NCBI GenBank assembly: GCA_016186645.1
Contig: JACPLF010000007.1
Span: 9,151-73,150 of the forward strand
Direction of reading: 5' to 3'
Length of the DNA: 64,000 nucleotides
DNA from: Candidatus Levyibacteriota bacterium
GTDB taxonomy: Bacteria > Patescibacteriota > Microgenomatia > Levybacterales > UBA12049
Shown: piece by piece, positions 1 through 64,000 of the stretch
Numbering within the stretch: position 1 is the first letter of the stretch
How the letters are laid out: the number at the start of each line of letters is the position of its first letter
The notes under the pieces: generated by a model
The model's input: only the letters and a program-made list of their open reading frames with translations
Databases searched by the model: none
Told to the model about the DNA's origin: nothing
Position numbers and translations under genes: made by a program

Positions 1-1
1 A

Positions 2-307
2 ATAAGAAAAAGAGGTCTTCCCTCATTTCTATTTTTACCATTTCTTAAATTAGCAGCTATCTTGGAGCTAGGCTTTGATTATGAACAATATTCTCCCCTA
101 AATATGATTAAAAAAATTCATGTCCCAATACTTATAACCAGTGCTAAAAAAGATTTAAAAGTTAACTCTACAGATGCTAAAACTTTATATGATGCTGCAA
201 ACAAACCAACAGAATATTGGAAGGCAGACACTTCCCACCGAATCTTTAAGGATAATCCTGAAGAATTCAAAAAGACAGTTTTAAGCTTTTTAGAAAAGTA
301 CGTCTGA
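2..307 (+). CDS. alpha/beta hydrolase, C-terminal fragment (5-prime partial; frame open to window start)
   Basis: Open frame with no stop from nt 2. C-terminal D...H catalytic-like residues (KKDL, TSHR) typical of dienelactone-hydrolase-like folds. ORF track begins at an internal TTG. Confidence 0.4.
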   Translation: MRKRGLPSFLFLPFLKLAAILELGFDYEQYSPLNMIKKIHVPILITSAKKDLKVNSTDAKTLYDAANKPTEYWKADTSHRIFKDNPEEFKKTVLSFLEKYV

Positions 308-330
308 CGATCTTCTGATATAATATTGCC

Positions 331-1293
331 ATGGAAAATCAACTGCCTATCATAGCTACTGTTCTTCTTGGATTCCTTATTCTTTTCTTTATAATAAATA
401 AAAAGCTTTCGGATCTACAAAAAAATAAGCCGGATGATGCTCTTTTGGAATGGCTTAAAACAATGCAATCAACTATCAATTCCTCGTCAACCCATATGGT
501 TAAAACTTTGCAGGAAAACTCCAAGCAATTAAACGAAAGGCTCGATAGAGCGGCAACAGTTATTCGGGATGTTGGAAAAGAAGTAGGCCAAATGAGTGAA
601 ATTGGAAGGTCGATGAAAGAACTTCAGGATTTTCTGAAAAGCCCAAAACTTCGCGGAAATATTGGAGAACAGGTTTTAAAAGACTTAATTTCTCAAATGT
701 TTCCCAAAAATAGTTTCCATATTCAGTACCAATTTAAGTCAGGAGAAAGAGTTGATGCCGCAATTCAGACAGATGCAGGAATTTTATGCATTGACTCCAA
801 ATTTCCAATGGAAAATTTTCAGAAAATGGTTAAAGCGGAAAATAATATTGATAGGAATTTATTTCAGAAAGAATTTGCAAAAGATATTAAAAAACATATA
901 ACCGACATTGCCAAAAAATATATTTTGCCTGAGGAAGGCACAATGGATTTTGCCCTGATGTATGTTCCGAGTGAATCCGTGTATTACGAACTGGTAAATA
1001 TGCTGGACATTATGGATTTTGCAAAACAATCGCGAGTCTATGTTGTATCGCCAACTACTCTCTACGCACATCTTCAAACAATTCTTTTATCTTTTGAAGG
1101 AAAGAAAATAGAAAGCAGATCTCGTGATTTATTTAAAATGCTAAGGGCTTTGCAAGTTGACTATATCAAGGTTGAAGAAAATATGGTGGTACTGGGAAAA
1201 CACATTAATAACGCTTCCTCCCAATTTGCCAATGTGAACATGGGGTTTACGCAAATCGGCCAGAAAATTAATTCAACAAAAAGTCTCCCCTAG
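331..1293 (+). CDS. rmuC: DNA recombination protein RmuC
   Basis: N-terminal TM helix, long coiled coil, C-terminal RmuC nuclease-like core (MYVPSESVYYE). Confidence 0.65.
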   Translation: MENQLPIIATVLLGFLILFFIINKKLSDLQKNKPDDALLEWLKTMQSTINSSSTHMVKTLQENSKQLNERLDRAATVIRDVGKEVGQMSEIGRSMKELQDFLKSPKLRGNIGEQVLKDLISQMFPKNSFHIQYQFKSGERVDAAIQTDAGILCIDSKFPMENFQKMVKAENNIDRNLFQKEFAKDIKKHITDIAKKYILPEEGTMDFALMYVPSESVYYELVNMLDIMDFAKQSRVYVVSPTTLYAHLQTILLSFEGKKIESRSRDLFKMLRALQVDYIKVEENMVVLGKHINNASSQFANVNMGFTQIGQKINSTKSLP

Positions 1294-1994
1294 TAACCTT
1301 CAAAGTCCTCTAGGAAAATTTTCCAACTCTCAACTCCCATTCCGGAAACAACTTCTTCCAAATCTGCGATGGCTAGTGCAGGACCAACTATATAATATAA
1401 ATGTTTGTTGATATTTCTTACATATTTTTTAATGAGTTCTTCATTTATCCGATTTAAAGCGTAAACGATTTTAATATTTGGATAAGTTTTTGAGATACTT
1501 GTTAGCTCTGTAGAAAATAAGACTTCTTCCTTTTTTGAAAATGATGCAAAAAGGACTATTGGAATATTAAGATCTTTTTGACTTACATATTTTATAATAC
1601 TTCTGAAAGGAGTTATCCCAATTCCAGGCGCCAAAAAAACATAAGAAGATTTTTTTGCTTCATCAATAACCAAACTTCCTGAGGGTCCATAAAATTTAAC
1701 AGAAGTTTTCGGTTTAAGGTTAAAAAGAGCTTTTTTAAAAATAGAATTGCCCTTTTTTGTTACAATAGAAATATAATCTTTTTCTAAAGGAGAAGATGCA
1801 ATAGTAAACATTCTTGAATTCCCACGGCTTTTTTCGTTAATAACTGGTAAATATATGTGAACGTACTGACCTGCCAAAAAGTTTAATTTTCCTACGGAGC
1901 GGCGTTTGACGCGGTCAAAATAAAAGGTAAAGACGTCCCTGGCAATTCCTTCCTTTTTGATGAAATTTAAATAAAAATATTTAGCTTCATTCAT
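1290..1994 (-). CDS. FAD/NAD(P)-binding oxidoreductase (ferredoxin-NADP reductase-like, PyrK-like without FeS)
   Basis: R-x-F-T-I-A-S FAD-binding motif and G-I-G-I-T-P NAD-binding motif. No C-terminal Cys cluster. Confidence 0.6.
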   Translation of the reverse strand: MNEAKYFYLNFIKKEGIARDVFTFYFDRVKRRSVGKLNFLAGQYVHIYLPVINEKSRGNSRMFTIASSPLEKDYISIVTKKGNSIFKKALFNLKPKTSVKFYGPSGSLVIDEAKKSSYVFLAPGIGITPFRSIIKYVSQKDLNIPIVLFASFSKKEEVLFSTELTSISKTYPNIKIVYALNRINEELIKKYVRNINKHLYYIVGPALAIADLEEVVSGMGVESWKIFLEDFEGY

Positions 1995-2037
1995 AACCGA
2001 ATATGCTATACTGAATTATAACAAAGGAGGTGAGAAA

Positions 2038-2442
2038 ATGAATAGCAAAATTTTATTGGCAATAGTAGCGTTAATTGTTATTTTCGGAGCGTTTATTTTA
2101 TTGGGAAATAAAAAAACGAGCTTGACAACATCAATAGAAAAAAGTACACCAACGCAAGTACAAATACTAAAAGAAAATGTAACAGTAACTTTATCAGATT
2201 CAGGATTTACACCTAAAGATATTACCGTTAAAGCTGGGACTAGAATAATCTGGGTAAATAAAAGCGGCAAAGCTGCGACTGTAAACTCTGATGATCATCC
2301 GACCCATAGATTGTATCCGTTTCTAAATCTCGGAGAATTTGCAGATAGTTCATCAGTCCAAGTTATAGTTGAAAAAGCTGGAAAATACAACTACCATAAT
2401 CATTACAGCGCAAGCGAGACCGGAACCATAACTGCGCAGTAA
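2038..2442 (+). CDS. secreted/membrane-anchored cupredoxin-like domain protein
   Basis: N-terminal hydrophobic anchor and strong SD (AGGAGGTGA). Cupredoxin-like beta-sandwich signature (ITVKAGTRIIWVN..DHPTH) but no Cys, so probably not copper-binding. Confidence 0.4.
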   Translation: MNSKILLAIVALIVIFGAFILLGNKKTSLTTSIEKSTPTQVQILKENVTVTLSDSGFTPKDITVKAGTRIIWVNKSGKAATVNSDDHPTHRLYPFLNLGEFADSSSVQVIVEKAGKYNYHNHYSASETGTITAQ

Positions 2443-2473
2443 AAAAATGGGGCTTTTGTGTTAAAATAGCCGC

Positions 2474-5341
2474 ATGACGGACAAGAAGATTTTAAATCCC
2501 CAGCAAATAGAAGCTGTTAGGCATTTGGGAGGCCCGCTTCTAATTATTGCAGGTGCTGGAACCGGAAAAACAACAGTAATAACAGAGAGAATAAAGTATT
2601 TGATACTTAAGAAAAACATTCTTCCCTCCCAGATTCTAGCTCTAACTTTTACAGAAAAGGCAGCACGGGAAATGGAAGAACGAGTTGATGTGGCAATGCC
2701 ATACGGGTATACCCAAATGTGGATATCAACTTTTCATGCGTTCTGCGACCAGATTTTACATAACGACGCACACGCAATCGGTCTTAACCCGGGATATAAA
2801 TTAACTTCCGAAACTGAATCAATACTGCTCTTACGTCAAAATATTTTCAATATCGGACTTGATCTTTTTAAACCTTTGGGAAATCCTACTAAATTTCTGG
2901 ATGCATTGCTGACTCATTTCTCAAGACTTAAGGATGAAGATGTATCGCCCAAAGAATATCTTGAGTGGGCAAAAAAACAAAAACCAACCGAAGAAACACA
3001 ACAATATCTGGAACTCGCACATTCTTACAAGCGGTATGAGGAATTAAAAGTCAAAGAAGGAATGATGGATTTCTCCGACCTTATCTCCAACGTTTTATTA
3101 CTATTTCGGACAAGAAAAAATATTCTAAAGAAATATCAAAAGCAATTTAAATTTATTTTGGTTGATGAATTTCAGGACACCAATTACGCTCAAAACGAGC
3201 TGGCAATACTGCTTGCAGGCCAGGATAAAAATATTACCGTAGTTGCGGATGACGACCAATCAATCTATAGATTCAGGGGAGCGGCTGTTTCGAATGTTTT
3301 ACAGTTTAAAAAAAGTTTCCCAAAGGCAAAAGTTGTCACACTAAATAATAATTACAGATCCACCCAACCAATTTTAGATGCCGCTTATCGACTGATCCAA
3401 CATAATAATCCCAATCGGCTGGAAATAGTCGAAGGCATTGATAAAAAACTAAAAAGTCATTCTATTGCTCCTGAAAAAGGTATTGAAGTAATTCATGAGG
3501 TAAGGAGTGAAGATGAAGCAGATAAAATAGCCCGCACTGTAAAAGAACTAACAAAGAAAAAGTACCAATATAAAGATCTTGCAATTTTGGTTAGAGCGAA
3601 TAATCATGCCGGACTTATTGCAACTGCATTGCAAAGGTACAGAATCCCTTTCCAATTTTTAGGTCCGGGGTATCTTTTCCAACAGGAAGAAATAAAAGAT
3701 TTGATTGCCTATCTTGCTTTCCTGACCAATCTTTCGGATTCTGTTTCTCTTTTCAGGATACTCTCAATGGATATTTTCAATCTTCCCTACATTGAACTTA
3801 ATTATCTCCTAAATTTTGCCAAAAGAAAAAACTATAGTCTTTTTGAAGCATTATTCGATATTAATCAATCATTTTTAAAACCCGCCACGCAAGAAAAACT
3901 AATAAATTTCAGGGAGATGGTCAAGCGTCATCTGGAAAAAAGCAAAAAAAAGTCTGCCGGACAAATTCTTTATTATTTCTTGGTGGACTCGAAACTTTTC
4001 GAAACTCTAAATACCACTAATTCTATTGAGGAGGAGCGCAGGGTTCAGAATATTGCAAAGTTTTTTGACAGAGTGAAAGGTTTTGAAACCGAACGTCCCG
4101 ATACGAATATCTTTACGCTTTATGAATGGCTGAATCTTATGCTGCAAATGGGAGACAGCCCAAAAGCCACAGACATCGATGTAAAAGACAGAAATGCTGT
4201 TAATATTTTAACTGTACATTCTTCAAAAGGGCTTGAGTTTAAAGTTGTATTTTTGGTAAATCTCGTAGCTGATCGATTTCCCTCCCGGGAAAGAAGTGAA
4301 AAAATTCCCTTGCCCCTTGGAATTATCAAAGAAAAAATAGATCCAAATAGCGATTTTCATCTGGAAGAAGAACGCAGGCTTTTTTATGTCGGCATGACGC
4401 GGGCAAAAGAAAGACTGTATTTTACTGCGGCAGATTACTACGCAAGCGCAAAACGGCCTCGAAAAATCTCTCCTTTTGTTTACGAAGCTCTCCCCAAACT
4501 ACAAAAACAAGAAGATGCAAAAAGCCATATTGAACAATTGTCTCTTCCGCGGATTCTTTCTGTTTATCAGGAAAAAGCTGAAAAACAAGAAAAAAGACTT
4601 TCTTTAAAATTAAACTATATTACTTTCTCAAATCTCCAGATGTTCGATATCTGTCCTCTGCATTATAAAGCAAAGGTGATTTTTAATCTCCCGACTCCAA
4701 TAGCAAGTGTGCAAAGTTTTGGTATTTCCATACATAATACTCTGTATAATTTTTATAAATATCTTAAAGAAGGAAATACTCCATCGCTCAAAAAACTGCA
4801 GGAGATACTTAAAGAAGAGTGGATAACCGATGGATATACCAACAAGAAGCATGAAGAGGAACGCTTTCTGCAAGGAGTTAAAATCCTGGAAGAATTTTAT
4901 AAAACAGAATTCAAAAATCCAACAAAACCCTTGGGGCTGGAAATGCCTTTTTCATTTGTTTTGAAAAATGGCGTTAAAGTTTTTGGCAAAATTGACAGAA
5001 TAGACCAAAAAAGTAAAGGTATTGAGATAATCGATTACAAAACAGGAGTAGATAATCCGAAGGCAAAAGAAGCACACAGATTGCAACTTGCTATGTATGC
5101 CTTAGCGGCAACCAAAGTAAAAGATAATATTCTTAATCGCCGTCCCGAAGATATCACCTTAACACTTCATTTCTTGGAAGCGAATACAAAAAAGAGTATG
5201 AATTTCAAACAGGAAGATTTGGATAAATTGGAAGACGACCTAATTGAAAAAATCAAAGAAATTGAAAAAAGTGATTTTCAATGCAGCAAAAACGTTCTTT
5301 GCCTTAACTGCGAATACAAAATGCTGTGCAATAGCGTATAA
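2474..5341 (+). CDS. UvrD/PcrA-family ATP-dependent helicase fused to C-terminal PD-(D/E)XK (Cas4/AddB-like) FeS nuclease domain
   Basis: Walker A GAGTGKTT, DEFQDTN, full UvrD motif set. C-terminal region has ICPLHY (Cys 1), DRID, IDYKTG, QLAMYA and a terminal CxxxxxCxxC triad, giving four Cys as in the Cas4/AddB [4Fe-4S] nuclease. Confidence 0.8.
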   Translation: MTDKKILNPQQIEAVRHLGGPLLIIAGAGTGKTTVITERIKYLILKKNILPSQILALTFTEKAAREMEERVDVAMPYGYTQMWISTFHAFCDQILHNDAHAIGLNPGYKLTSETESILLLRQNIFNIGLDLFKPLGNPTKFLDALLTHFSRLKDEDVSPKEYLEWAKKQKPTEETQQYLELAHSYKRYEELKVKEGMMDFSDLISNVLLLFRTRKNILKKYQKQFKFILVDEFQDTNYAQNELAILLAGQDKNITVVADDDQSIYRFRGAAVSNVLQFKKSFPKAKVVTLNNNYRSTQPILDAAYRLIQHNNPNRLEIVEGIDKKLKSHSIAPEKGIEVIHEVRSEDEADKIARTVKELTKKKYQYKDLAILVRANNHAGLIATALQRYRIPFQFLGPGYLFQQEEIKDLIAYLAFLTNLSDSVSLFRILSMDIFNLPYIELNYLLNFAKRKNYSLFEALFDINQSFLKPATQEKLINFREMVKRHLEKSKKKSAGQILYYFLVDSKLFETLNTTNSIEEERRVQNIAKFFDRVKGFETERPDTNIFTLYEWLNLMLQMGDSPKATDIDVKDRNAVNILTVHSSKGLEFKVVFLVNLVADRFPSRERSEKIPLPLGIIKEKIDPNSDFHLEEERRLFYVGMTRAKERLYFTAADYYASAKRPRKISPFVYEALPKLQKQEDAKSHIEQLSLPRILSVYQEKAEKQEKRLSLKLNYITFSNLQMFDICPLHYKAKVIFNLPTPIASVQSFGISIHNTLYNFYKYLKEGNTPSLKKLQEILKEEWITDGYTNKKHEEERFLQGVKILEEFYKTEFKNPTKPLGLEMPFSFVLKNGVKVFGKIDRIDQKSKGIEIIDYKTGVDNPKAKEAHRLQLAMYALAATKVKDNILNRRPEDITLTLHFLEANTKKSMNFKQEDLDKLEDDLIEKIKEIEKSDFQCSKNVLCLNCEYKMLCNSV

Positions 5342-5345
5342 AAGT

Positions 5346-5775
5346 GCTCTAGGAAGAAAGTAAGCCAGATTCTGTTTCACTTCGCCGAAGTTATACGAAG
5401 GCGAGTTTCTCCCGCTTTCGCTGAGGCTTCAGCGAGGCTAAGCCGTAATCTATCTCGTTTGTGATACTTAGTCACACACGCCACTTTTTAGGTGATGCCT
5501 TTCTTTGATACTCCTGTAAAGAAAGTAATAACGTATCGTTCGAAAGTTGCAGCAGGTAGGATTGTCGCGTTTCACCCCCGCTCGTCTCTGTTACTCTCAA
5601 GTTTTGTTAATTAAAAACTTGTTTTATACTCTACATGCGGGCAAAGAGTATAAACACTAGCGCTTGCGCGTCGGAGCTTACGCCCCATCCCCGTCTTTAC
5701 ACCTGTCTGGACTTTCCTCCCGAACAAGTTTTGCCTAGCAAAATTTGCGCGGGTAACGGATCTTCTTCCTAGAGC
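5346..5775 (-). ncRNA. rnpB: RNase P RNA (bacterial type A)
   Basis: On the minus strand: GGAGGAAAGUCCAGAC (P4 5-prime strand), AGGGUGAAAC, and ACAGAAUCUGGCUUAC (P4 3-prime strand). P4 pairing keeps complementarity through CGG/CCG to CAG/CUG covariation. Terminal P1 helix GCUCUAGGAAGAAG / CUUUCUUCCUAGAGC. GC-rich island in AT-rich DNA, no ORF. Confidence 0.8.
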
Positions 5776-5811
5776 AGGTGTAGTTTACTATATTTACAAC
5801 TTAAAAACAAG

Positions 5812-6084
5812 TTATCTAACTACCTTTTTAAGCGTCTTCCCTGGAGTAAAACCCGGAGCCTTTCTGGCTGCTATAGTTATTTTTTCTCCAGTTTTCGGGT
5901 TACGGCCAACTCGCTCAACTCTATTACGAACAGAAAAAGTTCCAAATCCTGTAATAACTACTTTTTCTCCTCGTTTTAGAGCATCCCTGATGGAATTTAT
6001 AACAGCTTGCACAGAATCTCTTGATGCTTTATTTGTTAAGTTTGCTTTTTTAGCAACAACTTCAATTAATTCTCTTTTTGTCAA
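5812..6084 (-). CDS. hup: DNA-binding protein HU
   Basis: Full-length HU signature (GFGTFSVRNR..RNPKTGEKITI). TTG start preceded by GGGGGTGA SD. Confidence 0.9.
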   Translation of the reverse strand: MTKRELIEVVAKKANLTNKASRDSVQAVINSIRDALKRGEKVVITGFGTFSVRNRVERVGRNPKTGEKITIAARKAPGFTPGKTLKKVVR

Positions 6085-6164
6085 ATTTGTTCACCCCCTT
6101 TTCTATCCCGCTAAGCGGGATTGATCCGCCTAAATTCGCGAAAAGCAAGAATCGGCGGACTAAA

Positions 6165-6200
6165 CTCATTTCATATCTTCGATTAGCTTAAAAATATAAT
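6165..6200 (-). promoter_or_regulatory. candidate sigma70-like promoter for hup with ~100-nt structured leader
   Basis: Minus-strand TTGACT, 17 nt, TATTTT. Leader contains palindromes ATCCCGCTTAGCGGGAT and TCCGCC..GGCGGA. Confidence 0.2.
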
Positions 6201-6229
6201 GAAAACAACAGAAAGTCAATAGGTCAATA

Positions 6230-7486
6230 TTATTCTCCCGAAACAGCGCGGAATTCGCGGATTGCAGTAACTTTAACTTCTCCCGGAACTGCTAATGCAT
6301 TGCTAACCTCTTCTCTTATTTTATTTGCAGTTATTAAAGTCTCTGCATCATCCAAACGTCCAGGATTTATAACAACTCTTAGCTCCCTACCTGCTTCAAA
6401 TGCATACGCATCATCAACACCTTCGTATTTCTTGGCGATTTCCTCCATATCCCTAAGTCTTTTCGCATATCCCTCTATGTCTTCGTATCTAGCGCCGGGA
6501 CGGGCTCCTGAAATTGCATCAGCAATAGACACTATGACGGATTCCATAGATGAGAATGGCTTGTCTTCATGATGCTCAGCTACACAATTAACTATTTTTT
6601 CAGGGATGTTGAATCTCTTCAATAGCTCTACTCCCAATTTAACGTGACTTCCTTCGCCCTCAACTACTTTTCCAATATCATGGAAAAGACATCCAAGTCT
6701 CACGATATTAACGTCAGCACCGATTTCACTTGCGATATGCATTCCGATTTTAGTCTCTTCAAGAGTATGAACAATAAGGTTTTGTCCATATGAAGTTCTG
6801 AATTTAAATCTTCCCAAAATAGACATAAGCTCGACCGGCAAATTGAACACTCCTATTTCATGAGCTATTTTCTCTCCCTCTTCCAGCATCACTTTTTCCA
6901 CTTCCTGCTTTGTCTGATTAACAACTTCTTCAATTCTAAAAGGCTGAATTCGCGTATCTTTGAGGAGTTTTTCCAGGCTTCGCCTGGCAGTTTCACGTCT
7001 CACAGAATCAAAACATGAAAGTCTGATTATGCCTTCTTCGTCCAAGTCAACATCCACACCCGTTGCCTGCTCAAAAGCCCGAATATTGCGCCCTTCTTTT
7101 CCGATAATTCTTCCCTTTATTTCTTCATCCTCTATTTTAATTGTTGAGACAGTATATTCTGCAATATAATCCAATGCTCCATGCCGCATGCTATCCAATA
7201 AAATTTCCTGGGATTTTTTGGCAGCAGTTCTTTTGGCATCTTCTTCTTTTTCTTTAATGAGTCTTGCAATAATTTGAGCTTCTTTTTGCTCTGTTTCGCG
7301 GAGTAGCTCTGCTTTTGCCTCTTCAGCTGTTAAGCCGGAAACTTTTTGGAGTTTTGTGGAGTATTCTTCTTTTTTCTTGGAAAGCTCTTGTTTTTCTTTT
7401 TCGATCTGTTCTTTTTCGCGATCTAATTTCTCTTCTTTTTCAAAGAGTTTCTTCTCAAGCGCAATCAAATCCTGATTCTGATTCAT
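6230..7486 (-). CDS. rny: ribonuclease Y (short form without N-terminal TM)
   Basis: Coiled coil, KH domain (GRIIGKEGRNIR), HD domain (HDIGK). Confidence 0.8.
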   Translation of the reverse strand: MNQNQDLIALEKKLFEKEEKLDREKEQIEKEKQELSKKKEEYSTKLQKVSGLTAEEAKAELLRETEQKEAQIIARLIKEKEEDAKRTAAKKSQEILLDSMRHGALDYIAEYTVSTIKIEDEEIKGRIIGKEGRNIRAFEQATGVDVDLDEEGIIRLSCFDSVRRETARRSLEKLLKDTRIQPFRIEEVVNQTKQEVEKVMLEEGEKIAHEIGVFNLPVELMSILGRFKFRTSYGQNLIVHTLEETKIGMHIASEIGADVNIVRLGCLFHDIGKVVEGEGSHVKLGVELLKRFNIPEKIVNCVAEHHEDKPFSSMESVIVSIADAISGARPGARYEDIEGYAKRLRDMEEIAKKYEGVDDAYAFEAGRELRVVINPGRLDDAETLITANKIREEVSNALAVPGEVKVTAIREFRAVSGE

Positions 7487-7602
7487 AATAAATTATTCGT
7501 AGGCAAAAAGAGGAATACCGCTTCAAAAGCGATACTTAGATCTTGAAAGAGGAAATAAAAACACTTCTTTTCATAGATTAACCTCTTGTCTACTTATGGT
7601 AA

Positions 7603-8085
7603 TTATACTCCCTTTTTTAATGTTTCGTCAATGGTTTTTTTGATCGTGTCCCAATTAAATCCTTTCGAAGCCAAAAACCGACCTAGCTTTTGATAAATCT
7701 CTTCTTTTGATAAATCCTTAAATCGTTCAATCCTCTCTTGAGCAAGTTTCTTTGCCTGATCCAAATCGCTGTTAATTGTTAATTGTAAATTGTTAATTGT
7801 TTCAAGATCGATTCCTTTTTGTTTTAATTCCATTTTTATCAAACGCAAACTTCGCGGCTTAAACCTTATCCTGCTTTCCACAAACCACTTTGCAAACTTC
7901 TCATCATTGATAAATTTCTTCTCCTTGAGTTTTTGGATAATTTCGTCAATAACTTTTGAGTTTTGAGTTGTATTTTTTACTTTTGAGTTTTGAATTTTGA
8001 ATTTCAAACGGTCTCTCACTTCCTTCTCCGACCGCGGCCGATACGACAAAAACCGAAGCGCTAGGTTATAAAACTTATCTTCCAT
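7603..8085 (-). CDS. recX: recombination regulator RecX
   Basis: RecX three-helix-repeat architecture (LRFLSYRPRSEKEV...). Located downstream of recA. Confidence 0.7.
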   Translation of the reverse strand: MEDKFYNLALRFLSYRPRSEKEVRDRLKFKIQNSKVKNTTQNSKVIDEIIQKLKEKKFINDEKFAKWFVESRIRFKPRSLRLIKMELKQKGIDLETINNLQLTINSDLDQAKKLAQERIERFKDLSKEEIYQKLGRFLASKGFNWDTIKKTIDETLKKGV

Positions 8086-8100
8086 AATGGAATTATAACA

Positions 8101-9312
8101 TTAAGAAACTTCATTTTCCCCAAGATTTTTTATCATTTCTCCAAATCCTATTGCTTGTAATGCCGGGAATGCATGAGCCACTCCCTGCACCAGATGTACG
8201 CCCTGTGAAGCATCAGTTGATGATCCGTTAAAGAATGCGATCGCCTCTTTAAGCCTCATTAAAACATCATATTCCGAAATAACTAAATCTAATTTCACGC
8301 CTTTTCGCTCAAGATCTGCAAATTCTTCCATTGTCTTACTTCCAAATCCCTTAATAAGGGTATTCATTAGCCCAATGTAGCCCCCCATGGCGCTTAGTAT
8401 TGAGATTCGCGTTGCTTCTAGAATCGGCTCTTCTTCCAATTCAAAACTGCCTGCGTATATTTCAGCTAATGGTTTTCGAAACTTTTCTCCATACTCTTTT
8501 ACCAAATCCCTCAAGACATCATAATTCCTATTTTCTATTGCCGAACGAATCAATGCACTATAATCTGCAATTTCTTCTTTTTGAGCATCAGACAAATGAG
8601 ATACAAAATTGTCTTTTGAAGCAACTGCATCTAATGAAAAACTTTTTTGATCTTTCTGGTATTGCGATAATTCTGGCATCGCTTCTCTTAATGCAACTAT
8701 TAGATCTTCCGGAGCAATTCCTTCGGGAGGAAAAGCAGTAAGCGCATCAATTCCTCTAAGTAAAGTATTTGACTTAGGAGATTGCTCTCTAGCAAAACGT
8801 ACTGTTCTTGTCAAAAATCTAATTGGTCCCGCAATGCCTTTCAAGAAACCGCTGGGAGCAATCAAAATAATATGAAGATTTTTGGTATTTTCTTCATTTT
8901 CAAAAAATTCTCTATCTCTTGCTTTAACCTTATCTATTGCTTTTTTTAATTCAGCTGCGCCAAGAGAATGCGCTACAATATCCAAGCCTTCTTTTGCATG
9001 CTCTTGAATAAAGTCTGCCATTTCATTGAAACGGTTAGGATTTTGCGGATCTTCAAAGTTATAAACAGAATTAAATGCCTCAACCCTTCCAACGCCATAC
9101 TGTTTCTCAAGCCCCTCTTTTATCCCGCGGATACCGGCATTTGTACCCTTTCCTCCTGAGATAAATAAACAATGCGGTTTTAGATTTACAACTTCTGGCG
9201 ATGGTTGCACTTCGCTTTTAAAAGGTGGCGTCTGAATTTCGCCTCCGCCTGGCTCACTCATTAAAAGAAGTATACCACAGAATTTTTTATTTTTCCTCAA
9301 TTCCGACCTCAA
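8101..9312 (-). CDS. alpha/beta-hydrolase fold protein with lipase-type A-H-S-L-G motif, function unknown
   Basis: 403 aa. Nucleophile elbow AHSLGA. Overlaps the recA stop by 26 nt. Sits between recA and recX. Confidence 0.5.
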
Positions 9313-10384
9313 CAGGAGTGCCGCCGGATTTATTTTTTTTCAAAATCTTATCAACTATTTTTTTGGCAGTCTCGGGTTTTTCTTTAAGAAATATTTTTGT
9401 TGCTTCTTTTCCTTGTCCTAGCATCAAATCACCAAATCTATAGAATGCTCCTGATTTTTCAATAACTCTCATTTCTACTCCAACATCTACAATTCCGCCT
9501 TCCCGGGATACTCCATCCGCCATCACGTCAAACTCTGCAATTCTAAATGGAGCCGACACTTTATTTTTTACAATTTTTACTCTGTGGCGTGAACCAATAG
9601 CTCTGTCTCCATCTTTAAGCGTTTCTATTTTGCGAACATCCATTCTCATAGTGGCATAAAATTTGAGAGCCAAGCCTCCTGTTGTGGTCTCAGGATTTCC
9701 AAACATAACTCCAATTTTTTGGCGCAATTGGTTTGTAAATATCGCAACAGTTTTTGATTTGGAAATAACACCTGTTAATTTTCGAAGCGCCTGAGACATA
9801 AGGCGGGCTTGAAGTCCCATCATTGAATCTCCCATTTCTCCTTCAATTTCCGCCCTAGGAACCAATGCCGCTACTGAATCAATAACCAACACATCAACTC
9901 CGCCCGAGCGGATTAAACTTTCGGCAATCTCCAGAGCCTGCTCTCCTGTATCCGGCTGAGAAATCAATAAATCGTCAAGCTTAACCCCAAGTTTTTGTGC
10001 CCATAAAGGATCAAGAGCATGCTCTGCGTCAATAAATGCCGCAACTCCTCCATGCTTTTGCGCTTGCGCTATAATTGACAAACAAATTGTGGTTTTTCCA
10101 GATGCTTCTGGCCCATAGATTTCTATGATTCTTCCTCTTGGCACTCCGCCTACTCCAAGCGCCAAATCCAAGGGAAGACAGCCTGTTGAGATAACCGAGA
10201 TATCAAACTTCTGACCCACTTCGCCAAAGCGCATTATGGATCCTCTTCCATATTGCTTCTCTATCTGCTCCATTGCCATTTTTACTGCCGCAAGTTTTTG
10301 AGAGGATTCTGCTTGCCCTGAGCTTTGCCGAAGAGCGTGACCATTAGGTACTGATTTCTGAGATGAGGTCCTGCCCATATGCAC
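9287..10384 (-). CDS. recA: recombinase RecA
   Basis: Near-identical core ([45 protein letters not shown]). The true start may be an internal ATG near 10376. Confidence 0.95.
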
Positions 10385-10432
10385 CTAATTTAAACGATTT
10401 TTCCAAAAAAAACAAGGTATCAAAATTGTTAG

Positions 10433-10504
10433 TCGGGATGCAGGGAATTGAACCCTGGCTACCGCACCCCCAGCGCGGCGTACTACCGTTATACGACATC
10501 CCGA
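10433..10504 (-). tRNA. tRNA-Pro (anticodon GGG)
   Basis: Hand-folded cloverleaf on the minus strand: 7-bp acceptor, D-arm with GG, anticodon stem CCGCG/TGCGG with loop CU-GGG-GG (G37), T-arm CAGGG-TTCAATT-CCCTG. CCA not encoded. Confidence 0.8.
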
Positions 10505-10641
10505 AGTCTTCATATTATACAGCATTTCTTTTCCTAATCGTGTGCTTTATCTTCTATTTGCTCTCTACTCTTGGCGCTATATCATTGTTAAACGTAACTA
10601 TAAATTTTAATTTTGTTATGTTTGAGTGATATAATTACTTC

Positions 10642-11148
10642 ATGAGAGTAATTCTCTACATGGCAATTACGGGAAACGGATATATTGCCAAAGAAAATGA
10701 TGATACGAGTTGGATTTCAAAAGTTGAATGGGATAGTTACAGTTCTATAGTCAGAAAAGCTGGCAATTTAATAATTGGTCATCGCACATATGGCATTCTG
10801 ACTAAACAACCCGAATTTGTTGAGTTTAAAAAGATCAAAATTATAATTGTCTCCCACAAAAATTTTAAAACTTTAAATTCAAACCATATAATTGCAAAAA
10901 CGACTAAAGAAGCATTAAGATTATTAAAAGGTTTTGAAAACATCATAGTTGCCGGCGGAGGAACACTTAATACTTCCTTTATTGCAGGCAATCTCGTCGA
11001 TGAAATTTATTTAGATATTGAACCGATTGTTTTCGGCAAAGGCATTAGGCTTTTTGGGAAGGCGGATTTTGAAACAAAATTAAAATTATTGGATATTAAA
11101 AAGCTATCAGACAACGAAGTCCAATTGCATTATCAAGTCTTAAAGTAA
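10642..11148 (+). CDS. dihydrofolate reductase-like protein (RibD C-terminal domain family)
   Basis: ITGNGYIAKEND...IVAGGGTLNTSF...IEPIVFGKG pattern of the RibD_C/DHFR-like family. Confidence 0.6.
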   Translation: MRVILYMAITGNGYIAKENDDTSWISKVEWDSYSSIVRKAGNLIIGHRTYGILTKQPEFVEFKKIKIIIVSHKNFKTLNSNHIIAKTTKEALRLLKGFENIIVAGGGTLNTSFIAGNLVDEIYLDIEPIVFGKGIRLFGKADFETKLKLLDIKKLSDNEVQLHYQVLK

Positions 11149-11169
11149 TTCGTAAATAGTCAATCTTCA

Positions 11170-11370
11170 AAATTAGAATCCGCAAACCCTCTTGCGATTT
11201 GAACAAAGGGCGTTAAATTTCTGTGAGCAAACGAATCAGGGGGATTCCTCATCCCGCTCAGCGGGGTTGAGGAGGGGGTGCAAATCACCCGATGAGCGAG
11301 CGAACAGAAATAGCCCGACTTCATCCGCAAGGAGCTTTTGGTACTTTTGTCGGCACAAAAGTACAAGATA
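11170..11370. other. GC-rich structured intergenic region between convergent genes; candidate small ncRNA of unknown class
   Basis: About 200 nt with several perfect hairpins (CGCAA-ACCCTC-TTGCG, CCCGC-TCA-GCGGG, GGGTG-CAAAT-CACCC, GTACTTTTGT-CGGC-ACAAAAGTAC), GC-rich in an AT-rich genome. Both track ORFs here are implausible. Confidence 0.3.
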
Positions 11371-11375
11371 TCTAT

Positions 11376-12083
11376 TTAGTAGTTTACGAAGTAATTTATT
11401 TTTGCGTTTTTATTAAGACTGTCTAGCCATTCCTGAGATTTTCCTGCTAATTTTTGCTGTTTTAATTGCTCTCTTACGCTTTGCTTAATTTCTTCTTCTT
11501 TTAAATCCGTTGGCAATGTTTCTTTATTCTGATCAATATAATCGGCGACTTCTTTATCTGTAACTTTTATTTGATCCGCAAGAAGTTTTTCGACCAAGCC
11601 TCTAAGTTTTAGCTGCATCATAAAATCTTGTCTTGTCATTCCCTGCATTGCTAATGCCGTATCCAAATTTTGCCCTTGAGTTTTCAAACTATCTTCTATC
11701 TGCTTCGCAGATTTATCAATTTCTTCTTGAGAAACTTCTATGTTCTTTTTCTTTGCCTCTTGTAAAATAAGTGTTTGATTAACAAGTGATGATAAAGTTT
11801 GCTTTCCTCCTTGTTTTTCCAGCTCTGCGATCAAGGATAGCCTGAAAATAGGTTCGCCGTTTACCAGCGCAACTACAAACAGACCTTTGAAATAAAATAG
11901 AATTGCCCCTATAAGAATTACTACAAGAGGAATAAAAAATTTAGACTTTGATATTTTTTTGGGCCCCAGAGATTCAATCATGGTGAGCGTTTCCAAATTC
12001 TCTTTTTGTGGTATTATTGTTTTTACTCTTTTTACAGACGCCTTTCGATTCCTCTTTATTGCCATTTTGGCATTATAACACAA
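11376..12083 (-). CDS. SurA N-terminal-domain-like periplasmic chaperone (no PPIase domain)
   Basis: TM anchor then VALVNGEPIFRLSLIAELEKQ, typical of SurA_N/PpiD N-terminal chaperone domains. N-terminal ~35 aa may be overextension. Confidence 0.45.
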   Translation of the reverse strand: MCYNAKMAIKRNRKASVKRVKTIIPQKENLETLTMIESLGPKKISKSKFFIPLVVILIGAILFYFKGLFVVALVNGEPIFRLSLIAELEKQGGKQTLSSLVNQTLILQEAKKKNIEVSQEEIDKSAKQIEDSLKTQGQNLDTALAMQGMTRQDFMMQLKLRGLVEKLLADQIKVTDKEVADYIDQNKETLPTDLKEEEIKQSVREQLKQQKLAGKSQEWLDSLNKNAKINYFVNY

Positions 12084-12102
12084 ACATTGGTATAATTACA
12101 AA

Positions 12103-12795
12103 ATGAATTCACTAAACATACCAAACCACATTGCTATTATTCCTGATGGGAACAGAAGATGGGCAAAAGAACACAATCTTCCGACTCTTCAGGGTCACAA
12201 GAAAGGATTTGATGTGGCAGTAAAAATCGGAAGAAAAATCCGCTCCCTTGGCGTTCATACACTAACTATGTGGGCGTTCTCTACTGAGAACTGGAACAGG
12301 ACGAAAGAAGAAGTTTCATATCTTATGAAAATGTATGAAATATTTATTGAAAAAAATCTCAAAGAAGCAATGAGGGAAAAGATACGGATAATTCATCTGG
12401 GGAGAAAAGATCGGATTTCAAAAAAACTATTGTGGAAAATTCAAGATTCGGAAGAGAAAACAAAAAATTTCAAAAATTATATTCTGAATATTGCCCTAGA
12501 TTATGGCGGGCAGGATGAAGTAATTCGCGGAATCCAAAAATTATCCCAACAAGATATTAACAATTTAACAATTGAGCAATTTAACAATTTCCTAGACACT
12601 GCCGACCAACCTTATCCCAACCCTGATTTAATTATAAGAACTTCGGGCGAACAAAGAACCTCCGGACTTATGATTTGGCAGGCAGCATATAGCGAATATA
12701 TTTTTCTACAAAAACATTTTCCGGATATTAAAGACGAAGACATCGAATTAGCTATTGAGGAATACTCCAAAAGACAAAGGAGATTTGGAAAATAA
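12103..12795 (+). CDS. uppS: isoprenyl transferase (undecaprenyl-diphosphate synthase)
   Basis: HIAIIPDGNRRWA, LTMWAFSTENWNR, full cis-IPPS signature. Confidence 0.9.
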   Translation: MNSLNIPNHIAIIPDGNRRWAKEHNLPTLQGHKKGFDVAVKIGRKIRSLGVHTLTMWAFSTENWNRTKEEVSYLMKMYEIFIEKNLKEAMREKIRIIHLGRKDRISKKLLWKIQDSEEKTKNFKNYILNIALDYGGQDEVIRGIQKLSQQDINNLTIEQFNNFLDTADQPYPNPDLIIRTSGEQRTSGLMIWQAAYSEYIFLQKHFPDIKDEDIELAIEEYSKRQRRFGK

Positions 12796-12796
12796 T

Positions 12797-13774
12797 TTAA
12801 AATAAATGCTCCTCTATTAAACGTGCGCCTTTACTTGGATAATTAACAATTGTCTTTTGAACATCTGAAATTTCTTTTGTTTTTTTGACAACTTTTTCTA
12901 CGTCTTTTTTTTGACAAATAAGATGAATGTCTTGTCCTGTATTAACAGTAAAATAAACCGGCAAACCATCAGCCCTCCATCTTTTAACAGCATGCATGAC
13001 TTTCAAGGTTCCTGGCAGCCAATAAATAAGTGAAGGAGTAGATGTCATCATAATTGCATGAAGTTCCAACGCCTCTCCTTCTACTAATTCTCCGAATTTA
13101 GGGAAATTTTTATGATCCATATATTTTTTTATTAAATTTATTTTCCCTTTTATTCTTGCCAAACGGACTGGGAAAAATGGACTGGAGCTTGCTAATTTTT
13201 GTCCTTCGGTTGTCGAAACTTCTTTCTTATTTTTACTAACAACCGCCACCACATCAACAATGTCCCAATAATTTTCATTATGCAATGAAACGCCATATGA
13301 TGTCCCGCTGGTGTTCCCATCCAGCCATTCAACAAATCCATCCGGAATAGAACGGCAGGCAGAGCCTGAACCCTGCCTTCCGAGAATTGATAATTCTTTT
13401 TCTGATAAATTTAGATCCGCAGCTGAAGCAGTGGCAACAGTTAATGCGGCAAATCCGGAGGCAGATGAAGAAAGACCGGTACCTATTGGAAAATTATTTT
13501 TTGTAACAACTTTTGCTTTATAATTTATTTTTGCTAATTTTCTAATTCTATCCAAATGTTTAATTGCTCTGCTTCCCGAATTTTCTTCTTTTTGATTATT
13601 AATAATTATCTCGTCTTCTTTAAAATTTTTATTGAACTCAACAGTAGTTATTGTCAAAAGGTTGCTAAGATTCATTGAGATACTACCATTTTCAGGAAGC
13701 CTGAGCCTTTCGTCTTTTCTTCCCCAATATTTTATAAACGCTATGTTGGATGGAGCCACTGCAGTTTTCTTCAT
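12797..13774 (-). CDS. mvaD: diphosphomevalonate decarboxylase
   Basis: PSNIAFIKYWGRKD and GTGLSSSASGFAAL GHMP motifs, MVD-specific N-terminus. Confidence 0.85.
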   Translation of the reverse strand: MKKTAVAPSNIAFIKYWGRKDERLRLPENGSISMNLSNLLTITTVEFNKNFKEDEIIINNQKEENSGSRAIKHLDRIRKLAKINYKAKVVTKNNFPIGTGLSSSASGFAALTVATASAADLNLSEKELSILGRQGSGSACRSIPDGFVEWLDGNTSGTSYGVSLHNENYWDIVDVVAVVSKNKKEVSTTEGQKLASSSPFFPVRLARIKGKINLIKKYMDHKNFPKFGELVEGEALELHAIMMTSTPSLIYWLPGTLKVMHAVKRWRADGLPVYFTVNTGQDIHLICQKKDVEKVVKKTKEISDVQKTIVNYPSKGARLIEEHLF

Positions 13775-14781
13775 TATTCAATTCTAACACCTTCTGCGTT
13801 AGTTTTAATATCAATAATTTTTCCTCCGGCTTTTTCAACAGCTTTTTTAATATTAAGTTTACTCGCAGCGGAGTAAAGAGCAATCATGCAATCCCCTCTG
13901 CCAGCTCCAGTTAGTTTTGCCCCATAAGCACCAACATTAAGCGCTCCTTTAATCATTAGGTCTAATTTTCCTATACTAACCCCTAATTCCTTAAGATATT
14001 CCTGATTTTTATTCATTATTTCTCCAAATTTCTTCCAATCTTTTTTCAAAAGCGCGCCCTTTGCCTCATTAACCAAAATTTCAATACCATTATAAATTTC
14101 CGAAAGTCTATTCTGTCTATTGGCAAAAGATTCTTTTACTTTATTTATAAGAGTTACCGTATCCGCTTTTATACCGCTATAACCAACAACAAGGGACAAT
14201 GATTTAATGTTTAAAGATTGAATTACTTTTCCTCCTGTTACGAAATAAAGTGTTCCGCCAAAAATTCCCGCCGCAACATCAAAGCCTGATCCTTTACCCT
14301 GAATATCCAAAACAGTTTTGTATGCCAAATCAAAAATTTCTTTTTGAGATAAATTAAGATCTAACAATTCCGAAACTGCTTTTACTGTGCAAACAGTTGA
14401 TGCGGATGAAGATCCAAAACCAAATTGAGAAGAAAATTCTGATTTTGTTGTTACTTTTATTCCTTTTTTTCCTGTCATCCCGAATGCCCCTCGGGGTATC
14501 TTCGACTTGTTTCGGGATCTACCTAATAAATTTGCTACCGCCACTTCCACAAATTTAGCCCCCTTAGGAATATCTCCCTTTCCAACTTCGCTCATTGGTT
14601 TTTTATAATCAGCTATTTGCACATCTGGCGCTTGGAGTTCAAAAAACGGTTCGTTTATAAGTTCCACAGTTGCCCGCATTCTTTGATCAACTGCAGTTAC
14701 CAAACACGGATGATTATAAACAACCGCATGTTCTCCCAAAAGCAACAATTTTCCGGGTGCAGAAACAGTAATTTTATTCAT
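13774..14781 (-). CDS. GHMP kinase, probable phosphomevalonate kinase (carries an in-frame palindromic insertion)
   Basis: APGKLLLLGEHAVVY N-terminus and GFGSSSAS motif II. Assignment versus mevalonate kinase relies on being the second GHMP kinase in the operon. Confidence 0.55.
   Translation of the reverse strand: MNKITVSAPGKLLLLGEHAVVYNHPCLVTAVDQRMRATVELINEPFFELQAPDVQIADYKKPMSEVGKGDIPKGAKFVEVAVANLLGRSRNKSKIPRGAFGMTGKKGIKVTTKSEFSSQFGFGSSSASTVCTVKAVSELLDLNLSQKEIFDLAYKTVLDIQGKGSGFDVAAGIFGGTLYFVTGGKVIQSLNIKSLSLVVGYSGIKADTVTLINKVKESFANRQNRLSEIYNGIEILVNEAKGALLKKDWKKFGEIMNKNQEYLKELGVSIGKLDLMIKGALNVGAYGAKLTGAGRGDCMIALYSAASKLNIKKAVEKAGGKIIDIKTNAEGVRIE
14473..14518. repeat. GC-rich palindromic element embedded in-frame in the GHMP kinase gene
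   Basis: TGTCATCCCGAA-TGCCCCTCGGGGTATCTTCGACTTG-TTTCGGGAT: inverted termini plus CCCCTCGGGG core. Local GC spike inside AT-rich coding DNA. Confidence 0.5.
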
Positions 14782-15724
14782 TTTCCTCCCTTAATCCTTC
14801 CTCTCCGGTTCGTATCGTCAGTAACTCCAAACTATTTTGTTTTGCATAATTTAATAACTTTTTAATATCTTTATGATATGCAAGAAGCATCCCCGACCCT
14901 AATTTAATACCTCCGCCTCCAGTTATTTTCGCAGCTCCTCCTAATTCCTCTATTTCTCTAATTAAAACCTGTGCTTTTTTCCCTACAACACCTAATTTCT
15001 CCAGATTTTGCTCTCCTAATTTAATACAATCAATAAGAGCGTCTTCATCCCCATCTTTCAATGCAATAACCATCTGTTTTGTTAATTCTTCTTGAAAATT
15101 AAATAATTCTTGCGCCTTTTTTGGAAACTTTTTCTTAAGCTTTGCTACTTTTTCAATCATTTCCTTAGTTGATTCCTCTGGTTTTCCAGAATTTATCAAA
15201 ATAAATTGATTAATATTTTTATGCAGCTTAAAAGGAAGAGAGGAAAATGTTTTGAAAAATTCGAAGTCCTTACGAAACCATAAAAATCCTCCTTCAATAG
15301 CTGTCGCCAAATCTCCTCCAGATGGATTTCCATGAAAAAATTTTTCCCCCTCATAGGCAATATCAAAAATAGTTTTTTTATCCCAAGGTATTTTTAAAAA
15401 AGCTAACAAAGCAGCAGTAAAACCAGCAGAAAGCGCAGAGGAAGACCCAAGTCCAGACCCTACGGGAACTTGCGAGTTTATTTTAATTGAATAGGGTTCT
15501 ATTTTTTTAAGCTTTGTCAGTTTTTTAATTTCTTTTTCTAATATTTTTAGGAGCTGTTTTATTTCCTTTTCATATGATTGAACTCCTAGAATTTGCTTAT
15601 TCTTTGAATAGTTAATTGTTACCGATAGTCTCTTATTAATAGCAGCAAGAAGTGCTGGCTTACCATATACGACTGAGTGTTCTCCGAGCAGATGGACTTT
15701 CGAAGGAACGGAAACTGTGATCAT
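14774..15724 (-). CDS. mvk: mevalonate kinase
   Basis: VPSKVHLLGEHSVVYG, GSGLGSSSALSAG GHMP motifs. Confidence 0.6.
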   Translation of the reverse strand: MITVSVPSKVHLLGEHSVVYGKPALLAAINKRLSVTINYSKNKQILGVQSYEKEIKQLLKILEKEIKKLTKLKKIEPYSIKINSQVPVGSGLGSSSALSAGFTAALLAFLKIPWDKKTIFDIAYEGEKFFHGNPSGGDLATAIEGGFLWFRKDFEFFKTFSSLPFKLHKNINQFILINSGKPEESTKEMIEKVAKLKKKFPKKAQELFNFQEELTKQMVIALKDGDEDALIDCIKLGEQNLEKLGVVGKKAQVLIREIEELGGAAKITGGGGIKLGSGMLLAYHKDIKKLLNYAKQNSLELLTIRTGEEGLREENE

Positions 15725-16023
15725 AGAGGTTTAAATTTGATGTTGTAATAAATAACATCTTCCTTTTCTTCCGTTCGCAATCTTCGCAAAACCGATACAA
15801 CTTCTTTCCCGATTACCAAATCTTTTTCCTGCCAATCAACAAGTTGTCCGATCGTGTGCTCTCCATTCTGCATTTTGACAATTATAACAGGATACGGTGC
15901 TTGATCCATAAAAGATTTTGCGGGAACCCTAATAAGAGTCCACTGCAAAATTTTCCCTTTTTTCCCAATAAGGGCTGATGTATTTTTCTGTCTTCTCCAA
16001 AGTTTTACAGGCGATGTTACCAT
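15721..16023 (-). CDS. DUF35-like OB-fold protein (partner of archaeal-type thiolase/HMG-CoA synthase complex)
   Basis: About 100 aa, directly downstream of thiolase and HMGCS as in archaeal operons. OB-fold-like C-terminal portion, lacks the Zn-ribbon cysteines. Confidence 0.45.
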   Translation of the reverse strand: MVTSPVKLWRRQKNTSALIGKKGKILQWTLIRVPAKSFMDQAPYPVIIVKMQNGEHTIGQLVDWQEKDLVIGKEVVSVLRRLRTEEKEDVIYYNIKFKPL

Positions 16024-16028
16024 ATAAG

Positions 16029-16054
16029 TGTCATCCTGAATTTATTTCAGGATC
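16029..16054. repeat. short palindromic repeat TGTCATCCTGAA-TTTA-TTCAGGAT
   Basis: Perfect 8-bp hairpin. Same motif with a compensatory C/G change at 23529. Confidence 0.6.
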
Positions 16055-17195
16055 TCAAAATATGAATTACCGCGATAGCTCCTGACCCTCCAACATTATG
16101 AGTCAATCCTATTCTTGCTCTTTTAACTTGTCTTTTTTGAGCCGTTCCTCGCAATTGTTCTGTGATTTCAACTATTTGCTTAATGCCAGTTGCCCCAACC
16201 GGGTGGCCGCAGGATTTAAGTCCGCCTGATGGATTGCAAATAATATCTCCTTTAAAAAGAGTTCTTTTTCCCTTCGCGATGTCCCTTGCTCCCTCCCCCT
16301 TTTTTGAAAATCCCAAATCTTCTGTTGCAATTGCTTCTGAAATAGAAAAACAGTCATGAATTTCTGCAACATCAATATCAGATGGTTTTATTCCCGCTTT
16401 TTTATAAGCCTTTGTCGATGCATCAATAACTGCCGCTAAACTCGTAAACGATTTTCTATCGTGCAAACTAAGAGTATCTGTTCCAACCTCACTTGCAATA
16501 ATATGTATTGGTTTCTTTACTTTTTTAGCGACATTTCCGCTGGTAATAACAACTGCTGCTGCGCCATCGGAAATTGGAGAACAATCCAAAAGCTTTAGGG
16601 GATCTGCAATTTTTGAACTTCTCATAACATCCCCAACTGTTACCAGAAATTGAAATTGCGCTTTGGAATTAAGCGTTCCATGATAATGATTTTTGACTGA
16701 AACAGCTGCCAGATCTTCCTCTGTCGCTTTATATTTTTGCATGTAAGCTTGCGCCATAAGAGCATAAACCCCGGGAAAAGTTGCTCCTGCCATACGCTCC
16801 TCATCCGACCCCGCAGCCATAAGAGCAGTTGTAATTTCATCTTGACTATGATCCGTCATTTTTTCAATGCCTAAAACCAGAACTGTTTTATATTGTCCTG
16901 CCTTAAGACTATTAATGGCATTATGAAGAGCTAACCCCCCTGAAGCACAAGCGCCTTCAATTTTAAATGCAGGAATTTGAACGCCTAGCTCTTCAACAAG
17001 CAATGATCCCAAATTTGCCTGATTTCCCAATATTCCGGACAACATATTCCCAACAAACAAAGCATCTATCTGGGTTGCTTTCAATCCCGATGCTTTCAAA
17101 GCATTCTCCATCGCTTCTTTTGCCAGTGTACGAGGGGATACGTTCCATAATTCCCCAAACTTTGTTGAATAGGCTCCTAAAATTTGCATCTTCAT
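16047..17195 (-). CDS. acetyl-CoA C-acetyltransferase (archaeal-type thiolase)
   Basis: Thiolase active-site Cys (GACASGGLALH) and C-terminal GHPVGATG. Confidence 0.85.
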   Translation of the reverse strand: MKMQILGAYSTKFGELWNVSPRTLAKEAMENALKASGLKATQIDALFVGNMLSGILGNQANLGSLLVEELGVQIPAFKIEGACASGGLALHNAINSLKAGQYKTVLVLGIEKMTDHSQDEITTALMAAGSDEERMAGATFPGVYALMAQAYMQKYKATEEDLAAVSVKNHYHGTLNSKAQFQFLVTVGDVMRSSKIADPLKLLDCSPISDGAAAVVITSGNVAKKVKKPIHIIASEVGTDTLSLHDRKSFTSLAAVIDASTKAYKKAGIKPSDIDVAEIHDCFSISEAIATEDLGFSKKGEGARDIAKGKRTLFKGDIICNPSGGLKSCGHPVGATGIKQIVEITEQLRGTAQKRQVKRARIGLTHNVGGSGAIAVIHILRS

Positions 17196-18229
17196 ATTGC
17201 GTGTGTTTGCCTTAGATAAGTCGCATAAGAAATATATATCTTGTCTTCCATTTGCTTCAAAACAGGAACTGTCCTTTTTTGTTTTTTCAGAATTTCTTTT
17301 GTGACTTCAAAAATAAACCCATCTGAACCGGCACCCGATCCATAAGAAACAAAAAATATTTTTTGTTTTGGTTTTGCAATATCCAAAACACTGGCAAGTC
17401 CCATCAAGGAAGACGCGGAATATGGATTGCCAATCTTATCAACCGTTAGCGATGGAGCTAACTGCTCAGGAGTGAACCCGAGTTTTCTGGCTGCTACTCT
17501 TGGAAACTTTCCATTTGGCATATGAAATACGCAATAAGAAAAATCCGAGGAAGTAAGTTTGCTTTTGGAAAGTAAGTTTTTACCTTCTTCAATTACGTGA
17601 GTAAAATAAGCCGGTTCTCCAGTAAATCTTCCAAAGTGAGATGGATATTTTGCTCCCTCTCTTCTCCAAAAATCCGGAGTATCTGAGGAAAATGATGACA
17701 TAGAAAGAATATTAGCAATAATTTCAGATTGCTTATTGCCCAAAATATATGCGCATGCGGCACTCGCAGCCGTATATTCCAATGCATCATGAGGCTTCCC
17801 TTGAGCAGTATCGCTTCCTACGACTAATCCATATTCTATATTTCGGCTTTCCAATAATCCTGCTGTAACTTGCATGCCTGCAGTTGCAGCTTTACAAGCA
17901 AACTCCAAATCAGCTGCAAAATAATTATTTCCAACACCTAAATATTCCCCCAGAGTTGTCGAGGATGGCTTAACTGCATAGGGATGACTTTCTGAACCAA
18001 AATATACCGACTCAAGAAGAGATGAGTTAATCCCTGCCATATGAATAGCTTTTTTGGCGGCTTCTATTCCCATTGTTACAGCATCTTCATCAAACCCAGG
18101 CACAGCTTTTTCTATAATACGAAGTCCTCCTTCTATCTCACCCGCATCTTTTCCCCACATTTGAGCGATTTCAGAAAGTTTGAGTCGATATTTTGGAATA
18201 TAAGTTCCGTATCCAACAATCCCTATCAT
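17192..18229 (-). CDS. hydroxymethylglutaryl-CoA synthase (archaeal type)
   Basis: MIGIVGYGTYIPKYRL N-terminus, FHMPNGKF, archaeal HMGCS length. Confidence 0.85.
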   Translation of the reverse strand: MIGIVGYGTYIPKYRLKLSEIAQMWGKDAGEIEGGLRIIEKAVPGFDEDAVTMGIEAAKKAIHMAGINSSLLESVYFGSESHPYAVKPSSTTLGEYLGVGNNYFAADLEFACKAATAGMQVTAGLLESRNIEYGLVVGSDTAQGKPHDALEYTAASAACAYILGNKQSEIIANILSMSSFSSDTPDFWRREGAKYPSHFGRFTGEPAYFTHVIEEGKNLLSKSKLTSSDFSYCVFHMPNGKFPRVAARKLGFTPEQLAPSLTVDKIGNPYSASSLMGLASVLDIAKPKQKIFFVSYGSGAGSDGFIFEVTKEILKKQKRTVPVLKQMEDKIYISYATYLRQTHAI

Positions 18230-19377
18230 AGATTCTCTCCTCTGCCAAATTTTTTGTGAGCTTTTACTAAAGAGTTCTCTGCCAAAGAAGATAATAGTGA
18301 GATTTCTCCTGCTAAAACGGATCCAGCGACAACTTCTGCCAGTTCTAAAACTGATCTTTTTTTGTCAAGTTTTAATAGATTAATCGCTTCTTTCTGGGTA
18401 GAAAGTCCTGTTCCGCCACCTATTATGCCAAGCATTAAAGAAGGCAGATAAACAGACGTGTACAAACTCTTATCAGGCATTACTTTCATTGTCGTGATGC
18501 CAAGGCTTCCTTCAACAACGTGGGCCGGGTCTTGCCCTGTTGCGATATAAAAAGCGGCAATGACATTTGCAAAATGAGCGTTAAATCCTAAAGAGCCGGA
18601 CATTGCCGAACCAATCATGCATTTCGCTAACCAAACATCAAACAATTTCTCAGAATCTATTTTTAAAATCTCCTTTAAAATTTTCTCAGAAAGCACAACT
18701 TCTGCCCAAGCTTTAATGCCTCTATGATTAATGAAATTCATCCACGAAGCCTTTTTATCAACATCATAATTTCCTGCAAGGGACAAAGATTTTATTCCTG
18801 TTTCTTTCTCTATAAGTTCTGTTATCGCTTGAGCAGCAATTGTAGCCATATTCATCCCCATTGCATCCCCGGTATCAAACGAGAAGCGTATAAAAGCATA
18901 ATTTCCAAGCCCTGCAAATTTTAGTTTTTTAAATTTCAAATGTTTTGATGTTTTTTCTGCTATTTTTTTTATTTTATCTTCGTTTACTTTAACCCATTTA
19001 TAAAGTTTTCTTTCATTTTTAAGATTTCCCGTATAAAAAACAGGTCCCCTTGTCGCTCCTACTCTATAGGAATATACGTTTGCACCGTTGGACTCACAAA
19101 TTGCTTTACAGCCTCTGTTAACCGACGCTACCAATGCTCCTTCTGTGGTAGCAAGGGGAATATAATAATTGCGGACAGGTAATTCTCCGCTTTTCAATTT
19201 TAAAGGACCTGCCACGCCCAAAGGAATCTGAACCGCACCAATCATATTTTCGCAATTTTTTGTCGAGGCTAATTTGGCATCAAAAGAATAGTTTCCTATG
19301 TGAGAAAGTTTAACTCGTAACTCTTTTTCTAATGCCTTGCGTCTTAAATCAACATTTGAATAGCCACGAAAATCCAT
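18226..19377 (-). CDS. hmgA: hydroxymethylglutaryl-CoA reductase (class I)
   Basis: DAMGMNM, TTEGALVAS, GTGL motifs. Confidence 0.9.
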   Translation of the reverse strand: MDFRGYSNVDLRRKALEKELRVKLSHIGNYSFDAKLASTKNCENMIGAVQIPLGVAGPLKLKSGELPVRNYYIPLATTEGALVASVNRGCKAICESNGANVYSYRVGATRGPVFYTGNLKNERKLYKWVKVNEDKIKKIAEKTSKHLKFKKLKFAGLGNYAFIRFSFDTGDAMGMNMATIAAQAITELIEKETGIKSLSLAGNYDVDKKASWMNFINHRGIKAWAEVVLSEKILKEILKIDSEKLFDVWLAKCMIGSAMSGSLGFNAHFANVIAAFYIATGQDPAHVVEGSLGITTMKVMPDKSLYTSVYLPSLMLGIIGGGTGLSTQKEAINLLKLDKKRSVLELAEVVAGSVLAGEISLLSSLAENSLVKAHKKFGRGENL

Positions 19378-19430
19378 AGCATCCTACAATACCTGTACTA
19401 TTAGGTCGTAAGTTTTAGAATAATCATTCG

Positions 19431-19994
19431 ATGGAAAAATTTGGTATAATTATCCTTATGTCAATCTCTTTTATAAAGCGGATCATAGCTGGCGATAGTA
19501 AGGCCGTAGTTGAATTCTATATGTTCTATTCGCCAAAGATTTTATCATATCTTTCCAAAAAACTTCCCCGAGCTGAGGATGCTCAAGAGTTAACGAATGA
19601 TGTTTTTCTGGAAGCAATTGATTCTCTCTCATTGCTCAAAAAAGAACAAAGTACAATGTCCTGGCTCTATCGAATTGCTCATAATAAAATGGTTGACTTT
19701 TATCGCAAGAGCAAAATTAAATCCATACTTCTGTCTCAAATGCCATTTCTGCAAATTATTGCAAGTGAAATTAACCAGCCGGAGTTTCAGTTTGAAAAAA
19801 ATAAGATCAGAGATAGAATTGAATCGACTCTCCACAGTATCTCTCAAAAATATCGAAATATATTAATACTCCATTACGAAGAAGAAATTCCAGTAAAAGA
19901 ACTAGCAAAAATTTTTAATTTATCTTTTAAAGCAACTGAGTCTCTTCTTTTTAGAGCCCGCCAAAGCTTTAAACTTGCATATGAACGAGCGTGA
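19431..19994 (+). CDS. ECF-type RNA polymerase sigma-70 factor
   Basis: Region 2 (YRIAHNKMVDFYR) and region 4 HTH (ILILHYEEEIPVKELAKIFNLSFKATESLLFRAR). Confidence 0.7.
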   Translation: MEKFGIIILMSISFIKRIIAGDSKAVVEFYMFYSPKILSYLSKKLPRAEDAQELTNDVFLEAIDSLSLLKKEQSTMSWLYRIAHNKMVDFYRKSKIKSILLSQMPFLQIIASEINQPEFQFEKNKIRDRIESTLHSISQKYRNILILHYEEEIPVKELAKIFNLSFKATESLLFRARQSFKLAYERA

Positions 19995-20208
19995 GTTTCT
20001 TAAAACCTTAGGGGAAAGATCTAAAGAGCAAGAAAGAATAATAAAAGGAATGCTTTTGCCAAAACTCTTTACTGAAATTAGTTTTTGGTTTGGAAATCAT
20101 CCGTGGAGAATCTTAATCCCTCTTGCTATTATTCTGACTTTAATACTTCATGGAGTTCTGGGAAAAAGATATGACGAACTCATTCTAAAAATATTCGGAA
20201 AGCTATGA
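19975..20208 (+). CDS. candidate anti-sigma factor (small single-TM protein overlapping sigma gene)
   Basis: 20-nt overlap with the ECF sigma gene. One TM helix. Assignment by context only. Confidence 0.3.
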   Translation: MHMNEREFLKTLGERSKEQERIIKGMLLPKLFTEISFWFGNHPWRILIPLAIILTLILHGVLGKRYDELILKIFGKL

Positions 20209-20522
20209 AGAAGAGTACTTTTTTAATTTTTAGCGCGTATATCTGGACAAAAACTCTTCTTGGGCTAACCTTTAATCCATTTATGACAATTAGGCAGGTT
20301 ACTAGGCGCCCTATACTTCTTCCTGTAATCTTTTCTCCAATTATTGGGCTGGTTGCTTTTTTCGTATTTGGAAGAATCGGAGCTTTTTTATTGGATTTTT
20401 ATGGACTAAAAAGAGAGGTAATTGCATTTTTTCTTAGCACTGTTCTAATATCTATCTTGCTCTGGCAAGCTTTGTTAATATATCTACTTATAAGTTTTCT
20501 TTTTGCTTTATGGCGGCGATAG
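20205..20522 (+). CDS. hypothetical membrane protein (3 TM)
   Basis: Start overlaps the preceding gene (ATGA). Hydrophobic. Confidence 0.3.
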   Translation: MKKSTFLIFSAYIWTKTLLGLTFNPFMTIRQVTRRPILLPVIFSPIIGLVAFFVFGRIGAFLLDFYGLKREVIAFFLSTVLISILLWQALLIYLLISFLFALWRR

Positions 20523-21067
20523 ATCATATAGTTTTGGTGGATAAAAATAATAATGTTTTGGGTGTTGCTCCAAAATTAGAATCTCACAACAAAAATACTC
20601 CATTACATAGAGCTTTTTCTTTATTTCTTTTTAATTCAAAGGGGGAATTATTATTGCAACAAAGAAGTAAAAATAAAAAGACGTGGCCTCTTGTTTGGTC
20701 AAATTCAGTCTGCGGTCACCCAATGTTAAATGAAAAAAACTCAGATGCTGTAAAAAGAAGACTTGAATTTGAGTTGGGAATCAAACTTGAAAAAGTATAT
20801 GAAATATTACCCAATTTTTCCTATCGTGCTGAAATGAATGGAATAGTAGAGAACGAGCTTTGCCCGGTTCTTGTGGCTTTTACCAACGCTGACCCAATTC
20901 CAAACACAGACGAAATCGAAAGCATAAGGTGGATAAAATGGCAGGATTTTACAAAAGAAATTAAAGAAAAACCCGGAACATATTCTGTATGGTGCGAGAT
21001 GGAAGCTAAATTGTTAGAAAATAATAAAGAGTTTTTATCTCTTTGGGGATTGTTTGCGTCTTCTTGA
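20510..21067 (+). CDS. idi: isopentenyl-diphosphate delta-isomerase, type 1 (Nudix)
   Basis: HRAFSLFLFN..GELLLQQRS..KTWPLVWSNSVCGHP, conserved Cys/Glu. Confidence 0.8.
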   Translation: MAAIDHIVLVDKNNNVLGVAPKLESHNKNTPLHRAFSLFLFNSKGELLLQQRSKNKKTWPLVWSNSVCGHPMLNEKNSDAVKRRLEFELGIKLEKVYEILPNFSYRAEMNGIVENELCPVLVAFTNADPIPNTDEIESIRWIKWQDFTKEIKEKPGTYSVWCEMEAKLLENNKEFLSLWGLFASS

Positions 21068-21517
21068 TTTTCCGCCCATGCCGACTTTTCTTCTTTCCCT
21101 AACTCTTGGATCCCGCGTAAGCATTCCTTTTTTCTTAAGAATAGAATGGAATTTTTCCCGGTCTACCTTGTCCAAAGCTCTGGCCATGGCTAAAACCGAA
21201 GCTTCAAGCTGCCCCATTTTTCCTCCGCCACTAACTTTAATAGATATGGCAAACTTATTTTCCGTACCTGTCGCCTGTAAAGGCTCTCTGTACGCGCCTT
21301 CAAAGCTCTTACCAAAGTACGCCAAGGCAGGCTTGTTGTTAACAAATACCTCTCCTTTTTTGACTGTTGCACCCCAAACGACCGTATCTTTTTTATAGAG
21401 ACGGGCTTGCGCTGTTGAAGACTTTCGTCTCCCGATCGCAAAAATATAATCTTGTTTTACAGATTTAATTTCTTGTTTTGTTTGTTCTAATTTATTAGTT
21501 TGATCAATCATATGCAT
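21035..21517 (-). CDS. rpsI: 30S ribosomal protein S9
   Basis: GRRKSSTAQARL ... RKQSPKR C-terminus. Probable N-terminal overcall. Confidence 0.9.
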   Translation of the reverse strand: MHMIDQTNKLEQTKQEIKSVKQDYIFAIGRRKSSTAQARLYKKDTVVWGATVKKGEVFVNNKPALAYFGKSFEGAYREPLQATGTENKFAISIKVSGGGKMGQLEASVLAMARALDKVDREKFHSILKKKGMLTRDPRVRERRKVGMGGKSRRRKQSPKR

Positions 21518-21584
21518 TCATTGTTATATTGCTCAATTGCTCTATTGTTAATCTTAGCAATGAAACAATTTAACAATCGAACAA

Positions 21585-22019
21585 TTATTTCTTTTCCTGA
21601 ACTTTAAATTTATCTTTATAAGTATGTTCCGCACCTTTAAATATGAATAGGCGAGTTAACATTTTATCTCTTAATTTATTTTGCGGCAACATTCCCAAAA
21701 CTGCAAATCTTATTATATCTCCCGGACTTCTGCGTCTCAACTCCATAAGTGTTTCTTCTCTATATCCTCCCGGATAACCTGAATGGCGGGAGTATCTTTT
21801 TTGTGTTTCTTTTTTTCCTGTTACCTTAACTTTTTCTGCGTTTATCACAACAACATAATCTCCGCAATCTAGATTGCTAACAAAATAAGGCTTTGATTTT
21901 CCTATCAAAATTTTAGCAATTTCACTTGCGATTCTCCCAAGGATTTTTCCCTCAGCATCAAACAAATGCCATGAGCGTTTTATTTCCGATAATTTTGTTG
22001 AAGCCGTTACGTCTTTCAT
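21585..22019 (-). CDS. rplM: 50S ribosomal protein L13
   Basis: WHLFDAEGKILGRIAS, L13 signature. Confidence 0.9.
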   Translation of the reverse strand: MKDVTASTKLSEIKRSWHLFDAEGKILGRIASEIAKILIGKSKPYFVSNLDCGDYVVVINAEKVKVTGKKETQKRYSRHSGYPGGYREETLMELRRRSPGDIIRFAVLGMLPQNKLRDKMLTRLFIFKGAEHTYKDKFKVQEKK

Positions 22020-22456
22020 TATTTCTTTGTAGCCTTTCTTTTTGTTTTTGGCTTTTCTGCCTTGCCTGCTGGCAATTCCTTAATTTCATTTTTAATTTCC
22101 GGTTTAATAACCCATTCCATCGAAACCATCGCTGCATTATCAGAAAATCTTCTGCCCAATTTTATAATAGTTGTATAACCACTGCTTCTGTCTTTAAATC
22201 TTGGTGCTATCTCTTTTATAACTTTATCTATAGCTTCTACTCCAATATGAGGCCGTAAAAGCTGAATCTTGAGAGTTATATCTCCTTTTTTGGCTTTATT
22301 AACAATTTTATCAACATCACCTTTGATTGCCTTTGCTTTCTCTAAAGTTGTCCTAATGCTGCCTTGAAGAATCAACGCAGAAATAAGGCTTTTGAAAAGC
22401 GATTTTCTTTCATTTGCGTCTCTACTAAATTGTCTTCCAAAAACATTCTTTCTCAT
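22019..22456 (-). CDS. rplQ: 50S ribosomal protein L17
   Basis: MRKNVFGRQFSRDANERKSLFK. Confidence 0.9.
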   Translation of the reverse strand: MRKNVFGRQFSRDANERKSLFKSLISALILQGSIRTTLEKAKAIKGDVDKIVNKAKKGDITLKIQLLRPHIGVEAIDKVIKEIAPRFKDRSSGYTTIIKLGRRFSDNAAMVSMEWVIKPEIKNEIKELPAGKAEKPKTKRKATKK

Positions 22457-22588
22457 AGTGTTTTGACTGTAGAAAATAGAAGCTTGAAAGTAGGTATTGA
22501 AGGTAGAAGTTGGAAGATAAAAAACAGTCTCTCTACCCTCTATCTTCGATCTTCAAATTTCTATCTTCCACTGTCTATTTTCTATCGT

Positions 22589-23512
22589 CTATGCTGATAA
22601 AGATACACCTTTTTCTTTAAGCTTCTCTTCAATAACAATAATGGATTTGTTTCCCATGTTCCGCATAGATATTAAATCTTTTCTTGTTGTGGACAAAAGC
22701 TGACCTAAAGTTTCGATTCCTCCATTGTGAAGACTGTTGTAAATTCTTGTTGGCAGATCCAATTCATCTATGGTGAGTTTTGAAATATTGTCTGCGATAG
22801 ATGGTTTTGAGCTGACGGACTCAGAAGAAGTCAAAGATTTCGGTTCATAAATTTGCAGAAAATAAGAAGTTAAGATTTTGGACGCTTCAACGAGCGCATC
22901 TTTTGGACTTACGATTCCGTTAGTCCAAACACTTAACAATAATTTGTCCAAATCTGTTTGTCTTCCAACTCGGGTCGCAGAAACTTCATAACTTATTCTT
23001 TTAACAGGAGTAAAAACTGCGTCTGTTGGAATTAAACCAATTTGAGTAGCTCTTCTTTCTTCAGCAGATGAATATCCAAAACCTTGCTCAATTGTTAATT
23101 CCATTTCGAGTTTTGCTTTTTTGTCATTGATAGATGCAATATAGTGATCTTTATTGACAATTTCTACATTTTCAGGAAGATCAAAATCGTTACCCGTTAT
23201 CTTTTTTGATCCCTTTACAGACATCAATACTTTACCTTTGCTGGAATCATCAAGAAGACGAAAATTCAAACCTTTTATGTTGAGCAAAAGATCAACCACA
23301 TTTTCTTTAACTCCCGGGATCGTTGAAAACTTATGCTTTACACCGCTTATTTTTATTGTTGTTACAGCTGCTCCTGGAATAGAGGTAAGAAGCGCACGCC
23401 TTAAAGCATTACCCAAGGTATGGCCATAGCCTGGCTCTAAAGGCTCTATCGTGAACTCGCTATGGCTACTGTCTATTTTTTCTTCTTTTACTTTGAACGT
23501 TGGATTTGCCAT
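22589..23512 (-). CDS. rpoA: DNA-directed RNA polymerase subunit alpha
   Basis: EPLEPGYGHTLGNALRRALL, C-terminal domain present. Confidence 0.95.
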   Translation of the reverse strand: MANPTFKVKEEKIDSSHSEFTIEPLEPGYGHTLGNALRRALLTSIPGAAVTTIKISGVKHKFSTIPGVKENVVDLLLNIKGLNFRLLDDSSKGKVLMSVKGSKKITGNDFDLPENVEIVNKDHYIASINDKKAKLEMELTIEQGFGYSSAEERRATQIGLIPTDAVFTPVKRISYEVSATRVGRQTDLDKLLLSVWTNGIVSPKDALVEASKILTSYFLQIYEPKSLTSSESVSSKPSIADNISKLTIDELDLPTRIYNSLHNGGIETLGQLLSTTRKDLISMRNMGNKSIIVIEEKLKEKGVSLSA

Positions 23513-23528
23513 AATGTTATTTCTAAAT

Positions 23529-23596
23529 TGTCATGCTGAATTTATTTCAGCATCTAATGGTTATTGTCAAGATTCTGAAACAAGTTCAGAATGACA
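23529..23596. repeat. two tandem copies of the TGTCA(T/A)NCTGAA hairpin repeat in the rpoA-rpsD spacer
   Basis: TGTCATGCTGAATTTATTTCAGCAT and TGTCAAGATTCTGAAACAAGTTCAGAATGACA. Confidence 0.6.
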
Positions 23597-23625
23597 CGCG
23601 TTCAGCCATAAACGTTATTGTACCA

Positions 23626-24234
23626 CTATCTGGAATAATATTCAATAATCAGCTGTAAATCGAATGGCGGCTTAACATCGTCTTTCTTGGGCATCCTTAA
23701 GAGTTTTCCTGACATGCCTGATCTCTTCAAAAAGGGCACTATAACTTTATCCTTATCTTCCAATAAAGTTAATACTTGTACATTTTTCTGTGCCTTGGGA
23801 GCAAGACTTATAACGTCTTCTAATTTTACTTGATAGGATGGGACGTTTAATTTTTCTCCATTAACAAGAACATGTCTGTGGCCTACCATTTGGCGTGCTT
23901 GCATTCTTGTTTTTGCAAATCCCAAACGATAAATTATATTATCCAATCTTGTTTCCAAAAGTGCCATTAATAATTCGCCGGTTTCGCCTTTTTTACGTCT
24001 GACCCTCTTAACCAAATTACCAAATTGTTTTTCCAATAATCCATATATTGCCTTTGCTTTTTGTTTTTCGCGAAGCTGCTGTCCATATTCAGAAAGCCTT
24101 CTCTTCATCTTTCTTCCATGAACACCACCCGGAGGAACATTTAAGCGTCTTTGCAGACTTGCAGATTCTTTTTCAAGAATATTTGCGCCTTCTCTTCTTG
24201 CTATCTTATGTTTTGGTCCTGTATATCTAGCCAT
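23626..24234 (-). CDS. rpsD: 30S ribosomal protein S4
   Basis: MARYTGPKHKIARREG. Confidence 0.95.
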   Translation of the reverse strand: MARYTGPKHKIARREGANILEKESASLQRRLNVPPGGVHGRKMKRRLSEYGQQLREKQKAKAIYGLLEKQFGNLVKRVRRKKGETGELLMALLETRLDNIIYRLGFAKTRMQARQMVGHRHVLVNGEKLNVPSYQVKLEDVISLAPKAQKNVQVLTLLEDKDKVIVPFLKRSGMSGKLLRMPKKDDVKPPFDLQLIIEYYSR

Positions 24235-24236
24235 TT

Positions 24237-24677
24237 TTATATCCTCCTTTTCTTCTTTGCTCTTGGCCCATTGTGTGGGATCGGCGTTATGTCTGCAATC
24301 AAAGAAATCGATAAGCCTGCGCTTTTGATTGCCCGAAGCGCAGAATCCCTACCTGATCCCGGCCCCTTAACATATACCTCAACAGTTTTCAGGCCCTTCT
24401 CTACGGCTTTTTTAACAACAGCTTCCATAGCACTACTTGCTGCAAAAGGTGTTGATTTTCTTGTGCCTTTAAATCCTGCCGAACCGGCACTGCTCCATCC
24501 AATAGTATCTCCTTTATCATTGGTTATCGTTATCAAAGTATTGTTGAATGTAGAAGTTATATATGCACGCCCATTACCCGATACTACAACTTGAGCTTTT
24601 TTTCGTCCCGAGGACGATCCGCCTCTGGCGGGAACTTTTTCTGCACCAGATTGTAAATTTTGTTTTACGTCTACCAT
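24237..24677 (-). CDS. rpsK: 30S ribosomal protein S11
   Basis: [24 protein letters not shown]. Confidence 0.95.
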
Positions 24678-24682
24678 ATCCG

Positions 24683-25087
24683 TTACTTAGTCTCCTTTTT
24701 TGCTGTCTCTGTTTTTGCTGCTTCCTCTTTCTTAATTGCTCCAATTGTAACTCTCTTTCCTCTTTTTGTTCTGGCATTAGAGCGGGTTCTTTGACCGCGA
24801 ACTGGAAGATTTTTACTGTGTCTTGAACCCCTGTAAGATACTATTTCTTTTAGTCTTTTTATATTAGCCTGAACTTCCGCTCTTAAATCCCCCTCTAATT
24901 TATATCCCTCCAATACTTTTTGGATTCTCTTCTGCTCATCTTCTGATAGAACAGTTACTCTTTTTGAGCTTTCTACTTCTGCTTTTTTAAGGATATCGAC
25001 AACATTTTTGCGTCCAATTCCATAAATATAAGTCAAAGCAATGTCAACTCTTTTTGCATCTTGTAAATTGTATCCTGCAATCCTCAT
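24683..25087 (-). CDS. rpsM: 30S ribosomal protein S13
   Basis: [26 protein letters not shown]. Start moved to the conserved Met; the track start lies inside the AT-rich repeat. Confidence 0.9.
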
Positions 25088-25089
25088 AA

Positions 25090-25183
25090 TAATATTAAAT
25101 TTTAAATAGTAAATTGTAAAAATACATTGCAAATTTAAAATTTTCTATGTAGATTTACTATTTACAATTTTCTATTTGCTATG
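25090..25183. repeat. AT-rich ~80-bp intergenic repeat, copy A (rpmJ/rpsM spacer)
   Basis: Shares core TAAATAGTAAATTGCAAAAATACATT...TTTACTATTTACAATTTTCTATTTGCTAT with the other copies. Confidence 0.8.
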
Positions 25184-25186
25184 ATT

Positions 25187-25300
25187 CTAGCCTTGTCTTT
25201 GTTTGTGCTTTGGATTTTCGCAAACAACTCTTACCACACCTCTTCGTCTTATGATTTTGCATTTGACACATCTTTTTTTAACACTTGCTTGAACCTTCAT
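25187..25300 (-). CDS. rpmJ: 50S ribosomal protein L36 (not in ORF track; 37 aa)
   Basis: Translated by hand as [37 protein letters not shown] with the C-x2-C-x12-C-x4-H ribbon. Sits in the canonical infA-rpmJ-rpsM position. Confidence 0.85.
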
Positions 25301-25384
25301 AAAAATATTAAATATTAAATAGTAAATTGCAAAAATACATTTAAAATTTCAAATGTGTATTTACTATTTACAATTTTCTATTTG
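25301..25384. repeat. AT-rich intergenic repeat, copy B (infA/rpmJ spacer)
   Basis: Near-identical to copy C. Confidence 0.85.
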
Positions 25385-25603
25385 CTATTTATAACGGTAC
25401 ACTATTCTTCCTTTCGTCTTGTCATACGGAGTCATTTCGACTCTGACCTTATCTCCGGGCAAGATTTTTATAAAATTCATTCTCATTTTGCCCGATAAGT
25501 GACAAAGAATTATAGCTCCATTTGTCAGTTCTACTCTAAAAAGGGTATTGGGTAAAGACTCCTTAACAACGCCTTCTATCTCAAAAGATCCCTGGTGTGC
25601 CAT
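25385..25603 (-). CDS. infA: translation initiation factor IF-1
   Basis: S1-like fold: [20 protein letters not shown]... Confidence 0.95.
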
Positions 25604-25692
25604 AGTAAATTTAAAATAGTAAATTGCAAAAATACATTTAAAATTTCAAATGTGTATTTACTATTTACAATTTTCTATTTGCTATTGAAGCC
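25604..25692. repeat. AT-rich intergenic repeat, copy C (map/infA spacer)
   Basis: Near-identical to copy B. Confidence 0.85.
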
Positions 25693-25723
25693 AATTATAC
25701 CAGACTAGCCTCTAAAGAACAAG

Positions 25724-26512
25724 CTATTTAGTTAACACTATTGCCCCCTCGTTTGTGATGGCTATTGTTCTTTCAAAAAGTCCCGACAGACTACCATCTT
25801 TACTTTTTATAGTCCACCCATCGGAATTTGAAAATACAACCTCGCTCTTACCCATATTGTAAATTGCTTCAATTGCAATTGTCATACCAATTTTCAGAAG
25901 AGGCGTTTCCAAGACAGAGCCATCCAAAAAGCCTGGAACTTCAGGATCTTCATGAAGCTCCCGACCTACTCCATGGCCAATCAGACTTCTTACAACAGAA
26001 TATCCTTGCCCTTCCACAACTTTCTGAATTGCTTTTGAAATATCTCCTACTCTATTTCCTGCTTTTGCAGCTTCTATTCCCTCCCACATCGCCTTCTCCC
26101 CAGTCTTCAGAAACTTATCCACCTCATCCAAACTTTGAACTTGCCTGCCCACCGAGGAGGGGAACCTTGAACTTTTAACTCGCACCGTCTGTGCGGCGTC
26201 CGTGTGAAACCCTTTATAATATACTCCGCAATCTATTCCAACTACATCTCCATCTTTCAATCTATGTTCTGTTGGAACTCCATGAACAACAACGTCATTT
26301 ATAGAGATGCAAATCGTGTGCTTATACCCATCAACTTTCTTAAATCCGGGCTCAGCACCTTTTTCAATAATTAACTTTTCCGCCAATTGGTCTAATTCCA
26401 ATTCTGAAACTCCGGCTTTTGCATGCTTTAAAACTTCTTTTAAAACTTCTGCCAATATTTCTCCACCCTCTCGCATTATCTCAATTTCCTCTTTTGTTTT
26501 TACCTTAATCAT
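25724..26512 (-). CDS. map: type I methionine aminopeptidase
   Basis: Metal ligands in DVVGIDCGV and GHGVGRELHE. Confidence 0.9.
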   Translation of the reverse strand: MIKVKTKEEIEIMREGGEILAEVLKEVLKHAKAGVSELELDQLAEKLIIEKGAEPGFKKVDGYKHTICISINDVVVHGVPTEHRLKDGDVVGIDCGVYYKGFHTDAAQTVRVKSSRFPSSVGRQVQSLDEVDKFLKTGEKAMWEGIEAAKAGNRVGDISKAIQKVVEGQGYSVVRSLIGHGVGRELHEDPEVPGFLDGSVLETPLLKIGMTIAIEAIYNMGKSEVVFSNSDGWTIKSKDGSLSGLFERTIAITNEGAIVLTK

Positions 26513-27069
26513 TTTATTCCTAATCGATTTAATATATCCTGATGAATTTCTTCAATATGTCTTTCTCCATTTATCTCCTCAAGTATTCCTTTTTCTTTAA
26601 AATAATTTATTACTGGTAATCTCTCTTCTCCTTGAACCCTCAATCTTCTTACAACTATTTCAGGATCATCATCGGGGCGGCCCTCCCTGCCTTTCTTAAG
26701 CATTCTTCCTAGTCTTTCCTGATCAGATATATTTATTAGGAATACTTTGTTTACCGAAAGATAATTTTCCGAAAGATATTTATTAAAAACGTCAAGGCCG
26801 TCTTGTCTTTCAGGAAAATTATCAAGTATAAAGCCGCTTTTTGCTTTATCCATCCTCTCTTTAAGTAAAGGAAATTTAATCTCAATAGGAAGATGAAGTC
26901 CTTTCATACTATATTCCTCAAATGCTTTTGCTATTCTCTGGTTGCCTTCATCGCGAGCTTGCCTAATTAGAGCCCCCATTGAAAAAACCGGCAAATTAAG
27001 TTTTTGCCCAAGAAGCTTTGATTGTGTACCTTTACCTATATAAGGCGGCCCAATAAAAATAATAATCAT
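26509..27069 (-). CDS. adenylate/nucleoside-monophosphate kinase (short, LID-less), copy 2
   Basis: P-loop IGPPYIGKGTQ and FILDNFPE (NMP-binding) motifs. Confidence 0.6.
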   Translation of the reverse strand: MIIIFIGPPYIGKGTQSKLLGQKLNLPVFSMGALIRQARDEGNQRIAKAFEEYSMKGLHLPIEIKFPLLKERMDKAKSGFILDNFPERQDGLDVFNKYLSENYLSVNKVFLINISDQERLGRMLKKGREGRPDDDPEIVVRRLRVQGEERLPVINYFKEKGILEEINGERHIEEIHQDILNRLGIK

Positions 27070-27638
27070 TAATTCTCCTTAAGTGCATCTTGAATTTTAT
27101 TTTTAAGCTCGCCCAAACTGCTATTATTTTCTATAAATATGTCTGAGAGCGCAAGACAGATTGCAACCTGCAGTCCTTTTTTTCCTTCTCCAATCCCCAA
27201 ATCTCGGTTATCCAATTTATTGAATAATTGCCAATTTAATTCTTCGCGCCTCTTAAGTTTTTTAAGCCTGTCAAATCGAATTTTTCTATTTACTACAATG
27301 CCAATCAATTTAAAATTGCCTTGTTTTCTGAATTCATCAATCTCCGAATCATTCCTAAAACCTTCAACAACAACTTTTTTCATTTCTCTTTTACTAATTA
27401 ATTCTAGAGCCTTTTTGGCTAGGATTCCTGGACGGTATTTCTCCCTCCACTCGTTTCCCAAATCTTGAAGAAGTTGACGCGTAATATCTTTTTCTCCTCG
27501 ATTTTTCAATTCTTCTTCTAAAAATTGCACTAAGCTAATCTTCGTAAATCCAAGACTTTTAAGAATTTCAGCGGCTGTTGATTTACCGCTGCCAAATGCT
27601 CCTGTGATTCCTATGATAAGAGGTTTATTTTCTAACAC
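27069..27638 (-). CDS. P-loop nucleotide kinase (dephospho-CoA kinase / NMP kinase-like)
   Basis: IIGITGAFGSGKST Walker A resembling CoaE/cytidylate-kinase-like families. Confidence 0.45.
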   Translation of the reverse strand: MLENKPLIIGITGAFGSGKSTAAEILKSLGFTKISLVQFLEEELKNRGEKDITRQLLQDLGNEWREKYRPGILAKKALELISKREMKKVVVEGFRNDSEIDEFRKQGNFKLIGIVVNRKIRFDRLKKLKRREELNWQLFNKLDNRDLGIGEGKKGLQVAICLALSDIFIENNSSLGELKNKIQDALKEN

Positions 27639-27639
27639 A

Positions 27640-28179
27640 CTAGCTTTTAATTTGCTCCATTATTTCTTTGTGAATTTCTTCAATTGATTTTTCTCCATCT
27701 ATCTCAACCAGTATCCCATTTTGTTTATAATAATCCAAAACCGGTTCTGTTAATTCATGAAAAAGTTCAATTCTTTTTCTAATAGCTGTTAGTGTTTCAT
27801 CTTCACGACTATCCCCATTTCTATAAGAAAGCCTCCACAATGCTTCCCTGTCTGAAACTTTCAGATAGACAACTTTATCAACTCCATTCTCAAACATTTT
27901 TACCTGCTCCAAAGTTCTTGGAAATCCATCCAGAATATAGCCTTTTTTATATTCAGGTTTTTTAAGATATTCGCTCACTATTTCAACTGTTTTTTCATCA
28001 GGAATCAGATATCCGGCGTTCATAATCTCTTTTATGTAACGACCAAGCGGAGTTTTTTCTTTTGCCATTTCTCTGAAAATATGTCCTGTTGAAAGATAAG
28101 GAATCTTGAGGTTTTCAGACAAAAGATTTCCTTGAGTCGATTTTCCTGCTCCTTGAATACCTATCAGTATAATCTTCAT
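27640..28179 (-). CDS. adk: adenylate kinase
   Basis: GIQGAGKSTQ, YILDGFPRT. Canonical position after secY. Confidence 0.8.
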   Translation of the reverse strand: MKIILIGIQGAGKSTQGNLLSENLKIPYLSTGHIFREMAKEKTPLGRYIKEIMNAGYLIPDEKTVEIVSEYLKKPEYKKGYILDGFPRTLEQVKMFENGVDKVVYLKVSDREALWRLSYRNGDSREDETLTAIRKRIELFHELTEPVLDYYKQNGILVEIDGEKSIEEIHKEIMEQIKS

Positions 28180-28221
28180 AGTAAATTTAAAATAGTAAAC
28201 TTCAAATACACATTTAAGATT
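28180..28221. repeat. AT-rich intergenic repeat, partial copy D
   Basis: CATAGTAAATTTAAAATAGTAAAC... left flank of the four-helix-bundle gene. Confidence 0.6.
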
Positions 28222-28608
28222 TTAAATAGATCTTTTTCCTTTAATTGTTAGTATACTTGACGCAAAGATATTTGAATACTCATCAAGTTCTTTTAAGAAT
28301 GGATCCGCTTTTTCTTTAGATGTGCGTTTGGAATCTCTTAGAAGCGCTACCCATACTTTACTTTCGTTGGAAGATTTTAAGCAATATTGAATAAATATTA
28401 AAAACTCTTTTTTAGAACTTGCCGATTGACCTTCAATGTAGTTGCCCAAGATGCTTGTACCGCTTCTTAAAAGTTGATCGCCAATAATATATGATACACG
28501 ATCTTTCGGAAGATTATCAATAAATTCTATTAATCTCAAAATAAAACTATAAAGCTTTCTTTTAAATTCCTCTTTATTAAATTGTTTTTTTATATTTTCT
28601 GTTTGCAT
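28222..28608 (-). CDS. four-helix-bundle protein (TIGR02436 / 23S-rRNA-intervening-sequence-protein family)
   Basis: QLLRSGTSILGNYIEG..KKEFLIFIQYCLKSSNESKVW matches the family consensus. Inserted between secY and adk and flanked by AT-rich repeat copies. Confidence 0.65.
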   Translation of the reverse strand: MQTENIKKQFNKEEFKRKLYSFILRLIEFIDNLPKDRVSYIIGDQLLRSGTSILGNYIEGQSASSKKEFLIFIQYCLKSSNESKVWVALLRDSKRTSKEKADPFLKELDEYSNIFASSILTIKGKRSI

Positions 28609-28646
28609 TTTAAAATGTATTTTTACAATTTACTATTTACAATTTA
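28609..28646. repeat. AT-rich intergenic repeat, partial copy E
   Basis: ...TTTTACAATTTACTATTTACAATTTACTATT right flank of the four-helix-bundle gene. Confidence 0.6.
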
Positions 28647-29936
28647 CTATTTTTTGTTGTAGCCTTCGTAATTTCGCATAACCAGCTGAGCTTCAATTGA
28701 TTTGATGGTTTCCAAAACCACAGACACAACGATTAAAATTCCCGTTCCTCCCAACATAAGTGTTTGTACATTTGTGAATGCGCGGGCAATAGTTGGAAAA
28801 ATTGCAATAGTTCCCAAAAATATTGCACCAGCTAATGTTATACGAGTCAAGATGTAATTTAAATAGCTTGCTGTAGGAGTACCTGGTCTAATTCCAGGAA
28901 TAAAACCTCCATATTTCTGTATTTCCCCAGCTATTTTTTTTGGATTAAAAATAACAGCAGTATAAAAATATGTAAAGCCTACAACTAATATAAAGTAAAG
29001 GCCATTGTAGAATGCGCCATTGGGATCAAATAATCCTGTTATGGTTGCAGCAAGATTACTTAAGAATCTATTGGGAGATGCAGTTAAATAATTAGCAACT
29101 ACTGATGGCAAAAGAACTAAGGAAACAGCAAAGATTATTGGGATTACACCTGCCTGATTCACTCGAAGCGGCAGATGAGTTGATTGACCTCCATACATTT
29201 TATTTCCCCTGACTCTTTTTGCATAATAAACAGTTATTCGGCGGGTTCCTTCATTAATAAGAATTATGGATGCAATTACAAACAAACCTATTGCCAAGAA
29301 CGTGATTAAATTGAAAAAATTAGCAGCATTTACAGTTGATAATGTCTGGCCAAAAATAACAGGAATTCTTCCGACAATTCCCGCAAATATAAGAAGAGAA
29401 ATTCCATTTCCGACTCCTTTTTCAGAAATTAACTCTCCCAACCAAACTAAAAGCATTGTTCCTGCAGTCATTGTTGCAACAAAAGATATGATGTCAATTG
29501 TACTTAGGGTAGAAATAATTCCCTGACTACGCAAAAGCGCGTACATACCAATTGATTGCAAAATTGCTAAAGGAACTGTCAGCATCCTTGTGTACTGATT
29601 GATCTTTTGTCTTCCTGATTCTCCTTCTTTAGATAATGCTTCGAGTTTTGGGAAAACCATTGTTAATAATTGTAAAATAATGGAAGCATTAATATATGGG
29701 TTAAGTCCTAGTGCCATTACAGAAAAGTTGGCAAGCGTTCCTCCTGAAAAAATATCCAAAAGGCCTAGGAATTGATTTTGTGAAAAAAGGGATTTTAATG
29801 CGTCTAGATTTACACCTGCAACAGGTATATGGGCGAAGATTCTAAAGACGACGAAAATAGCTGCAGTAAATAAAAGCTTTTTCCTGACGTCTGGAGTTTT
29901 TATACTTTTACTAAAAATTCCAAAAATATTGTTCAT
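28647..29936 (-). CDS. secY: preprotein translocase subunit SecY
   Basis: 10 TM helices, SecY signatures. Confidence 0.95.
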
Positions 29937-30036
29937 AGTAGTGATTTAAAATTTTAAATAGTAAATTGCAAACTTACATTGCAAATTTGAAATTTCAAAT
30001 GTGTATTTACTATTTTAAATTTACTATTTACAATTC
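29937..30036. repeat. AT-rich intergenic repeat, copy F (secY/rplO spacer, abuts rplO stop)
   Basis: Full-length copy including the internal inverted repeat. Confidence 0.8.
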
Positions 30037-30468
30037 TACTTTCCCTCCGGCTTTCAAAATTTTCTTTGCCGCTCCTTTTGACACGGGTAATTTAACTGTT
30101 AAAGCAATATTAAGGTTTCCATCTCCCAAAATTTTGATTCCGTTTTTCTTGGCATAATCGGGATTCACAATTTTATTGTCAATAAGTGATCCTAGATCAA
30201 CTACCGTGCCTTTTTTTAATAAATTCAAAACCTTTACATTTACAATAATTGGACCTTTCCTGAAAGACTTATTCTTGCCTTTTCCTCTCATAAACGGAAG
30301 CCTTTTAATAAGAGTTAGTGCTCCGCCTTCAAAAGTCAAAGGAATATTTCCTTTTGCTTTTTGTCCTTTTGTTCCTCGTCCACTTGTTTTTCCGCGCCCT
30401 GATCCATGGCCCTGACCTAGTCTTTTTTGTCTTGATTCCGTGATTTTTTTCAAAGATGAAAGTTTCAT
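30028..30468 (-). CDS. rplO: 50S ribosomal protein L15
   Basis: GRGTKGQKAKGN..FEGG. Confidence 0.95.
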   Translation of the reverse strand: MKLSSLKKITESRQKRLGQGHGSGRGKTSGRGTKGQKAKGNIPLTFEGGALTLIKRLPFMRGKGKNKSFRKGPIIVNVKVLNLLKKGTVVDLGSLIDNKIVNPDYAKKNGIKILGDGNLNIALTVKLPVSKGAAKKILKAGGKVEL

Positions 30469-30583
30469 GCTACTTCGCTCATCCTTTCTTTAAATAATAT
30501 TTTTAACATAATTAAACTGCTTTTATAAGCTTACTAAGCTTCGGCGGCATGACCCTTCGTAGTTGTAACGAAGAGGGTCATAA

Positions 30584-31075
30584 TTATTTTGCTCTTGATT
30601 TAATTCTATTATATCTCTGTGTCATAAGTCTTAGCGCTTCAATAGTCGCATAGACATTGCTTGCTTGGTTTTTGGTACCCATAACTTTGGAAGAAACATT
30701 TTCTATTCCGGCTAGAGCAACAACACTTCTGACTGCGCCTCCTGCGATAACCCCCGAACCTTTTGGGGCTGGCTTTAACATAACTTTTGCTGCACCCAAC
30801 TTTATAGTATACTCAAAAGGAATAGTCCCATTGATAATTGGCACTTCAATAGCGTGCTTTTTCCCAAGCAAAACTCCTTTTTTTATAGCAGACGATATTT
30901 CAGGACCCTTTCCAAGCCCTACTCCGACTTTTCCCTTTTTGTTTCCGACAACAGTTAAGACTGAAAATCCAATCTTGTTTCCGCCTTTTGTCTTCTTGGA
31001 AACTCTATTAACCTGAACTATCTTTTCTTCAAATCCATCAGTTGGTCTATCTTTATAAAATCTTGAGTCGTTCAT
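30584..31075 (-). CDS. rpsE: 30S ribosomal protein S5
   Basis: S5 dsRBD and C-terminal domain. No rpmD between rpsE and rplO. Confidence 0.95.
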   Translation of the reverse strand: MNDSRFYKDRPTDGFEEKIVQVNRVSKKTKGGNKIGFSVLTVVGNKKGKVGVGLGKGPEISSAIKKGVLLGKKHAIEVPIINGTIPFEYTIKLGAAKVMLKPAPKGSGVIAGGAVRSVVALAGIENVSSKVMGTKNQASNVYATIEALRLMTQRYNRIKSRAK

Positions 31076-31419
31076 TAGAATTCCAGTCCTCCTTCCCTAG
31101 CTCCCTGTGCGATCGAGCTTATTCTTCCATGATATGAATAGCTTCCGCGATCAAATACAACTTTTTTGATTTTTTTGTCAATTGCCTTTTTCGCCAACAA
31201 GACTCCAACTGCTTTTGCTCTCGCGCTTTTGCCTGTCAACTTTTCTTTTAGATGCTTTTCTGAAACTCCGACAATTGTCTTTCTAGCGTCATCATTTATG
31301 AGCTGCGCATACACCAAACGATTAGACTTAAACACAGAAAGTCTCGGCCTGTCCTTTGTACCCCTGATCTTAGATCTCACTCTGATTTCTCTTTTTATTT
31401 TGTTGTCTAACTTTCTCAT
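31075..31419 (-). CDS. rplR: 50S ribosomal protein L18
   Basis: L18 signature. Confidence 0.95.
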   Translation of the reverse strand: MRKLDNKIKREIRVRSKIRGTKDRPRLSVFKSNRLVYAQLINDDARKTIVGVSEKHLKEKLTGKSARAKAVGVLLAKKAIDKKIKKVVFDRGSYSYHGRISSIAQGAREGGLEF

Positions 31420-31499
31420 ATTAATTTTAAATATTAAATATCAAATTGTAAAAATACATTTAAAATTTAAAATGTGTATTTACTATTTACAATTTACTA
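31420..31499. repeat. AT-rich intergenic repeat, copy G (rplR/rplF spacer)
   Basis: Full-length copy. Confidence 0.8.
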
Positions 31500-32051
31500 T
31501 CATTTCGCTCCTAATGCTTTTGCTGCTTTTCCCACTTTTCTTCTTATTTTTTCATCCTTGTATTTTATACCTTTCCCTTTATATGGCTCGGGCGGTCTTA
31601 TTGCTCTTATTCTGGATGCCATATTTCCAACCATATCTTTATCGCTACCCAGAACTGTAATTACATTTTCATCAACCGTGAACGTTAACCCATCTGGAGC
31701 CGTAATCTTTACAGGATGAGAAAAACCAACAGAGAGAGTCAAATCCCGGCCTGCTGCTTGAACTCTGTATCCAACCCCTGAAAGTTCGAGCTTTTTCTCA
31801 AAACCCGTTAAAACACCGGTAACCATATTTGAAATCATAGCTCTTGTTAATCCCAAAGATGGCTTTAATCCTTCATTATTCTTGTCTTTCAAAGAAACTA
31901 CCAAACGCCCCTCTACTGATTTTACGTCAATTCCTTGTGGGAGCTTGAAAGAAAGATTTCCTTTAGGTCCGCTAATTTTAACAATATCCTGATCAAAAGC
32001 AACGTTCACGCCTTCTTTGATCATAACTGGTTTTTTTGCAAGTTTAGACAT
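31500..32051 (-). CDS. rplF: 50S ribosomal protein L6
   Basis: L6 two-domain signature. Confidence 0.95.
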   Translation of the reverse strand: MSKLAKKPVMIKEGVNVAFDQDIVKISGPKGNLSFKLPQGIDVKSVEGRLVVSLKDKNNEGLKPSLGLTRAMISNMVTGVLTGFEKKLELSGVGYRVQAAGRDLTLSVGFSHPVKITAPDGLTFTVDENVITVLGSDKDMVGNMASRIRAIRPPEPYKGKGIKYKDEKIRRKVGKAAKALGAK

Positions 32052-32121
32052 ACATTCGCTCCTTTGCGTCGCTCAAATTAAAAATTAAAAATGAAAAATT
32101 CAAAATTAACTTTTAACTTTT

Positions 32122-32163
32122 CCCGCCCGACTTCGCCTGCGAGCGAACTCGCTGGCGGGCGGG
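32122..32163. promoter_or_regulatory. GC-rich stem-loop between rpsH and rplF
   Basis: CCCGCCCG..GCGAG-CGAA-CTCGC..CGGGCGGG flanked by AACTTTTAAC repeats. Confidence 0.4.
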
Positions 32164-32179
32164 CACTTTGAACTTTTAA

Positions 32180-32572
32180 CTACCATATTCTGAATAGGAT
32201 TTCTCCTCCCATATTTTGCTTCAAAGCTTCCCGGCCCGTCATAATTCCTTTACTGGTTGAGAGAATTATAGTATGCCTTCCTCTCCTTTGAATCGCAGGA
32301 ATTTCTTTGGCCGTTGCATATTTCCTTAAAGATGGTTTTGAAACAACCAAAACATCTGTCAAGACAGGATTTCTTTTCTCATATTTTATTGAAGCAACAA
32401 TAGCTTTTTTTCCTTCCCTTGCATCCACGTCAAACCCTTCCAAAAATCCTTCGCTCACCAAAACTTTACAAACAGCCTTATTAATTTTTAGATTATCTAA
32501 AACAACCTGTTTTCTTTTAGCTCTGGCTGCATTTTTGATTCTAATTATTAAATCTGAAATTCTATGATTCAT
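32180..32572 (-). CDS. rpsH: 30S ribosomal protein S8
   Basis: Start trimmed to the conserved MNHRISDLIIRIKNA. Confidence 0.9.
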   Translation of the reverse strand: MNHRISDLIIRIKNAARAKRKQVVLDNLKINKAVCKVLVSEGFLEGFDVDAREGKKAIVASIKYEKRNPVLTDVLVVSKPSLRKYATAKEIPAIQRRGRHTIILSTSKGIMTGREALKQNMGGEILFRIW

Positions 32573-32599
32573 AATATTTATTCTGCTTTGCAAAAAAAA

Positions 32600-32785
32600 C
32601 TACCAACTCGACTTAACTACGCCTGGCAGCTGTCCTTTTAGAGCAAGTTCTCTAAAACATAGTCTGCACAATCCAAAACGTCTTATATACGCTCTGGTTC
32701 TGCCGCATATATTGCATGTGTTTTTCTGTCTTACTTTAAATTTCTGTTTTCTTCTAGCTTTTAATACGTTCGATAATTTTGGCAT
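32600..32785 (-). CDS. rpsZ: 30S ribosomal protein S14 type Z (zinc-binding)
   Basis: 61 aa, [22 protein letters not shown]. Confidence 0.95.
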
Positions 32786-32789
32786 AATT

Positions 32790-33341
32790 TTATTTTACAA
32801 AAGGCATACCCATCGCCTTAAGTAGTGCAAAACCGTTTTTGTCATTTCTTGCTGTTGTAACGATGCTTACTTCAAAACCTTGAACTTTATCAATTTTTCC
32901 CGGATCTATTTCCGGAAAAACTGTACTTTCGGTAAAACCCAAAGTGTAGTTACCGGTTCCATCAAAACTAACTTTCTTAACTCCATGAAAATCTCTAAAG
33001 CGAGGTAGAACAACGCTTATCAGTCTTTCAAAAAAATCATACATTTTTTTACCTCTCAAAGTTACGACAAGACCTATTTTATCTCCTTCTCTTAACTTGA
33101 AAGAGGATATAGATTTTTTTGCACTTGCCCATTTAGGTTTTTGTCCCGTGACTTGTCCTAAAATTGCTGTCGCTTTTTCCAAATTCTTTTTATCCAAAAT
33201 TGCGTCTTTTACTCCCATATTAACCACTATTTTTGATAGTGTCGGCACAGCCATGACATTTTTAAGACCAAGCTCTTTCTGTAGTTCGTTGGCAATTTGT
33301 TTTTTAAATCTAGTCTGTAAGTTATCCATAGTGAATCTCAA
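32790..33341 (-). CDS. rplE: 50S ribosomal protein L5
   Basis: L5 signature. True start probably a few codons in. Confidence 0.95.
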
Positions 33342-33366
33342 AACTATTTATAGTGAGCTTGCCTAA

Positions 33367-33696
33367 CTATATTTTTTTATTGCACTTTGCGCAAATTCTG
33401 ATTTTACCATTTTTCTCCAAAGCAAATCCAATACGAGTCTGAACTTTGCAATTCGGGCAAATCAGAGCAACGTTCTGCAAAGGCAATGGTTTGGTAATAG
33501 TAACTATTTCCGAAGGCTGACCCTGTGATCTTGCCTTCAGATGTCTTTTGTATTGATTTACTCCTGTTACTAAAACTTTTCCGATTTTTACGAAAACTTT
33601 CTCTATTTTTCCCTCTTTTCCCTTGTCTTTTCCGGAAACTACTTTTACATTATCGCCTTTTTTTAATTTCATCCCGTTAGAAAGTCCTCCTTTCAA
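33367..33696 (-). CDS. rplX: 50S ribosomal protein L24 (with C-terminal CxxC..CxxC ribbon)
   Basis: KOW motif KLKKGDNVKVVSGKDKGK. Extra C-terminal Zn-ribbon-like CPNC...CAKC. Confidence 0.9.
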   Translation of the reverse strand: MKGGLSNGMKLKKGDNVKVVSGKDKGKEGKIEKVFVKIGKVLVTGVNQYKRHLKARSQGQPSEIVTITKPLPLQNVALICPNCKVQTRIGFALEKNGKIRICAKCNKKI

Positions 33697-33756
33697 GACT
33701 TACCTTGAGCTTTTTAAAATTTATTTTGTAACAATTCTTTCTAACGGGATTCATAA

Positions 33757-34131
33757 CTATATAACCTCAACTGCCATACTTGCGATTTTTGAAAAACCTT
33801 TATCCTTTACTTCTCTAGCGATAGGACCAAAGATTCTTGTTCCTATTGGGTTTTTGTCTTTGGCGTTATCTATTACTACTCCTGCATTGTCTGAAAACCT
33901 GATAAATGATCCATCTGTCCTTCTTTTTTCTTTTCTGGTTCTAACCAAAACTACTTTGACAATCTGACTGTCTTTGACTGTTCCGATAGAACTTGCTCCT
34001 TTGACAACGCAATTTAGTACGTCACCAATATAACCAAATTTTCTCTTGGATCCTCCAAAAACATGTACAACCTGAAGCGCTTTCGCTCCGCTATTATCCG
34101 CAACTTTCAAAATTGTTCTATGCTGTACCAT
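33757..34131 (-). CDS. rplN: 50S ribosomal protein L14
   Basis: LKVADNSGAK. Confidence 0.95.
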   Translation of the reverse strand: MVQHRTILKVADNSGAKALQVVHVFGGSKRKFGYIGDVLNCVVKGASSIGTVKDSQIVKVVLVRTRKEKRRTDGSFIRFSDNAGVVIDNAKDKNPIGTRIFGPIAREVKDKGFSKIASMAVEVI

Positions 34132-34365
34132 TTATTTTATTACCTCCATTATCTTAAAATGTTTGGTTTTTGATATTGGTTTTGTTTCTGCAATTTTTAC
34201 CTTATCTCCAACATGAGGCGCAAAAGTTGAAATGTCGGCAGCAACCTTGTTATCTTTTTTTATAAGCTTTTTGTATAACGGATGAGGAAATCTCCTCGTT
34301 ATAGCAACTATTGCCGTGTTTTTCATTTTAAGCGAGATAACTGTTGCGTCAAATATTCTTTTCAT
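34132..34365 (-). CDS. rpsQ: 30S ribosomal protein S17
   Basis: S17 OB-fold signature. Confidence 0.9.
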   Translation of the reverse strand: MKRIFDATVISLKMKNTAIVAITRRFPHPLYKKLIKKDNKVAADISTFAPHVGDKVKIAETKPISKTKHFKIMEVIK

Positions 34366-34367
34366 AA

Positions 34368-34601
34368 TTATTTGCTTCCGCCAGCTGGCGGATTTGTCTT
34401 TTCAGACAATTCTTTCATTCTGATAATAGTTAGCATTTGTGCAATTTCTTTCCTTTTTATGGGAAGCCGACTCGTATTTTTAAGCTTATTTTGTGCTTTA
34501 TCAAGTCTTAATTTAACAACTTCATCTTGCACGTCTGCAACAAGCTTTTCAAGTTCTTTTAAAGTTTTTAAATGCAATTCCTTTTTATCTTTTGTTTTCA
34601 T
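34368..34601 (-). CDS. rpmC: 50S ribosomal protein L29
   Basis: Helical L29 pattern. Confidence 0.85.
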   Translation of the reverse strand: MKTKDKKELHLKTLKELEKLVADVQDEVVKLRLDKAQNKLKNTSRLPIKRKEIAQMLTIIRMKELSEKTNPPAGGSK

Positions 34602-34604
34602 AAG

Positions 34605-35024
34605 TTAAATATTATATTCTGATTTTACTGCAATTCTTGTTTTTACATTTAATTTGTAAGAAGCAAGTTTTAATGCTGAGAATGCAACATCTTTTGTAAC
34701 TCCACCCATTTCAAAAAGCATTCTTCCTTCTTTAACCGGAGCTACGAATTCGAACACATCCCCCTTCCCTCCTCCCATTCTGGTTTCTGCAGGTTTTTTG
34801 GTGATTGGTTTGTGAGGAAAAATTCTGATCCAAAGTCTTCCTCCTCTTTGAGTGTAATGAGTTATAGCTCTTCTTGCTGCCTCGATTTGCCTGCTGGTAA
34901 CCAGCCCCTTTTCTTCAGACAAAAGTCCATATTCACCAAAAGAAATTTTAATTCCTTTATGAGCTTTTCCTCTTATCGTACCCTTTTGCTGTTTTCTGTA
35001 TTTTGCTCTTTTTGGAACTAACAT
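34605..35024 (-). CDS. rplP: 50S ribosomal protein L16
   Basis: [15 protein letters not shown]. Confidence 0.95.
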
Positions 35025-35025
35025 A

Positions 35026-35673
35026 TTATTTTCCTTCTCCTTTGTTTATCCAAACTTTTACCCCAATGTATCCTTTTTTAGTTAATGCCGGAACACTTGC
35101 AAAATTTATCCTTTCTCTGATTGTTGACAAAGGCACTGTACCTTTTTGTATTTTTTCTCTTCTTCCGATTTCTGCTCCTCCAACACGTCCGGAAATAATA
35201 ATTCTTATTCCTTTTCCTCCTGCTCCCATAACCCTTTCAACTGTTTGAGCCAAAACTCTTCTATGAGGAAGGCGTTTTACTAATTGATCTGAAATATTTT
35301 TCGCAACCAAAAATGCATCAAGGTTTGGCTCTTTAATTGGCTCTATTCTAATATCAATTTTTGGAGCCGACTTGGAAGTTTTTTTTATTTTCAATAATTT
35401 ATATACATAGTCTTTAATTTCTTCCATGCCCGACCCGCCGCGACCTATCACCATACCAGGCCTAGATACATTTACTGTTAATTTCAAGCTGTTAATTGAT
35501 CTTTCAATTTCAATTTCCGATACTCCTGCTCCTGCTAACTTTGTCATAAGAGCGCGTCTTAAATCGTAATCTTCCAAAAGTACGTCTTTGTATCTTTTGT
35601 CATCAAACCAACGGCTGCTCCAATTGTAAATTGGTCCCAATCTTAAAATTTGCGGATTAACTTTTTGTCCCAT
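35026..35673 (-). CDS. rpsC: 30S ribosomal protein S3
   Basis: KH and S3-C domains. Confidence 0.95.
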
Positions 35674-35674
35674 A

Positions 35675-36010
35675 TTATTCTTTCGCCTCCAATATTATTT
35701 TTATATGGCTGCTTCTTTTTTTGTAGGGATGGGCTCTTCCTTTGGTTGATGCATGGAATCTTTTGATAGCAGGCCCATCCCAAACTTCAATTCTTTTGAT
35801 AATAAGATCGCCTTTTGTTTTCTTAGCATTATTTATCGCATTTCCAATTGCGCTTTCAAAAACAGTGTTCAAGACGCTTGCTCCTCTTTTTTGAGTCATA
35901 TTCAGTACATTAAGCGCTTTATCCAAAGGAAGATTACGGATGCTGTCAGCAACTAATCTTACTTTTCTTGGACTTATTCTAATTGATTGTGCTCTCGCTA
36001 TAATCTCCAT
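35675..36010 (-). CDS. rplV: 50S ribosomal protein L22
   Basis: L22 signature. Confidence 0.95.
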   Translation of the reverse strand: MEIIARAQSIRISPRKVRLVADSIRNLPLDKALNVLNMTQKRGASVLNTVFESAIGNAINNAKKTKGDLIIKRIEVWDGPAIKRFHASTKGRAHPYKKRSSHIKIILEAKE

Positions 36011-36078
36011 ATTAATTCAGCGTTTAGTTAATGAGCGTCTAGCGTCTAGTTTCTAAACTGAACGCTAGTTGCTAAACG

Positions 36079-36363
36079 CTATGTTTTACTAATCTCCCTT
36101 GCTACGACTCTTCCATGACTTCTGAATGTTCTGGTTGGTGAAAATTCTCCAAGCCTATGTCCGACCATTCCTTCAAGAATAAATACCGTAACAAAATTTT
36201 TCCCGTTATGAATAGACAAAGTGTGTCCGACAAATTCAGGCGGAATCTGGCAAGCTCTTGACCATGTTTTTATGGCCGTTTTATCGCCCATTTGTTTTTG
36301 CTTCATTACTTTTTTCAAAAGTCTTGGATCTATAAATGGCCCCTTTTTTATACTTCTACTCAT
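36079..36363 (-). CDS. rpsS: 30S ribosomal protein S19
   Basis: Start trimmed to [10 protein letters not shown]. Confidence 0.95.
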
Positions 36364-36372
36364 ATACTTTAA

Positions 36373-36405
36373 TGTCATTCTGAGCGTTAGCGAAGAATCT
36401 CAGAG
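36373..36405. repeat. palindromic repeat TGTCATTCTGAGCGTTAGCGAAGAATCTCAGAG (rplB-rpsS spacer)
   Basis: Shares the CTGAGCGTTAGC(C)GAAG core with 50059-50079 and 10317-10338. Confidence 0.5.
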
Positions 36406-36435
36406 ATCCTTCACGTTCGTTCAGGATAAGCTTTC

Positions 36436-37176
36436 TTATTTCTTTCTTCTTTGCAAAATATATTTATCAGAATATTTATTTTTTCTTCTAGTCTTCCCAA
36501 CTGCAACACGTCCTGCATAAGTCATAGGCCTTTTCCTTCCGATACCAGATCTTCCTTCTCCTCCTCCATGAGGGTGAGATCTTGGATTTTGTGCAGTTCC
36601 TCGGACAGTTGGCCTAATACCCATATGAATACTTCTGCCTGCTTTACCTAAAACCTCATTTTTCCAATCAATATTTCCCAAAGTTCCAACTGTCGCCAAG
36701 CAACTTCCATCGACTCTTCTTATTTCTCCTGAGGGGAGTTTTAGGTCAATATTGTTACCGTCTTTTGCCTGAACAATGATTCCTGTTCCAGCAGATCTTG
36801 CCATTTGGCCTCCCCGGCCTGGCATTAATTCAACATTATGAACAACTGTACCCAAAGGAAGTGCTCTAAGAGGTAAGGCATTTCCTGTTTTAATTTCAGC
36901 ATCCGGGCCTGATTTTATCACCGCTCCTACTTTTAGTCCAAGCGGACTTAGGATATACATCTTGTCTCCATCCGTATAATGAATAAGCGCAATTTCTGTA
37001 GTTCTATTTGGATCATATTCAATAACTGCTACTTTTCCCTCAACTCCGAATTTATTTCTCTTAAAATCAATAACGCGCATGAAACGTTTTTGCTCTCCGC
37101 CCTGATGTCTGACAGAAACCTTTCCTGACACGTCTCTTCCTGAATTTTTCTTTTTAATAAACCTTAATTTACTCAT
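36436..37176 (-). CDS. rplB: 50S ribosomal protein L2
   Basis: L2 signature. Start trimmed to remove the overlap with rplW. Confidence 0.9.
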   Translation of the reverse strand: MSKLRFIKKKNSGRDVSGKVSVRHQGGEQKRFMRVIDFKRNKFGVEGKVAVIEYDPNRTTEIALIHYTDGDKMYILSPLGLKVGAVIKSGPDAEIKTGNALPLRALPLGTVVHNVELMPGRGGQMARSAGTGIIVQAKDGNNIDLKLPSGEIRRVDGSCLATVGTLGNIDWKNEVLGKAGRSIHMGIRPTVRGTAQNPRSHPHGGGEGRSGIGRKRPMTYAGRVAVGKTRRKNKYSDKYILQRRKK

Positions 37177-37177
37177 A

Positions 37178-37489
37178 TTATTTTTTAGTCCCTTCTTGAC
37201 CTGCGGTATCAAATAAAGCAATCTTCTGATCTTTTGGAAGTCTGACTATTGCTTTTTTAAAAGTGCTTTTAACAAATTCCTCTCTTCTTACGCCTTTCCT
37301 ATCTGTTTTGCCTTTAACAAGACTTGTATATATTTTCAAAACTTTTACCTTAAATTGATTTTCAATTACACTTTTAATCAAATGCTTATTTGCAGATACT
37401 GCAACCTTGAAAGTAAATTTTCCCAAGCTGGCATCCTGCATTGATTTTTCAGTTATAATTGGCGCGATAATAACGTCTCTAATATTCAT
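37178..37489 (-). CDS. rplW: 50S ribosomal protein L23
   Basis: L23 signature. Confidence 0.9.
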   Translation of the reverse strand: MNIRDVIIAPIITEKSMQDASLGKFTFKVAVSANKHLIKSVIENQFKVKVLKIYTSLVKGKTDRKGVRREEFVKSTFKKAIVRLPKDQKIALFDTAGQEGTKK

Positions 37490-37490
37490 A

Positions 37491-38315
37491 TTATTTTTGC
37501 TTGCCCCTCGAAGCGAAATCGTTGTGGGGTCCTTTCATAAAAGTATCTTCAATAACATCTACCGCATCTCTCATAAGTAAAATCAATTTGTTATCAATAA
37601 CTTTATAAGCATTGATCATGTTTGCAGTCAATATCTCTACTCCTTCGATATTTCTTGCAGCCCTGTAAACATTTTCTGCTTCTTTTGCCTTAGGCATTAC
37701 CAATAAAACTCTGGAAGCATTTTTTATTCCCAAATTTTCCAAAACTTGAGCCATTAATTGTGTTTTAGGTGTTATTTCTTCCAATCCTTTTACGATTTTT
37801 AGTTCGTTGTCTTTAAGCTTTGAGGAAAGTGCTGAGAAAAGCGCAAGGGTTTTCATTTTTTTTGAGAGACTGAGAGAAAAATCTCGGGGTCTTGGTCCAA
37901 AAGCAAGTCCTCCGCCGACAAAAATAGGAGCTCTTTTTGAGCCGTGGCGGGCGCGTCCTGTACCTTTTTGCTGCCAGACTTTTTTGGTTGTTTTATTTAC
38001 TTCTCCTCTGTCTTTTGTCTTGACTGTTCCCTGTCTTTGATTTGCCAAATAAACTCTGACCGCTTGGGCCATAAGAGAATCATTTATTTTTGCGCCAAAT
38101 ACTTCAGTCGGCAAACTAATGCTGCCTGATACTTTTCCTTTTGTGTCAAAAACAGAAGCGTTTAAACCTGCTCCCTTTGTTTTTGCCAAAACAGGAATTT
38201 TAGCTTCAATCTTAGCCTTTTTAGCTGATTTTTTTACAACAATTTTAGGAGCTTTAATATTCTTTTTCGCAACTTTTAATTTTGAACTTTTAACTTTTAA
38301 CTTTTTAGCTGGCAT
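37491..38315 (-). CDS. rplD: 50S ribosomal protein L4 with ~55-aa Lys/Ala-rich N-terminal extension
   Basis: L4 core (QKGTGRARHGS..). Unusual KAKK-rich N-terminus. Confidence 0.9.
   Translation of the reverse strand: MPAKKLKVKSSKLKVAKKNIKAPKIVVKKSAKKAKIEAKIPVLAKTKGAGLNASVFDTKGKVSGSISLPTEVFGAKINDSLMAQAVRVYLANQRQGTVKTKDRGEVNKTTKKVWQQKGTGRARHGSKRAPIFVGGGLAFGPRPRDFSLSLSKKMKTLALFSALSSKLKDNELKIVKGLEEITPKTQLMAQVLENLGIKNASRVLLVMPKAKEAENVYRAARNIEGVEILTANMINAYKVIDNKLILLMRDAVDVIEDTFMKGPHNDFASRGKQK
37504..37529. repeat. GC-rich palindromic motif CCCCTCGAAG-hairpin-GGGG (overlaps rplD 3-prime end)
   Basis: CCCCTCGAAGCGAAATCGTTGTGGGG. Confidence 0.6.
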
Positions 38316-38328
38316 TTGCTTTTATTTA

Positions 38329-38362
38329 CCCCTCGAAGTCCGCTTAAGCGGACGTAGTGGGG
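38329..38362. repeat. GC-rich palindromic motif CCCCTCGAAG-hairpin-GGGG (spans rplC stop / rplD start spacer)
   Basis: CCCCTCGAAGTCCGCTTAAGCGGACGTAGTGGGG. Confidence 0.65.
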
Positions 38363-39060
38363 CCTCCTTCCTTAACCTCTTCAACTTTAACTTCTTCGAC
38401 TTTTGGCTCCTCTTTTACTTCAGGTTTTTTGTCTGCATACAAAGGAACAAACTTCTTGTCTTCTCCGACTTTTTTAAGCATTAGCAAATTGTTTTTTCCG
38501 CCTGGAACCAAACCTTTAACCAATACGAAGTTATCGTCAACAGACACAATTCTAAGATTTTTAACTGTAACTTGATCTTGTCCCATGCGCCCTGCCATCC
38601 TTTTTCCCTTGTAAACTCTTCCAGGGGTTGTGTTGGATCCGATAGAACCCGGCGCTCTTTCTCTGTCTGATTGTCCGTGTGTTCGAGGTCCTCCTTTGAA
38701 ATGATATCTTTTGACTCCCCCCGCATAACCTTTTCCTTTGGATATTCCTGTAACATTTATAACATCGCCTGGTTTGAAAATTGCGCTTGCTTTTAATGCA
38801 TCGCCAACTGAAGGCATGGTGTCTGCATCTGTGATTCTTACTTCCCGTACAAAATTATAAACAGATTTCAAACTCTTGGCGGGTCTTGCTTTTGTTCTTT
38901 TGTCAAATCCCAATTGTACGGCAGAATATTTGTCTCGTCCCAATGTTTTGTGGCCAATAACAATATTTCCATCTACACCCAATTTGGTAACTGGAATACG
39001 GATTCCGTTTTCCAAAAATTTTTGTCCTTGTTCTATTTTTTTAGCAAGTATTGCGTTCAT
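38344..39060 (-). CDS. rplC: 50S ribosomal protein L3 with C-terminal KEE-repeat extension
   Basis: Start trimmed to MNAILAKK. C-terminal PEVKEEPKVEEVKVEEVKEGG tail. Confidence 0.9.
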   Translation of the reverse strand: MNAILAKKIEQGQKFLENGIRIPVTKLGVDGNIVIGHKTLGRDKYSAVQLGFDKRTKARPAKSLKSVYNFVREVRITDADTMPSVGDALKASAIFKPGDVINVTGISKGKGYAGGVKRYHFKGGPRTHGQSDRERAPGSIGSNTTPGRVYKGKRMAGRMGQDQVTVKNLRIVSVDDNFVLVKGLVPGGKNNLLMLKKVGEDKKFVPLYADKKPEVKEEPKVEEVKVEEVKEGGPTTSA

Positions 39061-39066
39061 ATTTAT

Positions 39067-39097
39067 CCCTCGAAGCTCGCCCAGCGAGCGAAGTGGG
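39067..39097. repeat. GC-rich palindromic motif (rplC 5-prime UTR)
   Basis: CCCTCGAAGCTCGCCCAGCGAGCGAAGTGGG. Confidence 0.65.
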
Positions 39098-39103
39098 AAA
39101 ACC

Positions 39104-39128
39104 AAAAAAGCGACCACATAGAGTCGCC
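39104..39128 (-). terminator. intrinsic-terminator-like hairpin plus U-tract upstream of rplC (possible attenuator)
   Basis: Minus strand GGCGAC-UCUAUGUG-GUCGC followed by UUUUUU. Confidence 0.4.
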
Positions 39129-39260
39129 TTAATCTTAATTTAGCCTTAGATTAATTTGCTATGCGATCAAAACACCCCCTCTAGGTATAATCATTTTGAT
39201 AAAGCAATTATATACAAACAAGCTCTATAATGCAACAGGCACATGAGGCGGATTACAGAA

Positions 39261-39572
39261 CTAATTCTTGTTGAGTATCTTTGCAGATGAACGCTCAACC
39301 TTACCTAATCTTCTAAGCATTTCTTCATGATCATCTTCATTTTTTTCCAATTTTCGTTGAATTGAATCAAGATCCTTATCTTGAGTATCAAAGTTTTTGT
39401 CGTGCGATTTAAGTGTCGCCCTTATCTCAGCATGATCTTTTTCGTTACGCTCAAAGTACGGCAAAATTAATGTATCGAAAAATTCAGTCAGAGCGCCCTT
39501 AATATTCACATTAAATCTGATATCAAAAATCTTCTCGATAGCTTTTAAATCTTTCTTATCTAACATAATCAC
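39261..39572 (-). CDS. hypothetical 103-aa acidic helical protein inserted between rpsJ and rplC
   Basis: Clean ORF, no recognisable family, charged/coiled-coil-like composition. Confidence 0.4.
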   Translation of the reverse strand: MIMLDKKDLKAIEKIFDIRFNVNIKGALTEFFDTLILPYFERNEKDHAEIRATLKSHDKNFDTQDKDLDSIQRKLEKNEDDHEEMLRRLGKVERSSAKILNKN

Positions 39573-39732
39573 ATTTTTTCACTTAAAAACCTCTCTGTCA
39601 ACTAGAATTTTCCATATCGGGAAAAGAAGGCAAGCTTTCCACCTTAGAGGTGGATAGTTTGGGATTATATTTGTGACAAGACTTACGATTGTACACCCTT
39701 GAGGTGTTTTCGTATTTACACCTGCGGAAAGC

Positions 39733-40041
39733 TTACATTCTTATCTCAATATTTACTCCTGCTGGAAGCTCTAAATGCGTAAGGGAATCAATTGTTTTGT
39801 CTGTTGGGGAAATAATGTCAATAAGTCTTTTGTGGACTTTGATTTCAAAATGGTCTTTTGCGTCTTTATCTATAAAAGGGGATTTATTGATCGCGTAAAC
39901 TGATCTTTGTGTAGGAAGAGGGATGGGACCTACTACTTTTGCACCAGTTCGTATAGCCGTGTCCAGTATTTGCTGGCAACAGCTGTCGATTACTCTTGCA
40001 TCATAACTTTTTAAACGTACTCTTATTCTTCCTTTAGCCAT
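39733..40041 (-). CDS. rpsJ: 30S ribosomal protein S10
   Basis: RIRVRLKSYD... Confidence 0.95.
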   Translation of the reverse strand: MAKGRIRVRLKSYDARVIDSCCQQILDTAIRTGAKVVGPIPLPTQRSVYAINKSPFIDKDAKDHFEIKVHKRLIDIISPTDKTIDSLTHLELPAGVNIEIRM

Positions 40042-40053
40042 TTTTTTAAGGTA

Positions 40054-41241
40054 CTAAGCGGTAATTTTTGAAATTACCCCTGCTCCGACTGTTTTTCCGC
40101 CCTCTCTGATCGCGAATCTAAGTCCTTCTTCCAAAGCAACCGGAACAATCAGTTTTACAGTCATTTTTGTGTTGTCTCCGGGCATGACCATTTCAACGCC
40201 TTTTGGCAATGTCACTTCTGCTGTTACGTCTGTAGTTCTGATATAAAATTGCGGTCTGTAGCCTGTAAAAAATGGCGTGTGGCGTCCGCCTTCTTCTTTG
40301 GTCAAAATATATCCCTCTGCTTCAAACTCCGTATGAGGAGTAATTGAGCCCGGTTTGGCAAGAACTTGACCCCTTTGGACATCGTCTTTCTCAATTCCTC
40401 GGACCAAAAGCCCAACATTGTCCCCTGCTTGTCCATCATCCAGCTGTTTGTGAAACATTTCCACTCCTGTTACAACAGTTGCTTTTGTAGCTTTTAAGCC
40501 AACAATTTCTACCGGGTCATTAATTTTTACCTTTCCCCTTTCGATTCTTCCTGTTACGACCGTTCCGCGTCCTTTGATTGAGAAAACGTCTTCAACAGGC
40601 ATTAGGAATGGCTTTTCAATATCACGTTTTGGTGTTGGGATCTCAGTATCTACTGCATCCATAAGAGCCATGATCTGTTTTTCAGCCTCAGCATCACCAT
40701 TAAGAGCTTTCAAAGCTGATCCCCTTATGATTTTGATGTCTTTTCCTGCATATTGGTATTTTGTTAGAAGCTCTCTGACTTCCATTTCAACTAGATCCAA
40801 GAGCTCTGCGTCTTGAACCATATCGACTTTGTTAAGGAAAACTACAATTGCCGGAACTCCGACTTGACGAGCCAAAAGAATATGCTCTCTTGTTTGAGGC
40901 ATTGGTCCATCAGGAGCTGAGACAACCAAAATTGCTCCATCCATCTGGGCTGCGCCTGTGATCATGTTTTTGATATAGTCTGCGTGACCCGGGGCATCTA
41001 TATGAGCATAATGACGCTTTTCTGTTTCATATTCGATGTGGGAAATATTAATCGTGACTCCGCGTGCTTTTTCTTCCGGAGCATTGTCAATGTCTTCGTA
41101 CTTCATGGCCTGTGCCATACCCTTTTTGGAGAGAACTGTCGCAATAGCTGCAGTTAAAGTGGTCTTACCATGATCAACGTGGCCAATGGTCCCGATATTT
41201 ATATGAGGTTTTGTTCTTTCGTATTTCTTTGTGTCCGCCAT
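40054..41241 (-). CDS. tuf: elongation factor Tu
   Basis: [22 protein letters not shown]. Confidence 0.97.
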
Positions 41242-41282
41242 AATTTGAAACTAAAAAAACCTTTTGATCAAGGTTAAATTTA

Positions 41283-41311
41283 AGTATACATCATTTTCTT
41301 TCTCCAGTCAA
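41283..41311 (-). promoter_or_regulatory. sigma70-like promoter upstream of tuf
   Basis: Minus strand TTGACT, 17 nt, TATACT. A weak AT-rich hairpin AACCTT-GATCAA-AAGGTT plus T7 lies between it and the ATG. Confidence 0.4.
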
Positions 41312-41325
41312 TACCCAAAAGTAAA

Positions 41326-43056
41326 TTATCCAAAGGTAAATGCGAAGACTTCAATGCCTGGGGAAAATTCTAGTCTTAATAAATAATTTTGCGCCTGATT
41401 TAATTGAATAAGATTATAAAGCATATCTTTATCAACAATAGTTACTCCGTTCTCAACGTCTATTCCTCCTCTTAAATTATCTATCAATTTTCCATCGAGG
41501 AAAACTTTTACTTCCCCAACTCCAGAATTTGGAGGCCTCATCACCAAAAATACTTTGCTGGCGAAAAAATTATATTCCAAAACCGCATTCGCACCTGCTC
41601 TAGAGTATTCATTATCAACCATCCATTCTCCTCCCAAACTAAAAGAGTTTGGCGGAATATTTTTTGAAAGTTTAAATGTTTTATTTCCATTTGTAACCCC
41701 ACCTCCCGGATATAAATATTGCATTCGTGACGATCCTAAATATGTTTCCGGAGAATTTCGAGTCTTGGGAGTTTGATCTACGGCTTCGATCATATCGTCG
41801 GAGACCGAATTACCCGCTTCCCTCAATAACTCCTGAATTGCCTTTTCCATTTCATCATATTCTCCCTCTCCAAAATGAACTTTTCTTATTATGCCTTTGC
41901 TATCTGCCAAATATTTTGCCGGCCAATATCTGTTGTTATACGCATTCCATGTTGCATAATCATTGTCTTGTGCAACAGGATAATGGATGTTATATTGTTT
42001 GATTGCTTGTAAAACATTATCTGTCTTTTTCTCAAACTCAAATTCCGGAGTGTGAATTCCGACCACCACAAATCCTTGATTCTTGTACTTCTCGTACCAT
42101 CCGGTGACAAATGGAAGAGTGCGAATGCAATTGATGCAAGTGTATGTCCAGAAATCCACAAGCACAACTTTTCCCAGCAAGCTTTGCATAGTTAAAGGAT
42201 TATCCGTATTAAGCCATTTCGTAATGCCCGCAAACTCAGGGGCATTTCCCAAATTAGGAAGAGCAGCTGAAGATTGGGGCATTTCTTTTTTGAGATCAAT
42301 CTTCATGTTGCGTAATTTATCAAGTTGATCTTTGACGCTGTTAGCGCTTTCCAATTTGTAAAGAAAATTAGAATATGAAGGAATTGCGTCTAGGAGCTTC
42401 ACTTGAATAACTTTGTCATAATTTGTATAAATTGCAACTGCTGTTAAAATCATAATGATTCCGAATATTTGCTGTATTCGTCCGGTATATTTTGATAAAA
42501 AGCGGGTCTTGGAAAAAAGATGACTTCCCAAAGTTGCAAAAATAAAAAGAGGAATTCCAAGTCCAATAACGTAAACGATGGTGACTAAGACAATTTCGAA
42601 ATTTACAGTTCTGGTTGCGGCTAAAGTTGCAATGGTTGCTAGAATTGGACCTGCGCAAGGCGACCAAACAAGTCCCAGTGAAAAACCGATAATTAACCCT
42701 CCCCAAAAACCATGGTGTGAATTGCTGGAAAATCCAAAACTTCTGCTAATTCTACTTACAAATCCTTCCAAGATTCTTGAAAGAGCAGGAATTACTAACG
42801 TTAATCCCAAAAAACCAATAACGATAACAGCAATTAAACGCAGAGAATTGGGGTCAAAATTGAAAAGTTTCACAAAATAAGAAATAGTAAGAGTAAAAAG
42901 AGCAAAGCTTATCATGATGCCGATTGTAATCCCTAGTGGCTTTCTTTTTTCTCCCGTTACAATTGAAGAAAATATAATTGGCAAAAGCGGCCAAATGCAC
43001 GGAGCAAGAATTGTAACAAAACCTGATAAGAAAGCGAAAAAAAGAAGAATCAACAT
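41326..43056 (-). CDS. CcdA/DsbD-family transmembrane thiol-disulfide transporter fused to TlpA/ResA-like thioredoxin domain plus unknown C-terminal domain
   Basis: LAPCIWPLLP and WSPCAGP transmembrane Cys pair, then thioredoxin fold with CINC active site (VVLVDFWTYTCINCIRTLP). Confidence 0.7.
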   Translation of the reverse strand: MLILLFFAFLSGFVTILAPCIWPLLPIIFSSIVTGEKRKPLGITIGIMISFALFTLTISYFVKLFNFDPNSLRLIAVIVIGFLGLTLVIPALSRILEGFVSRISRSFGFSSNSHHGFWGGLIIGFSLGLVWSPCAGPILATIATLAATRTVNFEIVLVTIVYVIGLGIPLFIFATLGSHLFSKTRFLSKYTGRIQQIFGIIMILTAVAIYTNYDKVIQVKLLDAIPSYSNFLYKLESANSVKDQLDKLRNMKIDLKKEMPQSSAALPNLGNAPEFAGITKWLNTDNPLTMQSLLGKVVLVDFWTYTCINCIRTLPFVTGWYEKYKNQGFVVVGIHTPEFEFEKKTDNVLQAIKQYNIHYPVAQDNDYATWNAYNNRYWPAKYLADSKGIIRKVHFGEGEYDEMEKAIQELLREAGNSVSDDMIEAVDQTPKTRNSPETYLGSSRMQYLYPGGGVTNGNKTFKLSKNIPPNSFSLGGEWMVDNEYSRAGANAVLEYNFFASKVFLVMRPPNSGVGEVKVFLDGKLIDNLRGGIDVENGVTIVDKDMLYNLIQLNQAQNYLLRLEFSPGIEVFAFTFG

Positions 43057-43149
43057 AAAGCTAAATTGACCTAATTACTCTAACTTCTAACTCACCTAAA
43101 GAAATACCAAGTTCCAACTTAGAAATTAGGCCTGCCACGTTTTACGTGG

Positions 43150-43650
43150 TCAATTAGAATAATTAGAAATTTCTTCTAAGAATCTTTCTTTACTCCATTG
43201 ATCTACAGATCTTGAAATCTCCTGCCCATTCCTGAGGAAAATTTTTGTATGTTGATATGGTACATTGAAATCTTTTGCAAGTTTTTTTTCATCTTCATCG
43301 GTCTCGCTATCATTGAAATTTACCCTAAATCCAATAATTCTATCCGTTGTTAAAGAATTAAAACCATCGAAAATTCCTGGCTCCTCAGCTCGGCAGATCG
43401 GACACCAATTAGCATAGAAATCCAGAAGAATTATTTTTTCAGATTTCAAAGCTTTTTCATAGTCATCTTTATTAAATTCCAGAAATGGAGAATAACCTCC
43501 TGCCAATACTCTTCCTGAATATCCCTCAATTTTCCTTTCTTCATTGGTAGCTTCTTCTGAGATTGTCGTTTGCTTTTGACTATTAAAAATAACTATCGTT
43601 CCAAAACCCAAAACAATAACTGCAATAAATAGAATTAAGAGCTTGTTCAC
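43150..43650 (-). CDS. membrane-anchored secreted thioredoxin-like protein
   Basis: N-terminal TM, WCPIC active site. Confidence 0.7.
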   Translation of the reverse strand: MNKLLILFIAVIVLGFGTIVIFNSQKQTTISEEATNEERKIEGYSGRVLAGGYSPFLEFNKDDYEKALKSEKIILLDFYANWCPICRAEEPGIFDGFNSLTTDRIIGFRVNFNDSETDEDEKKLAKDFNVPYQHTKIFLRNGQEISRSVDQWSKERFLEEISNYSN

Positions 43651-43705
43651 ATGTATATTATCCTAAGATATCAAACGTTATGTCAAGATGAGGATTAAAG
43701 AGGAA

Positions 43706-44185
43706 TTATCTTGTTACCGATATTACTTCACCTAGCTCTTGATTACCAGCGGCAACAGAAACAGTTATTCTGCTATTTGTGGCGCTCTGGGATATCTCAT
43801 ATTCAGTGTTATATGCCACTCCACAAGCAGTTATAGCGACTCCATCATTAGCCGCACCAGGATCAGATGGTAAAGCAGCAATATAGTCTGGTACTAAAAG
43901 AGCACATATGTCTGCCTCTGCTGCCCCTGCACCGTCGTCTGTAGCAATTGCAGCAACGGTTTCTGTAATACCAGCGGGAACAGCTCCTGCATTATCTGCC
44001 ATATATTGATTGACTGCATTAAGAATTGCATTAACATCGCTTCTTCTTTTTGTGTTATTTGCCTGAGAGAATTGTCTTGCCGGATTAATAGCGATAAGTG
44101 TGATTGCCAATAAGACTGCGAGGATTCCGATAACAACTAGGAGCTCTATTAATGTGAAACCTTTTTGATTTTTAAATAATTTCAT
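43706..44185 (-). CDS. type IV pilin (major pilin candidate)
   Basis: Class III signal MKLFKNQKG/FTLIELLVVIGILAVLL, with a Cys pair for a C-terminal disulfide loop. Confidence 0.8.
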   Translation of the reverse strand: MKLFKNQKGFTLIELLVVIGILAVLLAITLIAINPARQFSQANNTKRRSDVNAILNAVNQYMADNAGAVPAGITETVAAIATDDGAGAAEADICALLVPDYIAALPSDPGAANDGVAITACGVAYNTEYEISQSATNSRITVSVAAGNQELGEVISVTR

Positions 44186-44256
44186 GGGCAGTTATTTACT
44201 ACACAATCAGTATAGTCATAAAAAAAAGTCGTTGTCAAGGGGGAGTTTTGTAAAAT

Positions 44257-45390
44257 TTAAGTCCTGCCTATCAATACAGTAATTGTCTGATCAAAATCTT
44301 GATTTTCCGAAATTGAAATACTTGGTAAAACTTTTTTTATTTCTATAAATGCTTTTTCTCTGGCATCGGCAGGAACATTTTTGGAAAAAACTACAGAAGA
44401 CTTTTCTGCAGGTGAAGTCTCTGAAACTGAGCTTTTAATATCTTGAAAGCCTATTGCTTGTAATTGTTGGCTGAGACTATTAAATATTTCCGAAGCTTGC
44501 GTACTTTGCACAATTTTTACTCTTATAACTTTAAGGTCAGTGGGTATTGCACTTGCTTGAATCTGAACTGAGGGGGCTGTGGTTGGGATAGCAACACTGT
44601 TATCAACAGCGCTTTTTATTTTTTTACTCGCAGGATGCGTTTGGGAAGCTCCCATGTTAAGATAAACAACCGCAAGAATAATTACAAGAGTAACAAATAC
44701 GCCGATCAATATATAAAGGCTTAGATTTTGCGGTTTCTTTTCTTTTTCCTTCTGTTCTATCTCTAAGCCCTGCGGAGAAGTTATCCTCTGTTGGTTTGTC
44801 AATAAGTTACCCGTTCTTAAGACTTCGGATCCTTCTAAAATAATTTGTATATTGTTTTGTGTTAATCCTGCCGCAAAATTTATGTTTGTCCCATACATAA
44901 AGCTAGGAATTACCGCTTCTATTGTAGATCCTTTATTGACAAATACGTCAGCAATTGTCATAACAAGATCTTTATTAACAGCAGCTATACGGTTTAATTT
45001 ATCTGTTTTAATAACTTTGGCGAGGACTTCTTCAAAGGGAACATCTTCCAAAAATGCCTGTATCTCTTCTTTATGCTCTTTATCTATATTTCCCGGTGCT
45101 TCTAAACTCACAGTCTGAACAGGAGGAGTCTGTTTTTCTACAATATCAACCATATCCTTTTCATAAATTATGTTATCCGACAGAACTAATGAAAGGCTGC
45201 TTGGAACTATTTTATTTATTTGGATAAAAGTCGCAATAAGCCTCCCGAATTGCTCTTTATTCACCACATCCAAATTGGCAACAATATCCGGGGTGAAATT
45301 AAATCTCGCAACGTTTGAAAGAGTATCTTGAAAGATACTAAATCCGTTTCTGTCTAGAAATAAAATGATAGGATGGTTTTTAGAAGACAT
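44257..45390 (-). CDS. type IV pilus assembly membrane protein (PilM/PilN-like cytoplasmic N-domain, one TM, C-terminal LytR_C-like domain), putative
   Basis: Bitopic topology. The C-terminal region resembles the LytR/CpsA/Psr C-terminal domain pattern. Context-based. Confidence 0.3.
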   Translation of the reverse strand: MSSKNHPIILFLDRNGFSIFQDTLSNVARFNFTPDIVANLDVVNKEQFGRLIATFIQINKIVPSSLSLVLSDNIIYEKDMVDIVEKQTPPVQTVSLEAPGNIDKEHKEEIQAFLEDVPFEEVLAKVIKTDKLNRIAAVNKDLVMTIADVFVNKGSTIEAVIPSFMYGTNINFAAGLTQNNIQIILEGSEVLRTGNLLTNQQRITSPQGLEIEQKEKEKKPQNLSLYILIGVFVTLVIILAVVYLNMGASQTHPASKKIKSAVDNSVAIPTTAPSVQIQASAIPTDLKVIRVKIVQSTQASEIFNSLSQQLQAIGFQDIKSSVSETSPAEKSSVVFSKNVPADAREKAFIEIKKVLPSISISENQDFDQTITVLIGRT

Positions 45391-45393
45391 GTT

Positions 45394-45822
45394 TCATAAT
45401 TCCTTCCAGTTTGAAAATGTATAATATCCGTTACTATAATTCATTTGCGCCTGAACAGTTCTTTTAAAATTTCCATTTTGCCCAACCGAGACAACAGTCT
45501 TTGGATTAGCTCCTGTTACTGTTATTACTGCTGTTCCTGTACCAACTGTTAATGTCTCCCCTGCATAATTAGGATCTCGCAACAATCTTAAGAGCGCATT
45601 CTCAACTCCGCTTTCTGCCGTATAATATGCCGATGTCCCCTCCTGAAGCTTACTTGCGGAAATAGAGTTGGCAATAATAATTATTATTGCTCCAGAAGTA
45701 ATTGTCAATGAAATCAATACAAAAAATAATAATGTTATTAACGCCTGCCCCTTTTGAAGATGAGAAATGAGAAATGAGAAATGAGAAATATCTAGTAATT
45801 TGTTTTTAAAATTATTTTTCAT
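45394..45822 (-). CDS. pilin-like protein with long repeat-encoded leader (atypical cleavage motif G/QALIT)
   Basis: Leader MKNNFKNKLLDISHFSFLISHLQKG then a hydrophobic helix. Thr not Glu at +5. Confidence 0.45.
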   Translation of the reverse strand: MKNNFKNKLLDISHFSFLISHLQKGQALITLLFFVLISLTITSGAIIIIIANSISASKLQEGTSAYYTAESGVENALLRLLRDPNYAGETLTVGTGTAVITVTGANPKTVVSVGQNGNFKRTVQAQMNYSNGYYTFSNWKEL

Positions 45823-45847
45823 TTTTCACCTTTCATTTTTCATTTTG
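45762..45847. repeat. heptanucleotide tandem repeat cassette: (GAGAAAT)x4 inside the pilin-like leader plus upstream (TTTTTCA)-like x4 arm
   Basis: Exact 4x GAGAAAT on plus (ATTTCTC on the coding strand, encoding ISHFSFLISH). Inverted arm tttttcatttttcacctttcatttttca spans the RBS/start. Confidence 0.85.
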
Positions 45848-46387
45848 TTACTGTCTTCTCAAAGAAATATTTGTTTGAAAATTCCTTACTTCCCGTCCTG
45901 AAATTCTCTCTGTTTTTGAAGTAACTGTAAAATTAATTCTTAATGTATTCTCTATTCCTCCTGCATTTCCCAGACGCTGTACTGAAAAAGCCGAGATACT
46001 AGTTCCATAGTTATTTAAATTATTTGTTCCGAAGTTATTAACAAGAATTAAATTATTATTTGCATCTATACTGTAAGCATAATTTATTCCATCAATAACT
46101 ATTTGAAAATTATCATTAGTATCTCCATTGGAAACAGGAATATTTATGCTTTGCGCCCTATGAATATCATATGCAAGTCTTGCAAGAATATAATTACCAT
46201 CCTGTTCAACGCTGGATGTTGCGTTGGATTCTGACTGAACATCAAGGGCTGAAACAAAAACTGAAGTTAATATTGTTAACAAAACAGAAAGAATAGACAT
46301 ATATAATAGCAGCTCAACTACCGTGACCCCAATTTGCGAATTTCTTAAATTGAAAATTGAAAATTGAAAATTTAAAATTTTTTTCAT
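45848..46387 (-). CDS. minor pilin / pseudopilin with long leader
   Basis: MKKILNFQFSIFNLRNSQIG/VTVVELLLYMSIL, Glu at +5. Confidence 0.55.
   Translation of the reverse strand: MKKILNFQFSIFNLRNSQIGVTVVELLLYMSILSVLLTILTSVFVSALDVQSESNATSSVEQDGNYILARLAYDIHRAQSINIPVSNGDTNDNFQIVIDGINYAYSIDANNNLILVNNFGTNNLNNYGTSISAFSVQRLGNAGGIENTLRINFTVTSKTERISGREVRNFQTNISLRRQ
46350..46377. repeat. heptanucleotide tandem repeat (TTGAAAA)x3+1 in the 179-aa pilin-like leader
   Basis: Coding strand AATTTTC x3 encodes FQFSIFN. Confidence 0.85.
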
Positions 46388-46395
46388 GGCGCTTG

Positions 46396-46459
46396 CCCCG
46401 TTGATGTGACACCGTGAGGCGAGGATGTAAACCTCGCGAACGGCGAACGCTCTACGGGG
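46396..46459. promoter_or_regulatory. GC-rich nested-hairpin element in the 5-prime UTR of the 179-aa pilin-like gene (overlaps stop of the 665-aa gene)
   Basis: CCCCGT...GCGAGG-ATGTAAA-CCTCGC...ACGGGG, ending 8 nt before the ATG. Confidence 0.45.
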
Positions 46460-48449
46460 AATAATTTCCTGTCATATCATAAAAAATCGGGGTTGATAAT
46501 GAATCTGTTGTTGAAAAAAAAGCTTTGTATTTAAAACATTGTCCAGGATTAATATTTATAGGAACTGCAAAATTAAATGTCTGCACACCGGAAGTTTCAC
46601 TTGTTGTAAAAAAAGTTGATGAGGTAGCATCAGGCCCTACAAAAGAAAAACTTGCCCCATCGCAATTTCCGGAAACTTCCGGGGAAACTGCAATTTGGAA
46701 TTGAAGATCTGTGGAATTCGGCCTGTTTATAGACGTATCAAATCTATTAAAAGCTGTTGAATATCCTGAATCAAATACCCCTGAAATAAAAGTGCCGGAA
46801 CTTGCATAGGCTCCCTCCGGCCCTCCCTCAATAATTTTAAATTCAGAAGATGCATCACCTGTCATGATATATGAATATGCATCACCATCAGCCTCCAATA
46901 CTGCTGCGATGCCGTTTATTTTTTTCCCGTCCTGATCGCCTAGATTTAGCCCTCCGCAGCGGACTGGACTGGATTCATTGGAAATGTCAATCACCTGATA
47001 CTCTTCTGAGCCCTCCGTACCTTCTTTACCCACAATAATAGCTCTGTTACTGGGTACAACTGTTACTGCTTTCGGATCCATGCCGTTGGCGTCATAACTG
47101 CCAATTACCGGACGGTTTCCTGTTTTTACAGATGTATCTACAATAAAAAATTCCGGAAGCGCGTCCTGTTTGCCCGTTACAAGATACACTCTTGTTCCCG
47201 TAGTATTGACAAATAAATCTTTCGCGTCTTTTCCGGTTAGGTCTGCCTGGCCGACAATTGTTAAGTTATTTGGATTACTTACGTCAACAATCTGTAACTC
47301 AATATTTGATCCCTTTATTGTCACATATGCATAGGAGCCAACAACTACAACCCGTGTTCCATCTCCCACGGTTACCCCATCCGGATCAAGAAGCGACCGA
47401 GAGCCGCTTTTACTTGAAAGGTCAAAGCTGTAAAGTTTTTTTTCAGTAATCATATAGCCAACATCACCCAAAACCCATACCTGGTCACCCTTTTTATTTG
47501 TTGGAGCATCAAAGAAGCCTACTTCCGAATACTTGTTATTTGCGTCTTTAGTCCTAAGATCAATAATGACGACTTCCTTATGGGGATCGTCGGTTGCGAT
47601 ATAAGCATAATCTGTTTCTCCAAATACGCCATTTGTTTTATATCCGTCAAATGTTCCGTCAATTGATGGAACCGGAGGATTTGTATTGCTAATTGCAACA
47701 TTAGCAAAAGATACTCCTGATGAATTATCGCCAGTACCAACAAAGGTTTTGCCTTCAATGGCTGTTATCGCATCCGCAACGCCCTGCTTTGGCAAATCAA
47801 GGCTTGCGACAATAAATTGTCCTGGCTTACACCAATCCCCATTTCCTCCGGCTCCCAATGTGACTTCTCCGCCATTTGTATTGGTAACAACTGTACCGGA
47901 TTTTGTTCCTGTCTCAAAATCCGCAACTGTAGTTTGGGTAAAAGAATTATTATCCAGATATCTTGTAATAAATAAACTCGCACTAACTGTAGATGCGTAT
48001 GGTTGTGTCCAGGAGATTTCAATATCTACTTTTTTACTTGATGGATCTACAGATCCACCACTTGTGACGATTGCCCCGCTGGATGCTCTCTGAACATCTT
48101 CTATGTCAACTCTTTGCGTAAATGAATTGATATTTGCAGATCCAGTTGCCAGAGTCCAGGTTGATCCAGATATCACAGGATGGAAAGTTCCATTAACTGC
48201 AAAACTGGTCCAGCCTTTTTCCCTGACACTTCTAACTGCATCTACAGTTTCGTTTAGCAAATAAACTGCTTGTATTCTCTGGGTTTGCTGAGCTTTACCC
48301 TCACGCGATGATACTAATCCTGTTAATAACGCAGGAAGTAAAATAGCAGCAAGTCCCATTGCCAAAACTATCTCAACAAGCGACTGCCCCCTCTCAAAAT
48401 GAGATATGAGAGATGAGAGATGAGAAATGTTTAATCCTTTATTTTTCAT
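46452..48449 (-). CDS. large pilin-like protein: prepilin N-terminus fused to ~600-aa extracellular domain (candidate tip adhesin)
   Basis: MKNKGLNISHLSSLISHFERGQ/SLVEIVLAMGL class III signal. Large Gly/Thr/Asp-rich domain with repeated beta-rich segments. Confidence 0.55.
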   Translation of the reverse strand: MKNKGLNISHLSSLISHFERGQSLVEIVLAMGLAAILLPALLTGLVSSREGKAQQTQRIQAVYLLNETVDAVRSVREKGWTSFAVNGTFHPVISGSTWTLATGSANINSFTQRVDIEDVQRASSGAIVTSGGSVDPSSKKVDIEISWTQPYASTVSASLFITRYLDNNSFTQTTVADFETGTKSGTVVTNTNGGEVTLGAGGNGDWCKPGQFIVASLDLPKQGVADAITAIEGKTFVGTGDNSSGVSFANVAISNTNPPVPSIDGTFDGYKTNGVFGETDYAYIATDDPHKEVVIIDLRTKDANNKYSEVGFFDAPTNKKGDQVWVLGDVGYMITEKKLYSFDLSSKSGSRSLLDPDGVTVGDGTRVVVVGSYAYVTIKGSNIELQIVDVSNPNNLTIVGQADLTGKDAKDLFVNTTGTRVYLVTGKQDALPEFFIVDTSVKTGNRPVIGSYDANGMDPKAVTVVPSNRAIIVGKEGTEGSEEYQVIDISNESSPVRCGGLNLGDQDGKKINGIAAVLEADGDAYSYIMTGDASSEFKIIEGGPEGAYASSGTFISGVFDSGYSTAFNRFDTSINRPNSTDLQFQIAVSPEVSGNCDGASFSFVGPDATSSTFFTTSETSGVQTFNFAVPININPGQCFKYKAFFSTTDSLSTPIFYDMTGNYSP

Positions 48450-48475
48450 TTTTCATTTCTAATTTTTCATTTTTA
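48401..48475. repeat. heptanucleotide repeat cassette (GAGANAT)x4 in the 665-aa pilin-like leader plus inverted (TTTTTCA)-like arm
   Basis: gagatat gagagat gagagat gagaaat, then tttttca tttttca tttctaa tttttca. Confidence 0.8.
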
Positions 48476-48991
48476 CAATGATTCCACCTGAGTTACCGTA
48501 CCATAAATATTTAGATAAATTCTTTGTAATTTAGAACTAGGATTATCTTGCAATTCTATAGTCAGAACTCCTGAAATTGTTCCGCTTAATTTGGAAAAAA
48601 TAACATCGAATCCGCTATTATTGAGTTGCATATTATTATCCAAATTTATTATGGAATTTCCGGAATCTTCCGGGGAATAAGTTGTTCCATGAAAAGTAAT
48701 ATATCGGTTTGAGTCAAAATGGATTCCGTATGAATCGTAAGATTCTCGTCCTTCCGTATCTCCGATCATTGATTTTAATTGCTGTTGTCTTAAATCTGAG
48801 ATCAATACATCCTGAGTTGAAGTTAAAGAAGCTGTTTGTTGAGAACGTATAAGATTTATTGTGATAAATCCCAATAGGGTCATGATTATTGACATTACAA
48901 TAATCATTTCAATCAGGGAAAAACCCTTCTGAAATGAGAAGTGAGAGATGAGAGTTGAAAGATTTCTAATTTTTGATTTCTCATTTCTCAT
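48473..48991 (-). CDS. minor pilin / pseudopilin with long leader
   Basis: MRNEKSKIRNLSTLISHFSFQKG/FSLIEMIIVMSII. Confidence 0.6.
   Translation of the reverse strand: MRNEKSKIRNLSTLISHFSFQKGFSLIEMIIVMSIIMTLLGFITINLIRSQQTASLTSTQDVLISDLRQQQLKSMIGDTEGRESYDSYGIHFDSNRYITFHGTTYSPEDSGNSIINLDNNMQLNNSGFDVIFSKLSGTISGVLTIELQDNPSSKLQRIYLNIYGTVTQVESL
48929..48991. repeat. heptanucleotide inverted-repeat cassette encoding the whole leader of the 172-aa pilin-like gene
   Basis: gaaatga gaagtga gagatga gagttga ... atttctc atttctc. Coding strand reads MRNEKSKIRNLSTLISHFSFQ. Confidence 0.8.
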
Positions 48992-48994
48992 TTT

Positions 48995-50050
48995 TTAACG
49001 TCCCCCAACTTGACCAATAAGTCCGTAAATAGGAGCAATAATAGCAAGCATCATTCCGCCAACCAATGCTCCGATTGCCACCAAAAGAATTGGCTCAAGA
49101 AGCGCAGTTGCAGTTTTTAATTTAGCTGACACTTGATAATCTAAGAACTCCGAAATTTCCGACATGGACTTATCTAATGATCCGCTTCTTTCTCCTGCTT
49201 CTGTGATTCTTATTATTATACTTGGGAAAACTTTTCTATTATTTTTGAACCCTTCCGAAAGTTTATGACCAGCTGCCACTGCTTCTTTTGCATGCCTTAC
49301 TCCCATTTCTACCTCATGACTCACAACAACATTTTCCGTTAATTCCAAAGCGCTTGTGATAGGTATACCTGCATTTAAAAGCAGATAAAAGTTTCTTGAA
49401 AATTTTGTCAGGTCAATGTCTTTTGCTAATCCTGATAAAATTGGGAGTTTAAAGATTAAATTTAACAGGAACTTCTTCTTTTTTTTATAAATAAAGAGTA
49501 TTAAGAAAGAAAATATTGCCAACCCCACAATTACAGGAATTGTTTGACTTAGTATTGCATTTGACATAAAAATTAATATTTGGGTAGGCAAAGGAAGATC
49601 AACCCGAAGTCTTGAAAAAACGCTGGAAATTTTTGGTACAACTACAATAAGAATCATAAGGAGGACTGCAAAAAATACAAAAACTATAAATAATGGGTAG
49701 ATTAAAGCAGATTTTATTTTATCTGAAAACTCCATGTCTTTTTTTAAATTTTCTTTTAAATCTTTCAGGGTAACATCCAGTGTTCCCGCCTCCTCCGATG
49801 CTTTAATAATACTTGTGGCAACTCTTGAGAAAACATTTGGAAATTTGGAAAAAGTAAAATATATATGTTTTCCCTGCGTTAAATCTTCTCTTAACACTTC
49901 TAGAAATTTTTTTTGATTTTTTCGGGAATCTTCCAACAATGCGTCAACTGCCTCCAAAAGCGGAATTCCGGCAGAAAGCATAGTTCCTAAATCACTTAAC
50001 ATGCCAAGCTTGTCGTTATTTGATAAAGTAATATTTTCTATTTTTGCCAT
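48995..50050 (-). CDS. pilC: type IV pilus platform protein PilC (GspF family, short form)
   Basis: GspF-domain topology with three TM segments and conserved cytoplasmic domain. Confidence 0.75.
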   Translation of the reverse strand: MAKIENITLSNNDKLGMLSDLGTMLSAGIPLLEAVDALLEDSRKNQKKFLEVLREDLTQGKHIYFTFSKFPNVFSRVATSIIKASEEAGTLDVTLKDLKENLKKDMEFSDKIKSALIYPLFIVFVFFAVLLMILIVVVPKISSVFSRLRVDLPLPTQILIFMSNAILSQTIPVIVGLAIFSFLILFIYKKKKKFLLNLIFKLPILSGLAKDIDLTKFSRNFYLLLNAGIPITSALELTENVVVSHEVEMGVRHAKEAVAAGHKLSEGFKNNRKVFPSIIIRITEAGERSGSLDKSMSEISEFLDYQVSAKLKTATALLEPILLVAIGALVGGMMLAIIAPIYGLIGQVGGR

Positions 50051-50058
50051 ATAATTTA

Positions 50059-50079
50059 CCCTGAGCGTTAGCCGAAGGG
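50059..50079. repeat. palindromic repeat CCCTGAGCGTTAGCCGAAGGG (pilC-pilB junction)
   Basis: Same core as 36373. Confidence 0.5.
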
Positions 50080-51735
50080 CTATTTATTCTGAATTTTCGT
50101 AACCCTTAACACTTCTTCAATTGTGGTTAATCCCTTCATCACTTTCTCAAGTCCATCATCCAACATTGTTGTCAAACCCTGCTCAATTGCTTTTTGCAAC
50201 AGGACATCAGAGTCCTGTCTTTTTGTTATTAAATCGCGTATGTCCTTTGTTACTTCCAATACTTCAAAAACTCCAATTCTCCCGGAATATCCGGTAAGAT
50301 GACAAATTTTGCAACCACTGCCTTGATAAATAATAATACTATTTTTCTCACCTATATATTTATTGATAATTTCTTGCGGTAAATTTTTCAAAAGTTCTTC
50401 TTTCGTAATAACTCTTGTGCCTTTGCACATCTCACAGATTTTTCTGACAAGTCTTTGAGCGATTATCACATTTACGGTTGAGGCAACCAGAAAAGGTTCG
50501 ATATTCATATCAATAAGGCGGGGAAGCGCAGTTGCGGCATCATTAGTATGAAGAGTTGATAAAACCAAATGTCCTGTCAAAGATGCATTTACAGCAATTC
50601 CTGCTGTTTCGCTGTCTCTAATTTCTCCAACAAAAATAATATTTGGATCTTGCCTCAAAATTGATCTTAACCCATTTGCAAAAGTCAGATTTGTTTTCGC
50701 ATTAACATTAATTTGATTAACTCCTTTTATCCTGTACTCGGCAGGATCTTCAATGGTTGTAATATTTTTTTCCCTGGTATTTAATATTTTTAAAATTGCA
50801 TAAATGCTCGTTGTCTTTCCGCTACCTGTAGGTCCTGTGGATAAAATCATACCGTAGGTTTTGCTATATGCATTTGTAACTTTTTTTAAATCTTTTTCAT
50901 TCATTCCAAGATCAATAAGTGAAAATTTCCTAAATTTTGAGGATAAAAGTCTTAATACTGCTTTTTCACCTTCTGTTACCGGCATTATAGAAACACGAAC
51001 ATCTATTTCTTCTTCTTCCAAATTAATCCTCATTTTTCCATCCTGAGGACTTAAATGCTCATCTGTCCTAAGACGGGACAGAATCTTTATTCTTGTTACT
51101 ATCTGGTCATGAAGACTTTTCGGCAAAAAAAGTACATCCTGTAAAATTCCGTCTATTCTAAAACGAACTAGAGAATTTTTTTCCTCCGGCTCTATGTGGA
51201 TGTCTGATGCTTTATCCTGATATGCATAATCTATCAGAAGATCAACTATTTTTGACATTGGTATTTCGCTAGTCTTTATTAACTGATCAAATGTTCTTTG
51301 CAGATCTTTTCTGTAGATTCTCAAAGTATTGGAAATATCCTGATCCGTTGCTAAAAAAACAATAACAGGCAAACCTATTTTTTTTGATATCATTGAAGTC
51401 AGCTCTTTATCCGAAGGGTCAACCATTGCAATCTTGACTCCGGCTGCATCTCTGGCAAAAGGAATTACCTTTTTCTTTCTCGCCATTTTCTCGGGAACTA
51501 TATTAAAAACATCAGGGGCAATTGTGGTCTTTGCCAAAACAATAAAAGGGACCTTTAGAAAATCTGAAATTAATATTCCCAGATTTTCATCCGATACAAT
51601 ATCTTTCTCAACCAGAGTTTCGGCAATAGTGTAACCCGCATTTTTAGCGTCTTCTTCAATTTGGGCAAATCCCTTTTCATCAATGAGGCCGTTTTTAAGA
51701 ACCAGAGATTTTAGCTGTTCATTTGTAACAAGCAT
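50080..51735 (-). CDS. pilB: type IV pilus assembly ATPase PilB (GspE family)
   Basis: Walker A GPTGSGKTT, Asp box, His box, tetracysteine CxxC..CxxC. Confidence 0.9.
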   Translation of the reverse strand: MLVTNEQLKSLVLKNGLIDEKGFAQIEEDAKNAGYTIAETLVEKDIVSDENLGILISDFLKVPFIVLAKTTIAPDVFNIVPEKMARKKKVIPFARDAAGVKIAMVDPSDKELTSMISKKIGLPVIVFLATDQDISNTLRIYRKDLQRTFDQLIKTSEIPMSKIVDLLIDYAYQDKASDIHIEPEEKNSLVRFRIDGILQDVLFLPKSLHDQIVTRIKILSRLRTDEHLSPQDGKMRINLEEEEIDVRVSIMPVTEGEKAVLRLLSSKFRKFSLIDLGMNEKDLKKVTNAYSKTYGMILSTGPTGSGKTTSIYAILKILNTREKNITTIEDPAEYRIKGVNQINVNAKTNLTFANGLRSILRQDPNIIFVGEIRDSETAGIAVNASLTGHLVLSTLHTNDAATALPRLIDMNIEPFLVASTVNVIIAQRLVRKICEMCKGTRVITKEELLKNLPQEIINKYIGEKNSIIIYQGSGCKICHLTGYSGRIGVFEVLEVTKDIRDLITKRQDSDVLLQKAIEQGLTTMLDDGLEKVMKGLTTIEEVLRVTKIQNK

Positions 51736-51753
51736 AGGGCAGTAATATATTTT

Positions 51754-52122
51754 TTAGCGCGAACTCATAACTTGATTAATTTTGGCTACCATACTATTAA
51801 AATCGAAAAATCCCTTATTGATATATCCATTGGCTCCCAGCTTTTGTGCATTCTCTACATCTTTTTCCTGACCAAGAGTTGAAAAAATGATAACCGGAAT
51901 TTTTTTCAAATTTTCATCTTGTGAGCGAGCTGCCAACACAGCAAATCCATCCATTTTCGGCATGATCATATCTAACAAAACTAAATCAGGAGGGCTATTT
52001 CTCATTTTCATTAATCCTTCCTGACCATCCCCTGCAACTTCAACTTCTACTTTATTTTCTTGAAGTTTTGTTGAGTAAAATTTTTGAAAAAATTTGTCAT
52101 CTTCAACAATTAATATCTTCAT
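51754..52122 (-). CDS. single-domain response regulator (CheY/PilH-like receiver)
   Basis: DD..D..K receiver residues (ILIVEDD, LLDMIMP, IIFST..K). Confidence 0.8.
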   Translation of the reverse strand: MKILIVEDDKFFQKFYSTKLQENKVEVEVAGDGQEGLMKMRNSPPDLVLLDMIMPKMDGFAVLAARSQDENLKKIPVIIFSTLGQEKDVENAQKLGANGYINKGFFDFNSMVAKINQVMSSR

Positions 52123-52127
52123 ATTTT

Positions 52128-52460
52128 TTAATTGTAATGCTGAACTTGTTTCAGCATCTCTCCTATTTCTTTGACCAAACTTTTAATGTTTGGAATAATA
52201 TCCGCAGTTAACTGATTGCTTCCCTTAAGCGAATCATTTGATGCGTTTTCAATATTCAAACAAATATTTGCAATATTGTTATATCCCATCACTTGGCTTT
52301 GGCTTTTTAGAGAATGAGAAGCTATATGTAAGTTATTCAAAGCTTCCTTATTGGAAACATCAGTAGACAACTCATTCAAACTTGTATGCATTTTTTTAAT
52401 ATATTCTCTCGCAGTCTTAATATAAATACTTTTATAACTTCCTAAGTCAATAGGTTCCAT
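52128..52460 (-). CDS. histidine phosphotransfer (Hpt) domain protein
   Basis: ASHSLKS phosphoacceptor-His motif in a four-helix protein of Hpt size. Confidence 0.55.
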   Translation of the reverse strand: MEPIDLGSYKSIYIKTAREYIKKMHTSLNELSTDVSNKEALNNLHIASHSLKSQSQVMGYNNIANICLNIENASNDSLKGSNQLTADIIPNIKSLVKEIGEMLKQVQHYN

Positions 52461-52514
52461 ATGGAAATAATACTACACTTGCCCTTCTCATTCAAGGTGT
52501 GATACTATCTTTTT

Positions 52515-52895
52515 ATGGACCCAAAGAGGATTTTGGTTGTTGAAGACGATTTATTTTTAAGAGAACTGTATACAGATATTTTATCATCCGAAGGGTATAA
52601 AGTAGAAGCTGCTGCGGATGGAGAAGAAGCTTTGCAAAAAATAAAAGTTGGAGGCTATGACATTATCCTTTTAGATATAATAATGCCGAAAATGGATGGG
52701 TTGGAAGTTATGAGGCAAGTACAAAGTAAGCCTCCACAAAATCCCAATAAGTGCGTCATCTTTCTGACCAATCTTGATAAGGATGAAGAAATAAAAAAAG
52801 CAATGCTATTGGGAAATGGATATTTGATCAAAAGCCAAATCACCCCAGGAAGTCTAGTTGAGGAAGTAAAAAAATATTTAGATAAATATAAATAA
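52515..52895 (+). CDS. single-domain response regulator (receiver)
   Basis: ILVVEDD, ILLDIIMPKMDG, T..K conserved. Confidence 0.8.
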   Translation: MDPKRILVVEDDLFLRELYTDILSSEGYKVEAAADGEEALQKIKVGGYDIILLDIIMPKMDGLEVMRQVQSKPPQNPNKCVIFLTNLDKDEEIKKAMLLGNGYLIKSQITPGSLVEEVKKYLDKYK

Positions 52896-52896
52896 C

Positions 52897-54354
52897 CTAG
52901 GCTGTTTTCAGAGTAAAACTAAATTTGGATCCTTTCCCTTCCCCTTCTGATTCCGCCCATATTTTCCCACCCATCAATTCCACTATGGATTTTGATAAAT
53001 ATAAGCCTAGTCCTGTTCCTTGTGAATTTTGCTTTACAAGATAATTATTTCCAACCATGGAAAATTTTTGGAAAAGCTTTGTCATATCTTCCCGGCCAAT
53101 TCCTTTTCCATTGTCTGCAACTGAAACAATTTCTGCCGCATCGTTCGGATTGTGGCTTATTTCAATTCTTATTGTCCCATTCTCCGGTGTAAATTTCAAA
53201 GAATTGCCAATTAAATTTATCAAAACCTGCTCAATCCTTTCCGGATCCGCCTGCACGAGAGGTAAAGACTGCAAAGGCCTTGCGAATTGCAAATTTATCT
53301 CTTGTTCTTGCGCTTTCGGCAGCATTTCTGTGTATACGGTATTTATTAACTCGGAAAGATCAATAGACTTCATGGCAAAAGTGAATCTTCCGGACTCGAT
53401 TCTGGAAACATTCAGCATATCATTCACCAGATTAATAAGTCTTTGTGTTGAGGTATAGGCTCTATCAATATACATTTTTTGTTTTTCTGAAAAAGAGGAT
53501 ATATTCTTTTTATCCAAGAGCATCCAAAGATAAGACTTAATAACAGTCATCGGAGTTCTCAGTTCGTGTGATGCCAAGGACACAAATTTATCTTTCAGCT
53601 TATCCAAATCTTGAAGTTTTAAATTCGCGAATTTTAACTGCTCTGAAGTTTTTCTTAAATTTGAATACAATATTGCATGTTCCATGGCGATACCTACTCC
53701 ATCTGCAAAATTCTGAATTATTGCAAGCTCATACTTCGTGAGATCTTCTTTTTTCTTTTTGGTACCAGCCACAAAAACTCCAATAGCAGTTTCCATACTT
53801 CCGTAAATAGGATAGACAACAGCAGTCTTTGTGCCAATTATATTTTGAAGATCTATTGCCTGGACTTCTGTTAATGGAGGACATAAAACATCGCGAAGAT
53901 TTTCTGTGATAAGAAGCTTGTTCTCCCTAACAACTTTAGCCATGTAATTGTTCTGGTCATTTAGGGAAACTCCTGTTTTGTTAAATGCTTCTGTTAACAT
54001 TTTTACTGACCCGTCAGCTTCTTGGATTGAAGATATTCCGACTCTTTTAATTGTCTGGCTGATTCTTTCAATAACCGCAACAATTCCCGTATTAAAATAA
54101 AGTTCGTTCGGAATTGTTTCCGCAATTTTTTGAATAACATCGTGAAAATTTAGACTTTGCAGAATAACTTTATTTAATCTCTGGCTTGCAATGAGCGCTC
54201 TATTTTGTTCACCCAAACTTATATCCGATTTCTTTTTTAGGGCCTTAACCATGCTGCTAATACCCAAAAGAAGAATAAAGACCATGAAGAGAACTGACAA
54301 AAGCAGAATTTGTGAGAAGGTTAATTCGGGCAGCATTATTTGATTATAGTACAA
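52897..54354 (-). CDS. sensor histidine kinase (TM anchor, GAF-like sensor, HisKA, HATPase_c)
   Basis: H-box LASHELRTPMT. N, G1, G2 boxes (ADNGKGI, GTGLGL). Confidence 0.85.
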   Translation of the reverse strand: MYYNQIMLPELTFSQILLLSVLFMVFILLLGISSMVKALKKKSDISLGEQNRALIASQRLNKVILQSLNFHDVIQKIAETIPNELYFNTGIVAVIERISQTIKRVGISSIQEADGSVKMLTEAFNKTGVSLNDQNNYMAKVVRENKLLITENLRDVLCPPLTEVQAIDLQNIIGTKTAVVYPIYGSMETAIGVFVAGTKKKKEDLTKYELAIIQNFADGVGIAMEHAILYSNLRKTSEQLKFANLKLQDLDKLKDKFVSLASHELRTPMTVIKSYLWMLLDKKNISSFSEKQKMYIDRAYTSTQRLINLVNDMLNVSRIESGRFTFAMKSIDLSELINTVYTEMLPKAQEQEINLQFARPLQSLPLVQADPERIEQVLINLIGNSLKFTPENGTIRIEISHNPNDAAEIVSVADNGKGIGREDMTKLFQKFSMVGNNYLVKQNSQGTGLGLYLSKSIVELMGGKIWAESEGEGKGSKFSFTLKTA

Positions 54355-54438
54355 ATATTTTCTGGATGTAAAATGAACAAGCTAAGCTGTTTTAAATCTT
54401 ATTGATTTATTTTTCTTTGCTCTGTATTCTAAGATAGA

Positions 54439-54666
54439 GTGAGAAAACAAAGAAAAAATAAAAATAACCTCCTACTGAAATTAAGGAGATTAAGATTTCA
54501 TCATCGGATAATATTTACTTTACTTGGAACAATGGGAATTGTATTAATTTGGCGGGGAACTTGGAATCTTTTTGATAAGACACCTTTACTTAATGATCCA
54601 TTAATATCAATTCTTGCAGGATTATTATTGGTCATTCTCTCTGGAATATTTTTTAAGTTAATTTAA
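54439..54666 (+). CDS. hypothetical small membrane protein
   Basis: Two predicted TM helices after a basic N-terminus. Confidence 0.3.
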   Translation: MRKQRKNKNNLLLKLRRLRFHHRIIFTLLGTMGIVLIWRGTWNLFDKTPLLNDPLISILAGLLLVILSGIFFKLI

Positions 54667-54716
54667 ATCCTGCACAGTTACTGCGTGGAGATGCGGCCGG
54701 TGAAAATAAGTAAAGC

Positions 54717-54830
54717 TTATTTCTGCTTACTAGAACCTTTGTAGAAAGCTATATAGACAAGGAGACCTACAATTAGAAGTAGCGCATATGCAATCATTAA
54801 TTTTACATTGAAATCGGCTAAATCAATCAT
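54717..54830 (-). CDS. hypothetical 37-aa membrane peptide (not in ORF track)
   Basis: MIDLADFNVKLMIAYALLLIVGLLVYIAFYKGSSKQK. ATGA start/stop overlap with the upstream 82-aa ORF suggests coupling. Confidence 0.25.
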   Translation of the reverse strand: MIDLADFNVKLMIAYALLLIVGLLVYIAFYKGSSKQK

Positions 54831-55071
54831 ATTTACTACCTTTCTTTCGTAATCTAAATGCTCCCATCAAGGACACTATAGCAAGGGTAATATTTCCTGT
54901 CAACAGTCCAAATTTTACCAGAGCATCTTTATTCTCTGCAAATGGAACAGTAAGGGTAAGACCAATCCATCCCGCAGACAGATTCACCAATATTTCTGAT
55001 ATAAGCTTAAACCAGAGACGGTCAACTCTCTTCATACCAACTACTGTATCAGACATCAACCAATGAATCAA
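54823..55071 (-). CDS. hypothetical small membrane protein
   Basis: 82 aa, two TM helices. Immediately downstream of fusA. Confidence 0.35.
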   Translation of the reverse strand: MIHWLMSDTVVGMKRVDRLWFKLISEILVNLSAGWIGLTLTVPFAENKDALVKFGLLTGNITLAIVSLMGAFRLRKKGSKYD

Positions 55072-55080
55072 CGCAAAAGT

Positions 55081-57192
55081 TTATTGAGCTGACACGCGGC
55101 CGGTGAAGGTAGATTTGGCAAGCATTTCTTCCTGAATATTTTTGGGTACTTCTTCATAATGAGACGGCTCCATGTAATAAGATGCGCGGCCTTTGGACAT
55201 GGAACGAAGTGTGGTCGCGTATCCGGACAATTCTGACAAAGGAACCAAAGACAGAATAATTGTTGCCCTGCTTCTTTCTTCTGTTCCTGAAATCTGCGCT
55301 CTTTTTGAAGACAAATCTCCGATAACATCTCCCATAAATTCATTTGGAGTGGTTACTTCAACTTTCATGATAGGCTCTAACAATGTTAGTCCTGCTTTTT
55401 TTGTAGCAGCTTGCAAAGCCTGAGATGCTGCAATTTTAAATGCAATATCTGAAGAGTCAACATCATGGTATGAACCGTCATAAACAGTCACATCCATATC
55501 AACCATTGGATATCCCAATAAAATTCCATTTCCCATTGTTTCTTTGACTCCTTTTTCAATTGAAGTTATAAATTCAGCGGGAATTGCTCCTCCTTTGATA
55601 GCATTTATAAATTCAAAACCTTCACCCCGCGGTTTTGGTTCGACCCGAAGAAAACAATGCCCATATTGTCCCCGTCCTCCGGACTGTCTGATGTATTTTC
55701 CTTCTCCCGTAGCCTCTGTTTTTATAGTTTCTTTGTAAGCGACCTGAGGCGCTCCGACATTTGCCTCGACACCAAAATCCGCTTTCATTGTATTTACTTT
55801 AACCTCCAGCTGTAATTCCCCGACTCCTGAGATAATTGTCTGACCTGTTTCATGATTTGTTTTAACCTGAAATGTCGGGTCTTCATCCATCAAGCGCTTT
55901 AGCGCATAGCCCAGTTTTTCCTGATCTGATTTTGTTTTGGGTTCTATTGCCAGAGAAATAACAGGTTCCGGGAAGGAAATTTTCTCCAAAACAATTGGTT
56001 GATTTGGATCGCACAAAGTGTCTCCGGTTGTGGTGTCTTTGAGTCCGACAATTGCCACAATTTCTCCAGCCTCTGCTTCTTTGATTTCTGTTCTTTCATT
56101 TGAGTGCATTAATAACAAACGTCCAACCCTCTCCTGTGAATTTTTGGTGCTGTTGTAAATATAGGTTCCTGCAGCAATTTTTCCAGAATAAATTCTAAAA
56201 TAAGTGAGTTTTCCAACATGAGGATCATTTTGGATTTTGAAAGCTAAACCTGACATTACTTCCTCAGGAACAAGTTTTCTAACTTCTTCGCTGCCATCTT
56301 TTGGATTTAATCCCTTAACTTGTCCTAAATCAACAGGAGATGGAAGATAATCAACAACTCCATCCAAAAGAATCTGTACTCCTTTGTTTCTCAAAGATGA
56401 TCCTGCAAAAATAGGAACCAATTTATATGCAATAACCGCGCGTCTTAATGCTGCCTTTAATTCCTGTACTGAAATTTCCTGACCGTTCAAATATTTATCC
56501 ATGAGTACATCGTCTGTTTCTGAAATTTTTTCAACCAGTTTTGCTCTATATTTCTCAATTTCCGGCCCCATTCCCTCAGGAATTTCGTCAGTTACTGTAA
56601 ACTTTGCTCCCAATTCTTCTCCGGTCCAAATAATAGATTTCCTTGTCAGCAAATCGTAAACTCCTTTGAATGTTGCTTCTGCTCCGATTGGCAAAACCAT
56701 AATTGCGGGGTTTGCTCCAAGCTTGTCTTCAATGCTTTTTACAGTCGCCAGAAAATCAGCTCCAAGTTTGTCCATTTTATTGACAAAACAGAGTCTTGGA
56801 ACTTTGTATTTATCTGCCTGTCTCCAGACTGTTTCTGATTGCGACTGCACTCCTTCTTCCGCATCCAAAACTGTGATTCCTCCGTCCAAAACACGAAGAG
56901 ATCTCTCAACTTCCGCAGTAAAGTCAACATGTCCCGGTGTATCAATAATATTTATTCTGTAGTCTTTCCAATATGCAGTTGTTGCGGCAGAAACAATAGT
57001 AATACCGCGCTTTCTTTCTTCTTCCATCCAGTCCATGACTGTAGTCCCCTCGTCAATATCGCCTATTTTGTAAGTTTTCCCCGTGTAGTACAAAATACGC
57101 TCTGTAGTTGTGGTTTTCCCCGCATCAATATGCGCAATAATCCCAATGTTTCTAATGTGATCTAGCTCAACTAATCTTTTATCCTCAGCCAT
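55081..57192 (-). CDS. fusA: elongation factor G
   Basis: AHIDAGKTTTTER, DTPGHVDF, full EF-G domain set. Confidence 0.97.
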   Translation of the reverse strand: MAEDKRLVELDHIRNIGIIAHIDAGKTTTTERILYYTGKTYKIGDIDEGTTVMDWMEEERKRGITIVSAATTAYWKDYRINIIDTPGHVDFTAEVERSLRVLDGGITVLDAEEGVQSQSETVWRQADKYKVPRLCFVNKMDKLGADFLATVKSIEDKLGANPAIMVLPIGAEATFKGVYDLLTRKSIIWTGEELGAKFTVTDEIPEGMGPEIEKYRAKLVEKISETDDVLMDKYLNGQEISVQELKAALRRAVIAYKLVPIFAGSSLRNKGVQILLDGVVDYLPSPVDLGQVKGLNPKDGSEEVRKLVPEEVMSGLAFKIQNDPHVGKLTYFRIYSGKIAAGTYIYNSTKNSQERVGRLLLMHSNERTEIKEAEAGEIVAIVGLKDTTTGDTLCDPNQPIVLEKISFPEPVISLAIEPKTKSDQEKLGYALKRLMDEDPTFQVKTNHETGQTIISGVGELQLEVKVNTMKADFGVEANVGAPQVAYKETIKTEATGEGKYIRQSGGRGQYGHCFLRVEPKPRGEGFEFINAIKGGAIPAEFITSIEKGVKETMGNGILLGYPMVDMDVTVYDGSYHDVDSSDIAFKIAASQALQAATKKAGLTLLEPIMKVEVTTPNEFMGDVIGDLSSKRAQISGTEERSRATIILSLVPLSELSGYATTLRSMSKGRASYYMEPSHYEEVPKNIQEEMLAKSTFTGRVSAQ

Positions 57193-57258
57193 AATAATAA
57201 AATCTCAAAAATCAAAGGTCAAAACTCAAAATTATCGCAGACTTGAGATTTGCCTTGT

Positions 57259-57283
57259 CCCTCCGAAGCTTTAGCGAAGGAGG
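57259..57283. repeat. GC-rich palindromic motif (fusA upstream region)
   Basis: CCCTCCGAAGCTTTAGCGAAGGAGG. Confidence 0.5.
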
Positions 57284-57681
57284 AAGATTTAAGATTTGAG
57301 ATTACAGAAAAGTATACCATATTTTGTGTGTCTATTCTACTTCTTCCAATCTTTCACTATCAGCTTTTTGCCTTTTGGGGTAACTGTGAGTTTTTGTTTT
57401 GCCCGCCAGCCTAGCTTGCGGATTAATTCAATGGGAAAAGTAATCCCAAAACTTTTCCCTGCAATTTTTGTAAGACTCCTAATATTTCTCTTCTCCGTTT
57501 TTCGTACAGGCATATCTAAAATATTATATATGTAATTAGTTACGTAATCAATTACATAATTTTTTTATTAAATTTATTAAATCAAGCATTTAACTATTGA
57601 CTGCGACCGCTGTATATTATTAAATGGCTAAATGATTGAAAAATTGTAAAAAGGCACGAGGCTTGTGATATAATTACAAAC

Positions 57682-58296
57682 GTGGGAAAAGTTGGTATGA
57701 TTACTGTTTTGATTCTCCTTGGATTATTTACGGTTTATGTAATTAATAATAATGCGACAAAAGTAGAGCCAGCGACTGAAAATTCAACTCTCAGCCTTTC
57801 CTTTCAAGCTCCCTCTCAAGCTCAAACTGTCAATCTTACTCCATCTCTCACTTTAAACCCATCTACTAATGTATCAAATGAGATGACGGCCGTCATAAAA
57901 ACTGATAGGGGAGATATTTCAATAACTTTTTATCCAGAAGATGCGCCGAATACTGTTGTAAATTTTGTGCAGAAAGCCAGAAGCGGATTTTACAATAATT
58001 TAATTTTCCATAGAGTAGAAGATTGGGTAATTCAGGGCGGAGATCCGATGTCTAATGGCACAGGCGGAGGCAAAATGCCAACAGAATTGAATAACAAACC
58101 TTTTGTTGTGGGATCTCTGGGTGTTGCCAGAGGACAAGATATAAAAATTTCCAATGACGCGCAATTTTTTATCACCAAAAAGGATTCGCAATTCTTAAAT
58201 GGTCCGTATGCAAATTTTGGAATCGTAACAAAAGGAATGGAAGTGGTTAACAAAATCCAAATCGGCGATAAAATCTTAGGAATCAAAATTAACTAA
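57682..58296 (+). CDS. membrane-anchored cyclophilin-type peptidyl-prolyl cis-trans isomerase
   Basis: FHRVEDWVIQGGDP, GSLGVARG. Confidence 0.8.
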   Translation: MGKVGMITVLILLGLFTVYVINNNATKVEPATENSTLSLSFQAPSQAQTVNLTPSLTLNPSTNVSNEMTAVIKTDRGDISITFYPEDAPNTVVNFVQKARSGFYNNLIFHRVEDWVIQGGDPMSNGTGGGKMPTELNNKPFVVGSLGVARGQDIKISNDAQFFITKKDSQFLNGPYANFGIVTKGMEVVNKIQIGDKILGIKIN

Positions 58297-58327
58297 AAAA
58301 TTATCGACAGGAAAGTGTATAATAAAA

Positions 58328-58558
58328 GTGTATAATAATAGTATGGATAAATATATTGCATCAGATCCCAATATTCTCGGGGGTAAACCTGTAATCAGAG
58401 GTACTAGAATACCTGTTGATCAAATTTTGTTTTTGTTAAAAGACGGTTTTACTGTTCAAGCAATCCATGAACTCTATCCCCATGTGAATGAGCAGACCAT
58501 AGAGGGAACGATTGATGAAACAGCTAAACTATTAAACAATGCCACGCAAACCTTATAG
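58328..58558 (+). CDS. DUF433 domain protein (putative antitoxin)
   Basis: ILGGKPVIRGTRIPV hallmark motif. Overlaps the downstream gene. Confidence 0.65.
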   Translation: MYNNSMDKYIASDPNILGGKPVIRGTRIPVDQILFLLKDGFTVQAIHELYPHVNEQTIEGTIDETAKLLNNATQTL

Positions 58559-58892
58559 GCACAAACTTCTCCTTGATGAAGGATTGTATTTAAAAAAAGC
58601 GCTCCCTCGTACAAATAGCCGCCATGACATAAAACATATCAAGCATGATTTAAATAAGGGCGGGGTAAGCGATAAAAAGGTTTATTCTATTGCCAACAAA
58701 AACAAGAGAATAATCGTTACTTATAATATTGATGATTTTAAAAAGCTGGCAAGAGAAAGTCCAAATTCTGGAGTTATTGGAATATCTCAAGGAATACCGC
58801 CAGATCAGCTTGATAAAAAATTAAGTGCACTGCTTAGTAAAAAAACTCCTAAATCTCTGTATGGCAAATATGCTCCGCTAAGCAAGGCTTAG
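58539..58892 (+). CDS. DUF5615 (Mut7-C/PIN-like) domain protein (putative toxin)
   Basis: LLLDEGL...IIVTYNIDDFKKL pattern of PIN-like DUF5615. 20-nt overlap with the DUF433 gene. Confidence 0.55.
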   Translation: MPRKPYRHKLLLDEGLYLKKALPRTNSRHDIKHIKHDLNKGGVSDKKVYSIANKNKRIIVTYNIDDFKKLARESPNSGVIGISQGIPPDQLDKKLSALLSKKTPKSLYGKYAPLSKA

Positions 58893-59002
58893 CGTTTGTT
58901 TTTGATACGGACACTTCTAAATAGAATTTCAATCAGGGACAAAATCTTCGGAATGAGCGTTGAGTAAGTTAAAACTTTTGCGGTATGGTGTGGATTTAAA
59001 CC

Positions 59003-59548
59003 TTATTGCAAATTTACTTCAGCTTCTCTTTGTCTATTAACTTTTAGTAAAGAATCTTTCATTAAAGATAAAACCCCTTCTACCATATCCATCTGTTCAA
59101 TAGTTGCGGGTCCTCCTAGCCAATTTTGTGCTCTCCCATCTCTATTTATTAAAAACAATTGTTTCTGTTGCGAATCGTCACCAAATCTGGCTTTTAACAC
59201 AACCTTATCTATTGCTGGGGGATAATCTGCATAGGGTGTAAAATCCTGTAACAGAACTAAATCTGCTTTTTTGCCTCCAAATTCAACTGGAACAACCGGA
59301 ATCTCAAGATAATTCCCTATACGTGCTATAGGGACTTTTTTTTGACGTACTTCACCATGCTCTTTCAATATTTGGGTAGCTTGTTCAAAAAGTTTTTTGG
59401 ATCTTGCTATAAGCTCTTCTTCCATACGACTAGCTCTTTCAGTTTCTTCATCAGCATGAGTCACGTCAGCGTGAATTATCGTAAGGAATGCACTAGGAGC
59501 TTGCTCTATCATGCCTTTATTTATAACACTAAAGTATGGGCTTGTCAA
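59003..59548 (-). CDS. hypothetical protein
   Basis: 181-aa clean ORF, no confident family. Confidence 0.35.
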   Translation of the reverse strand: MTSPYFSVINKGMIEQAPSAFLTIIHADVTHADEETERASRMEEELIARSKKLFEQATQILKEHGEVRQKKVPIARIGNYLEIPVVPVEFGGKKADLVLLQDFTPYADYPPAIDKVVLKARFGDDSQQKQLFLINRDGRAQNWLGGPATIEQMDMVEGVLSLMKDSLLKVNRQREAEVNLQ

Positions 59549-59569
59549 TAAGCTAAAATAAAGAAGATT

Positions 59570-60043
59570 TTACCATTTAAAATGGCTGAATGCTCGATTC
59601 GCTTGGGCCATGCGAAGGACTGCGTCTCTTTTTTTGATTGCTTCGCCCTGCTCCGCAGAAGCATCCAATAACTCTGCTGCTAATTTTTCTTCAAAAACTT
59701 TATAATCTTTGTTCGATCGAGCGCGGGCCGCATCCGCAATCCATCTCATTGCCAGAGATGCTCTTCTTTCGGGTCTTACTTCAACCGGAATTTGATAGTT
59801 GGCTCCTCCGACTCTTTTTGCTTTTACTTCTTGTTTTGGTCCCACACTCTCAAGAGCTCTTTCAAAAATAGCTATCGGATCCATTTCTTTTTTCTTTATT
59901 AAATCAAATGCCGCGTATAAAACATTTTGAGCTACGGTTTTCTTGCCATCTACCATCAAATAGTTAATAAACTTAGCTATCTGCTTGTTTTTGTATATTA
60001 AATCTCCTTCAATTTCTCTTTTTGGTGCTTGTTTATGCCTCAT
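59570..60043 (-). CDS. rpsG: 30S ribosomal protein S7
   Basis: S7 signature. Confidence 0.95.
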   Translation of the reverse strand: MRHKQAPKREIEGDLIYKNKQIAKFINYLMVDGKKTVAQNVLYAAFDLIKKKEMDPIAIFERALESVGPKQEVKAKRVGGANYQIPVEVRPERRASLAMRWIADAARARSNKDYKVFEEKLAAELLDASAEQGEAIKKRDAVLRMAQANRAFSHFKW

Positions 60044-60080
60044 ATTTTTAAACTATATATTATATATAATATATAAGATA

Positions 60081-60548
60081 TTATTGAGCTGGTGCTGCTT
60101 CTTTCACTCCAGTTACTATTTTCGGCGCTCCCCCTCCCATTGCATTTCTCTTTGCTCCATATTTGCTTCTTGATCTTTTTCGTCCCTCAACTCCCAAAAG
60201 ATCAAATTTACCCCGAACTATATGGTATTTTACTCCAGGCAAATCTTTTACTCTTCCGCCTCTGACCAAAACTATTCCGTGCTCAGAAAGTGAATGCCCA
60301 ATGCCCATAATGTAAGCTGTGACTTCCATTTTGTTAGATAACTTAACACGGGCGACTTTTCTAAGAGCTGAGTTAGGTTTTTTTGGAGTCATTGTTTTAA
60401 CCAAAGTGACCACTCCTCTTTTCTGAGGTGAAACTGTTGACTTATATATCCTGTCTTTAGCATTAAAAATCCTTCTTAATGCTCCGGACCTGCTCTTTTT
60501 TGTCTTTCTTTTTCTTCCTCTTTTAGACAATTGCGATAAAGTCGGCAT
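60081..60548 (-). CDS. rpsL: 30S ribosomal protein S12 (with ~20-aa C-terminal Gly-rich extension)
   Basis: [22 protein letters not shown]. Confidence 0.95.
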
Positions 60549-60557
60549 ATTTTTAAA

Positions 60558-60640
60558 AATTAGAGATGAGAGGTTAGAAATGAGAGATATTTTTCATTTC
60601 TCATTTTTCATTTCTCATCTTGGTATTATATCTCATTTGC
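60558..60640. repeat. solo degenerate copy of the pilin-leader heptamer cassette between rpoC stop and rpsL start
   Basis: Minus strand ATGAGAAATGAAAAATGAGAAATGAAAAATATCTCTCATTTCTAACCTCTCATCTC resembles the 5-prime end of the 172-aa pilin-like gene but is stopped after 5 codons. Confidence 0.7.
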
Positions 60641-63600
60641 GGGTCTTCCCTCAACCGGAATAAGACGGCCGATGATAACGTTTTCCTTGAGGCCTATTAA
60701 GCTATCCACACGTCCTTCCAAGGCTGCTTCGGTCAAAACTTTTGTTGTTTCCTGAAAAGAAGATGCTGATAACCAAGAGTCAGAGTACAAAGCGGATTTT
60801 GTGATTCCAAGAATTGTTTGTCTGGCTGTTGCAGGCTCTCCGCCCTGAGACAATATCTCAGAATTAATATCCTGGAATCTGGTTTTTGTTATAAATGCTC
60901 CAGGGATTAAAGAAGTATCTCCGACTGTTTCAACAACTACTTTATCAGACATTTTTCTCAGAACTACTTCAAAATGCTTGTCATTAATAGCAATACCTTG
61001 AGATTCGTAAACTTTTTGAGCTTCCAAAATAACATATCTCTGAGCATCAGTGAGGCTTTTGACCTTGAGTATTTCTTTTGGATCTATATAACCTTGAGCC
61101 AATTGAGTTCCAGGCAAAATTTCCTGATCATCTGCTACATTAAGAGTTGCTGTCAAAGGAATGAAGAATTCCTGCTCGGAAGCTGGCTTCATCTTTGTGC
61201 TTTTTACTTTTATAAGATATCCGTCATCTGTGGTTTCTATTTTTACTTTACCCATAAATTCAGAAATTGGAGACACAGCTTTTGGAGTTCTCATTTCAAA
61301 AAGCTCTTCGACTCTAGGCAAACCCTGAGTAACGTCAGACATAACAACTCCTCCAAAGTGTCTGACTCTCATTGTTAACTGAGTACCAGGCTCTCCAATT
61401 GACTGAGCAGCAATTACTCCAACAGGAACTCCCTGTTCAACTTCTTTTCTTGTACTAAAATCCCAACCATAGCATTTTGCACAAATTCCATATTCCAATT
61501 CACAGGTAATAGCAGATCTAACAACTAGTTCGGTGATCTCTTCATCCACAATCTTTCTACTAAGTAAAACTGTTATTTCTTCGCCTTCTTTTGCAATTAC
61601 TTTCTTAGTTTTCTTGGAAGTTACATTGCCAACAAGCACTCTACCCAAAATTCGCTGTTGGAATGGAGTTACTCTATCTTTTTCATCTGCGACAATCATG
61701 ATTCCCTCTTTTGTTCCACAATCTTCACGTCTTATAATCACATCGTGAGAAGCATCAACCAAACGACGGGTAAGATAACCTGCGTTTGCGGTTTTCAAGG
61801 CTGAGTCCGTCAGACCTTTTCTTGATCCTCTTGCTGATGCAACGTATTCAAAGATTGATAAACCCTCTCTAAAGTTAGATTTAATTGGAAGCTCAACTAT
61901 TTTTCCAAGAGGATCCAAAATAAGTCCTTTCATAGCTGATAGCTGTTTTAATTGCTCTTTACCGGCTCTTGCTCCTTCAGAATCTATAATAAGCTTAATA
62001 ACGTTCGTAGATTTAAGATTATTCCAAGTCAAATCTGCAATTGTATCTGTTGCATTAAGCCAAATATCATTTGCTAAGCGTTTTCTCTCCTCATCAGTTA
62101 TCAGTCCTTTTTGGTAATCCTGCTCTATTTGAGCTACCTTTTTATCTGCTTCGTGAACATAATCTCTTCTTCCCTTGATCATTTCATTATCAAAAACTGA
62201 GACAGAGATTCCGGAAACTGTTGCGCCATAGAACCCGAGTTTTTTAATTGCGTCGATTAAGCTTTCTACTTCATCCGGCGTTCTTTTTGTAATGGCTTCA
62301 GTTACAATTGTTTTTATTCCGGATGCGCTAATGGACCTATTAATAAATTCGAAAGATGAAGGAAGTGCTTCATTTAATAAAATTCTGCCAACCGAAGTTT
62401 GCTGATTTTTATCTTCGACTCTAACTATAATTGGCTCTCTAAGTTTGATCTCCTTAATACTGTTTGCCAAAAGAGCATCTTGAATATCTTTGAATACAGG
62501 AAGCTCCTCGCGTCTTATCGCCTCATCTATAGAAGTTAGATAATAAATTCCAACAGCCATTTCTTTGTTTGGAAGCGTAATTGCTCCTCCGTCTGCGGGT
62601 TTTAACAAATTGTGTTTTGGCATCATAAGACCGATTGCTTCTTCTTGAGCTTTTTTGGACAATGGAATATGAACTGCCATCTGATCTCCATCAAAGTCAG
62701 CGTTATAGCCTGCACAAACACAAGGATGAAGTGCAATAGCAGATCCTTCAATAAGAATTGGATAGAAGGCTTGAATACCTAATTTGTGCAAAGTTGGAGC
62801 TCTGTTCAAGAGAACCGGGTGATTCTTTGTGATTTCTTCCAAAATATCGAACACTTCTGGTGGTCGTTTTTCAATAAATCTTTTCGCAGACTTAATGTTT
62901 GGAGCAAATCCCCTTATGATAACTTCTCTTAAAACGAAGGGCTTAAACATTTCCAAAGCCATTTCTTTTGGAAGACCGCATTGAGACAAGGTTAACTGAG
63001 GACCTACAACAATAACAGATCGTCCTGAATAATCGACTCTCTTACCCAAAAGGTTTTGTCTAAATCTTCCCTGTTTTCCTCTTAACATGTCTGACAATGA
63101 CCTTAAAGGAGAAGAGGTTACCTGACTTGATCTTTGAGCAATATCAATTAATGAATCAACAGCCTCCTGAAGCATTCTTCTTTCATTTTTAAGAATTATC
63201 TGTGGAGCACCCAAGCTCATTAAGTGTTTTAATCTGTTGTTTCTGTTGATAACTCTCCTATACAAATCATTAAGGTCTGAAGTTGCAAAACGTCCGCCTG
63301 ATAACTGAACCATTGGGCGTAAATCAGGTGGAATAACTGGAAGAACTGATAAAAGCATGAATGTTGGCAAAATCTCGGCCTTTCTAATTGATTCTATTAG
63401 TCTTAATCTTTTGATAAGTTTTAGATATTTCTGTCCTTTTGCTTTTTCTGTTTCTTTTCTAAGTAGAGCTATAAGTCCAGTTATATCTATTTTTTCTAAT
63501 AGCTCTAACAAGCCTTCTGCTCCGGTTCTAATTGTGAAAAAAACCGGAATATCATATTCTAAAATCTTAAAGTACTCATCTTCGGATAAAACTGCTCCGA

Positions 63601-64000
63601 CTTTTAGTCCCTTTAATAGTTTCAAAAGGGCTTCATAAATTTCATCCAGCTTTTTGCTTTCCAAATCTAATCTCTCAGCAATTGCAGTGAGTTTTTGTCT
63701 TTTTGTTAGATCCAGTTCCTGCATGATTATCTCTTTTTGTTCACCCTTGGGCTTAGTCGAAAGAGAATTTTTCTTTTTTTCAGAAACTTCTTCATTTATT
63801 TTCTTTTCTTCGAGGCTCAAGTCTTCTTTAAGCTGCTGTTTCTTCTTTTCTATATAGTCTGAAAAAGAATCCATCGCTTGCAATTTTTTCTCTTCATCAA
63901 TATTTACAACCAAATATGAAGCGTAGTATATTACAGACTCAAGGCTTTTTTGAGACATATCCAAAAGCAAAGACAAGGGAGAAGATGATCCCTTAAAAAA
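60626..64000 (-). CDS. rpoC: DNA-directed RNA polymerase subunit beta-prime (5-prime partial; N-terminus beyond window)
   Basis: NADFDGDQMAVH, trigger loop, open frame to the window edge. Confidence 0.95.
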   Translation of the reverse strand, partial: FFKGSSSPLSLLLDMSQKSLESVIYYASYLVVNIDEEKKLQAMDSFSDYIEKKKQQLKEDLSLEEKKINEEVSEKKKNSLSTKPKGEQKEIIMQELDLTKRQKLTAIAERLDLESKKLDEIYEALLKLLKGLKVGAVLSEDEYFKILEYDIPVFFTIRTGAEGLLELLEKIDITGLIALLRKETEKAKGQKYLKLIKRLRLIESIRKAEILPTFMLLSVLPVIPPDLRPMVQLSGGRFATSDLNDLYRRVINRNNRLKHLMSLGAPQIILKNERRMLQEAVDSLIDIAQRSSQVTSSPLRSLSDMLRGKQGRFRQNLLGKRVDYSGRSVIVVGPQLTLSQCGLPKEMALEMFKPFVLREVIIRGFAPNIKSAKRFIEKRPPEVFDILEEITKNHPVLLNRAPTLHKLGIQAFYPILIEGSAIALHPCVCAGYNADFDGDQMAVHIPLSKKAQEEAIGLMMPKHNLLKPADGGAITLPNKEMAVGIYYLTSIDEAIRREELPVFKDIQDALLANSIKEIKLREPIIVRVEDKNQQTSVGRILLNEALPSSFEFINRSISASGIKTIVTEAITKRTPDEVESLIDAIKKLGFYGATVSGISVSVFDNEMIKGRRDYVHEADKKVAQIEQDYQKGLITDEERKRLANDIWLNATDTIADLTWNNLKSTNVIKLIIDSEGARAGKEQLKQLSAMKGLILDPLGKIVELPIKSNFREGLSIFEYVASARGSRKGLTDSALKTANAGYLTRRLVDASHDVIIRREDCGTKEGIMIVADEKDRVTPFQQRILGRVLVGNVTSKKTKKVIAKEGEEITVLLSRKIVDEEITELVVRSAITCELEYGICAKCYGWDFSTRKEVEQGVPVGVIAAQSIGEPGTQLTMRVRHFGGVVMSDVTQGLPRVEELFEMRTPKAVSPISEFMGKVKIETTDDGYLIKVKSTKMKPASEQEFFIPLTATLNVADDQEILPGTQLAQGYIDPKEILKVKSLTDAQRYVILEAQKVYESQGIAINDKHFEVVLRKMSDKVVVETVGDTSLIPGAFITKTRFQDINSEILSQGGEPATARQTILGITKSALYSDSWLSASSFQETTKVLTEAALEGRVDSLIGLKENVIIGRLIPVEGRPANEI

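Follow-up and report, generated by a model that had tools for sequence, protein, structure and literature searches.

Which kind of element is the AT-rich repeat that recurs between the genes of the spc/alpha ribosomal operons in this Microgenomates-type bacterium? The original prediction counted at least seven spacer copies of one element and proposed three readings for it, namely a proliferating MITE-like element, reiterated internal promoters or binding sites for a regulator. Our analysis of the window (the whole 64-kb stretch of DNA) and of related loci indicates that the repeats are probably solo, ORF-less members of a cassette class resembling the intervening sequences (IVSs) of 23S rRNA, whose ORF-bearing form carries a four-helix-bundle (FHB) gene in its loop.

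Six hairpin elements in the spc/alpha operons

A repeat search across the 64 kb returned one seven-member family, with members at 25092, 25305, 25602, 28178, 28567, 29944 and 31424. Two core motifs were counted 19 and 23 times, whereas shuffled sequence would give 0.16 and 1.6; apart from two weak hits, every match in the window falls inside 25090–31500. An nhmmer profile built from the five full copies recovered all five in the same orientation (E 1e-14 to 1e-18) and gave no further match anywhere in the 64-kb window. The predicted family is therefore upheld by repeat search, motif counts and nhmmer, with its count lowered to six: five full copies (80–99 nt) and one split by the FHB gene, all within 6.4 kb. 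The adk/FHB and FHB/secY spacers, originally listed as separate copies, do contain the repeat sequence, but as halves of a single element. All six elements are flanked by protein-coding spc/alpha genes, and the window contains no rRNA. The copies are 80–100% identical over 68–88 nt, non-periodic loop sequence included, and they match position by position with a 7-nt indel separating them; they are therefore more than low-complexity AT-rich spacer, as had been anticipated. The elements are ~85% A+T, start with TAGTAAAT, and their ends, TAGTAAAT...ATTTACTA, form terminal inverted repeats.

All features described here lie on the minus strand. Solo copy 1 (25088..25186) is the whole 99-nt rpmJ/rpsM spacer and has a lag-7 identity of 0.58. 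Copy 2 (25301..25384) is the whole infA/rpmJ spacer, 84 nt or 12 heptamers, whose first unit directly abuts the infA TAG stop; it has an MFE of −16.8 kcal/mol (z −4.3) and a lag-7 identity of 0.65, and was recovered by nhmmer. Copy 3 (25604..25690) lies in the infA 5' UTR, inside the 120-nt map/infA spacer, and its terminus (...TTTACT) abuts the ATG and matches the FHB cassette's 3' end exactly. Upstream of this copy and outside the element, a sigma-70-type promoter, TTGTTC-17-(TG)TATAAT, can be read from the sequence at 25694..25722; nearly all relatives keep it, those with a hairpin downstream as well as those without one. Copy 4 (29937..30027) is the whole rplO/secY spacer, 91 nt or 13 heptamers, and copy 5 (31420..31499) the whole 80-nt rplF/rplR spacer. 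Copies 1, 3, 4 and 5 were identified by repeat search, alignment, folding and nhmmer, the last two also by lag-7 identity. The copies fill the spacer, reaching from one gene's stop codon to the start codon of the next.

Each copy forms an imperfect AT-rich hairpin whose arms are arrays of about five 7-nt units (AAATAGT/AAATTGT); lag-7 identity within copies is 0.58–0.65, with TAAATTG/TAAATAG as the tandem units. The internal inverted repeat noted originally was confirmed, as the solo copies fold as single hairpins with gene-strand RNA MFEs of −10.5 to −16.8 kcal/mol (z −1.1 to −4.3). The AT-rich stems are weak, with only 1–3 G–C pairs, and two copies have z > −2, which counts against the cassette reading; so does the observation that, with composition controlled, sense and antisense fold equally well, so that any function at the RNA level is only putative. 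Covariation among the five copies amounts to one double change in 24 pairs, too few to be informative.

Two other identities found no support. Intrinsic terminators do not account for the elements: none of the six terminator-like sites falls in one, and the stems hold few G–C pairs. Among known structured RNAs (Rfam 15, ribosomal protein leaders and others), only a tRNA reaches gathering score in the 64 kb.

The FHB gene and its bracketing arrays

The ORF-bearing copy separates secY from adk. Its 5' arm (28609..28649) opens with the secY stop TAG (28647–28649), followed by TAAATTG, TAAATAG, TAAATTG and TAAAAAT..., the FHB gene (28222..28608) occupies the loop, and the 3' arm (28180..28221) follows the FHB stop codon and precedes the ATG of adk; the arm–arm duplex has an energy of −29.6 kcal/mol. 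The 128-aa protein matches TIGR02436 (E 4e-22) and PDB 2rld (5 chains, E 4e-11), and PF05635 (23S_rRNA_IVP) is carried by its homologues and by a 96%-identical protein in locus L005. An ORF of this S23p/PF05635 family is present in the loop of one of the six window copies.

Among the other SecY-anchored loci with a readable secY/adk spacer, L005 alone has the FHB gene there. The same arms bracket close FHB homologues at other sites, namely x/pth (L002, L006–L010, L100–L105), Fic/membrane protein (L004), PG-binding/Wzy (L106), leuC/leuD (L092) and plsY/x (L099). Two observations speak against the cassette reading. At the pth site, FHB behaves as a stably inherited gene and not as an active mobile element, its position upstream of pth being conserved across several genomes. 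In the metagenome loci L011–L090, no FHB gene was found near hairpins within ±10 kb of SecY. ORF-bearing copies are therefore far fewer than solo hairpins, and what ties the hairpins to FHB is shared arm sequence and architecture. As for arm sequence, three families of FHB arms match solo families: the AT-rich one in the window and L079, (GACTTTT)n in L006c and many loci, and (AAATATC)n in L106, L076 and L079.

One architecture brackets FHB genes across several phyla. Inverted heptamer arrays surround them in CPR bacteria, Planctomycetota, WOR-3 and viral contigs, as well as in Nostoc, Planktothrix, Gloeocapsa and Chlorohelix plasmids. In a comparison of 29 FHB genes with 202 control genes, lag-7 identity in the flanks was 0.60 versus 0.35 (p = 7e-11), and the flank–flank duplex energy was −23.6 versus −11.6 kcal/mol (p = 5e-9). 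Clean bracketed examples include Nostoc, with (AATTCGC)x4/(GCGAATT)x4, Planktothrix, Gloeocapsa, Chlorohelix and IMG/VR contigs. Where the heptamer unit has changed, it has done so on the two arms together (AATTCGC versus AATTCGT; the proteins are 91% and 71% identical).

Empty sites in relatives and signs of possible mobility

In 80 related Microgenomates loci, the orthologous spacers are mostly 1–15 nt long; the window copies are therefore insertions into spacers of that length in relatives. Long spacers (n = 153) show a lag-7 identity of 0.41 against a baseline of 0.29, with 7 as the best lag in 69 of them, and 70% fold with z < −2. Relatives carry further hairpin families that share the 7-nt periodicity, and identical families occupy different, non-orthologous sites within and between genomes. 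The hairpin stem starts a median of 3 nt past the stop codon and ends a median of 9 nt before the AUG, leaving an A/U-rich unpaired tail ahead of the start codon, and an SD-like motif is present in 6 of 75 hairpin spacers.

Among the three original readings, the MITE-like one comes closest and is partly supported. Insertion, inverted-repeat ends, multiple copies and presence/absence polymorphism, with orthologous sites empty in relatives, all agree with it, as does the occupation of non-orthologous sites. A classical MITE does not: among the window ORFs scanned for domains across the 64 kb there is no transposase, reverse transcriptase or RNase III gene, and the sole ORF-bearing relative of the elements encodes FHB, originally mentioned as a neighbouring gene only, in its loop in place of the transposase expected of an autonomous partner. 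To our knowledge FHB is no known recombinase, which also weighs against the cassette reading. Filled and empty junctions were compared for target-site duplication, but the ancestral spacers (1–11 nt) are too short and diverged for a duplication or an insertion boundary to be called.

Like MITEs, Correia/NEMIS, RUP, ERIC and REP/REPIN sequences, the elements are short, non-coding, multi-copy inverted repeats that vary in presence between genomes and are probably transcribed with their neighbours. RNase III acts on Correia elements, which may also contain promoter-like hexamers. The elements differ from these families in that no transposase-bearing parent or RAYT was identified and in that their arms are heptamer arrays rather than unique terminal inverted repeats.

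Intervening sequences and competing explanations

Short ORF-less hairpin IVSs exist, for example, in Salmonella and Campylobacter. 23S rRNA IVSs with an S23p ORF are known from Leptospira, Coxiella, Xanthomonas and Brucella; in Coxiella, the ORF lies in the loop of a 28-bp terminal-inverted-repeat stem that RNase III excises, and 3–4 tandem heptamers (GACAGAT) adjoin it (PMC4990558). The elements share with these IVSs a homologous PF05635 ORF looped out from a ~28-bp stem of terminal inverted repeats (−29.6 kcal/mol in the window cassette), tandem heptamers of variable copy number beside the ORF (their number varies among Coxiella strains in the literature compared), short ORF-less forms, and a patchy distribution that suggests horizontal transfer. 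They differ in their host molecule: IVSs occupy helix 9, 25 or 45 of 23S rRNA, whereas the six copies sit in no 23S or 16S rRNA helix but between the stop and start codons of a polycistronic mRNA, where they have proliferated into six neighbouring sites. The gene-in-hairpin design is already known from 23S rRNA. The elements point to a widespread insertion element, for which we found no description outside rRNA in the literature searched.

The cassette reading would work as follows. Each member would consist of two inverted arrays of ~4–6 heptamers pairing into a 25–30-bp stem, and the ORF-bearing form would hold a PF05635/TIGR02436 gene (S23p/‘23S rRNA intervening-sequence protein’, Avd-like) in its loop; in the present host, secY and adk enclose one such copy, and neighbouring spc/alpha spacers contain the five solo ones. 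The elements would be selfish or mobile, spreading mainly to nearby gene boundaries, and would be co-transcribed with the operon and fold in the mRNA. By analogy with 23S IVSs, the stem is probably cut by RNase III; alternatively, a terminating ribosome would melt it so that downstream translation continues. The cassette could give rise to the solo form if the ORF were lost between short direct repeats, TTTAAAAT, that lie at its two ends.

Cyanobacterial STRR sequences are heptanucleotide repeats. Together with TAACTGA-type repeats they share with the elements tandem intergenic 7-nt units, often ending a few nt from an SD-less start codon, and a patchy phylogeny, and both occur in phyla rich in four-helix-bundle genes. 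TAACTGA-type intergenic heptamer direct repeats are found in Beggiatoaceae, Cyanobacteria and Bacteroidetes, and in Beggiatoaceae those next to start codons without SD were proposed as translational regulators (PMC4679880). The TAACTGA repeats form direct arrays with no linked gene described, whereas the elements are inverted, hairpin-forming and FHB-linked. FHB shares its fold family (PF05635/bAvd) with Avd, the accessory protein of diversity-generating retroelements, which forms pentamers and binds nucleic acid jointly with a reverse transcriptase; near the cassettes examined, no reverse transcriptase, template repeat or variable repeat was found. A speculative and rather unlikely extension would unite PF05635 genes with inverted heptamer arrays, ORF-less CPR operon hairpins, classical 23S IVSs and possibly the STRR and TAACTGA repeats, which have long lacked an explanation, in one element class. 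Here pentameric FHB, with each subunit recognising one unit, would read the arrays in RNA or in single-stranded DNA and would drive or license copying to new gene boundaries. If true, PF05635 would acquire a function and the origin of IVSs an explanation.

The strongest competitor of the cassette reading, to which we would still assign only a minor chance, holds that the hairpins are host-beneficial cis-regulatory devices spread by selection rather than by selfish mobility. Their heptamers would bind a trans-acting factor, most plausibly pentameric FHB with one subunit per heptamer, or the hairpins would tune ribosomal cistron ratios through translational coupling or mRNA stability. The ~5 units per arm agree with the pentameric toroids formed by S23p homologues (PMC4990558; PDB 2rld, 5 chains), every FHB type is paired with its own heptamer, and the copies cluster in a single operon region. 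The exact fit of the hairpins between stop and start codons, which leaves an A/U-rich tail unpaired, and the regulatory proposal for SD-less, start-adjacent heptamers in Beggiatoaceae (PMC4679880) are also in keeping with it. However, the closest relatives manage without hairpins at the same boundaries, one site holds unrelated sequence families in different genomes, and most hairpin-rich loci have no FHB gene nearby. The original idea of regulator-binding sites can be kept in an altered version, in which the heptamer arrays are candidate sites for the FHB protein itself.

Less probable still are REP/REPIN-type elements that a trans-acting Y1 (RAYT/IS200-like) transposase would mobilise through hairpins in single-stranded DNA, with FHB as an occasional passenger. 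The hairpin form and size are akin to REPIN doublets, the elements are intergenic and lie inside operons, several families coexist per genome, and the related contig L106 has a Y1_Tnp gene. Yet the 64-kb window has no Y1 transposase, the hairpin adjoining the L106 gene is no heptamer array, and the 80–99-nt elements are AT-rich, without a GTAG/CGTC tag or G+C-rich stem, whereas REP palindromes measure 20–40 nt; nor does a passenger model predict the association of FHB with arrays across phyla.

Reiterated internal promoters, with TTGCAA/TTTACA-16/17-TAATAT placed 4 nt upstream of the ATG and yielding near-leaderless rpsM, rpmJ and rplR transcripts, are very unlikely. In copies 1, 2 and 5 the hexamer pair does occur with 16–17-nt spacing 4 nt 5' of the ATG, a promoter scan lists two of these pairs, and the genes downstream lack an SD. 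The promoter-like hexamers reported originally on the gene strand are present, but barely above the expectation for an AT-rich palindrome: the region holds 33 such sites against 24 ± 4.5 in shuffles, and the elements match on both strands. At infA and adk, a −10 placed in this way would run into the ATG, copy 3 lies in a 5' UTR downstream of the conserved promoter, and equivalent sites in relatives hold hairpin families of quite different, non-AT-rich sequence; the internal-promoter proposal was therefore not sustained.

Independent growth of each spacer in situ, with AT-rich heptamers multiplying by replication slippage and nothing copied from site to site, could explain the 7-nt indels and the variable heptamer number among Coxiella strains, but is hardly credible given the identity of copies through the non-periodic loop, the single orientation of all five and the identical families at non-orthologous sites in different genomes.

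Apart from these explanations, Rickettsia palindromic elements are hairpin repeats that can sit in-frame in coding regions, although they belong to another lineage and have neither heptamer periodicity nor an FHB association. A comparable case in the host clade is the map gene, which carries a heptamer-derived in-frame insert.

Heptamer hairpins in the ribosomal operons

Every gene in 21.5–64 kb of the window lies on the minus strand, the S10, spc and alpha ribosomal operons among them. A repeat search of the window recovered a single repeat family with members at 25092, 25305, 25602, 28178, 28567, 29944 and 31424. Of its two core motifs, one occurred 19 times and the other 23 times, where dinucleotide shuffles predict 0.16 and 1.6 occurrences, and a scan of the window found their matches essentially confined to 25090–31500. 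A profile built from the five full copies recovered them at E values of 1e-14 to 1e-18 and had no further match anywhere in the 64 kb. These solo copies lack an ORF and all lie on the gene strand, filling the whole spacer at rplF/rplR (80 nt), rplO/secY (91 nt), infA/rpmJ (84 nt, exactly 12 heptamer units) and rpmJ/rpsM (99 nt), and the distal 87 nt of the spacer at map/infA (copy 3). Two short "copies" flanking a 128-aa ORF (28222–28608, minus strand) together make up one more element, being its 5′ and 3′ halves. The original prediction of a repeat inside the ribosomal operons is confirmed, with its "at least 7 copies" corrected to six elements, of which one is split. By our own count of gene boundaries, 6 of the 11 boundaries from rplF to rpsM are occupied versus none of ~70 elsewhere in the window, a contrast that is only indicative because the region was chosen after the matches were known.

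Every copy forms a single imperfect AU-rich hairpin, with an MFE of −10.5 to −16.8 kcal/mol and a z of −1.1 to −4.3; its arms are arrays of 7-nt units (CAAATAG AAAATTG TAAATAG TAAATAC, then the loop, then ...TTTGCAA TTTACTA TTTAATA). Lag-7 identity, the self-identity at a 7-nt offset used here as a measure of heptamer periodicity, is 0.58–0.65 in the window copies, and a 7-nt indel distinguishes copies of this AT-rich family. Covariation was uninformative because the five copies are too alike, with one double change in 24 pairs. The outermost bases of the element are TAGTAAAT...ATTTACTA; at secY its TAG doubles as the stop codon, and at infA and adk its last A opens the ATG start codon. A Shine-Dalgarno (SD) motif is absent from the genes that come after an element and present at rplF and rplO, which follow other spacers.

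Further hairpin families were observed in the operon spacers of the window (22457–22588, 32052–32179, 36011–36078, 36379–36435, 43057–43149 and 57193–57300). They are mostly 7-nt periodic, with the units GAAGATA, AAAAGTT around a GC-rich core, CTAGACG and AATCTCA; several recur at different boundaries in the related genomes L030, L017, L081, L015 and L001, and in two of them the 3′ module supplies the SD (GAGCGAnnnAAGGAGCGAAnnT ATG). Another family, (AAATGAG)n/(CTCATTT)n, lies upstream of three pilin-like genes and rpsL (45751–45847, 48391–48472, 48926–48994 and 60549–60625). ORF callers extended the pilin ORFs into these arrays, producing spurious N-termini such as 'ISHFSFLISHL'.

Insertion polymorphism among related genomes

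The spacers were compared with those of 80 SecY-centred metagenome loci, in which SecY is 66–92% identical and the same genes were annotated. Spacers orthologous to the filled ones are mostly 1–15 nt long, or the genes overlap; in one of these loci, L015, the infA/rpmJ spacer reads 'TAA t ATG'. Spacers of 60–180 nt are sporadic across the 80 loci, and the boundaries concerned vary from genome to genome, the window genome being the extreme case with 10 of 10 compared boundaries filled. The window elements are insertions, and their insertion polymorphism, hairpin form, heptamer arrays and association with a four-helix-bundle gene are established. No target-site duplication could be defined when filled and empty junctions were compared.

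The sequences inserted in the relatives belong to other families, yet, with few exceptions, they too form hairpins whose arms repeat every 7 nt. Across 153 unique long spacers, self-identity was 0.41 at lag 7, 0.375 at lag 14 and ~0.29 at other lags, with lag 7 the best in 69 of them versus ~8% in shuffles; for window spacers of at least 50 nt, lag 7 was the best in 15 of 34. Folds with z < −2 were found in 70% of 50–200-nt spacers (131 tested). The same family occupies several boundaries of one genome (L014, L017, L074, L079 and L088) or non-orthologous boundaries across genomes, as with rpsS/rplV in the window versus rpmJ/rpsM in L015, and rpsH/rplF in the window versus infA/rpmJ in L001. 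In 75 hairpin spacers, the stem lies a median of 3 nt from the stop codon and 9 nt from the start codon, an asymmetry with p = 3e-6, and SD-like motifs occur in only six. Raw folding energy favours the sense strand (83 vs 47 spacers), but z-scores are equal on both strands (p = 0.85), so base composition explains this advantage; neither this comparison nor covariation discriminates between selection on RNA and selection on DNA.

Four-helix-bundle genes bracketed by heptamer arrays

The ORF within the split copy belongs to TIGR02436, the 'four helix bundle protein' family (FHB; E 4e-22), and matches PDB 2rld; its homologues carry PF05635, the 23S rRNA intervening-sequence (IVS) protein family. 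Close homologues (70–96% identity) all sit tightly between two complementary arms of the AT-rich family, the 5′ one A-rich. They are located between secY and adk (the window and locus L005), upstream of pth (loci L002, L006–L010 and L100–L105), between Fic and a small membrane protein (L004) and between PG-binding and Wzy genes (contig L106). A pattern scan for the half-element in one genome per GTDB species, a set of representatives that does not include the source genome, gave a single match in each of three other MAGs, and the matches in L002 and L004 abut the end of an FHB gene. Short complementary heptamer-like flanks also accompany an FHB protein of 65–70% identity encoded between leuC and leuD in a Sedimentisphaerales genome and a similarly conserved one in a WOR-3 genome.

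Other FHB paralogues have differing arm families, which match other solo families: the 3′ arm (GACTTTT)n of the L006c paralogue matches spacers in many loci, and the arms (AAATATC)n of the L106 FHB gene match the metagenome loci L076 and L079, the latter additionally holding solo copies of the AT-rich family. In the metagenome loci L011–L090, the 10 kb on either side of SecY contained no FHB gene near other hairpin families.

A tblastn search of PLSDB located FHB genes on plasmids of Nostoc, Planktothrix, Gloeocapsa, Bernardetia and Ca. Chlorohelix. Inverted heptamer arrays bracket the gene in 9 of 10 plasmid regions fetched, the exception, Bernardetia, being unclear; a co-oriented gene is annotated on both sides in 9 of 10, the exception here being L115. 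On pNPUN02 of N. punctiforme, the arrangement is (AATTCGC)x4 ... ORF ... (GCGAATT)x4, with a duplex energy of −61.6 kcal/mol, and further plasmid arrays consist of (GGAGGTC)n, (AATCCCC)/(AATCGTA)n, (ATTTTAG)n and (ATGAAGG)n. Clean array-flanked cases were also present on the IMG/VR contigs L118, L122 and L124. When 29 FHB genes were pooled and compared with 202 other genes from the same loci, flank lag-7 identity was 0.60 vs 0.35 (p = 7e-11) and upstream-downstream duplex energy −23.6 vs −11.6 kcal/mol (p = 5e-9). The heptamer unit shifts in concert across all repeats of both arms, being AATTCGC with 91%-identical proteins and AATTCGT with 71%-identical ones. The recurrence of this anatomy in cultured cyanobacteria opens it to genetic testing. 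The cassette class offers a testable route to both PF05635 function and IVS origin; how rRNA intervening sequences arise and move has been a question since about 1990, as has the function of the very abundant PF05635/TIGR02436 family.

Origin, tolerance and coding counterparts of the elements

A proliferating MITE-like element was the nearest of the three readings first put forward, although the description that fits the elements better is that of ORF-less members of a class of heptamer-array cassettes that is IVS-like and associated with four-helix-bundle genes. The 23S IVS of Coxiella burnetii, described as a selfish element, has 3–4 tandem heptamers (GACAGAT) just upstream of its ORF in strain-variable number, and in Xanthomonas the four-helix bundles of S23p assemble into a pentameric toroid (PMC4990558). 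The anatomy of the Coxiella IVS and the FHB cassette is alike, whereas the host transcript differs (23S rRNA vs mRNA operons): the window locus is a gene-in-a-heptamer-hairpin module resident in mRNA operons, and gene-less copies occupy nearly all spacers of a ribosomal operon that is otherwise tightly packed. Intergenic TAACTGA heptamer direct repeats of Beggiatoaceae, Cyanobacteria and Bacteroidetes often stop 1 nt short of start codons without an SD, with no linked gene known (PMC4679880). The literature searched contained no account of FHB genes flanked by inverted heptamer arrays outside rRNA, or of hairpins colonising CPR ribosomal operons; as coverage was incomplete, an earlier description elsewhere is possible.

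The solo form could derive from the cassette, both junctions of which carry the direct repeat TTTAAAAT, by deletion of the ORF between these repeats. Such a deletion predicts ...ACATTTTAAAATCTTAAATGT..., which, as read from the sequences, resembles the loop of the rplF/rplR copy closely. The elements are probably transcribed as part of their operons. A promoter (TTGTTC-17-TGGTATAAT, 25694–25722, minus strand) conserved in nearly all relatives lies upstream of copy 3, and since copy 3 falls between this promoter and the infA ATG, it is in the 5′ UTR. This strongly conserved internal promoter (TTGCnG-17-TGnTATAAT) precedes infA in nearly all of the map/infA spacers of L011–L090, and hairpins of many different families have been inserted in the stretch from the promoter to the infA start codon. 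How structured insertions of 80–130 nt are tolerated between the stop and start codons of essential operons is a question raised by this arrangement. A terminating ribosome might open the stem base adjoining the downstream AUG, or the stem might be cut by RNase III, by analogy with IVSs; either would render the insertion tolerable.

Other roles were considered for the arrays. Binding of the FHB protein to them, with a regulatory role, is possible. It is also possible that a Y1 (IS200/RAYT-type) transposase mobilises the elements, as the L106 contig carries such a gene (1–420) along with its FHB cassette; however, that gene's own perfect hairpin (AATGTATTGGTTT...AAACCAATACATT) is unrelated and not a heptamer array, and the 64-kb window encodes no Y1 gene, nor any other transposase, reverse transcriptase or RNase III. 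The promoter-like hexamers, originally read as possible reiterated internal promoters, proved near chance and matched on both strands in a promoter scan; that reading is not supported. No terminator-like site fell within the elements, and no known RNA family was detected in the spacers at the Rfam gathering threshold. The idea that the heptamers act as stop-codon traps in all three frames was rejected, as stops are not enriched (549 observed vs 576 ± 15 in shuffles).

CPR genome annotation is affected by the arrays, which yield spurious small ORFs, wrong start codons and in-frame inserts. Throughout the clade, the methionine aminopeptidase gene map has, at a single position, a short hypervariable insert that preserves the reading frame (window ~26140–26200, minus strand); this is an RPE-like heptamer/hairpin element within a coding region. 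The L015 insert (12884–12915) is (AAAAGTC)x4, encoding KSKVKSQKS, the window insert resembles the rpsH/rplF element, and L056 map has 17 extra residues. The lysine-rich N-terminal extension of an L4-like ribosomal protein (window 37491–38315; L081 2130–2200) is encoded by (AAAGTCA)n-type heptamers, and the arrays thus also supply low-complexity coding sequence.

Several other features of the window were recorded. A divergent bacterial RNase P RNA (5345–5772, minus strand) matches the full RF00010 model (1–367) over 428 nt at 36.4 bits (E 7e-10); with a gathering score of 100, it was missed by the gathering-threshold scan. Three nucleotide-kinase-like genes stand in a row between secY/FHB and map (26509–28179), two of them adenylate-kinase-like and one a P-loop kinase weakly similar to the kinase portion of an anti-phage dCTP deaminase. 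The 468-nt gap between co-oriented genes at 54355–54822 has no Rfam match at E ≤ 0.1, its only ORF being one of 75 aa on the opposite strand. Finally, a complete-looking mevalonate pathway cluster adjoins the ribosomal operons of this small-genome bacterium (12797–19377), comprising HMG-CoA reductase, thiolase/HMG-CoA synthase-like genes, three GHMP kinases and a decarboxylase.

What the first reader, a model, noticed from the sequence alone, without database searches (positions are those of the whole stretch)
45394..48991. Four pilin-like paralogues whose long leaders are built from tandem heptanucleotide repeats (candidate slipped-strand phase-variation system)
All four pilin-like genes downstream of the major pilin (45394-45822, 45848-46387, 46452-48449, 48473-48991) have unusually long leaders of 20-25 aa sharing a (L)ISH(F/L)S(F/S)L motif before the G/xxxxE prepilin cleavage site. 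At the DNA level every leader is encoded by a period-7 tandem repeat: (ATTTCTC)x4, (AATTTTC)x3, (ATNTCTC)x4 and (CTCAYYT)x3. Three 7-nt units give one 7-aa peptide unit, so the peptide is kept only when the unit number changes by three. A change of one or two units frameshifts the mature pilin. Each repeat block is also half of an inverted repeat with a (TGAAAAA)n-like arm covering the RBS and start codon, with several short upstream ATG-stop mini-frames. This matches the architecture of contingency loci switched by slipped-strand mispairing, here applied to a whole family of minor pilins or adhesins. I am not aware of heptamer-encoded prepilin leaders being described before.
Basis: seen in the sequence. 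Interest (0 to 1): 0.78.

Follow-up and report, generated by a model that had tools for sequence, protein, structure and literature searches.

The report
Hypervariable heptamer repeats in pilin leaders
In this Candidatus Levybacteria genome, the cut-off leader peptides of four minor pilins are encoded by short 7-base tandem repeats that change length unusually fast between strains, but the same repeats sit at many housekeeping gene starts, so this looks like a genome-wide repeat process and not a proven pilin on/off switch.

Summary
All four minus-strand pilin-like genes (48473-48991, 46452-48449, 45848-46387, 45394-45822) have 20-25-aa leaders encoded by period-7 arrays. Three arrays pair with a purine-rich (ATGARAA)n arm that carries the start codon.

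For repeat dynamics:
- In 118 homologues of the last gene, the mature N-terminus is almost invariant, but leader lengths step by 7 aa (7/14/21/28 and 11/18/25/32/39/46).
- Two assemblies differ by 2 SNPs in 12.4 kb plus one indel, which is exactly two heptamer units in this leader.
- One natural allele is out of frame.
- Simulated ±1 or ±2 unit changes silence two of the four genes completely and the other two in one of the two shifted frames.

Against a dedicated contingency system:
- Arrays have only 3-5 units.
- Almost every allele seen is in frame.
- Three assemblies of the window strain are identical.
- Some units carry ATG, so the gene stays on at any unit count.
- The same element family lies between rpoC and rpsL. 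Other period-7 arrays and hairpins sit at ribosomal-protein gene junctions, in recX linkers and at the L4 N-terminus.

Period 7 is the only enriched period in this Levybacteria clade. Best reading: hypermutable heptanucleotide repeats, tolerated because prepilin leaders are cleaved off.

The parts
50080..51735 (-). pilB-like assembly ATPase, first gene of the operon
   Evidence: Pfam MshEN and T2SSE on the identical gene in L001
48995..50050 (-). pilC-like platform protein
   Evidence: Pfam T2SSF. Its relatives identify the organism as Candidatus Levybacteria
48473..48991 (-). g4, minor pilin or pseudopilin with a 23-aa leader ending QKG|FSLIE
   Evidence: Pfam N_methyl 27.9 bits, above the 21.2 cut-off. 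TIGR02532 23.8 bits, above 16.3, with the model starting at residue 21
48962..48993 (-). g4 5' arm (ATGAGAA-type units). It carries two ATGs 7 nt apart and is itself translated (MRNEKSKIRN)
   Evidence: Tandem Repeats Finder: 4.6 copies, 84%. Inverted repeats I2 and I4. The second ATG rescues one shifted frame
48934..48963 (-). g4 3' arm: a degenerate CTCAYYT/ATYTCTC array encoding LSTLISHFSF
   Evidence: Tandem Repeats Finder: 4.3 copies, 73%; sequence
46452..48449 (-). g3, a 665-aa pilin-like protein with an LVIVD beta-propeller repeat (candidate tip protein or adhesin) and a 21-aa leader ending ERG|QSLVE
   Evidence: Pfam LVIVD, E 1.8e-10; prepilin motif read
48441..48474 (-). g3 5' arm (ATGAAAA units) with two ATG-stop mini-frames (MKN*, MKNEK*). 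The real start is the third ATG
   Evidence: Tandem Repeats Finder: 4.9 copies, 85%; sequence; inverted repeat I1, 33 nt, 79%
48399..48429 (-). g3 leader array (ATYTCTC x4.4) encoding ISHLSSLISH
   Evidence: Tandem Repeats Finder: 91% matches. Changes of ±1 or ±2 units give no usable start
46396..46459 (-). GC-rich nested hairpin filling the spacer from the g3 stop to the g2 start. It replaces the complementary heptamer arm seen at the other three genes
   Evidence: Sequence; fold; the junction cannot be aligned among relatives
45848..46387 (-). g2, pilin-like, with a 20-aa leader ending QIG|VTVVE
   Evidence: Pfam N_methyl 18.2 bits, below the 21.2 cut-off; motif read
46347..46380 (-). g2 leader array (AATTTTC x4.7) encoding NFQFSIFN
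   Evidence: Tandem Repeats Finder: 96%; score 23 in the period scan
45394..45822 (-). g1, a PilX/GspK-like minor pilin (no Glu5) with a 25-aa leader ending QKG|QALIT
   Evidence: Sources name its homologues 'pilus assembly PilX N-terminal domain-containing protein' or 'PulK'. No Pfam or NCBIfam hit
45814..45846 (-). g1 5' arm: units ATGAAAA, ATGAAAG, GTGAAAA, ATGAAAA. It contains a Shine-Dalgarno-like AAGGTG, the start codon and three short ATG/GTG-stop frames
   Evidence: Tandem Repeats Finder: 4.7 copies, 84%; sequence
45760..45789 (-). g1 leader array (ATTTCTC x4.3, perfect) encoding ISHFSFLISH. It pairs with the 5' arm as 6-bp helices separated by A·C mismatches
   Evidence: Tandem Repeats Finder: 100%. 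Fold -19.4 kcal/mol, z -2.34. OFF in both shifted frames
43706..44185 (-). Major pilin with a short, array-free leader (MKLFKNQKG|FTLIE) and its own promoter-like site at 44209-44238
   Evidence: Pfam N_methyl 39.4 bits; TTGACA-18-TATACT; leader array-free in all relatives
60553..60628 (-). Non-coding copy of the same palindromic family, (ATGARAA)n-(ATYTCTC)n, in the rpoC-to-rpsL spacer
   Evidence: Aligns with the g1, g3 and g4 elements at 72% mean identity. Fold z -3.3. Flanking genes are RpoC and S12

Best explanation
The leaders are built from hypermutable heptanucleotide microsatellites. In three of the four genes the array is one arm of a dispersed palindromic element, (ATGARAA)n-(ATYTCTC)n. 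These repeats are a lineage-wide feature of this Levybacteria clade and gather at translation-start regions.

Proposed mechanism:
1. Replication slippage adds or removes whole 7-nt units. This step is shown between near-identical strains.
2. In the minor-pilin genes the arrays lie between the start codon and the conserved Gly(-1) cleavage site. In-frame variants (±3 units, or 7 aa) only lengthen or shorten a peptide that the prepilin peptidase removes. They are tolerated and accumulate. This step is inferred.
3. Point changes in one unit spread through the array by contraction and re-expansion. Strains with almost identical mature pilins therefore carry unrelated-looking leaders. This is shown for one pair.
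4. Changes of ±1 or ±2 units shift the frame and silence the gene, unless a unit or the 5' arm supplies another in-frame ATG. This is simulated, and one natural OFF allele was found. Stochastic silencing is thus a by-product. It may sometimes be useful, but the evidence does not show a system built for switching.
5. Where a complementary purine-rich arm exists, the mRNA can fold so that the Shine-Dalgarno sequence and AUG are buried. That would tie translation to the upstream cistron. This is inferred and well supported only for g1.
For: - Period 7 only: 7 tracts in the window against 0 for periods 4-12 and 0 in shuffles. In 277 kb of non-redundant Levybacteria DNA there are 16 tracts, against 0-3 for other periods. 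All 16 lie in the clade with PilC >=70% identical.
- Location: nearly all arrays lie between -70 and +100 nt of a gene start, including pilB, L4 and ribosomal-protein genes.
- Same family in a non-coding site: the rpoC-rpsL spacer copy.
- Arrays inside other coding sequences, always in tolerant places: recX linkers between HTH domains and the L4 N-terminal extension.
- Unit-count change between near-identical strains: L020 versus L021 shows 2 mismatches and one 14-nt indel (3 versus 5 AATGTCA units) in 12,381 nt.
- A +3-unit expansion: MKNFQKG becomes MKNFQFSIFNFQKG at DNA level.
- 106 distinct g1 leaders sit on an invariant QALITLLFF mature end. 69% have lengths equal to 0 or 4 mod 7, against 29% expected.
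- Mature parts 96-100% identical carry entirely different leaders.
- In L037 versus L038 the downstream flank is 98.6% identical. The leader cannot be aligned, and the units changed in concert (TTTCGAA versus TTTTTAA).
- g4 homologues mostly have a 6-aa leader (MRTQRG), with scattered expansions to 13, 19, 23, 25, 33 and 66 aa.
Against: - Tolerance alone does not explain why the major pilin never carries an array in any locus, although its leader is also cleaved. About 95% of g1 homologues carry one.
- The start-straddling hairpin recurs at another g4 lineage with a different heptamer family: AATGATT/ATCATTY in L035. That hints at selection on RNA structure.
- All four minor pilins of this one strain carry arrays. 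That is more than expected if insertions were rare and neutral.
- Leader cleavage was not tested, and no prepilin peptidase gene was found among the window ORFs scanned.
- The reason for a 7-nt period is unexplained.
Confidence: 0.65

Rival explanations
1. A dedicated contingency (phase-variation) system. Slipped-strand changes in each leader array independently switch the four minor pilins on and off, including the LVIVD beta-propeller protein. A symbiont population could then vary its pilus-tip composition.
For: - Unit length is not divisible by 3, and the array lies in the 5' coding region. This matches neuO, where expression is ON only at multiples of 3.
- Changes of ±1 or ±2 units abolish g1 and g3, and abolish g2 and g4 in one shifted frame.
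- One natural out-of-frame allele exists: L023 with (CTCTCAT)x5, where 3 or 6 units would be needed.
- One array indel against 2 SNPs in 12.4 kb implies slippage roughly 6,000 times the per-site substitution rate. This rests on a single event.
- Arrays are perfect or near perfect in g1 and g2.
- The major pilin is array-free.
- Assembly gaps or contig ends fall at these junctions.
Against: - Arrays have only 3-5 units. Characterised heptanucleotide switches have 3-53 units (typically about 20) or 13-24 units.
- Three assemblies of the window strain are identical at all four arrays.
- About 117 of 118 scorable g1 alleles and all checked g4 alleles are in frame. In neuO, 65.6% of genomes are OFF.
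- Units containing ATG keep the gene ON at any count.
- The same repeats occur at essential genes.
- Ten loci of one population showed no array indel.
- Caveat: metagenome consensus sequences hide minority OFF variants, so the test on natural alleles is weak.
Confidence: 0.2
2. The selected feature is the RNA hairpin. The purine-rich arm (Shine-Dalgarno plus AUG) pairs with the pyrimidine-rich leader array. This occludes translation initiation until a ribosome finishing the upstream cistron opens the stem (translational coupling), or it marks an RNA processing site. The heptamer periodicity would be incidental.
For: - g1 hairpin: -19.4 kcal/mol, z -2.3. Non-coding copies and ribosomal-protein junction hairpins: z -2.3 to -3.9.
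- The hairpins fill the stop-to-ATG spacers without a separate Shine-Dalgarno sequence.
- The Shine-Dalgarno-like AAGGTG lies inside the g1 arm.
- The same architecture recurs with a different heptamer pair in L035 g4.
Against: - The g3 and g4 folds are no better than shuffles (z about -0.7), and g2 has no arm.
- Most orthologous leader arrays in L005, L006, L007, L011 and L018 have no complementary upstream arm.
- No Rfam family matches.
- No transcript or structure-probing data exist.
Confidence: 0.25
3. The long leader is a conserved functional peptide, for example a special recognition signal. The repeats would then merely reflect how it is encoded.
For: Three leaders share ISH(F/L)S(F/S)L.
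Against: - Any frame of a 7-nt repeat yields the same cyclic peptide.
- Orthologues have 6-7-aa canonical leaders or unrelated heptamer peptides such as NVKCQMS, KFQISNF, KFKVQSS and HTSYFIL.
- The same DNA element is non-coding between rpoC and rpsL.
Confidence: 0.02

Closest known systems
neuO (E. coli K1 capsule O-acetyltransferase) heptanucleotide repeat, 5'-AAGACTC-3'
   Same: A heptanucleotide tandem repeat lies in the 5' coding region. Full-length translation occurs only when the unit number is divisible by 3, and units change by strand slippage (PMC13001214).
   Different: neuO has 3-53 units (commonly about 20). Most genomes are OFF, and switching is measurable within a culture. The repeat-encoded peptide stays in the enzyme. 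Here there are 3-5 units, nearly all alleles are ON, and the peptide is presumably cleaved off. The repeats are also genome-wide.
Neisseria opa genes: CTCTT repeats in the signal-peptide coding region (from my own knowledge, not checked here)
   Same: The repeat lies inside the cleaved leader of a surface protein, so in-frame variants are harmless and out-of-frame variants are OFF. A family of paralogues switches independently.
   Different: The unit is a pentamer and the tracts are longer. Switching is proven to be high-frequency. The leader is a Sec signal peptide, not a class III (prepilin) leader.
Haemophilus influenzae hmw1A/hmw2A 7-bp repeats (ATCTTTC)
   Same: Heptanucleotide repeats control an adhesin, and the unit sequence resembles ATTTCTC (PMC8262952).
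   Different: The repeats lie between two promoters and grade transcription. Tracts have 13-24 units and are not translated.
Streptococcus gallolyticus pil1 leader-peptide switch
   Same: Repeat number changes the length of a short upstream peptide next to a stem-loop, and this affects pilus gene expression (PMC3894217). It is reminiscent of the ATG-stop mini-frames and hairpin at g1 and g3.
   Different: The repeats are GCAGA pentamers and the pilus is sortase-dependent. The mechanism is transcription attenuation through a terminator, and no terminator-like site overlaps the arrays here.
Cyanobacterial STRR (short tandemly repeated repetitive) heptanucleotide sequences (from my own knowledge; the paper read only uses them for fingerprinting)
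   Same: A lineage-specific, genome-wide excess of tandem heptanucleotides of several unit types, mostly outside conserved coding sequence, with unknown function.
   Different: The phylum and the unit sequences differ. STRR are not known to encode signal-peptide extensions.
Rickettsia palindromic elements, and REP/BIME-type dispersed palindromes (from my own knowledge)
   Same: Dispersed, hairpin-forming short repeats occur at gene junctions. Rickettsia palindromic elements can be translated in frame within genes.
   Different: Those elements are not built from 7-nt tandem units. No associated transposase, terminal inverted repeats or target duplication was identified here.

Membership tests
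Type IV pilin / pseudopilin (class III signal peptide) proteins | A leader ending in Gly(-1), followed by a hydrophobic segment of about 20 aa with Glu at +5 | tested here: met
   g4 (G|FSLIE), g3 (G|QSLVE) and g2 (G|VTVVE) meet it. g1 (G|QALIT) lacks Glu5, as GspK/PilX-type minor pilins do
Type IV pilin / pseudopilin (class III signal peptide) proteins | A match to the N-terminal methylation motif models (PF07963, TIGR02532) | tested here: inconclusive
   g4 passes both cut-offs. g2 is below the cut-off (18.2 against 21.2 bits). g1 and g3 have no hit
Type IV pilin / pseudopilin (class III signal peptide) proteins | Genomic context with a PilB-type ATPase and a PilC-type platform protein | tested here: met
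   T2SSE and T2SSF genes lie immediately upstream in the same orientation. The gene order is conserved in relatives
Type IV pilin / pseudopilin (class III signal peptide) proteins | Cleavage of the leader by a prepilin peptidase | not testable with these tools
   No Peptidase_A24 gene was found among the window ORFs scanned. N-terminal proteomics is needed
Simple-sequence-repeat contingency (phase-variable) locus | A tandem repeat with a unit not divisible by 3, inside the 5' coding region or promoter | tested here: met
   Period-7 arrays lie within codons 5-22 of all four genes
Simple-sequence-repeat contingency (phase-variable) locus | Tract-length differences between very closely related strains | tested here: met
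   Met in relatives: 3 versus 5 units between L020 and L021, which differ by 2 SNPs in 12.4 kb. Not seen for the window strain itself, where 3 assemblies are identical, nor among 10 loci of another population
Simple-sequence-repeat contingency (phase-variable) locus | Tract-length changes switch the reading frame on and off | tested here: inconclusive
   In simulation, g1 and g3 are OFF in both shifted frames, and g2 and g4 are OFF in one. One natural OFF allele exists, L023, from a coverage-1 contig. ATG-bearing units keep the L020/L021 gene ON
Simple-sequence-repeat contingency (phase-variable) locus | Long tracts and frequent OFF alleles in natural isolates | tested here: not met
   Arrays have 3-5 units, and about 117 of 118 scorable g1 alleles are in frame. 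neuO has 3-53 units and 65.6% of genomes are OFF
Simple-sequence-repeat contingency (phase-variable) locus | High-frequency, reversible switching within a clonal population | not testable with these tools
   Needs read-level or culture data
Dispersed palindromic repeats (REP/BIME, MITE or Rickettsia-palindromic-element-like) | Multiple dispersed copies of one hairpin-forming sequence family | tested here: met
   Family B has 4 copies (g1, g3, g4 and the rpoC-rpsL spacer) at 72% mean identity. Family A has 6 copies in the ribosomal-protein operon
Dispersed palindromic repeats (REP/BIME, MITE or Rickettsia-palindromic-element-like) | Mobility signatures: terminal inverted repeats with a target duplication, or an associated transposase | not tested
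   None was noticed in the window, and no systematic search was made

The most novel reading that the evidence does not exclude
A Levybacteria clade has a lineage-specific process that makes heptanucleotide repeats at translation-start regions. This process has been co-opted as a set of independent switches for the four minor pilins, including the beta-propeller tip protein. Plain arrays would give ON/OFF. Arrays with a second ATG 7 nt away would give two ON frames out of three. ATG-bearing units would give always-ON genes with variable leaders. Complementary arms would add hairpin control of translation. A host-attached, ultra-small bacterium could then diversify its pilus tip without any recombinase or extra genes.
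Probability: 0.2. Interest if true: 0.8.

Novelty: new variant of a known kind. Interest (0 to 1): 0.6.

Why it matters
Candidate Phyla Radiation bacteria such as Levybacteria are thought to depend on type IV pili for attachment and DNA uptake, and they have very few known regulators.

The work shows that minor-pilin leaders are the fastest-evolving part of the pilus operon. They change by whole 7-nt units, in 7-aa steps, between strains that otherwise differ by a handful of SNPs. This gives a concrete, testable route to pilus heterogeneity in organisms that cannot be cultured.

It also reveals a genome-wide excess of heptanucleotide repeats and hairpins at translation-start regions. The closest parallel is the unexplained STRR repeats of cyanobacteria. 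The mechanism behind the 7-nt period is unknown.

There is a practical consequence too. These arrays mislead gene callers: several 'truncated' pilins are start-codon miscalls. They also coincide with assembly gaps.

Tried and rejected
- Rfam at gathering thresholds over the whole window found only a tRNA. No known RNA family covers the hairpins.
- The metagenome scan with g3 returned a single locus, L016. It gave no strain-level series for the window lineage.
- Exact-protein look-ups for the window strain gave four Logan contigs from two runs. All are exact substrings of the window, so they show no variation.
- Cluster look-up of the four window proteins found three singletons and one protein absent from the collection.
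- The ten-locus population around P0046 had 60 SNP columns but no heptamer-array indel. It showed only a 24-nt in-frame repeat in another gene, an intergenic replacement and scaffold gaps.
- N-terminally truncated g4 homologues were tested as possible OFF alleles. L035 is intact and was simply miscalled. L034 and L036 lack a canonical start for a different, conserved reason.
- The conserved-leader-peptide idea was rejected on the comparative data.
- Paralogy as the source of leader similarity was rejected. The mature parts are unrelated beyond the pilin motif, while the elements share 72% DNA identity with a non-coding copy.
- Assembly artefact was rejected. The arrays (35 nt or less) are shorter than reads and assembly k-mers, and three assemblies agree.
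- The promoter and terminator scan found no more sites than shuffles, and no terminator at the arrays.
- A prepilin peptidase gene was looked for in 29 ORFs and not found.
- Literature searches found no description of Levybacteria pilins or of repeat-encoded prepilin leaders.

Full report
**What is there**

The region is part of a type IV pilus-like operon on the minus strand. The order is pilB (50080-51735), pilC (48995-50050), four pilin-like genes, a 377-aa gene, and then the major pilin (43706-44185), which has its own promoter-like site. I call the four pilin-like genes g4 (48473-48991), g3 (46452-48449), g2 (45848-46387) and g1 (45394-45822). PilC relatives and the source names of the encoded proteins place the organism in Candidatus Levybacteria, a Candidate Phyla Radiation lineage.

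- g4 passes the Pfam and NCBIfam prepilin-motif cut-offs.
- g2 scores just below the cut-off.
- g3 carries an LVIVD beta-propeller repeat.
- g1 has no family hit, but its homologues are named PilX-N-terminal or PulK-like.
- g2, g3 and g4 have the Gly(-1)...Glu(+5) motif. g1 has Thr at +5.

**Checking the observation**

Tandem Repeats Finder reports a period-7 array in every leader:

| Gene | Array | Copies | Matches |
|---|---|---|---|
| g1 | 45760-45789 | 4.3 | 100% |
| g2 | 46347-46379 | 4.7 | 96% |
| g3 | 48399-48429 | 4.4 | 91% |
| g4 | 48934-48963 | 4.3 | 73% |

It also reports purine-rich period-7 arms at 45814-45846, 48441-48474 and 48962-48993.

A period scan found 7 period-7 tracts in the window. 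It found none for any other period from 4 to 12, and none in shuffles.

The arms are complementary at g3 (33 nt, 79%) and g4 (18 nt, 89%). At g1 they fold into 6-bp helices interrupted by A·C mismatches (-19.4 kcal/mol, z -2.3). The g3 and g4 folds are not better than shuffles. g2 has no arm, only a GC-rich hairpin.

The ATG-stop mini-frames are present upstream of g1 and g3.

The shared 'ISHFSF' peptide is not independent evidence. A 7-nt repeat gives the same cyclic heptapeptide in every frame.

**The repeats are not specific to pilins**

- The g1, g3 and g4 elements align at 72% mean identity with a non-coding copy in the rpoC-rpsL spacer (60553-60628).
- A second palindromic family, with AATAGTA/AATTGTA units, fills the stop-to-ATG spacers at L15→SecY, →IF-1, IF-1→L36, L36→S13 and L6→L18.
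- Further arrays lie upstream of EF-G, in the two inter-domain linkers of RecX, and in the N-terminal extension of L4.
- In 277 kb of non-redundant Levybacteria DNA there are 16 period-7 arrays, against 0-3 for any other period. All 16 lie in the sub-clade closest to the window, and almost all lie within -70 to +100 nt of a gene start.

**Comparative evidence on the leaders**

The closest species-level relative, L007, has short canonical leaders on the g4, g3 and g2 orthologues (MKTQRG, MKKQIG, MKNFVSQKG). Its g1 orthologue carries a different array, (AATGTCA)x5. Other relatives carry (AAATTTC)x5, (ACAATTA)x4, (CAAAGTT)x5 or (ACTTCAT)x5 at g1 or g3.

Among the 120 best g1 homologues, 118 could be scored for a leader:

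- The mature N-terminus is essentially invariant (QALITLLFFVL).
- There are 106 distinct leaders.
- Leader lengths cluster in two series with a 7-aa step: 7/14/21/28 and 11/18/25/32/39/46. These hold 69% of leaders, against 29% expected.
- Examples: MKNFQKG becomes MKNFQ[FSIFNFQ]KG, and MKTKFKIKEKG becomes MKTKFKI[QNSKFKI]KEKG.

At DNA level the first example is 1 versus 4 AATTTTC units. Within clusters at 90% identity, mature parts that are 96-100% identical carry unrelated leaders.

In one such pair, L037 and L038, the downstream flank is 98.6% identical. The leader cannot be aligned, and the units differ in concert (TTTCGAA versus TTTTTAA). This is what contraction followed by re-expansion would produce.

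g4 homologues mostly keep a 6-aa leader, with scattered expansions to 13, 19, 23, 25, 33 and 66 aa.

**Direct evidence for slippage**

L020 and L021 are two independent assemblies. Across 12,381 aligned bases they differ by 2 mismatches and a single indel. The indel is exactly two AATGTCA units in the g1-orthologue leader, 3 versus 5 units. Taken at face value, slippage at one array is thousands of times faster than substitution at one site. This rests on a single event.

The unit contains ATG, so an in-frame start exists at any unit number and the gene stays ON.

One short, low-coverage contig, L023, has ATG...(CTCTCAT)x5. There the ATG frame ends in TGA and the mature frame has no start codon. 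It is an apparent OFF allele that would need 3 or 6 units to be in frame.

**Would the window's own genes switch?**

I simulated unit changes:

- g1 and g3 are OFF in both shifted frames.
- g2 is rescued in one frame by an upstream GTG.
- g4 is rescued in one frame by a second ATG 7 nt downstream of the first.
- Changes of ±3 units simply alter leader length by 7 aa.

**Evidence against a purpose-built switch**

- The arrays have 3-5 units. In neuO, the direct precedent for a heptanucleotide repeat in a 5' coding region that is ON only at multiples of three, tracts have 3-53 units and 65.6% of genomes are OFF. The hmwA heptamer tracts have 13-24 units.
- Three assemblies of the window strain from two further sequencing runs are base-for-base identical.
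- A ten-locus population showed no array indel.
- About 117 of 118 scorable g1 alleles are in frame.
- Apparent truncations in g4 were gene-calling artefacts or a different phenomenon.

Metagenome consensus sequences hide minority variants, so this does not exclude low-level switching.

**Interpretation**

The best-supported account is that a heptanucleotide-specific slippage process operates across this clade. Its products survive where they do little harm: spacers, linkers, N-terminal extensions and, above all, prepilin leaders that are removed at Gly(-1). In-frame variants accumulate and out-of-frame variants are mostly purged. I give this a confidence of 0.65.

Two observations keep the more interesting readings alive:

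- The major pilin leader is also cleaved, yet it is never colonised.
- The hairpin that straddles the start codon recurs with a different heptamer pair in another lineage.

These readings overlap with the main account, so the confidences are not meant to sum to one. I give a dedicated contingency function about 0.2. I give an RNA-hairpin role, such as translational coupling or processing, about 0.25 as the primary selected feature.

The conserved-peptide reading is rejected.

**Novelty**

Repeat-encoded, frame-sensitive 5' coding regions are known (neuO; Neisseria opa, from my own knowledge). I found no description of repeat-built prepilin leaders, of Levybacteria pilins, or of a heptamer excess in Candidate Phyla Radiation genomes. 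I therefore class this as a new variant of a known kind.

The unexplained restriction to a 7-nt period resembles the cyanobacterial STRR repeats (from my own knowledge). It is the most intriguing open point.

Noticed in passing
window 25080-25190, 25300-25400, 25585-25700, 29935-30045, 31415-31505 (minus strand): Copies of an ~80-nt palindromic element with arms of AATAGTA/AATTGTA units. At four of the five sites the element fills the whole spacer from the upstream stop codon to the next ATG, with no separate Shine-Dalgarno sequence: L15→SecY, IF-1→L36, L36→S13 and L6→L18. The fifth copy lies in the leader upstream of IF-1. Fold z-scores are -2.3 to -3.9, except the L6→L18 copy at -1.0. The elements may act in translational coupling or RNA processing.
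   Followed up: partly
window 28178-28652 (minus strand): A 128-aa gene of the 23S rRNA-intervening-sequence protein family (PF05635, 64 bits; 28222-28608) sits exactly in the loop of a split copy of that palindromic element. The arms are at 28622-28652 and 28178-28208, between SecY and adenylate kinase.
   Followed up: partly
window 7770-7801 and 7954-8004 (recX, 7603-8085, minus strand); 38281-38305 (L4, 37491-38315): Heptamer arrays are translated inside housekeeping proteins, but only in the linkers between the RecX HTH domains and in the N-terminal extension of L4.
   Followed up: partly
window 46396-46459, 32122-32164, 57260-57283; relatives P0066, P0085, P0049, P0061, P0077; L016 g4: GC-rich hairpin cores are embedded in AT-rich heptamer arrays. 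At 32122-32164 the same array sequence flanks the core on both sides. In relatives such cores are translated inside pilin leaders, giving leaders of up to 66 aa. This may be a second small insertion element that targets the arrays.
   Followed up: no
L034 2692-2740 (JBGGHG010000965.1) and L036 1829-1885: In two independent assemblies the g4 orthologue has no ATG, GTG or TTG start. Its reading frame continues directly from the pilC stop codon (TAA AAA ATC AAA ... KSFG|FTLVEL). This suggests a non-canonical start (ATC) or termination-reinitiation.
   Followed up: partly
L011 about 2880-2980 and 6662-6762 (CAZPZA010000027.1); L003 start = window 46380: Runs of 100 N sit exactly at the pilC→g4 and g3→g2 junctions of one relative. 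One Logan contig of the window strain begins at the edge of the g2 array. These junctions seem to break assemblies, through repeats or heterogeneity.
   Followed up: no
L017 4847-4873, L018 5449-5478, L024 5445-5474, L035 2905-2940: Arrays of AATGATT units with one AAGGATT variant lie just upstream of g2 or g4 starts. Changing ATG to AGG in one unit creates a Shine-Dalgarno-like AAGGA 7 nt before the next unit's ATG. This may bear on why the period is 7.
   Followed up: no
window 25700-25735 (minus strand): A TTGTTC-17-TATAAT promoter-like site lies immediately upstream of the palindromic element that precedes infA. This was read by eye and not scanned.
   Followed up: no
L024-L033, about position 8943 of L024: A 24-nt in-frame tandem repeat (CCCACTCCTACCCCCACTTCCACC) varies in copy number among strains. 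It lies in a Pro/Thr-rich 332-340-aa protein encoded next to the major pilin gene.
   Followed up: no

Follow-up and report, generated by a model that had tools for sequence, protein, structure and literature searches.

A probable modular minor pilin with a predicted seven-bladed LVIVD-type propeller in a Levybacteria type IV pilus operon

The 64,000-nucleotide stretch of DNA that we analysed (the window) carries a type IV pilus operon that runs in the order PilB, PilC, four minor pilins, a membrane protein and a candidate major pilin (Table 1). The second of the four minor-pilin genes encodes a protein of 665 amino acids. A first-pass annotation of the sequence had placed this open reading frame, which lies on the minus strand, exactly where we found it, and had read its product as a candidate pilus-tip adhesin of a possible CPR organism; the gene lies among the minor-pilin genes of the operon. 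The product is 100% identical to the NCBI entry 'MAG: hypothetical protein HYW62_03295 [Candidatus Levybacteria bacterium]', which confirms the CPR origin. No alternative ATG, GTG or TTG start lies between M1 and G21, and an in-frame stop is found two codons upstream of M1; the 21-aa leader is therefore real, provided that the conserved GQSLVE is translated. Promoter and terminator scans gave counts equal to the shuffled expectation, and an Rfam scan of positions 43000-52500 returned a single match, to a plant microRNA and below threshold, which we took to be due to chance.

Table 1 Genes and features of the pilus locus, with positions in the window
Feature	Position	Strand	Basis and remarks
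PilB/T2SSE ATPase with MshEN domain	50080-51735	-	PF00437 2e-125; PF05157 3e-14
PilC/T2SSF platform protein	48995-50050	-	PF00482 9.6e-46
Upstream minor pilin, 172 aa, GspH/ComGD-like, has E+5	48473..48991	-	PF07963 E 1.5e-6
Upstream heptamer array, GAAAAAT-type (coding strand), spans start codon	48441..48474	-	TRF and inverted-repeat list
Modular minor pilin CDS, 665 aa	46452..48449	-	ORF list; ATG start, stop codon within coordinates
Leader peptide, residues 1-21 (MKNKGLNISHLSSLISHFERG)	48387..48449	-	Predicted prepilin peptidase cut after G21; pLDDT <50
Degenerate heptamer array in leader codons	48399..48429	-	TRF period 7, 4.4 copies, 91% matches
Pilin alpha1 helix, residues 22-78, Q+1, E+5, hydrophobic alpha1N	48216..48386	-	AlphaFold2
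Pilin globular head, residues 79-165, antiparallel beta-sheet	47955..48215	-	Two independent models
Residues 166-204, short strands	47838..47954	-	pLDDT 75-91 in full model, <50 without C-terminal part
Seven-bladed LVIVD-type beta-propeller, residues 205-546	46812..47837	-	28 strands, 7 groups of 4
Pfam LVIVD repeat, blade 4, residues 362-401	47247..47366	-	PF08309
C-terminal beta-sandwich, residues 547-665	46455..46811	-	AlphaFold2, pLDDT 81-96
Downstream minor pilin, 179 aa, GspJ/PilW-position, has E+5	45848..46387	-	Weak N-terminal N_methyl, HpsC, PRK10557
Minor pilin, 142 aa, without E+5 (G/QALIT), GspK/ComGG-position	45394..45822	-	Weak GspK, E 0.042
Single-pass membrane protein, 377 aa	44257..45390	-	Weak LytR_C at C terminus only
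Major pilin candidate, 159 aa	43706..44185	-	PF07963 E 3.7e-10; TIGR02532 1.6e-8

The same gene order recurs in the CPR loci L001 and L002; in a third, L003, pilB-pilC lies ~4 kb upstream and the major pilin was not identified. Within the operon, the minor-pilin genes fit the series H-I-J-K, with an H-like protein of 172 aa, the 665-aa protein, a J-like protein of 179 aa and a K-like protein of 142 aa. NCBIfam matches of the 172-aa pilin were all under the cut-offs (ComGD 1.6e-6, GspH 1.9e-6), the position of the 179-aa pilin is conserved in L001-L003, and the L002 and L003 orthologues of the 142-aa pilin likewise lack E+5. HIJK minor pilins form a tip complex that is capped by a subunit without Glu5 (PMC10191384), and the 142-aa pilin is a candidate for this cap. 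For the 665-aa protein, the 'I' position is a tentative one, based on gene order together with a weak similarity to the GspI class (ComGE, E 0.018, far under the cut-off; the ComGE Pfam model matched 2 of 67 homologues at E about 0.09). Orthologues of the N-terminal 220-280 residues of the 377-aa membrane protein occupy the same position in L001-L003, with 27-30% identity. The window ORFs that were scanned, those up to about 21 kb and between about 37 and 59.5 kb, outside the ribosomal-protein genes, contain no PilY1 domain.

The first-pass annotation had read the N terminus as that of a prepilin, quoting a segment (GQSLVEIVLAMGLAAILLPALL) that begins at residue 21. This reading holds: the class III signal consists of a 21-aa leader ending in Gly, the junction G/QSLVE and a hydrophobic stretch of some 25 residues that has Glu at +5 (...FERG/QSLVEIVLAMGLAAILLPALLTGLV), and 67 homologues retain G-1 in 64 cases, Q+1 in 61 and E+5 in 66. 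Such conservation of the cleavage motif argues against an unprocessed N terminus. The hydrophobic segment, residues 20-48, is the only one in the protein (Kyte-Doolittle 19-residue windows exceed 1.6 solely at starts 20-30). Leaders of the homologues range from 3 to 67 aa and are unconserved (33% mean identity), 21 aa being longer than usual. The N_methyl family PF07963 matched 37 of the 67 homologues (best E 4.2e-5), and neither PF07963 nor TIGR02532 matched the 665-aa protein itself at E <= 0.1. Prepilins usually carry Phe or Met at +1, and the Gln found here probably lowers the score of the N-methylation model.

AlphaFold2 predicted a pilin 'lollipop' fold for this part of the protein, both in the full-length model (mean pLDDT 86.9, pTM 0.72) and for residues 1-204 alone: a helix of 57 residues packs on a beta-sheet, with pLDDT mostly 80-94. 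The strands of the head comprise residues 87-94, 97-102, 105-107, 110-121, 133-147 and 153-162 (pLDDT 80-94). Residues 166-204, over which the family has a mean identity of 69% to the 665-aa protein, probably belong to the C-terminal beta-sandwich, as judged from the models. A Foldseek search of the PDB with the model of residues 1-204 found no significant match to a solved pilin, the best being a Thermus competence pilin (6qvf, E 0.25), so that the minor-pilin class (H, I, J or K) is not assignable by structure.

Some homologues carry the JGI label 'type II secretory pathway pseudopilin PulG', no gene for a prepilin peptidase (Peptidase_A24/PilD), PilT or a secretin is present among the scanned window ORFs, and the propeller pilin of TM7x is reported without a predicted PilD signal (PMC11623550), all of which would suit a surface protein held by an uncleaved N-terminal anchor or a secretion-system pseudopilin. 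We give such a non-pilin very little credence: a simple anchor would not explain the retention of G-1 (64/67) and E+5 (66/67), the model shows the long alpha1 helix with its packed beta-sheet, and the operon encodes a major pilin and three further pilins. To our knowledge, moreover, CPR cells have no outer membrane across which a type II secretion system could export, which speaks against a secretion pseudopilin.

Beyond the pilin module, the model places 7 x 4 propeller strands between residues 213 and 545. The PF08309 match to the fourth blade (E 1.8e-10; 40.4 bits against a cut-off of 20.2) recurs in 66 of the 67 homologues, and a profile built from blade 4 of the 67 homologues also detected blades 2 (E 1.5e-6), 6 (1.7e-4) and 7 (0.011). 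We take IPR013211 to be the InterPro entry for the LVIVD repeat, the founding members of which, by the Pfam description, are paired with other surface domains such as PKD, not with a pilin module. The strand-like segments that the first-pass annotation had singled out as recurring start at residues 281, 367, 421 and 525; Pfam, the blade profile and the strand count all identify a true internal repeat. Of the two folds proposed there, propeller or sandwich, both are predicted, the propeller by Pfam, AlphaFold2 and Foldseek and the C-terminal beta-sandwich by the AlphaFold2 model, in which it is formed by strands 551-555, 559-575, 580-589, 622-628, 636-647 and 655-664. No Pfam family matched this sandwich in the 665-aa protein or the 67 homologues. 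The protein qualifies as a modular pilin through its PF08309 propeller, a domain foreign to type IV pilus biology joined to a pilin module.

Searching PDB and BFVD with the whole model, Foldseek returned seven-bladed WD40-type propellers from the PDB (3ow8, TMt 0.79; RACK1, 0.72-0.74) and no intracellular enzyme fold. The propeller resembles only generic propellers (8-12% identity), so that these matches give no clue to the ligand. Matches to podovirus tail-hub/nozzle proteins (P22 gp10-like), DDB1 and WD40 proteins had 8-15% identity and low global TM, and we read neither a function nor a phage origin from these. A PDB sequence search with the 67-homologue profile gave nothing at E <= 1.

Past residue 40, the protein is rich in Gly (10.6%), Ser (10.4%), Thr (9.8%), Val (9.4%) and Asp (7.4%). 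The ectodomain has a pI of 4.4, with 67 D+E against 39 K+R, and is acidic in every homologue (pI 4.07-4.92). Two of its four cysteines, C207 and C498, are invariant; C596 and C638, in the sandwich, are found in 64/67 homologues, and the cysteine count is even in 67/67. An even, conserved set of cysteines together with an acidic ectodomain is an extracytoplasmic signature. The acidity also bears on the idea of a competence-pilus DNA receptor, analogous to Thermus ComZ, that takes up DNA for the nucleotide supply of a CPR cell. Modular pilins can serve in this way (ComZ is discussed in PMC8179133), a Thermus competence pilin heads the structural matches of the pilin module, and the operon shows weak ComGE and ComGD similarities. 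However, that match is not significant, no DNA-binding domain was detected in the 665-aa protein or the 67 homologues, and the ectodomain is acidic throughout the family; we consider a DNA receptor distinctly improbable.

A further proposal was that the leader is one of several built from heptamer repeats and marks a phase-variable surface determinant. A period-7 array does lie within the leader codons (coding strand: ATTTCTC, ATCTCTC, ATCTCTC, ATATCTC), but it is imperfect: no more than two adjacent units are identical, and three or more perfect copies never occur in a row. Slipped-strand mispairing in these heptamers would shift the frame, 7 not being divisible by 3, and could switch the gene on and off; period-7 arrays are enriched over other periods in the window, and two neighbouring minor-pilin genes have perfect leader arrays of 4.3 and 3.7 copies. 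Against this, 19 of the 30 period-7 arrays are found no more than about 100 nt from a start codon, among them the start codons of EF-G, S12, L4, L36 and S13, which are not contingency genes, and the 4-aa leaders of two homologues with 69-77% identity (P0002 and P0015) are free of repeats. Translation from the other upstream ATGs meets stop codons, which leaves a shifted frame with no rescue start and also counts against switching. Phase variation of this gene is therefore unsupported, and we rate it as highly improbable. The array that spans the start codon matches the leader array in part, in inverted orientation; an RNA hairpin formed by the two, which are partly complementary, folds no better than shuffled sequences (z -0.6).

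The reading that we regard as probable is that the gene product belongs, as a modular minor pilin, to a conserved type IV pilus of CPR bacteria (Microgenomates/Levybacteria) and displays its propeller for ligand binding in the tip or priming complex. The 21-aa leader would be cut after G21 by a prepilin peptidase with its gene elsewhere in the genome, and the mature subunit of 68 kDa would join the three small minor pilins, which gene order marks as H-like, J-like and the E5-less K-like cap. Together, these four would prime pilus assembly and end up at the pilus tip, where the acidic, disulfide-stabilized propeller and sandwich would be displayed and bind a ligand, the job done by PilY1 in diderms and by modular pilins in Streptococcus sanguinis and Saccharibacteria TM7x. 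A place in the tip (priming) complex is the most likely one for the propeller pilin, as an analogue of PilY1 from outside the PilY1 family. The PilY1 domain (PF05567/IPR008707) had no Pfam match in the 665-aa protein or the 67 homologues, and PilY1 was absent from the 50 best Foldseek PDB matches of the full model. Location at the tip and function as an adhesin are plausible, as is the functional replacement of a separate PilY1 by the propeller pilin.

Judged by sequence identity, the propeller pilin is among the most conserved proteins of the operon, comparable to PilB and PilC. It shares 69, 50 and 56% identity with its counterparts in L001, L002 and L003, respectively, compared with 64 and 64% for PilB (L001 and L002 only), 52-60% for PilC and 32-55% for the small minor pilins, and all of its domains are about equally conserved (56-69%). 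At E <= 1e-30 the family falls into 954 clusters of 50% identity; the majority of the best 150 are full-length, and hundreds of relatives align over the full length at 50-77% identity. With this extent of conservation, free swapping of the extracellular domain between orthologous loci, which the first-pass annotation had proposed to check, is unsupported. Limited module variation is seen in some relatives, with a duplicated propeller or an inserted lectin domain; in one of them (P0122), a concanavalin-A-like lectin domain sits between blades 4 and 5, with 54-55% identity over the aligned segments, an insertion that fits a role in displaying a ligand-binding surface. Such high conservation is atypical for an adhesin that recognizes variable hosts and counts against an adhesin reading.

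These comparisons bear directly on a purely structural or regulatory role, in which the propeller would be a built-in equivalent of the PilY1 C terminus that acts in the start or stability of assembly, or in retraction control, with no part in adhesion. Conservation equal to that of PilB/PilC and far above that of the other minor pilins, spread about evenly over the domains, would be expected of such a priming factor, as would its fixed place among four core minor-pilin genes, and conservation is typical of the core minor pilins that assembly depends on (PMC10191384). However, the relatives that carry an inserted lectin or a second propeller point to outward-facing binding, and TM7x without its propeller pilin PilX2 is still piliated, yet host binding falls (PMC11623550). 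The two roles are also compatible, since PilY1 has both. We consider priming to the exclusion of adhesion rather unlikely and retain the ligand-displaying tip pilin as our preferred reading. Conservation on par with the assembly ATPase suggests that the ligand or the assembly role is probably common to many Microgenomates; a shared ligand might be, for example, a widespread cell-wall glycan and not a strain-specific one. More tentatively, the propeller pilin could be a core, near-universal part of the Microgenomates pilus that both primes assembly and binds a conserved host molecule such as a common cell-wall glycan, with the lectin-insertion and double-propeller variants reflecting changed or broadened targets; we see this as a possibility that we would not yet back.

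We know of no cultivated member of the Microgenomates, the group that includes Levybacteria, and a pilus subunit that bears a large binding module readily suggests itself for their contact with partner cells. If it does bind a conserved host molecule, it would be the first candidate host-recognition determinant for a large and wholly uncultivated part of the CPR. Given its unusual conservation (954 clusters, ATPase-like identity), the protein could be expressed and could serve in glycan- or cell-binding screens or as bait or label for hosts in environmental samples. The concept itself is already known, from modular pilins in 2021 and from a propeller-bearing CPR pilin that affects host binding in 2024; the value here lies in a well-defined family with a good model rather than in a new principle.

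Among known systems, PilY1/PilC, the tip adhesin of diderm type IVa pili in Pseudomonas, Neisseria and Myxococcus (PMC7541494), offers a seven-bladed propeller at the tip that works with four minor pilins in priming and adhesion. PilY1 is a non-pilin that docks non-covalently on the minor pilins, whereas the propeller described here is covalently fused to a prepilin. Thermus thermophilus ComZ and ETEC CofB are likewise minor pilins enlarged by big beta-rich domains at the tip (PMC8179133). Neither has a propeller: ComZ, which binds DNA, has a beta-solenoid set into its pilin sheet, and CofB forms trimers and combines a beta-repeat with a beta-sandwich. With the LVIVD surface proteins (PF08309), whose repeat Adindla et al. 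(2004, PMC2447325) defined in cell-surface proteins of archaea and bacteria, our protein shares the ~42-aa repeat above the Pfam cut-off, but only one of its seven blades reaches the Pfam model.

Within the CPR, a close parallel is the minor pilin PilX2 of the saccharibacterium Nanosynbacter lyticus TM7x. It has a heptabladed propeller and is the proposed adhesin of the thin pili, and its deletion halves host binding (Grossman et al. 2024, PMC11623550). TM7x belongs to a different CPR class from the Levybacteria protein. Compared by published description, PilX2 has RCC1 repeats in place of LVIVD and is reported without a predicted PilD signal, whereas the 665-aa protein has a conserved G/QSLVE. 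Raynaud et al. (2021, PMC8179133) describe modular pilins as widespread, with a role as tip adhesins; Dataset S1 of that study lists IPR012902-IPR013211 architectures, mostly from CPR, and the LVIVD-propeller pilins are a family known from sequences alone. Similar in layout are PilB (vWA) and PilC (lectin) of Streptococcus sanguinis (PMC8179133; Shahin et al. 2023, PMC9934059). The binding module differs, being an LVIVD propeller with a beta-sandwich instead of a vWA or ConA-like domain, and there is no sequence similarity to PilB/PilC. Both systems nonetheless join a pilin module with a class III signal to a bulky non-pilin binding module, are encoded in a monoderm-type pilus operon near which no PilY1 gene was found, and are proposed to display that module at the pilus tip.

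The LVIVD pilin gene starts with ATG and encodes a 665-aa protein that matches NCBI 'MAG: hypothetical protein HYW62_03295 [Candidatus Levybacteria bacterium]', encoded on a 244-kb contig, at 100% identity, confirming an earlier guess that the source is a CPR/Patescibacteria genome. Its N terminus reads MKNKGLNISHLSSLISHFERG before and QSLVEIVLAMGLAAILLPALLTGLV after the predicted cleavage site at G21. The protein has a single hydrophobic segment, and it lies here. This prepilin signal is conserved: in alignment A1 of 67 family members, we found G-1 in 64, Q+1 in 61 and E+5 in 66, with an unconserved leader of 3–67 aa before the glycine, and PF07963 (N_methyl) matched 37 of the 67. The prepilin N terminus proposed in the first-pass annotation therefore holds. 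An uncleaved anchor or a pseudopilin is disfavoured by the conserved G-1 and E+5 and by the operon context. Glutamine at +1, where phenylalanine or methionine is usual, also occurs in the 142-aa pilin, making two of the four minor pilins, and in L002 and L003 orthologues.

Among four minor-pilin genes, the position of this one is fixed. The same gene order is found in the window and in three other CPR loci, L001 (a 574-kb JGI contig), L002 (which carries a 1,015-aa long form) and L003 (a Woesebacteria contig), except that pilB–pilC lies ~4 kb upstream in L003, a locus in which we identified no major pilin. Type IV filaments have a tip-located priming complex with this order, H, I, J, K, closed by a Glu5-less subunit (PMC10191384). 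In it the 665-aa protein would take the 'I' position; as no solved structure is significantly related to the pilin head, this assignment is limited to gene order and a weak match to ComGE.

Several neighbours attracted attention in their own right. The 377-aa membrane protein keeps its operon position in all loci (27–30% identity over the N-terminal 220–280 residues) and has no informative Pfam match; its C-terminal ~130 residues, missing from shorter orthologues, weakly match LytR_C. It may substitute for PilM/N/O-type inner-membrane components. Two-component control of the pilus operon is suggested by further genes. In the window and in L002, pilB is immediately preceded by a gene for a single-domain response regulator; in L003 this gene is found on the other strand, just downstream of pilC. 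The window also has a second response regulator and a GAF-domain histidine kinase nearby, and L003 has a histidine kinase. L002 carries three major-pilin paralogues, of which the outer two, which share their BLAST statistics and their first 60 residues, flank a divergent third; this may reflect recent duplication or a pilin cassette arrangement. Between the 665-aa and 179-aa pilin genes is a GC-rich 64-nt spacer (genome, 36% GC), whose hairpin beats 200/200 shuffles (-27.1 kcal/mol for a 121-nt stretch, z -2.3) and which shows no U-tract or Rfam match. The spacer may serve mRNA processing or stability, separating the expression of the upstream minor pilins from that of the downstream ones.

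Coordinates of the pilus locus, related features and period-7 arrays (in the window unless another locus is named)
Feature	Coordinates	Strand	Remark
Histidine kinase and response regulators	51754-54354		GAF-domain kinase, second regulator
Response regulator	51754-52122	(-)	
PilB ATPase	50080-51735	(-)	
PilC platform	48995-50050	(-)	
172-aa pilin	48473-48991	(-)	GspH/ComGD-like
665-aa gene	46452-48449	(-)	LVIVD pilin
Spacer	46388-46451	(-)	64 nt
179-aa pilin	45848-46387	(-)	J-position
142-aa pilin	45394-45822	(-)	without Glu5, K-position
377-aa membrane protein	44257-45390	(-)	
159-aa major pilin	43706-44185	(-)	
Thioredoxin	43150-43650	(-)	
DsbD-type membrane protein	41326-43056	(-)	fused to thioredoxin-like domains
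L002 response regulator	3373-3747		
L002 long form (P0104)	7001-10048		1,015 aa
L002 major-pilin paralogues	12782-14805		outer two: 12782-13279, 14308-14805
L003 two-component genes	2225-2599, 5110-6522		
Array in 665-aa leader	48399-48429		degenerate
Inverted array at 665-aa start codon	48441-48474		GAAAAAT-type
Arrays at minor-pilin starts	45760-45846, 46347-46379, 48399-48474, 48934-48993		
Other period-7 arrays (examples)	25091-25686, 28622-28652, 29944-30040, 32075-32121, 38271-38305, 57200-57231, 60560-60618		

A Pfam scan of the 665-aa protein returned one LVIVD repeat (PF08309, residues 362–401, E 1.8e-10; we take IPR013211 to be the InterPro entry) and no other significant match. LVIVD matches 66 of the 67 aligned members, placing the protein in the LVIVD repeat family. 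The AlphaFold2 model built with A1 is confident (mean pLDDT 86.9, pTM 0.72) and, after a disordered leader, predicts a pilin lollipop (helix 22–78, six-stranded sheet 87–162), short strands at 168–198, 28 strands between 213 and 545 in seven groups of four, and a C-terminal beta-sandwich (551–664). When residues 1–204 were predicted alone, the pilin module was reproduced and 166–204 became disordered, suggesting that these strands are part of the C-terminal sandwich; the propeller would then be an insertion within the sandwich domain. The composition is rich in G/S/T/V/D, in line with the first description, and the strand-like segments quoted at that time lie at residues 281, 367, 421 and 525. 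As a blade-4 profile recovers blades 2, 6 and 7, the repeats are genuine propeller blades, and the choice then offered, beta-propeller or beta-sandwich, resolves in the model and the LVIVD match into a seven-bladed propeller plus a sandwich. Foldseek against the PDB returned generic seven-bladed propellers at 8–12% identity (WDR61 3ow8, TMt 0.79; RACK1, 0.72–0.74); among the best 50 matches there was no PilY1 and no enzyme-specific fold, such as the intracellular one that would have spoken against a surface protein. The best viral matches were podovirus tail-hub/nozzle proteins (P22 gp10-like 'stabilization protein', T7-type tail tubular protein B; E down to 7e-15); at ~10% identity and low global TM, we take the resemblance to be one of propeller architecture only.

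All members of A1 have C207 and C498, and 64 of 67 have C596 and C638; the cysteine count is even in all 67 proteins. We read the even count as pointing to disulfides and hence to an extracytoplasmic location. Immediately after the major-pilin gene come genes for a separate thioredoxin and a DsbD-type protein; considered with the conserved, always even-numbered cysteines in the large pilin, they hint at extracytoplasmic disulfide handling tied to the pilus. The ectodomain is acidic (pI 4.4; family range, 4.07–4.92), and a role as DNA receptor is disfavoured by this surface.

The first-pass annotation raised the possibility that the large domain is swapped between orthologous loci, which is contradicted by its conservation. 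We found at least 988 homologues in a 5.8-billion-protein set, the best 120 of which show 78–100% query coverage and 48–77% identity; those with names come from Levybacteria, Woesebacteria and other Patescibacteria. Among 1.84 billion cluster representatives, a profile search gave 954 clusters at E <= 1e-30, and most of the best 150 are full-length, about 600–720 aa. Individual domains are about equally conserved (56–69%). Such full-length, even conservation argues against swapping; the protein is under strong purifying selection and in this respect is unlike a fast-evolving, strain-specific adhesin.

Identity of window proteins to their counterparts in three CPR loci (%; PilB compared with L001 and L002)
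Protein	L001	L002	L003
LVIVD pilin	69	50	56
PilB	64	64	
PilC	52	60	57
Major pilin	57	51	not found
Three small minor pilins	38-42	34-44	32-55
377-aa membrane protein	30	29	27

Modular change in the family is limited. Forms of ~1,020 aa, such as P0104, carry a second propeller copy in tandem; in the 897-aa homologue P0122 (54–55% identity over aligned segments), blades 4 and 5 are separated by an inserted Laminin_G_3/concanavalin-A-like lectin domain; and some 880–950-aa relatives have 6–8 canonical LVIVD repeats. Homologue P0121 is grouped with P0104 and P0122 as a variant.

A heptamer-repeat leader had been taken to mark a likely phase-variable determinant. The period-7 array is indeed there, within the leader, and an inverted array overlaps the start codon; the contingency-gene reading is unsupported. 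The leader array lacks any run of three perfect copies, the hairpin predicted at the gene start is no better than shuffles, and homologues P0002 and P0015 (69–77% identity) have 4-aa leaders without repeats. Period 7 is commoner than any other period in the window (~30 arrays), and 19 of the arrays lie at most ~100 nt from a (-) strand start codon, among them those of EF-G, S12, L36, S13 and L4 as well as of the pilins. Many are inverted pairs directly upstream of ATG (GAGAAAT/GAAAAAT ... ATTTCTC, or AAATAGT ... TTTACTA), and the element upstream of rpsL and those in the pilin leaders are one and the same inverted repeat, GAGAAAT/ATTTCTC. The arrays are a genome-wide feature around start codons, and the simplest reading is that an intercistronic repeat has spread into leader codons, where any sequence would be tolerated because the leader is cut off. 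In the window, three or more perfect copies in a row occur only in the leaders of the 142-aa and 179-aa pilins and in the L4 gene; as the 142-aa gene has 4.3 perfect copies, its phase variation is conceivable.

We propose that a prepilin peptidase encoded elsewhere would cut the leader after G21, and that the protein would assemble with the three small minor pilins into a priming complex, displaying a 62-kDa propeller–sandwich module at the pilus tip that may bind a conserved ligand. A rival reading, a purely structural priming role, is compatible with the conservation. The LVIVD pilin is a moderately useful candidate host-contact protein for uncultivated Microgenomates.

By its prepilin signal, predicted fold, operon context and added propeller, the protein classes as a type IV pilin and, more specifically, a modular one. 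It falls outside the PilY1 family, lacking a PilY1 domain and being itself a pilin, and is thus at most a functional analogue of PilY1. Our literature search found no relevant paper pairing 'LVIVD' with 'pilin'. Three published systems are analogous: S. sanguinis modular pilins (PMC8179133); PilY1 and the minor pilins that go with it (PMC7541494); and PilX2 of TM7x, a CPR minor pilin that bears a heptabladed propeller of the RCC1 type, host binding falling by half when PilX2 is lost (PMC11623550). Dataset S1 of PMC8179133 already contains the architecture 'prepilin motif + IPR013211', and the text of the paper mentions an 860-aa Falkowbacteria protein with 12 IPR013211 motifs. The LVIVD pilin is real, well defined and ordinary in principle, an architecture of a kind already known.
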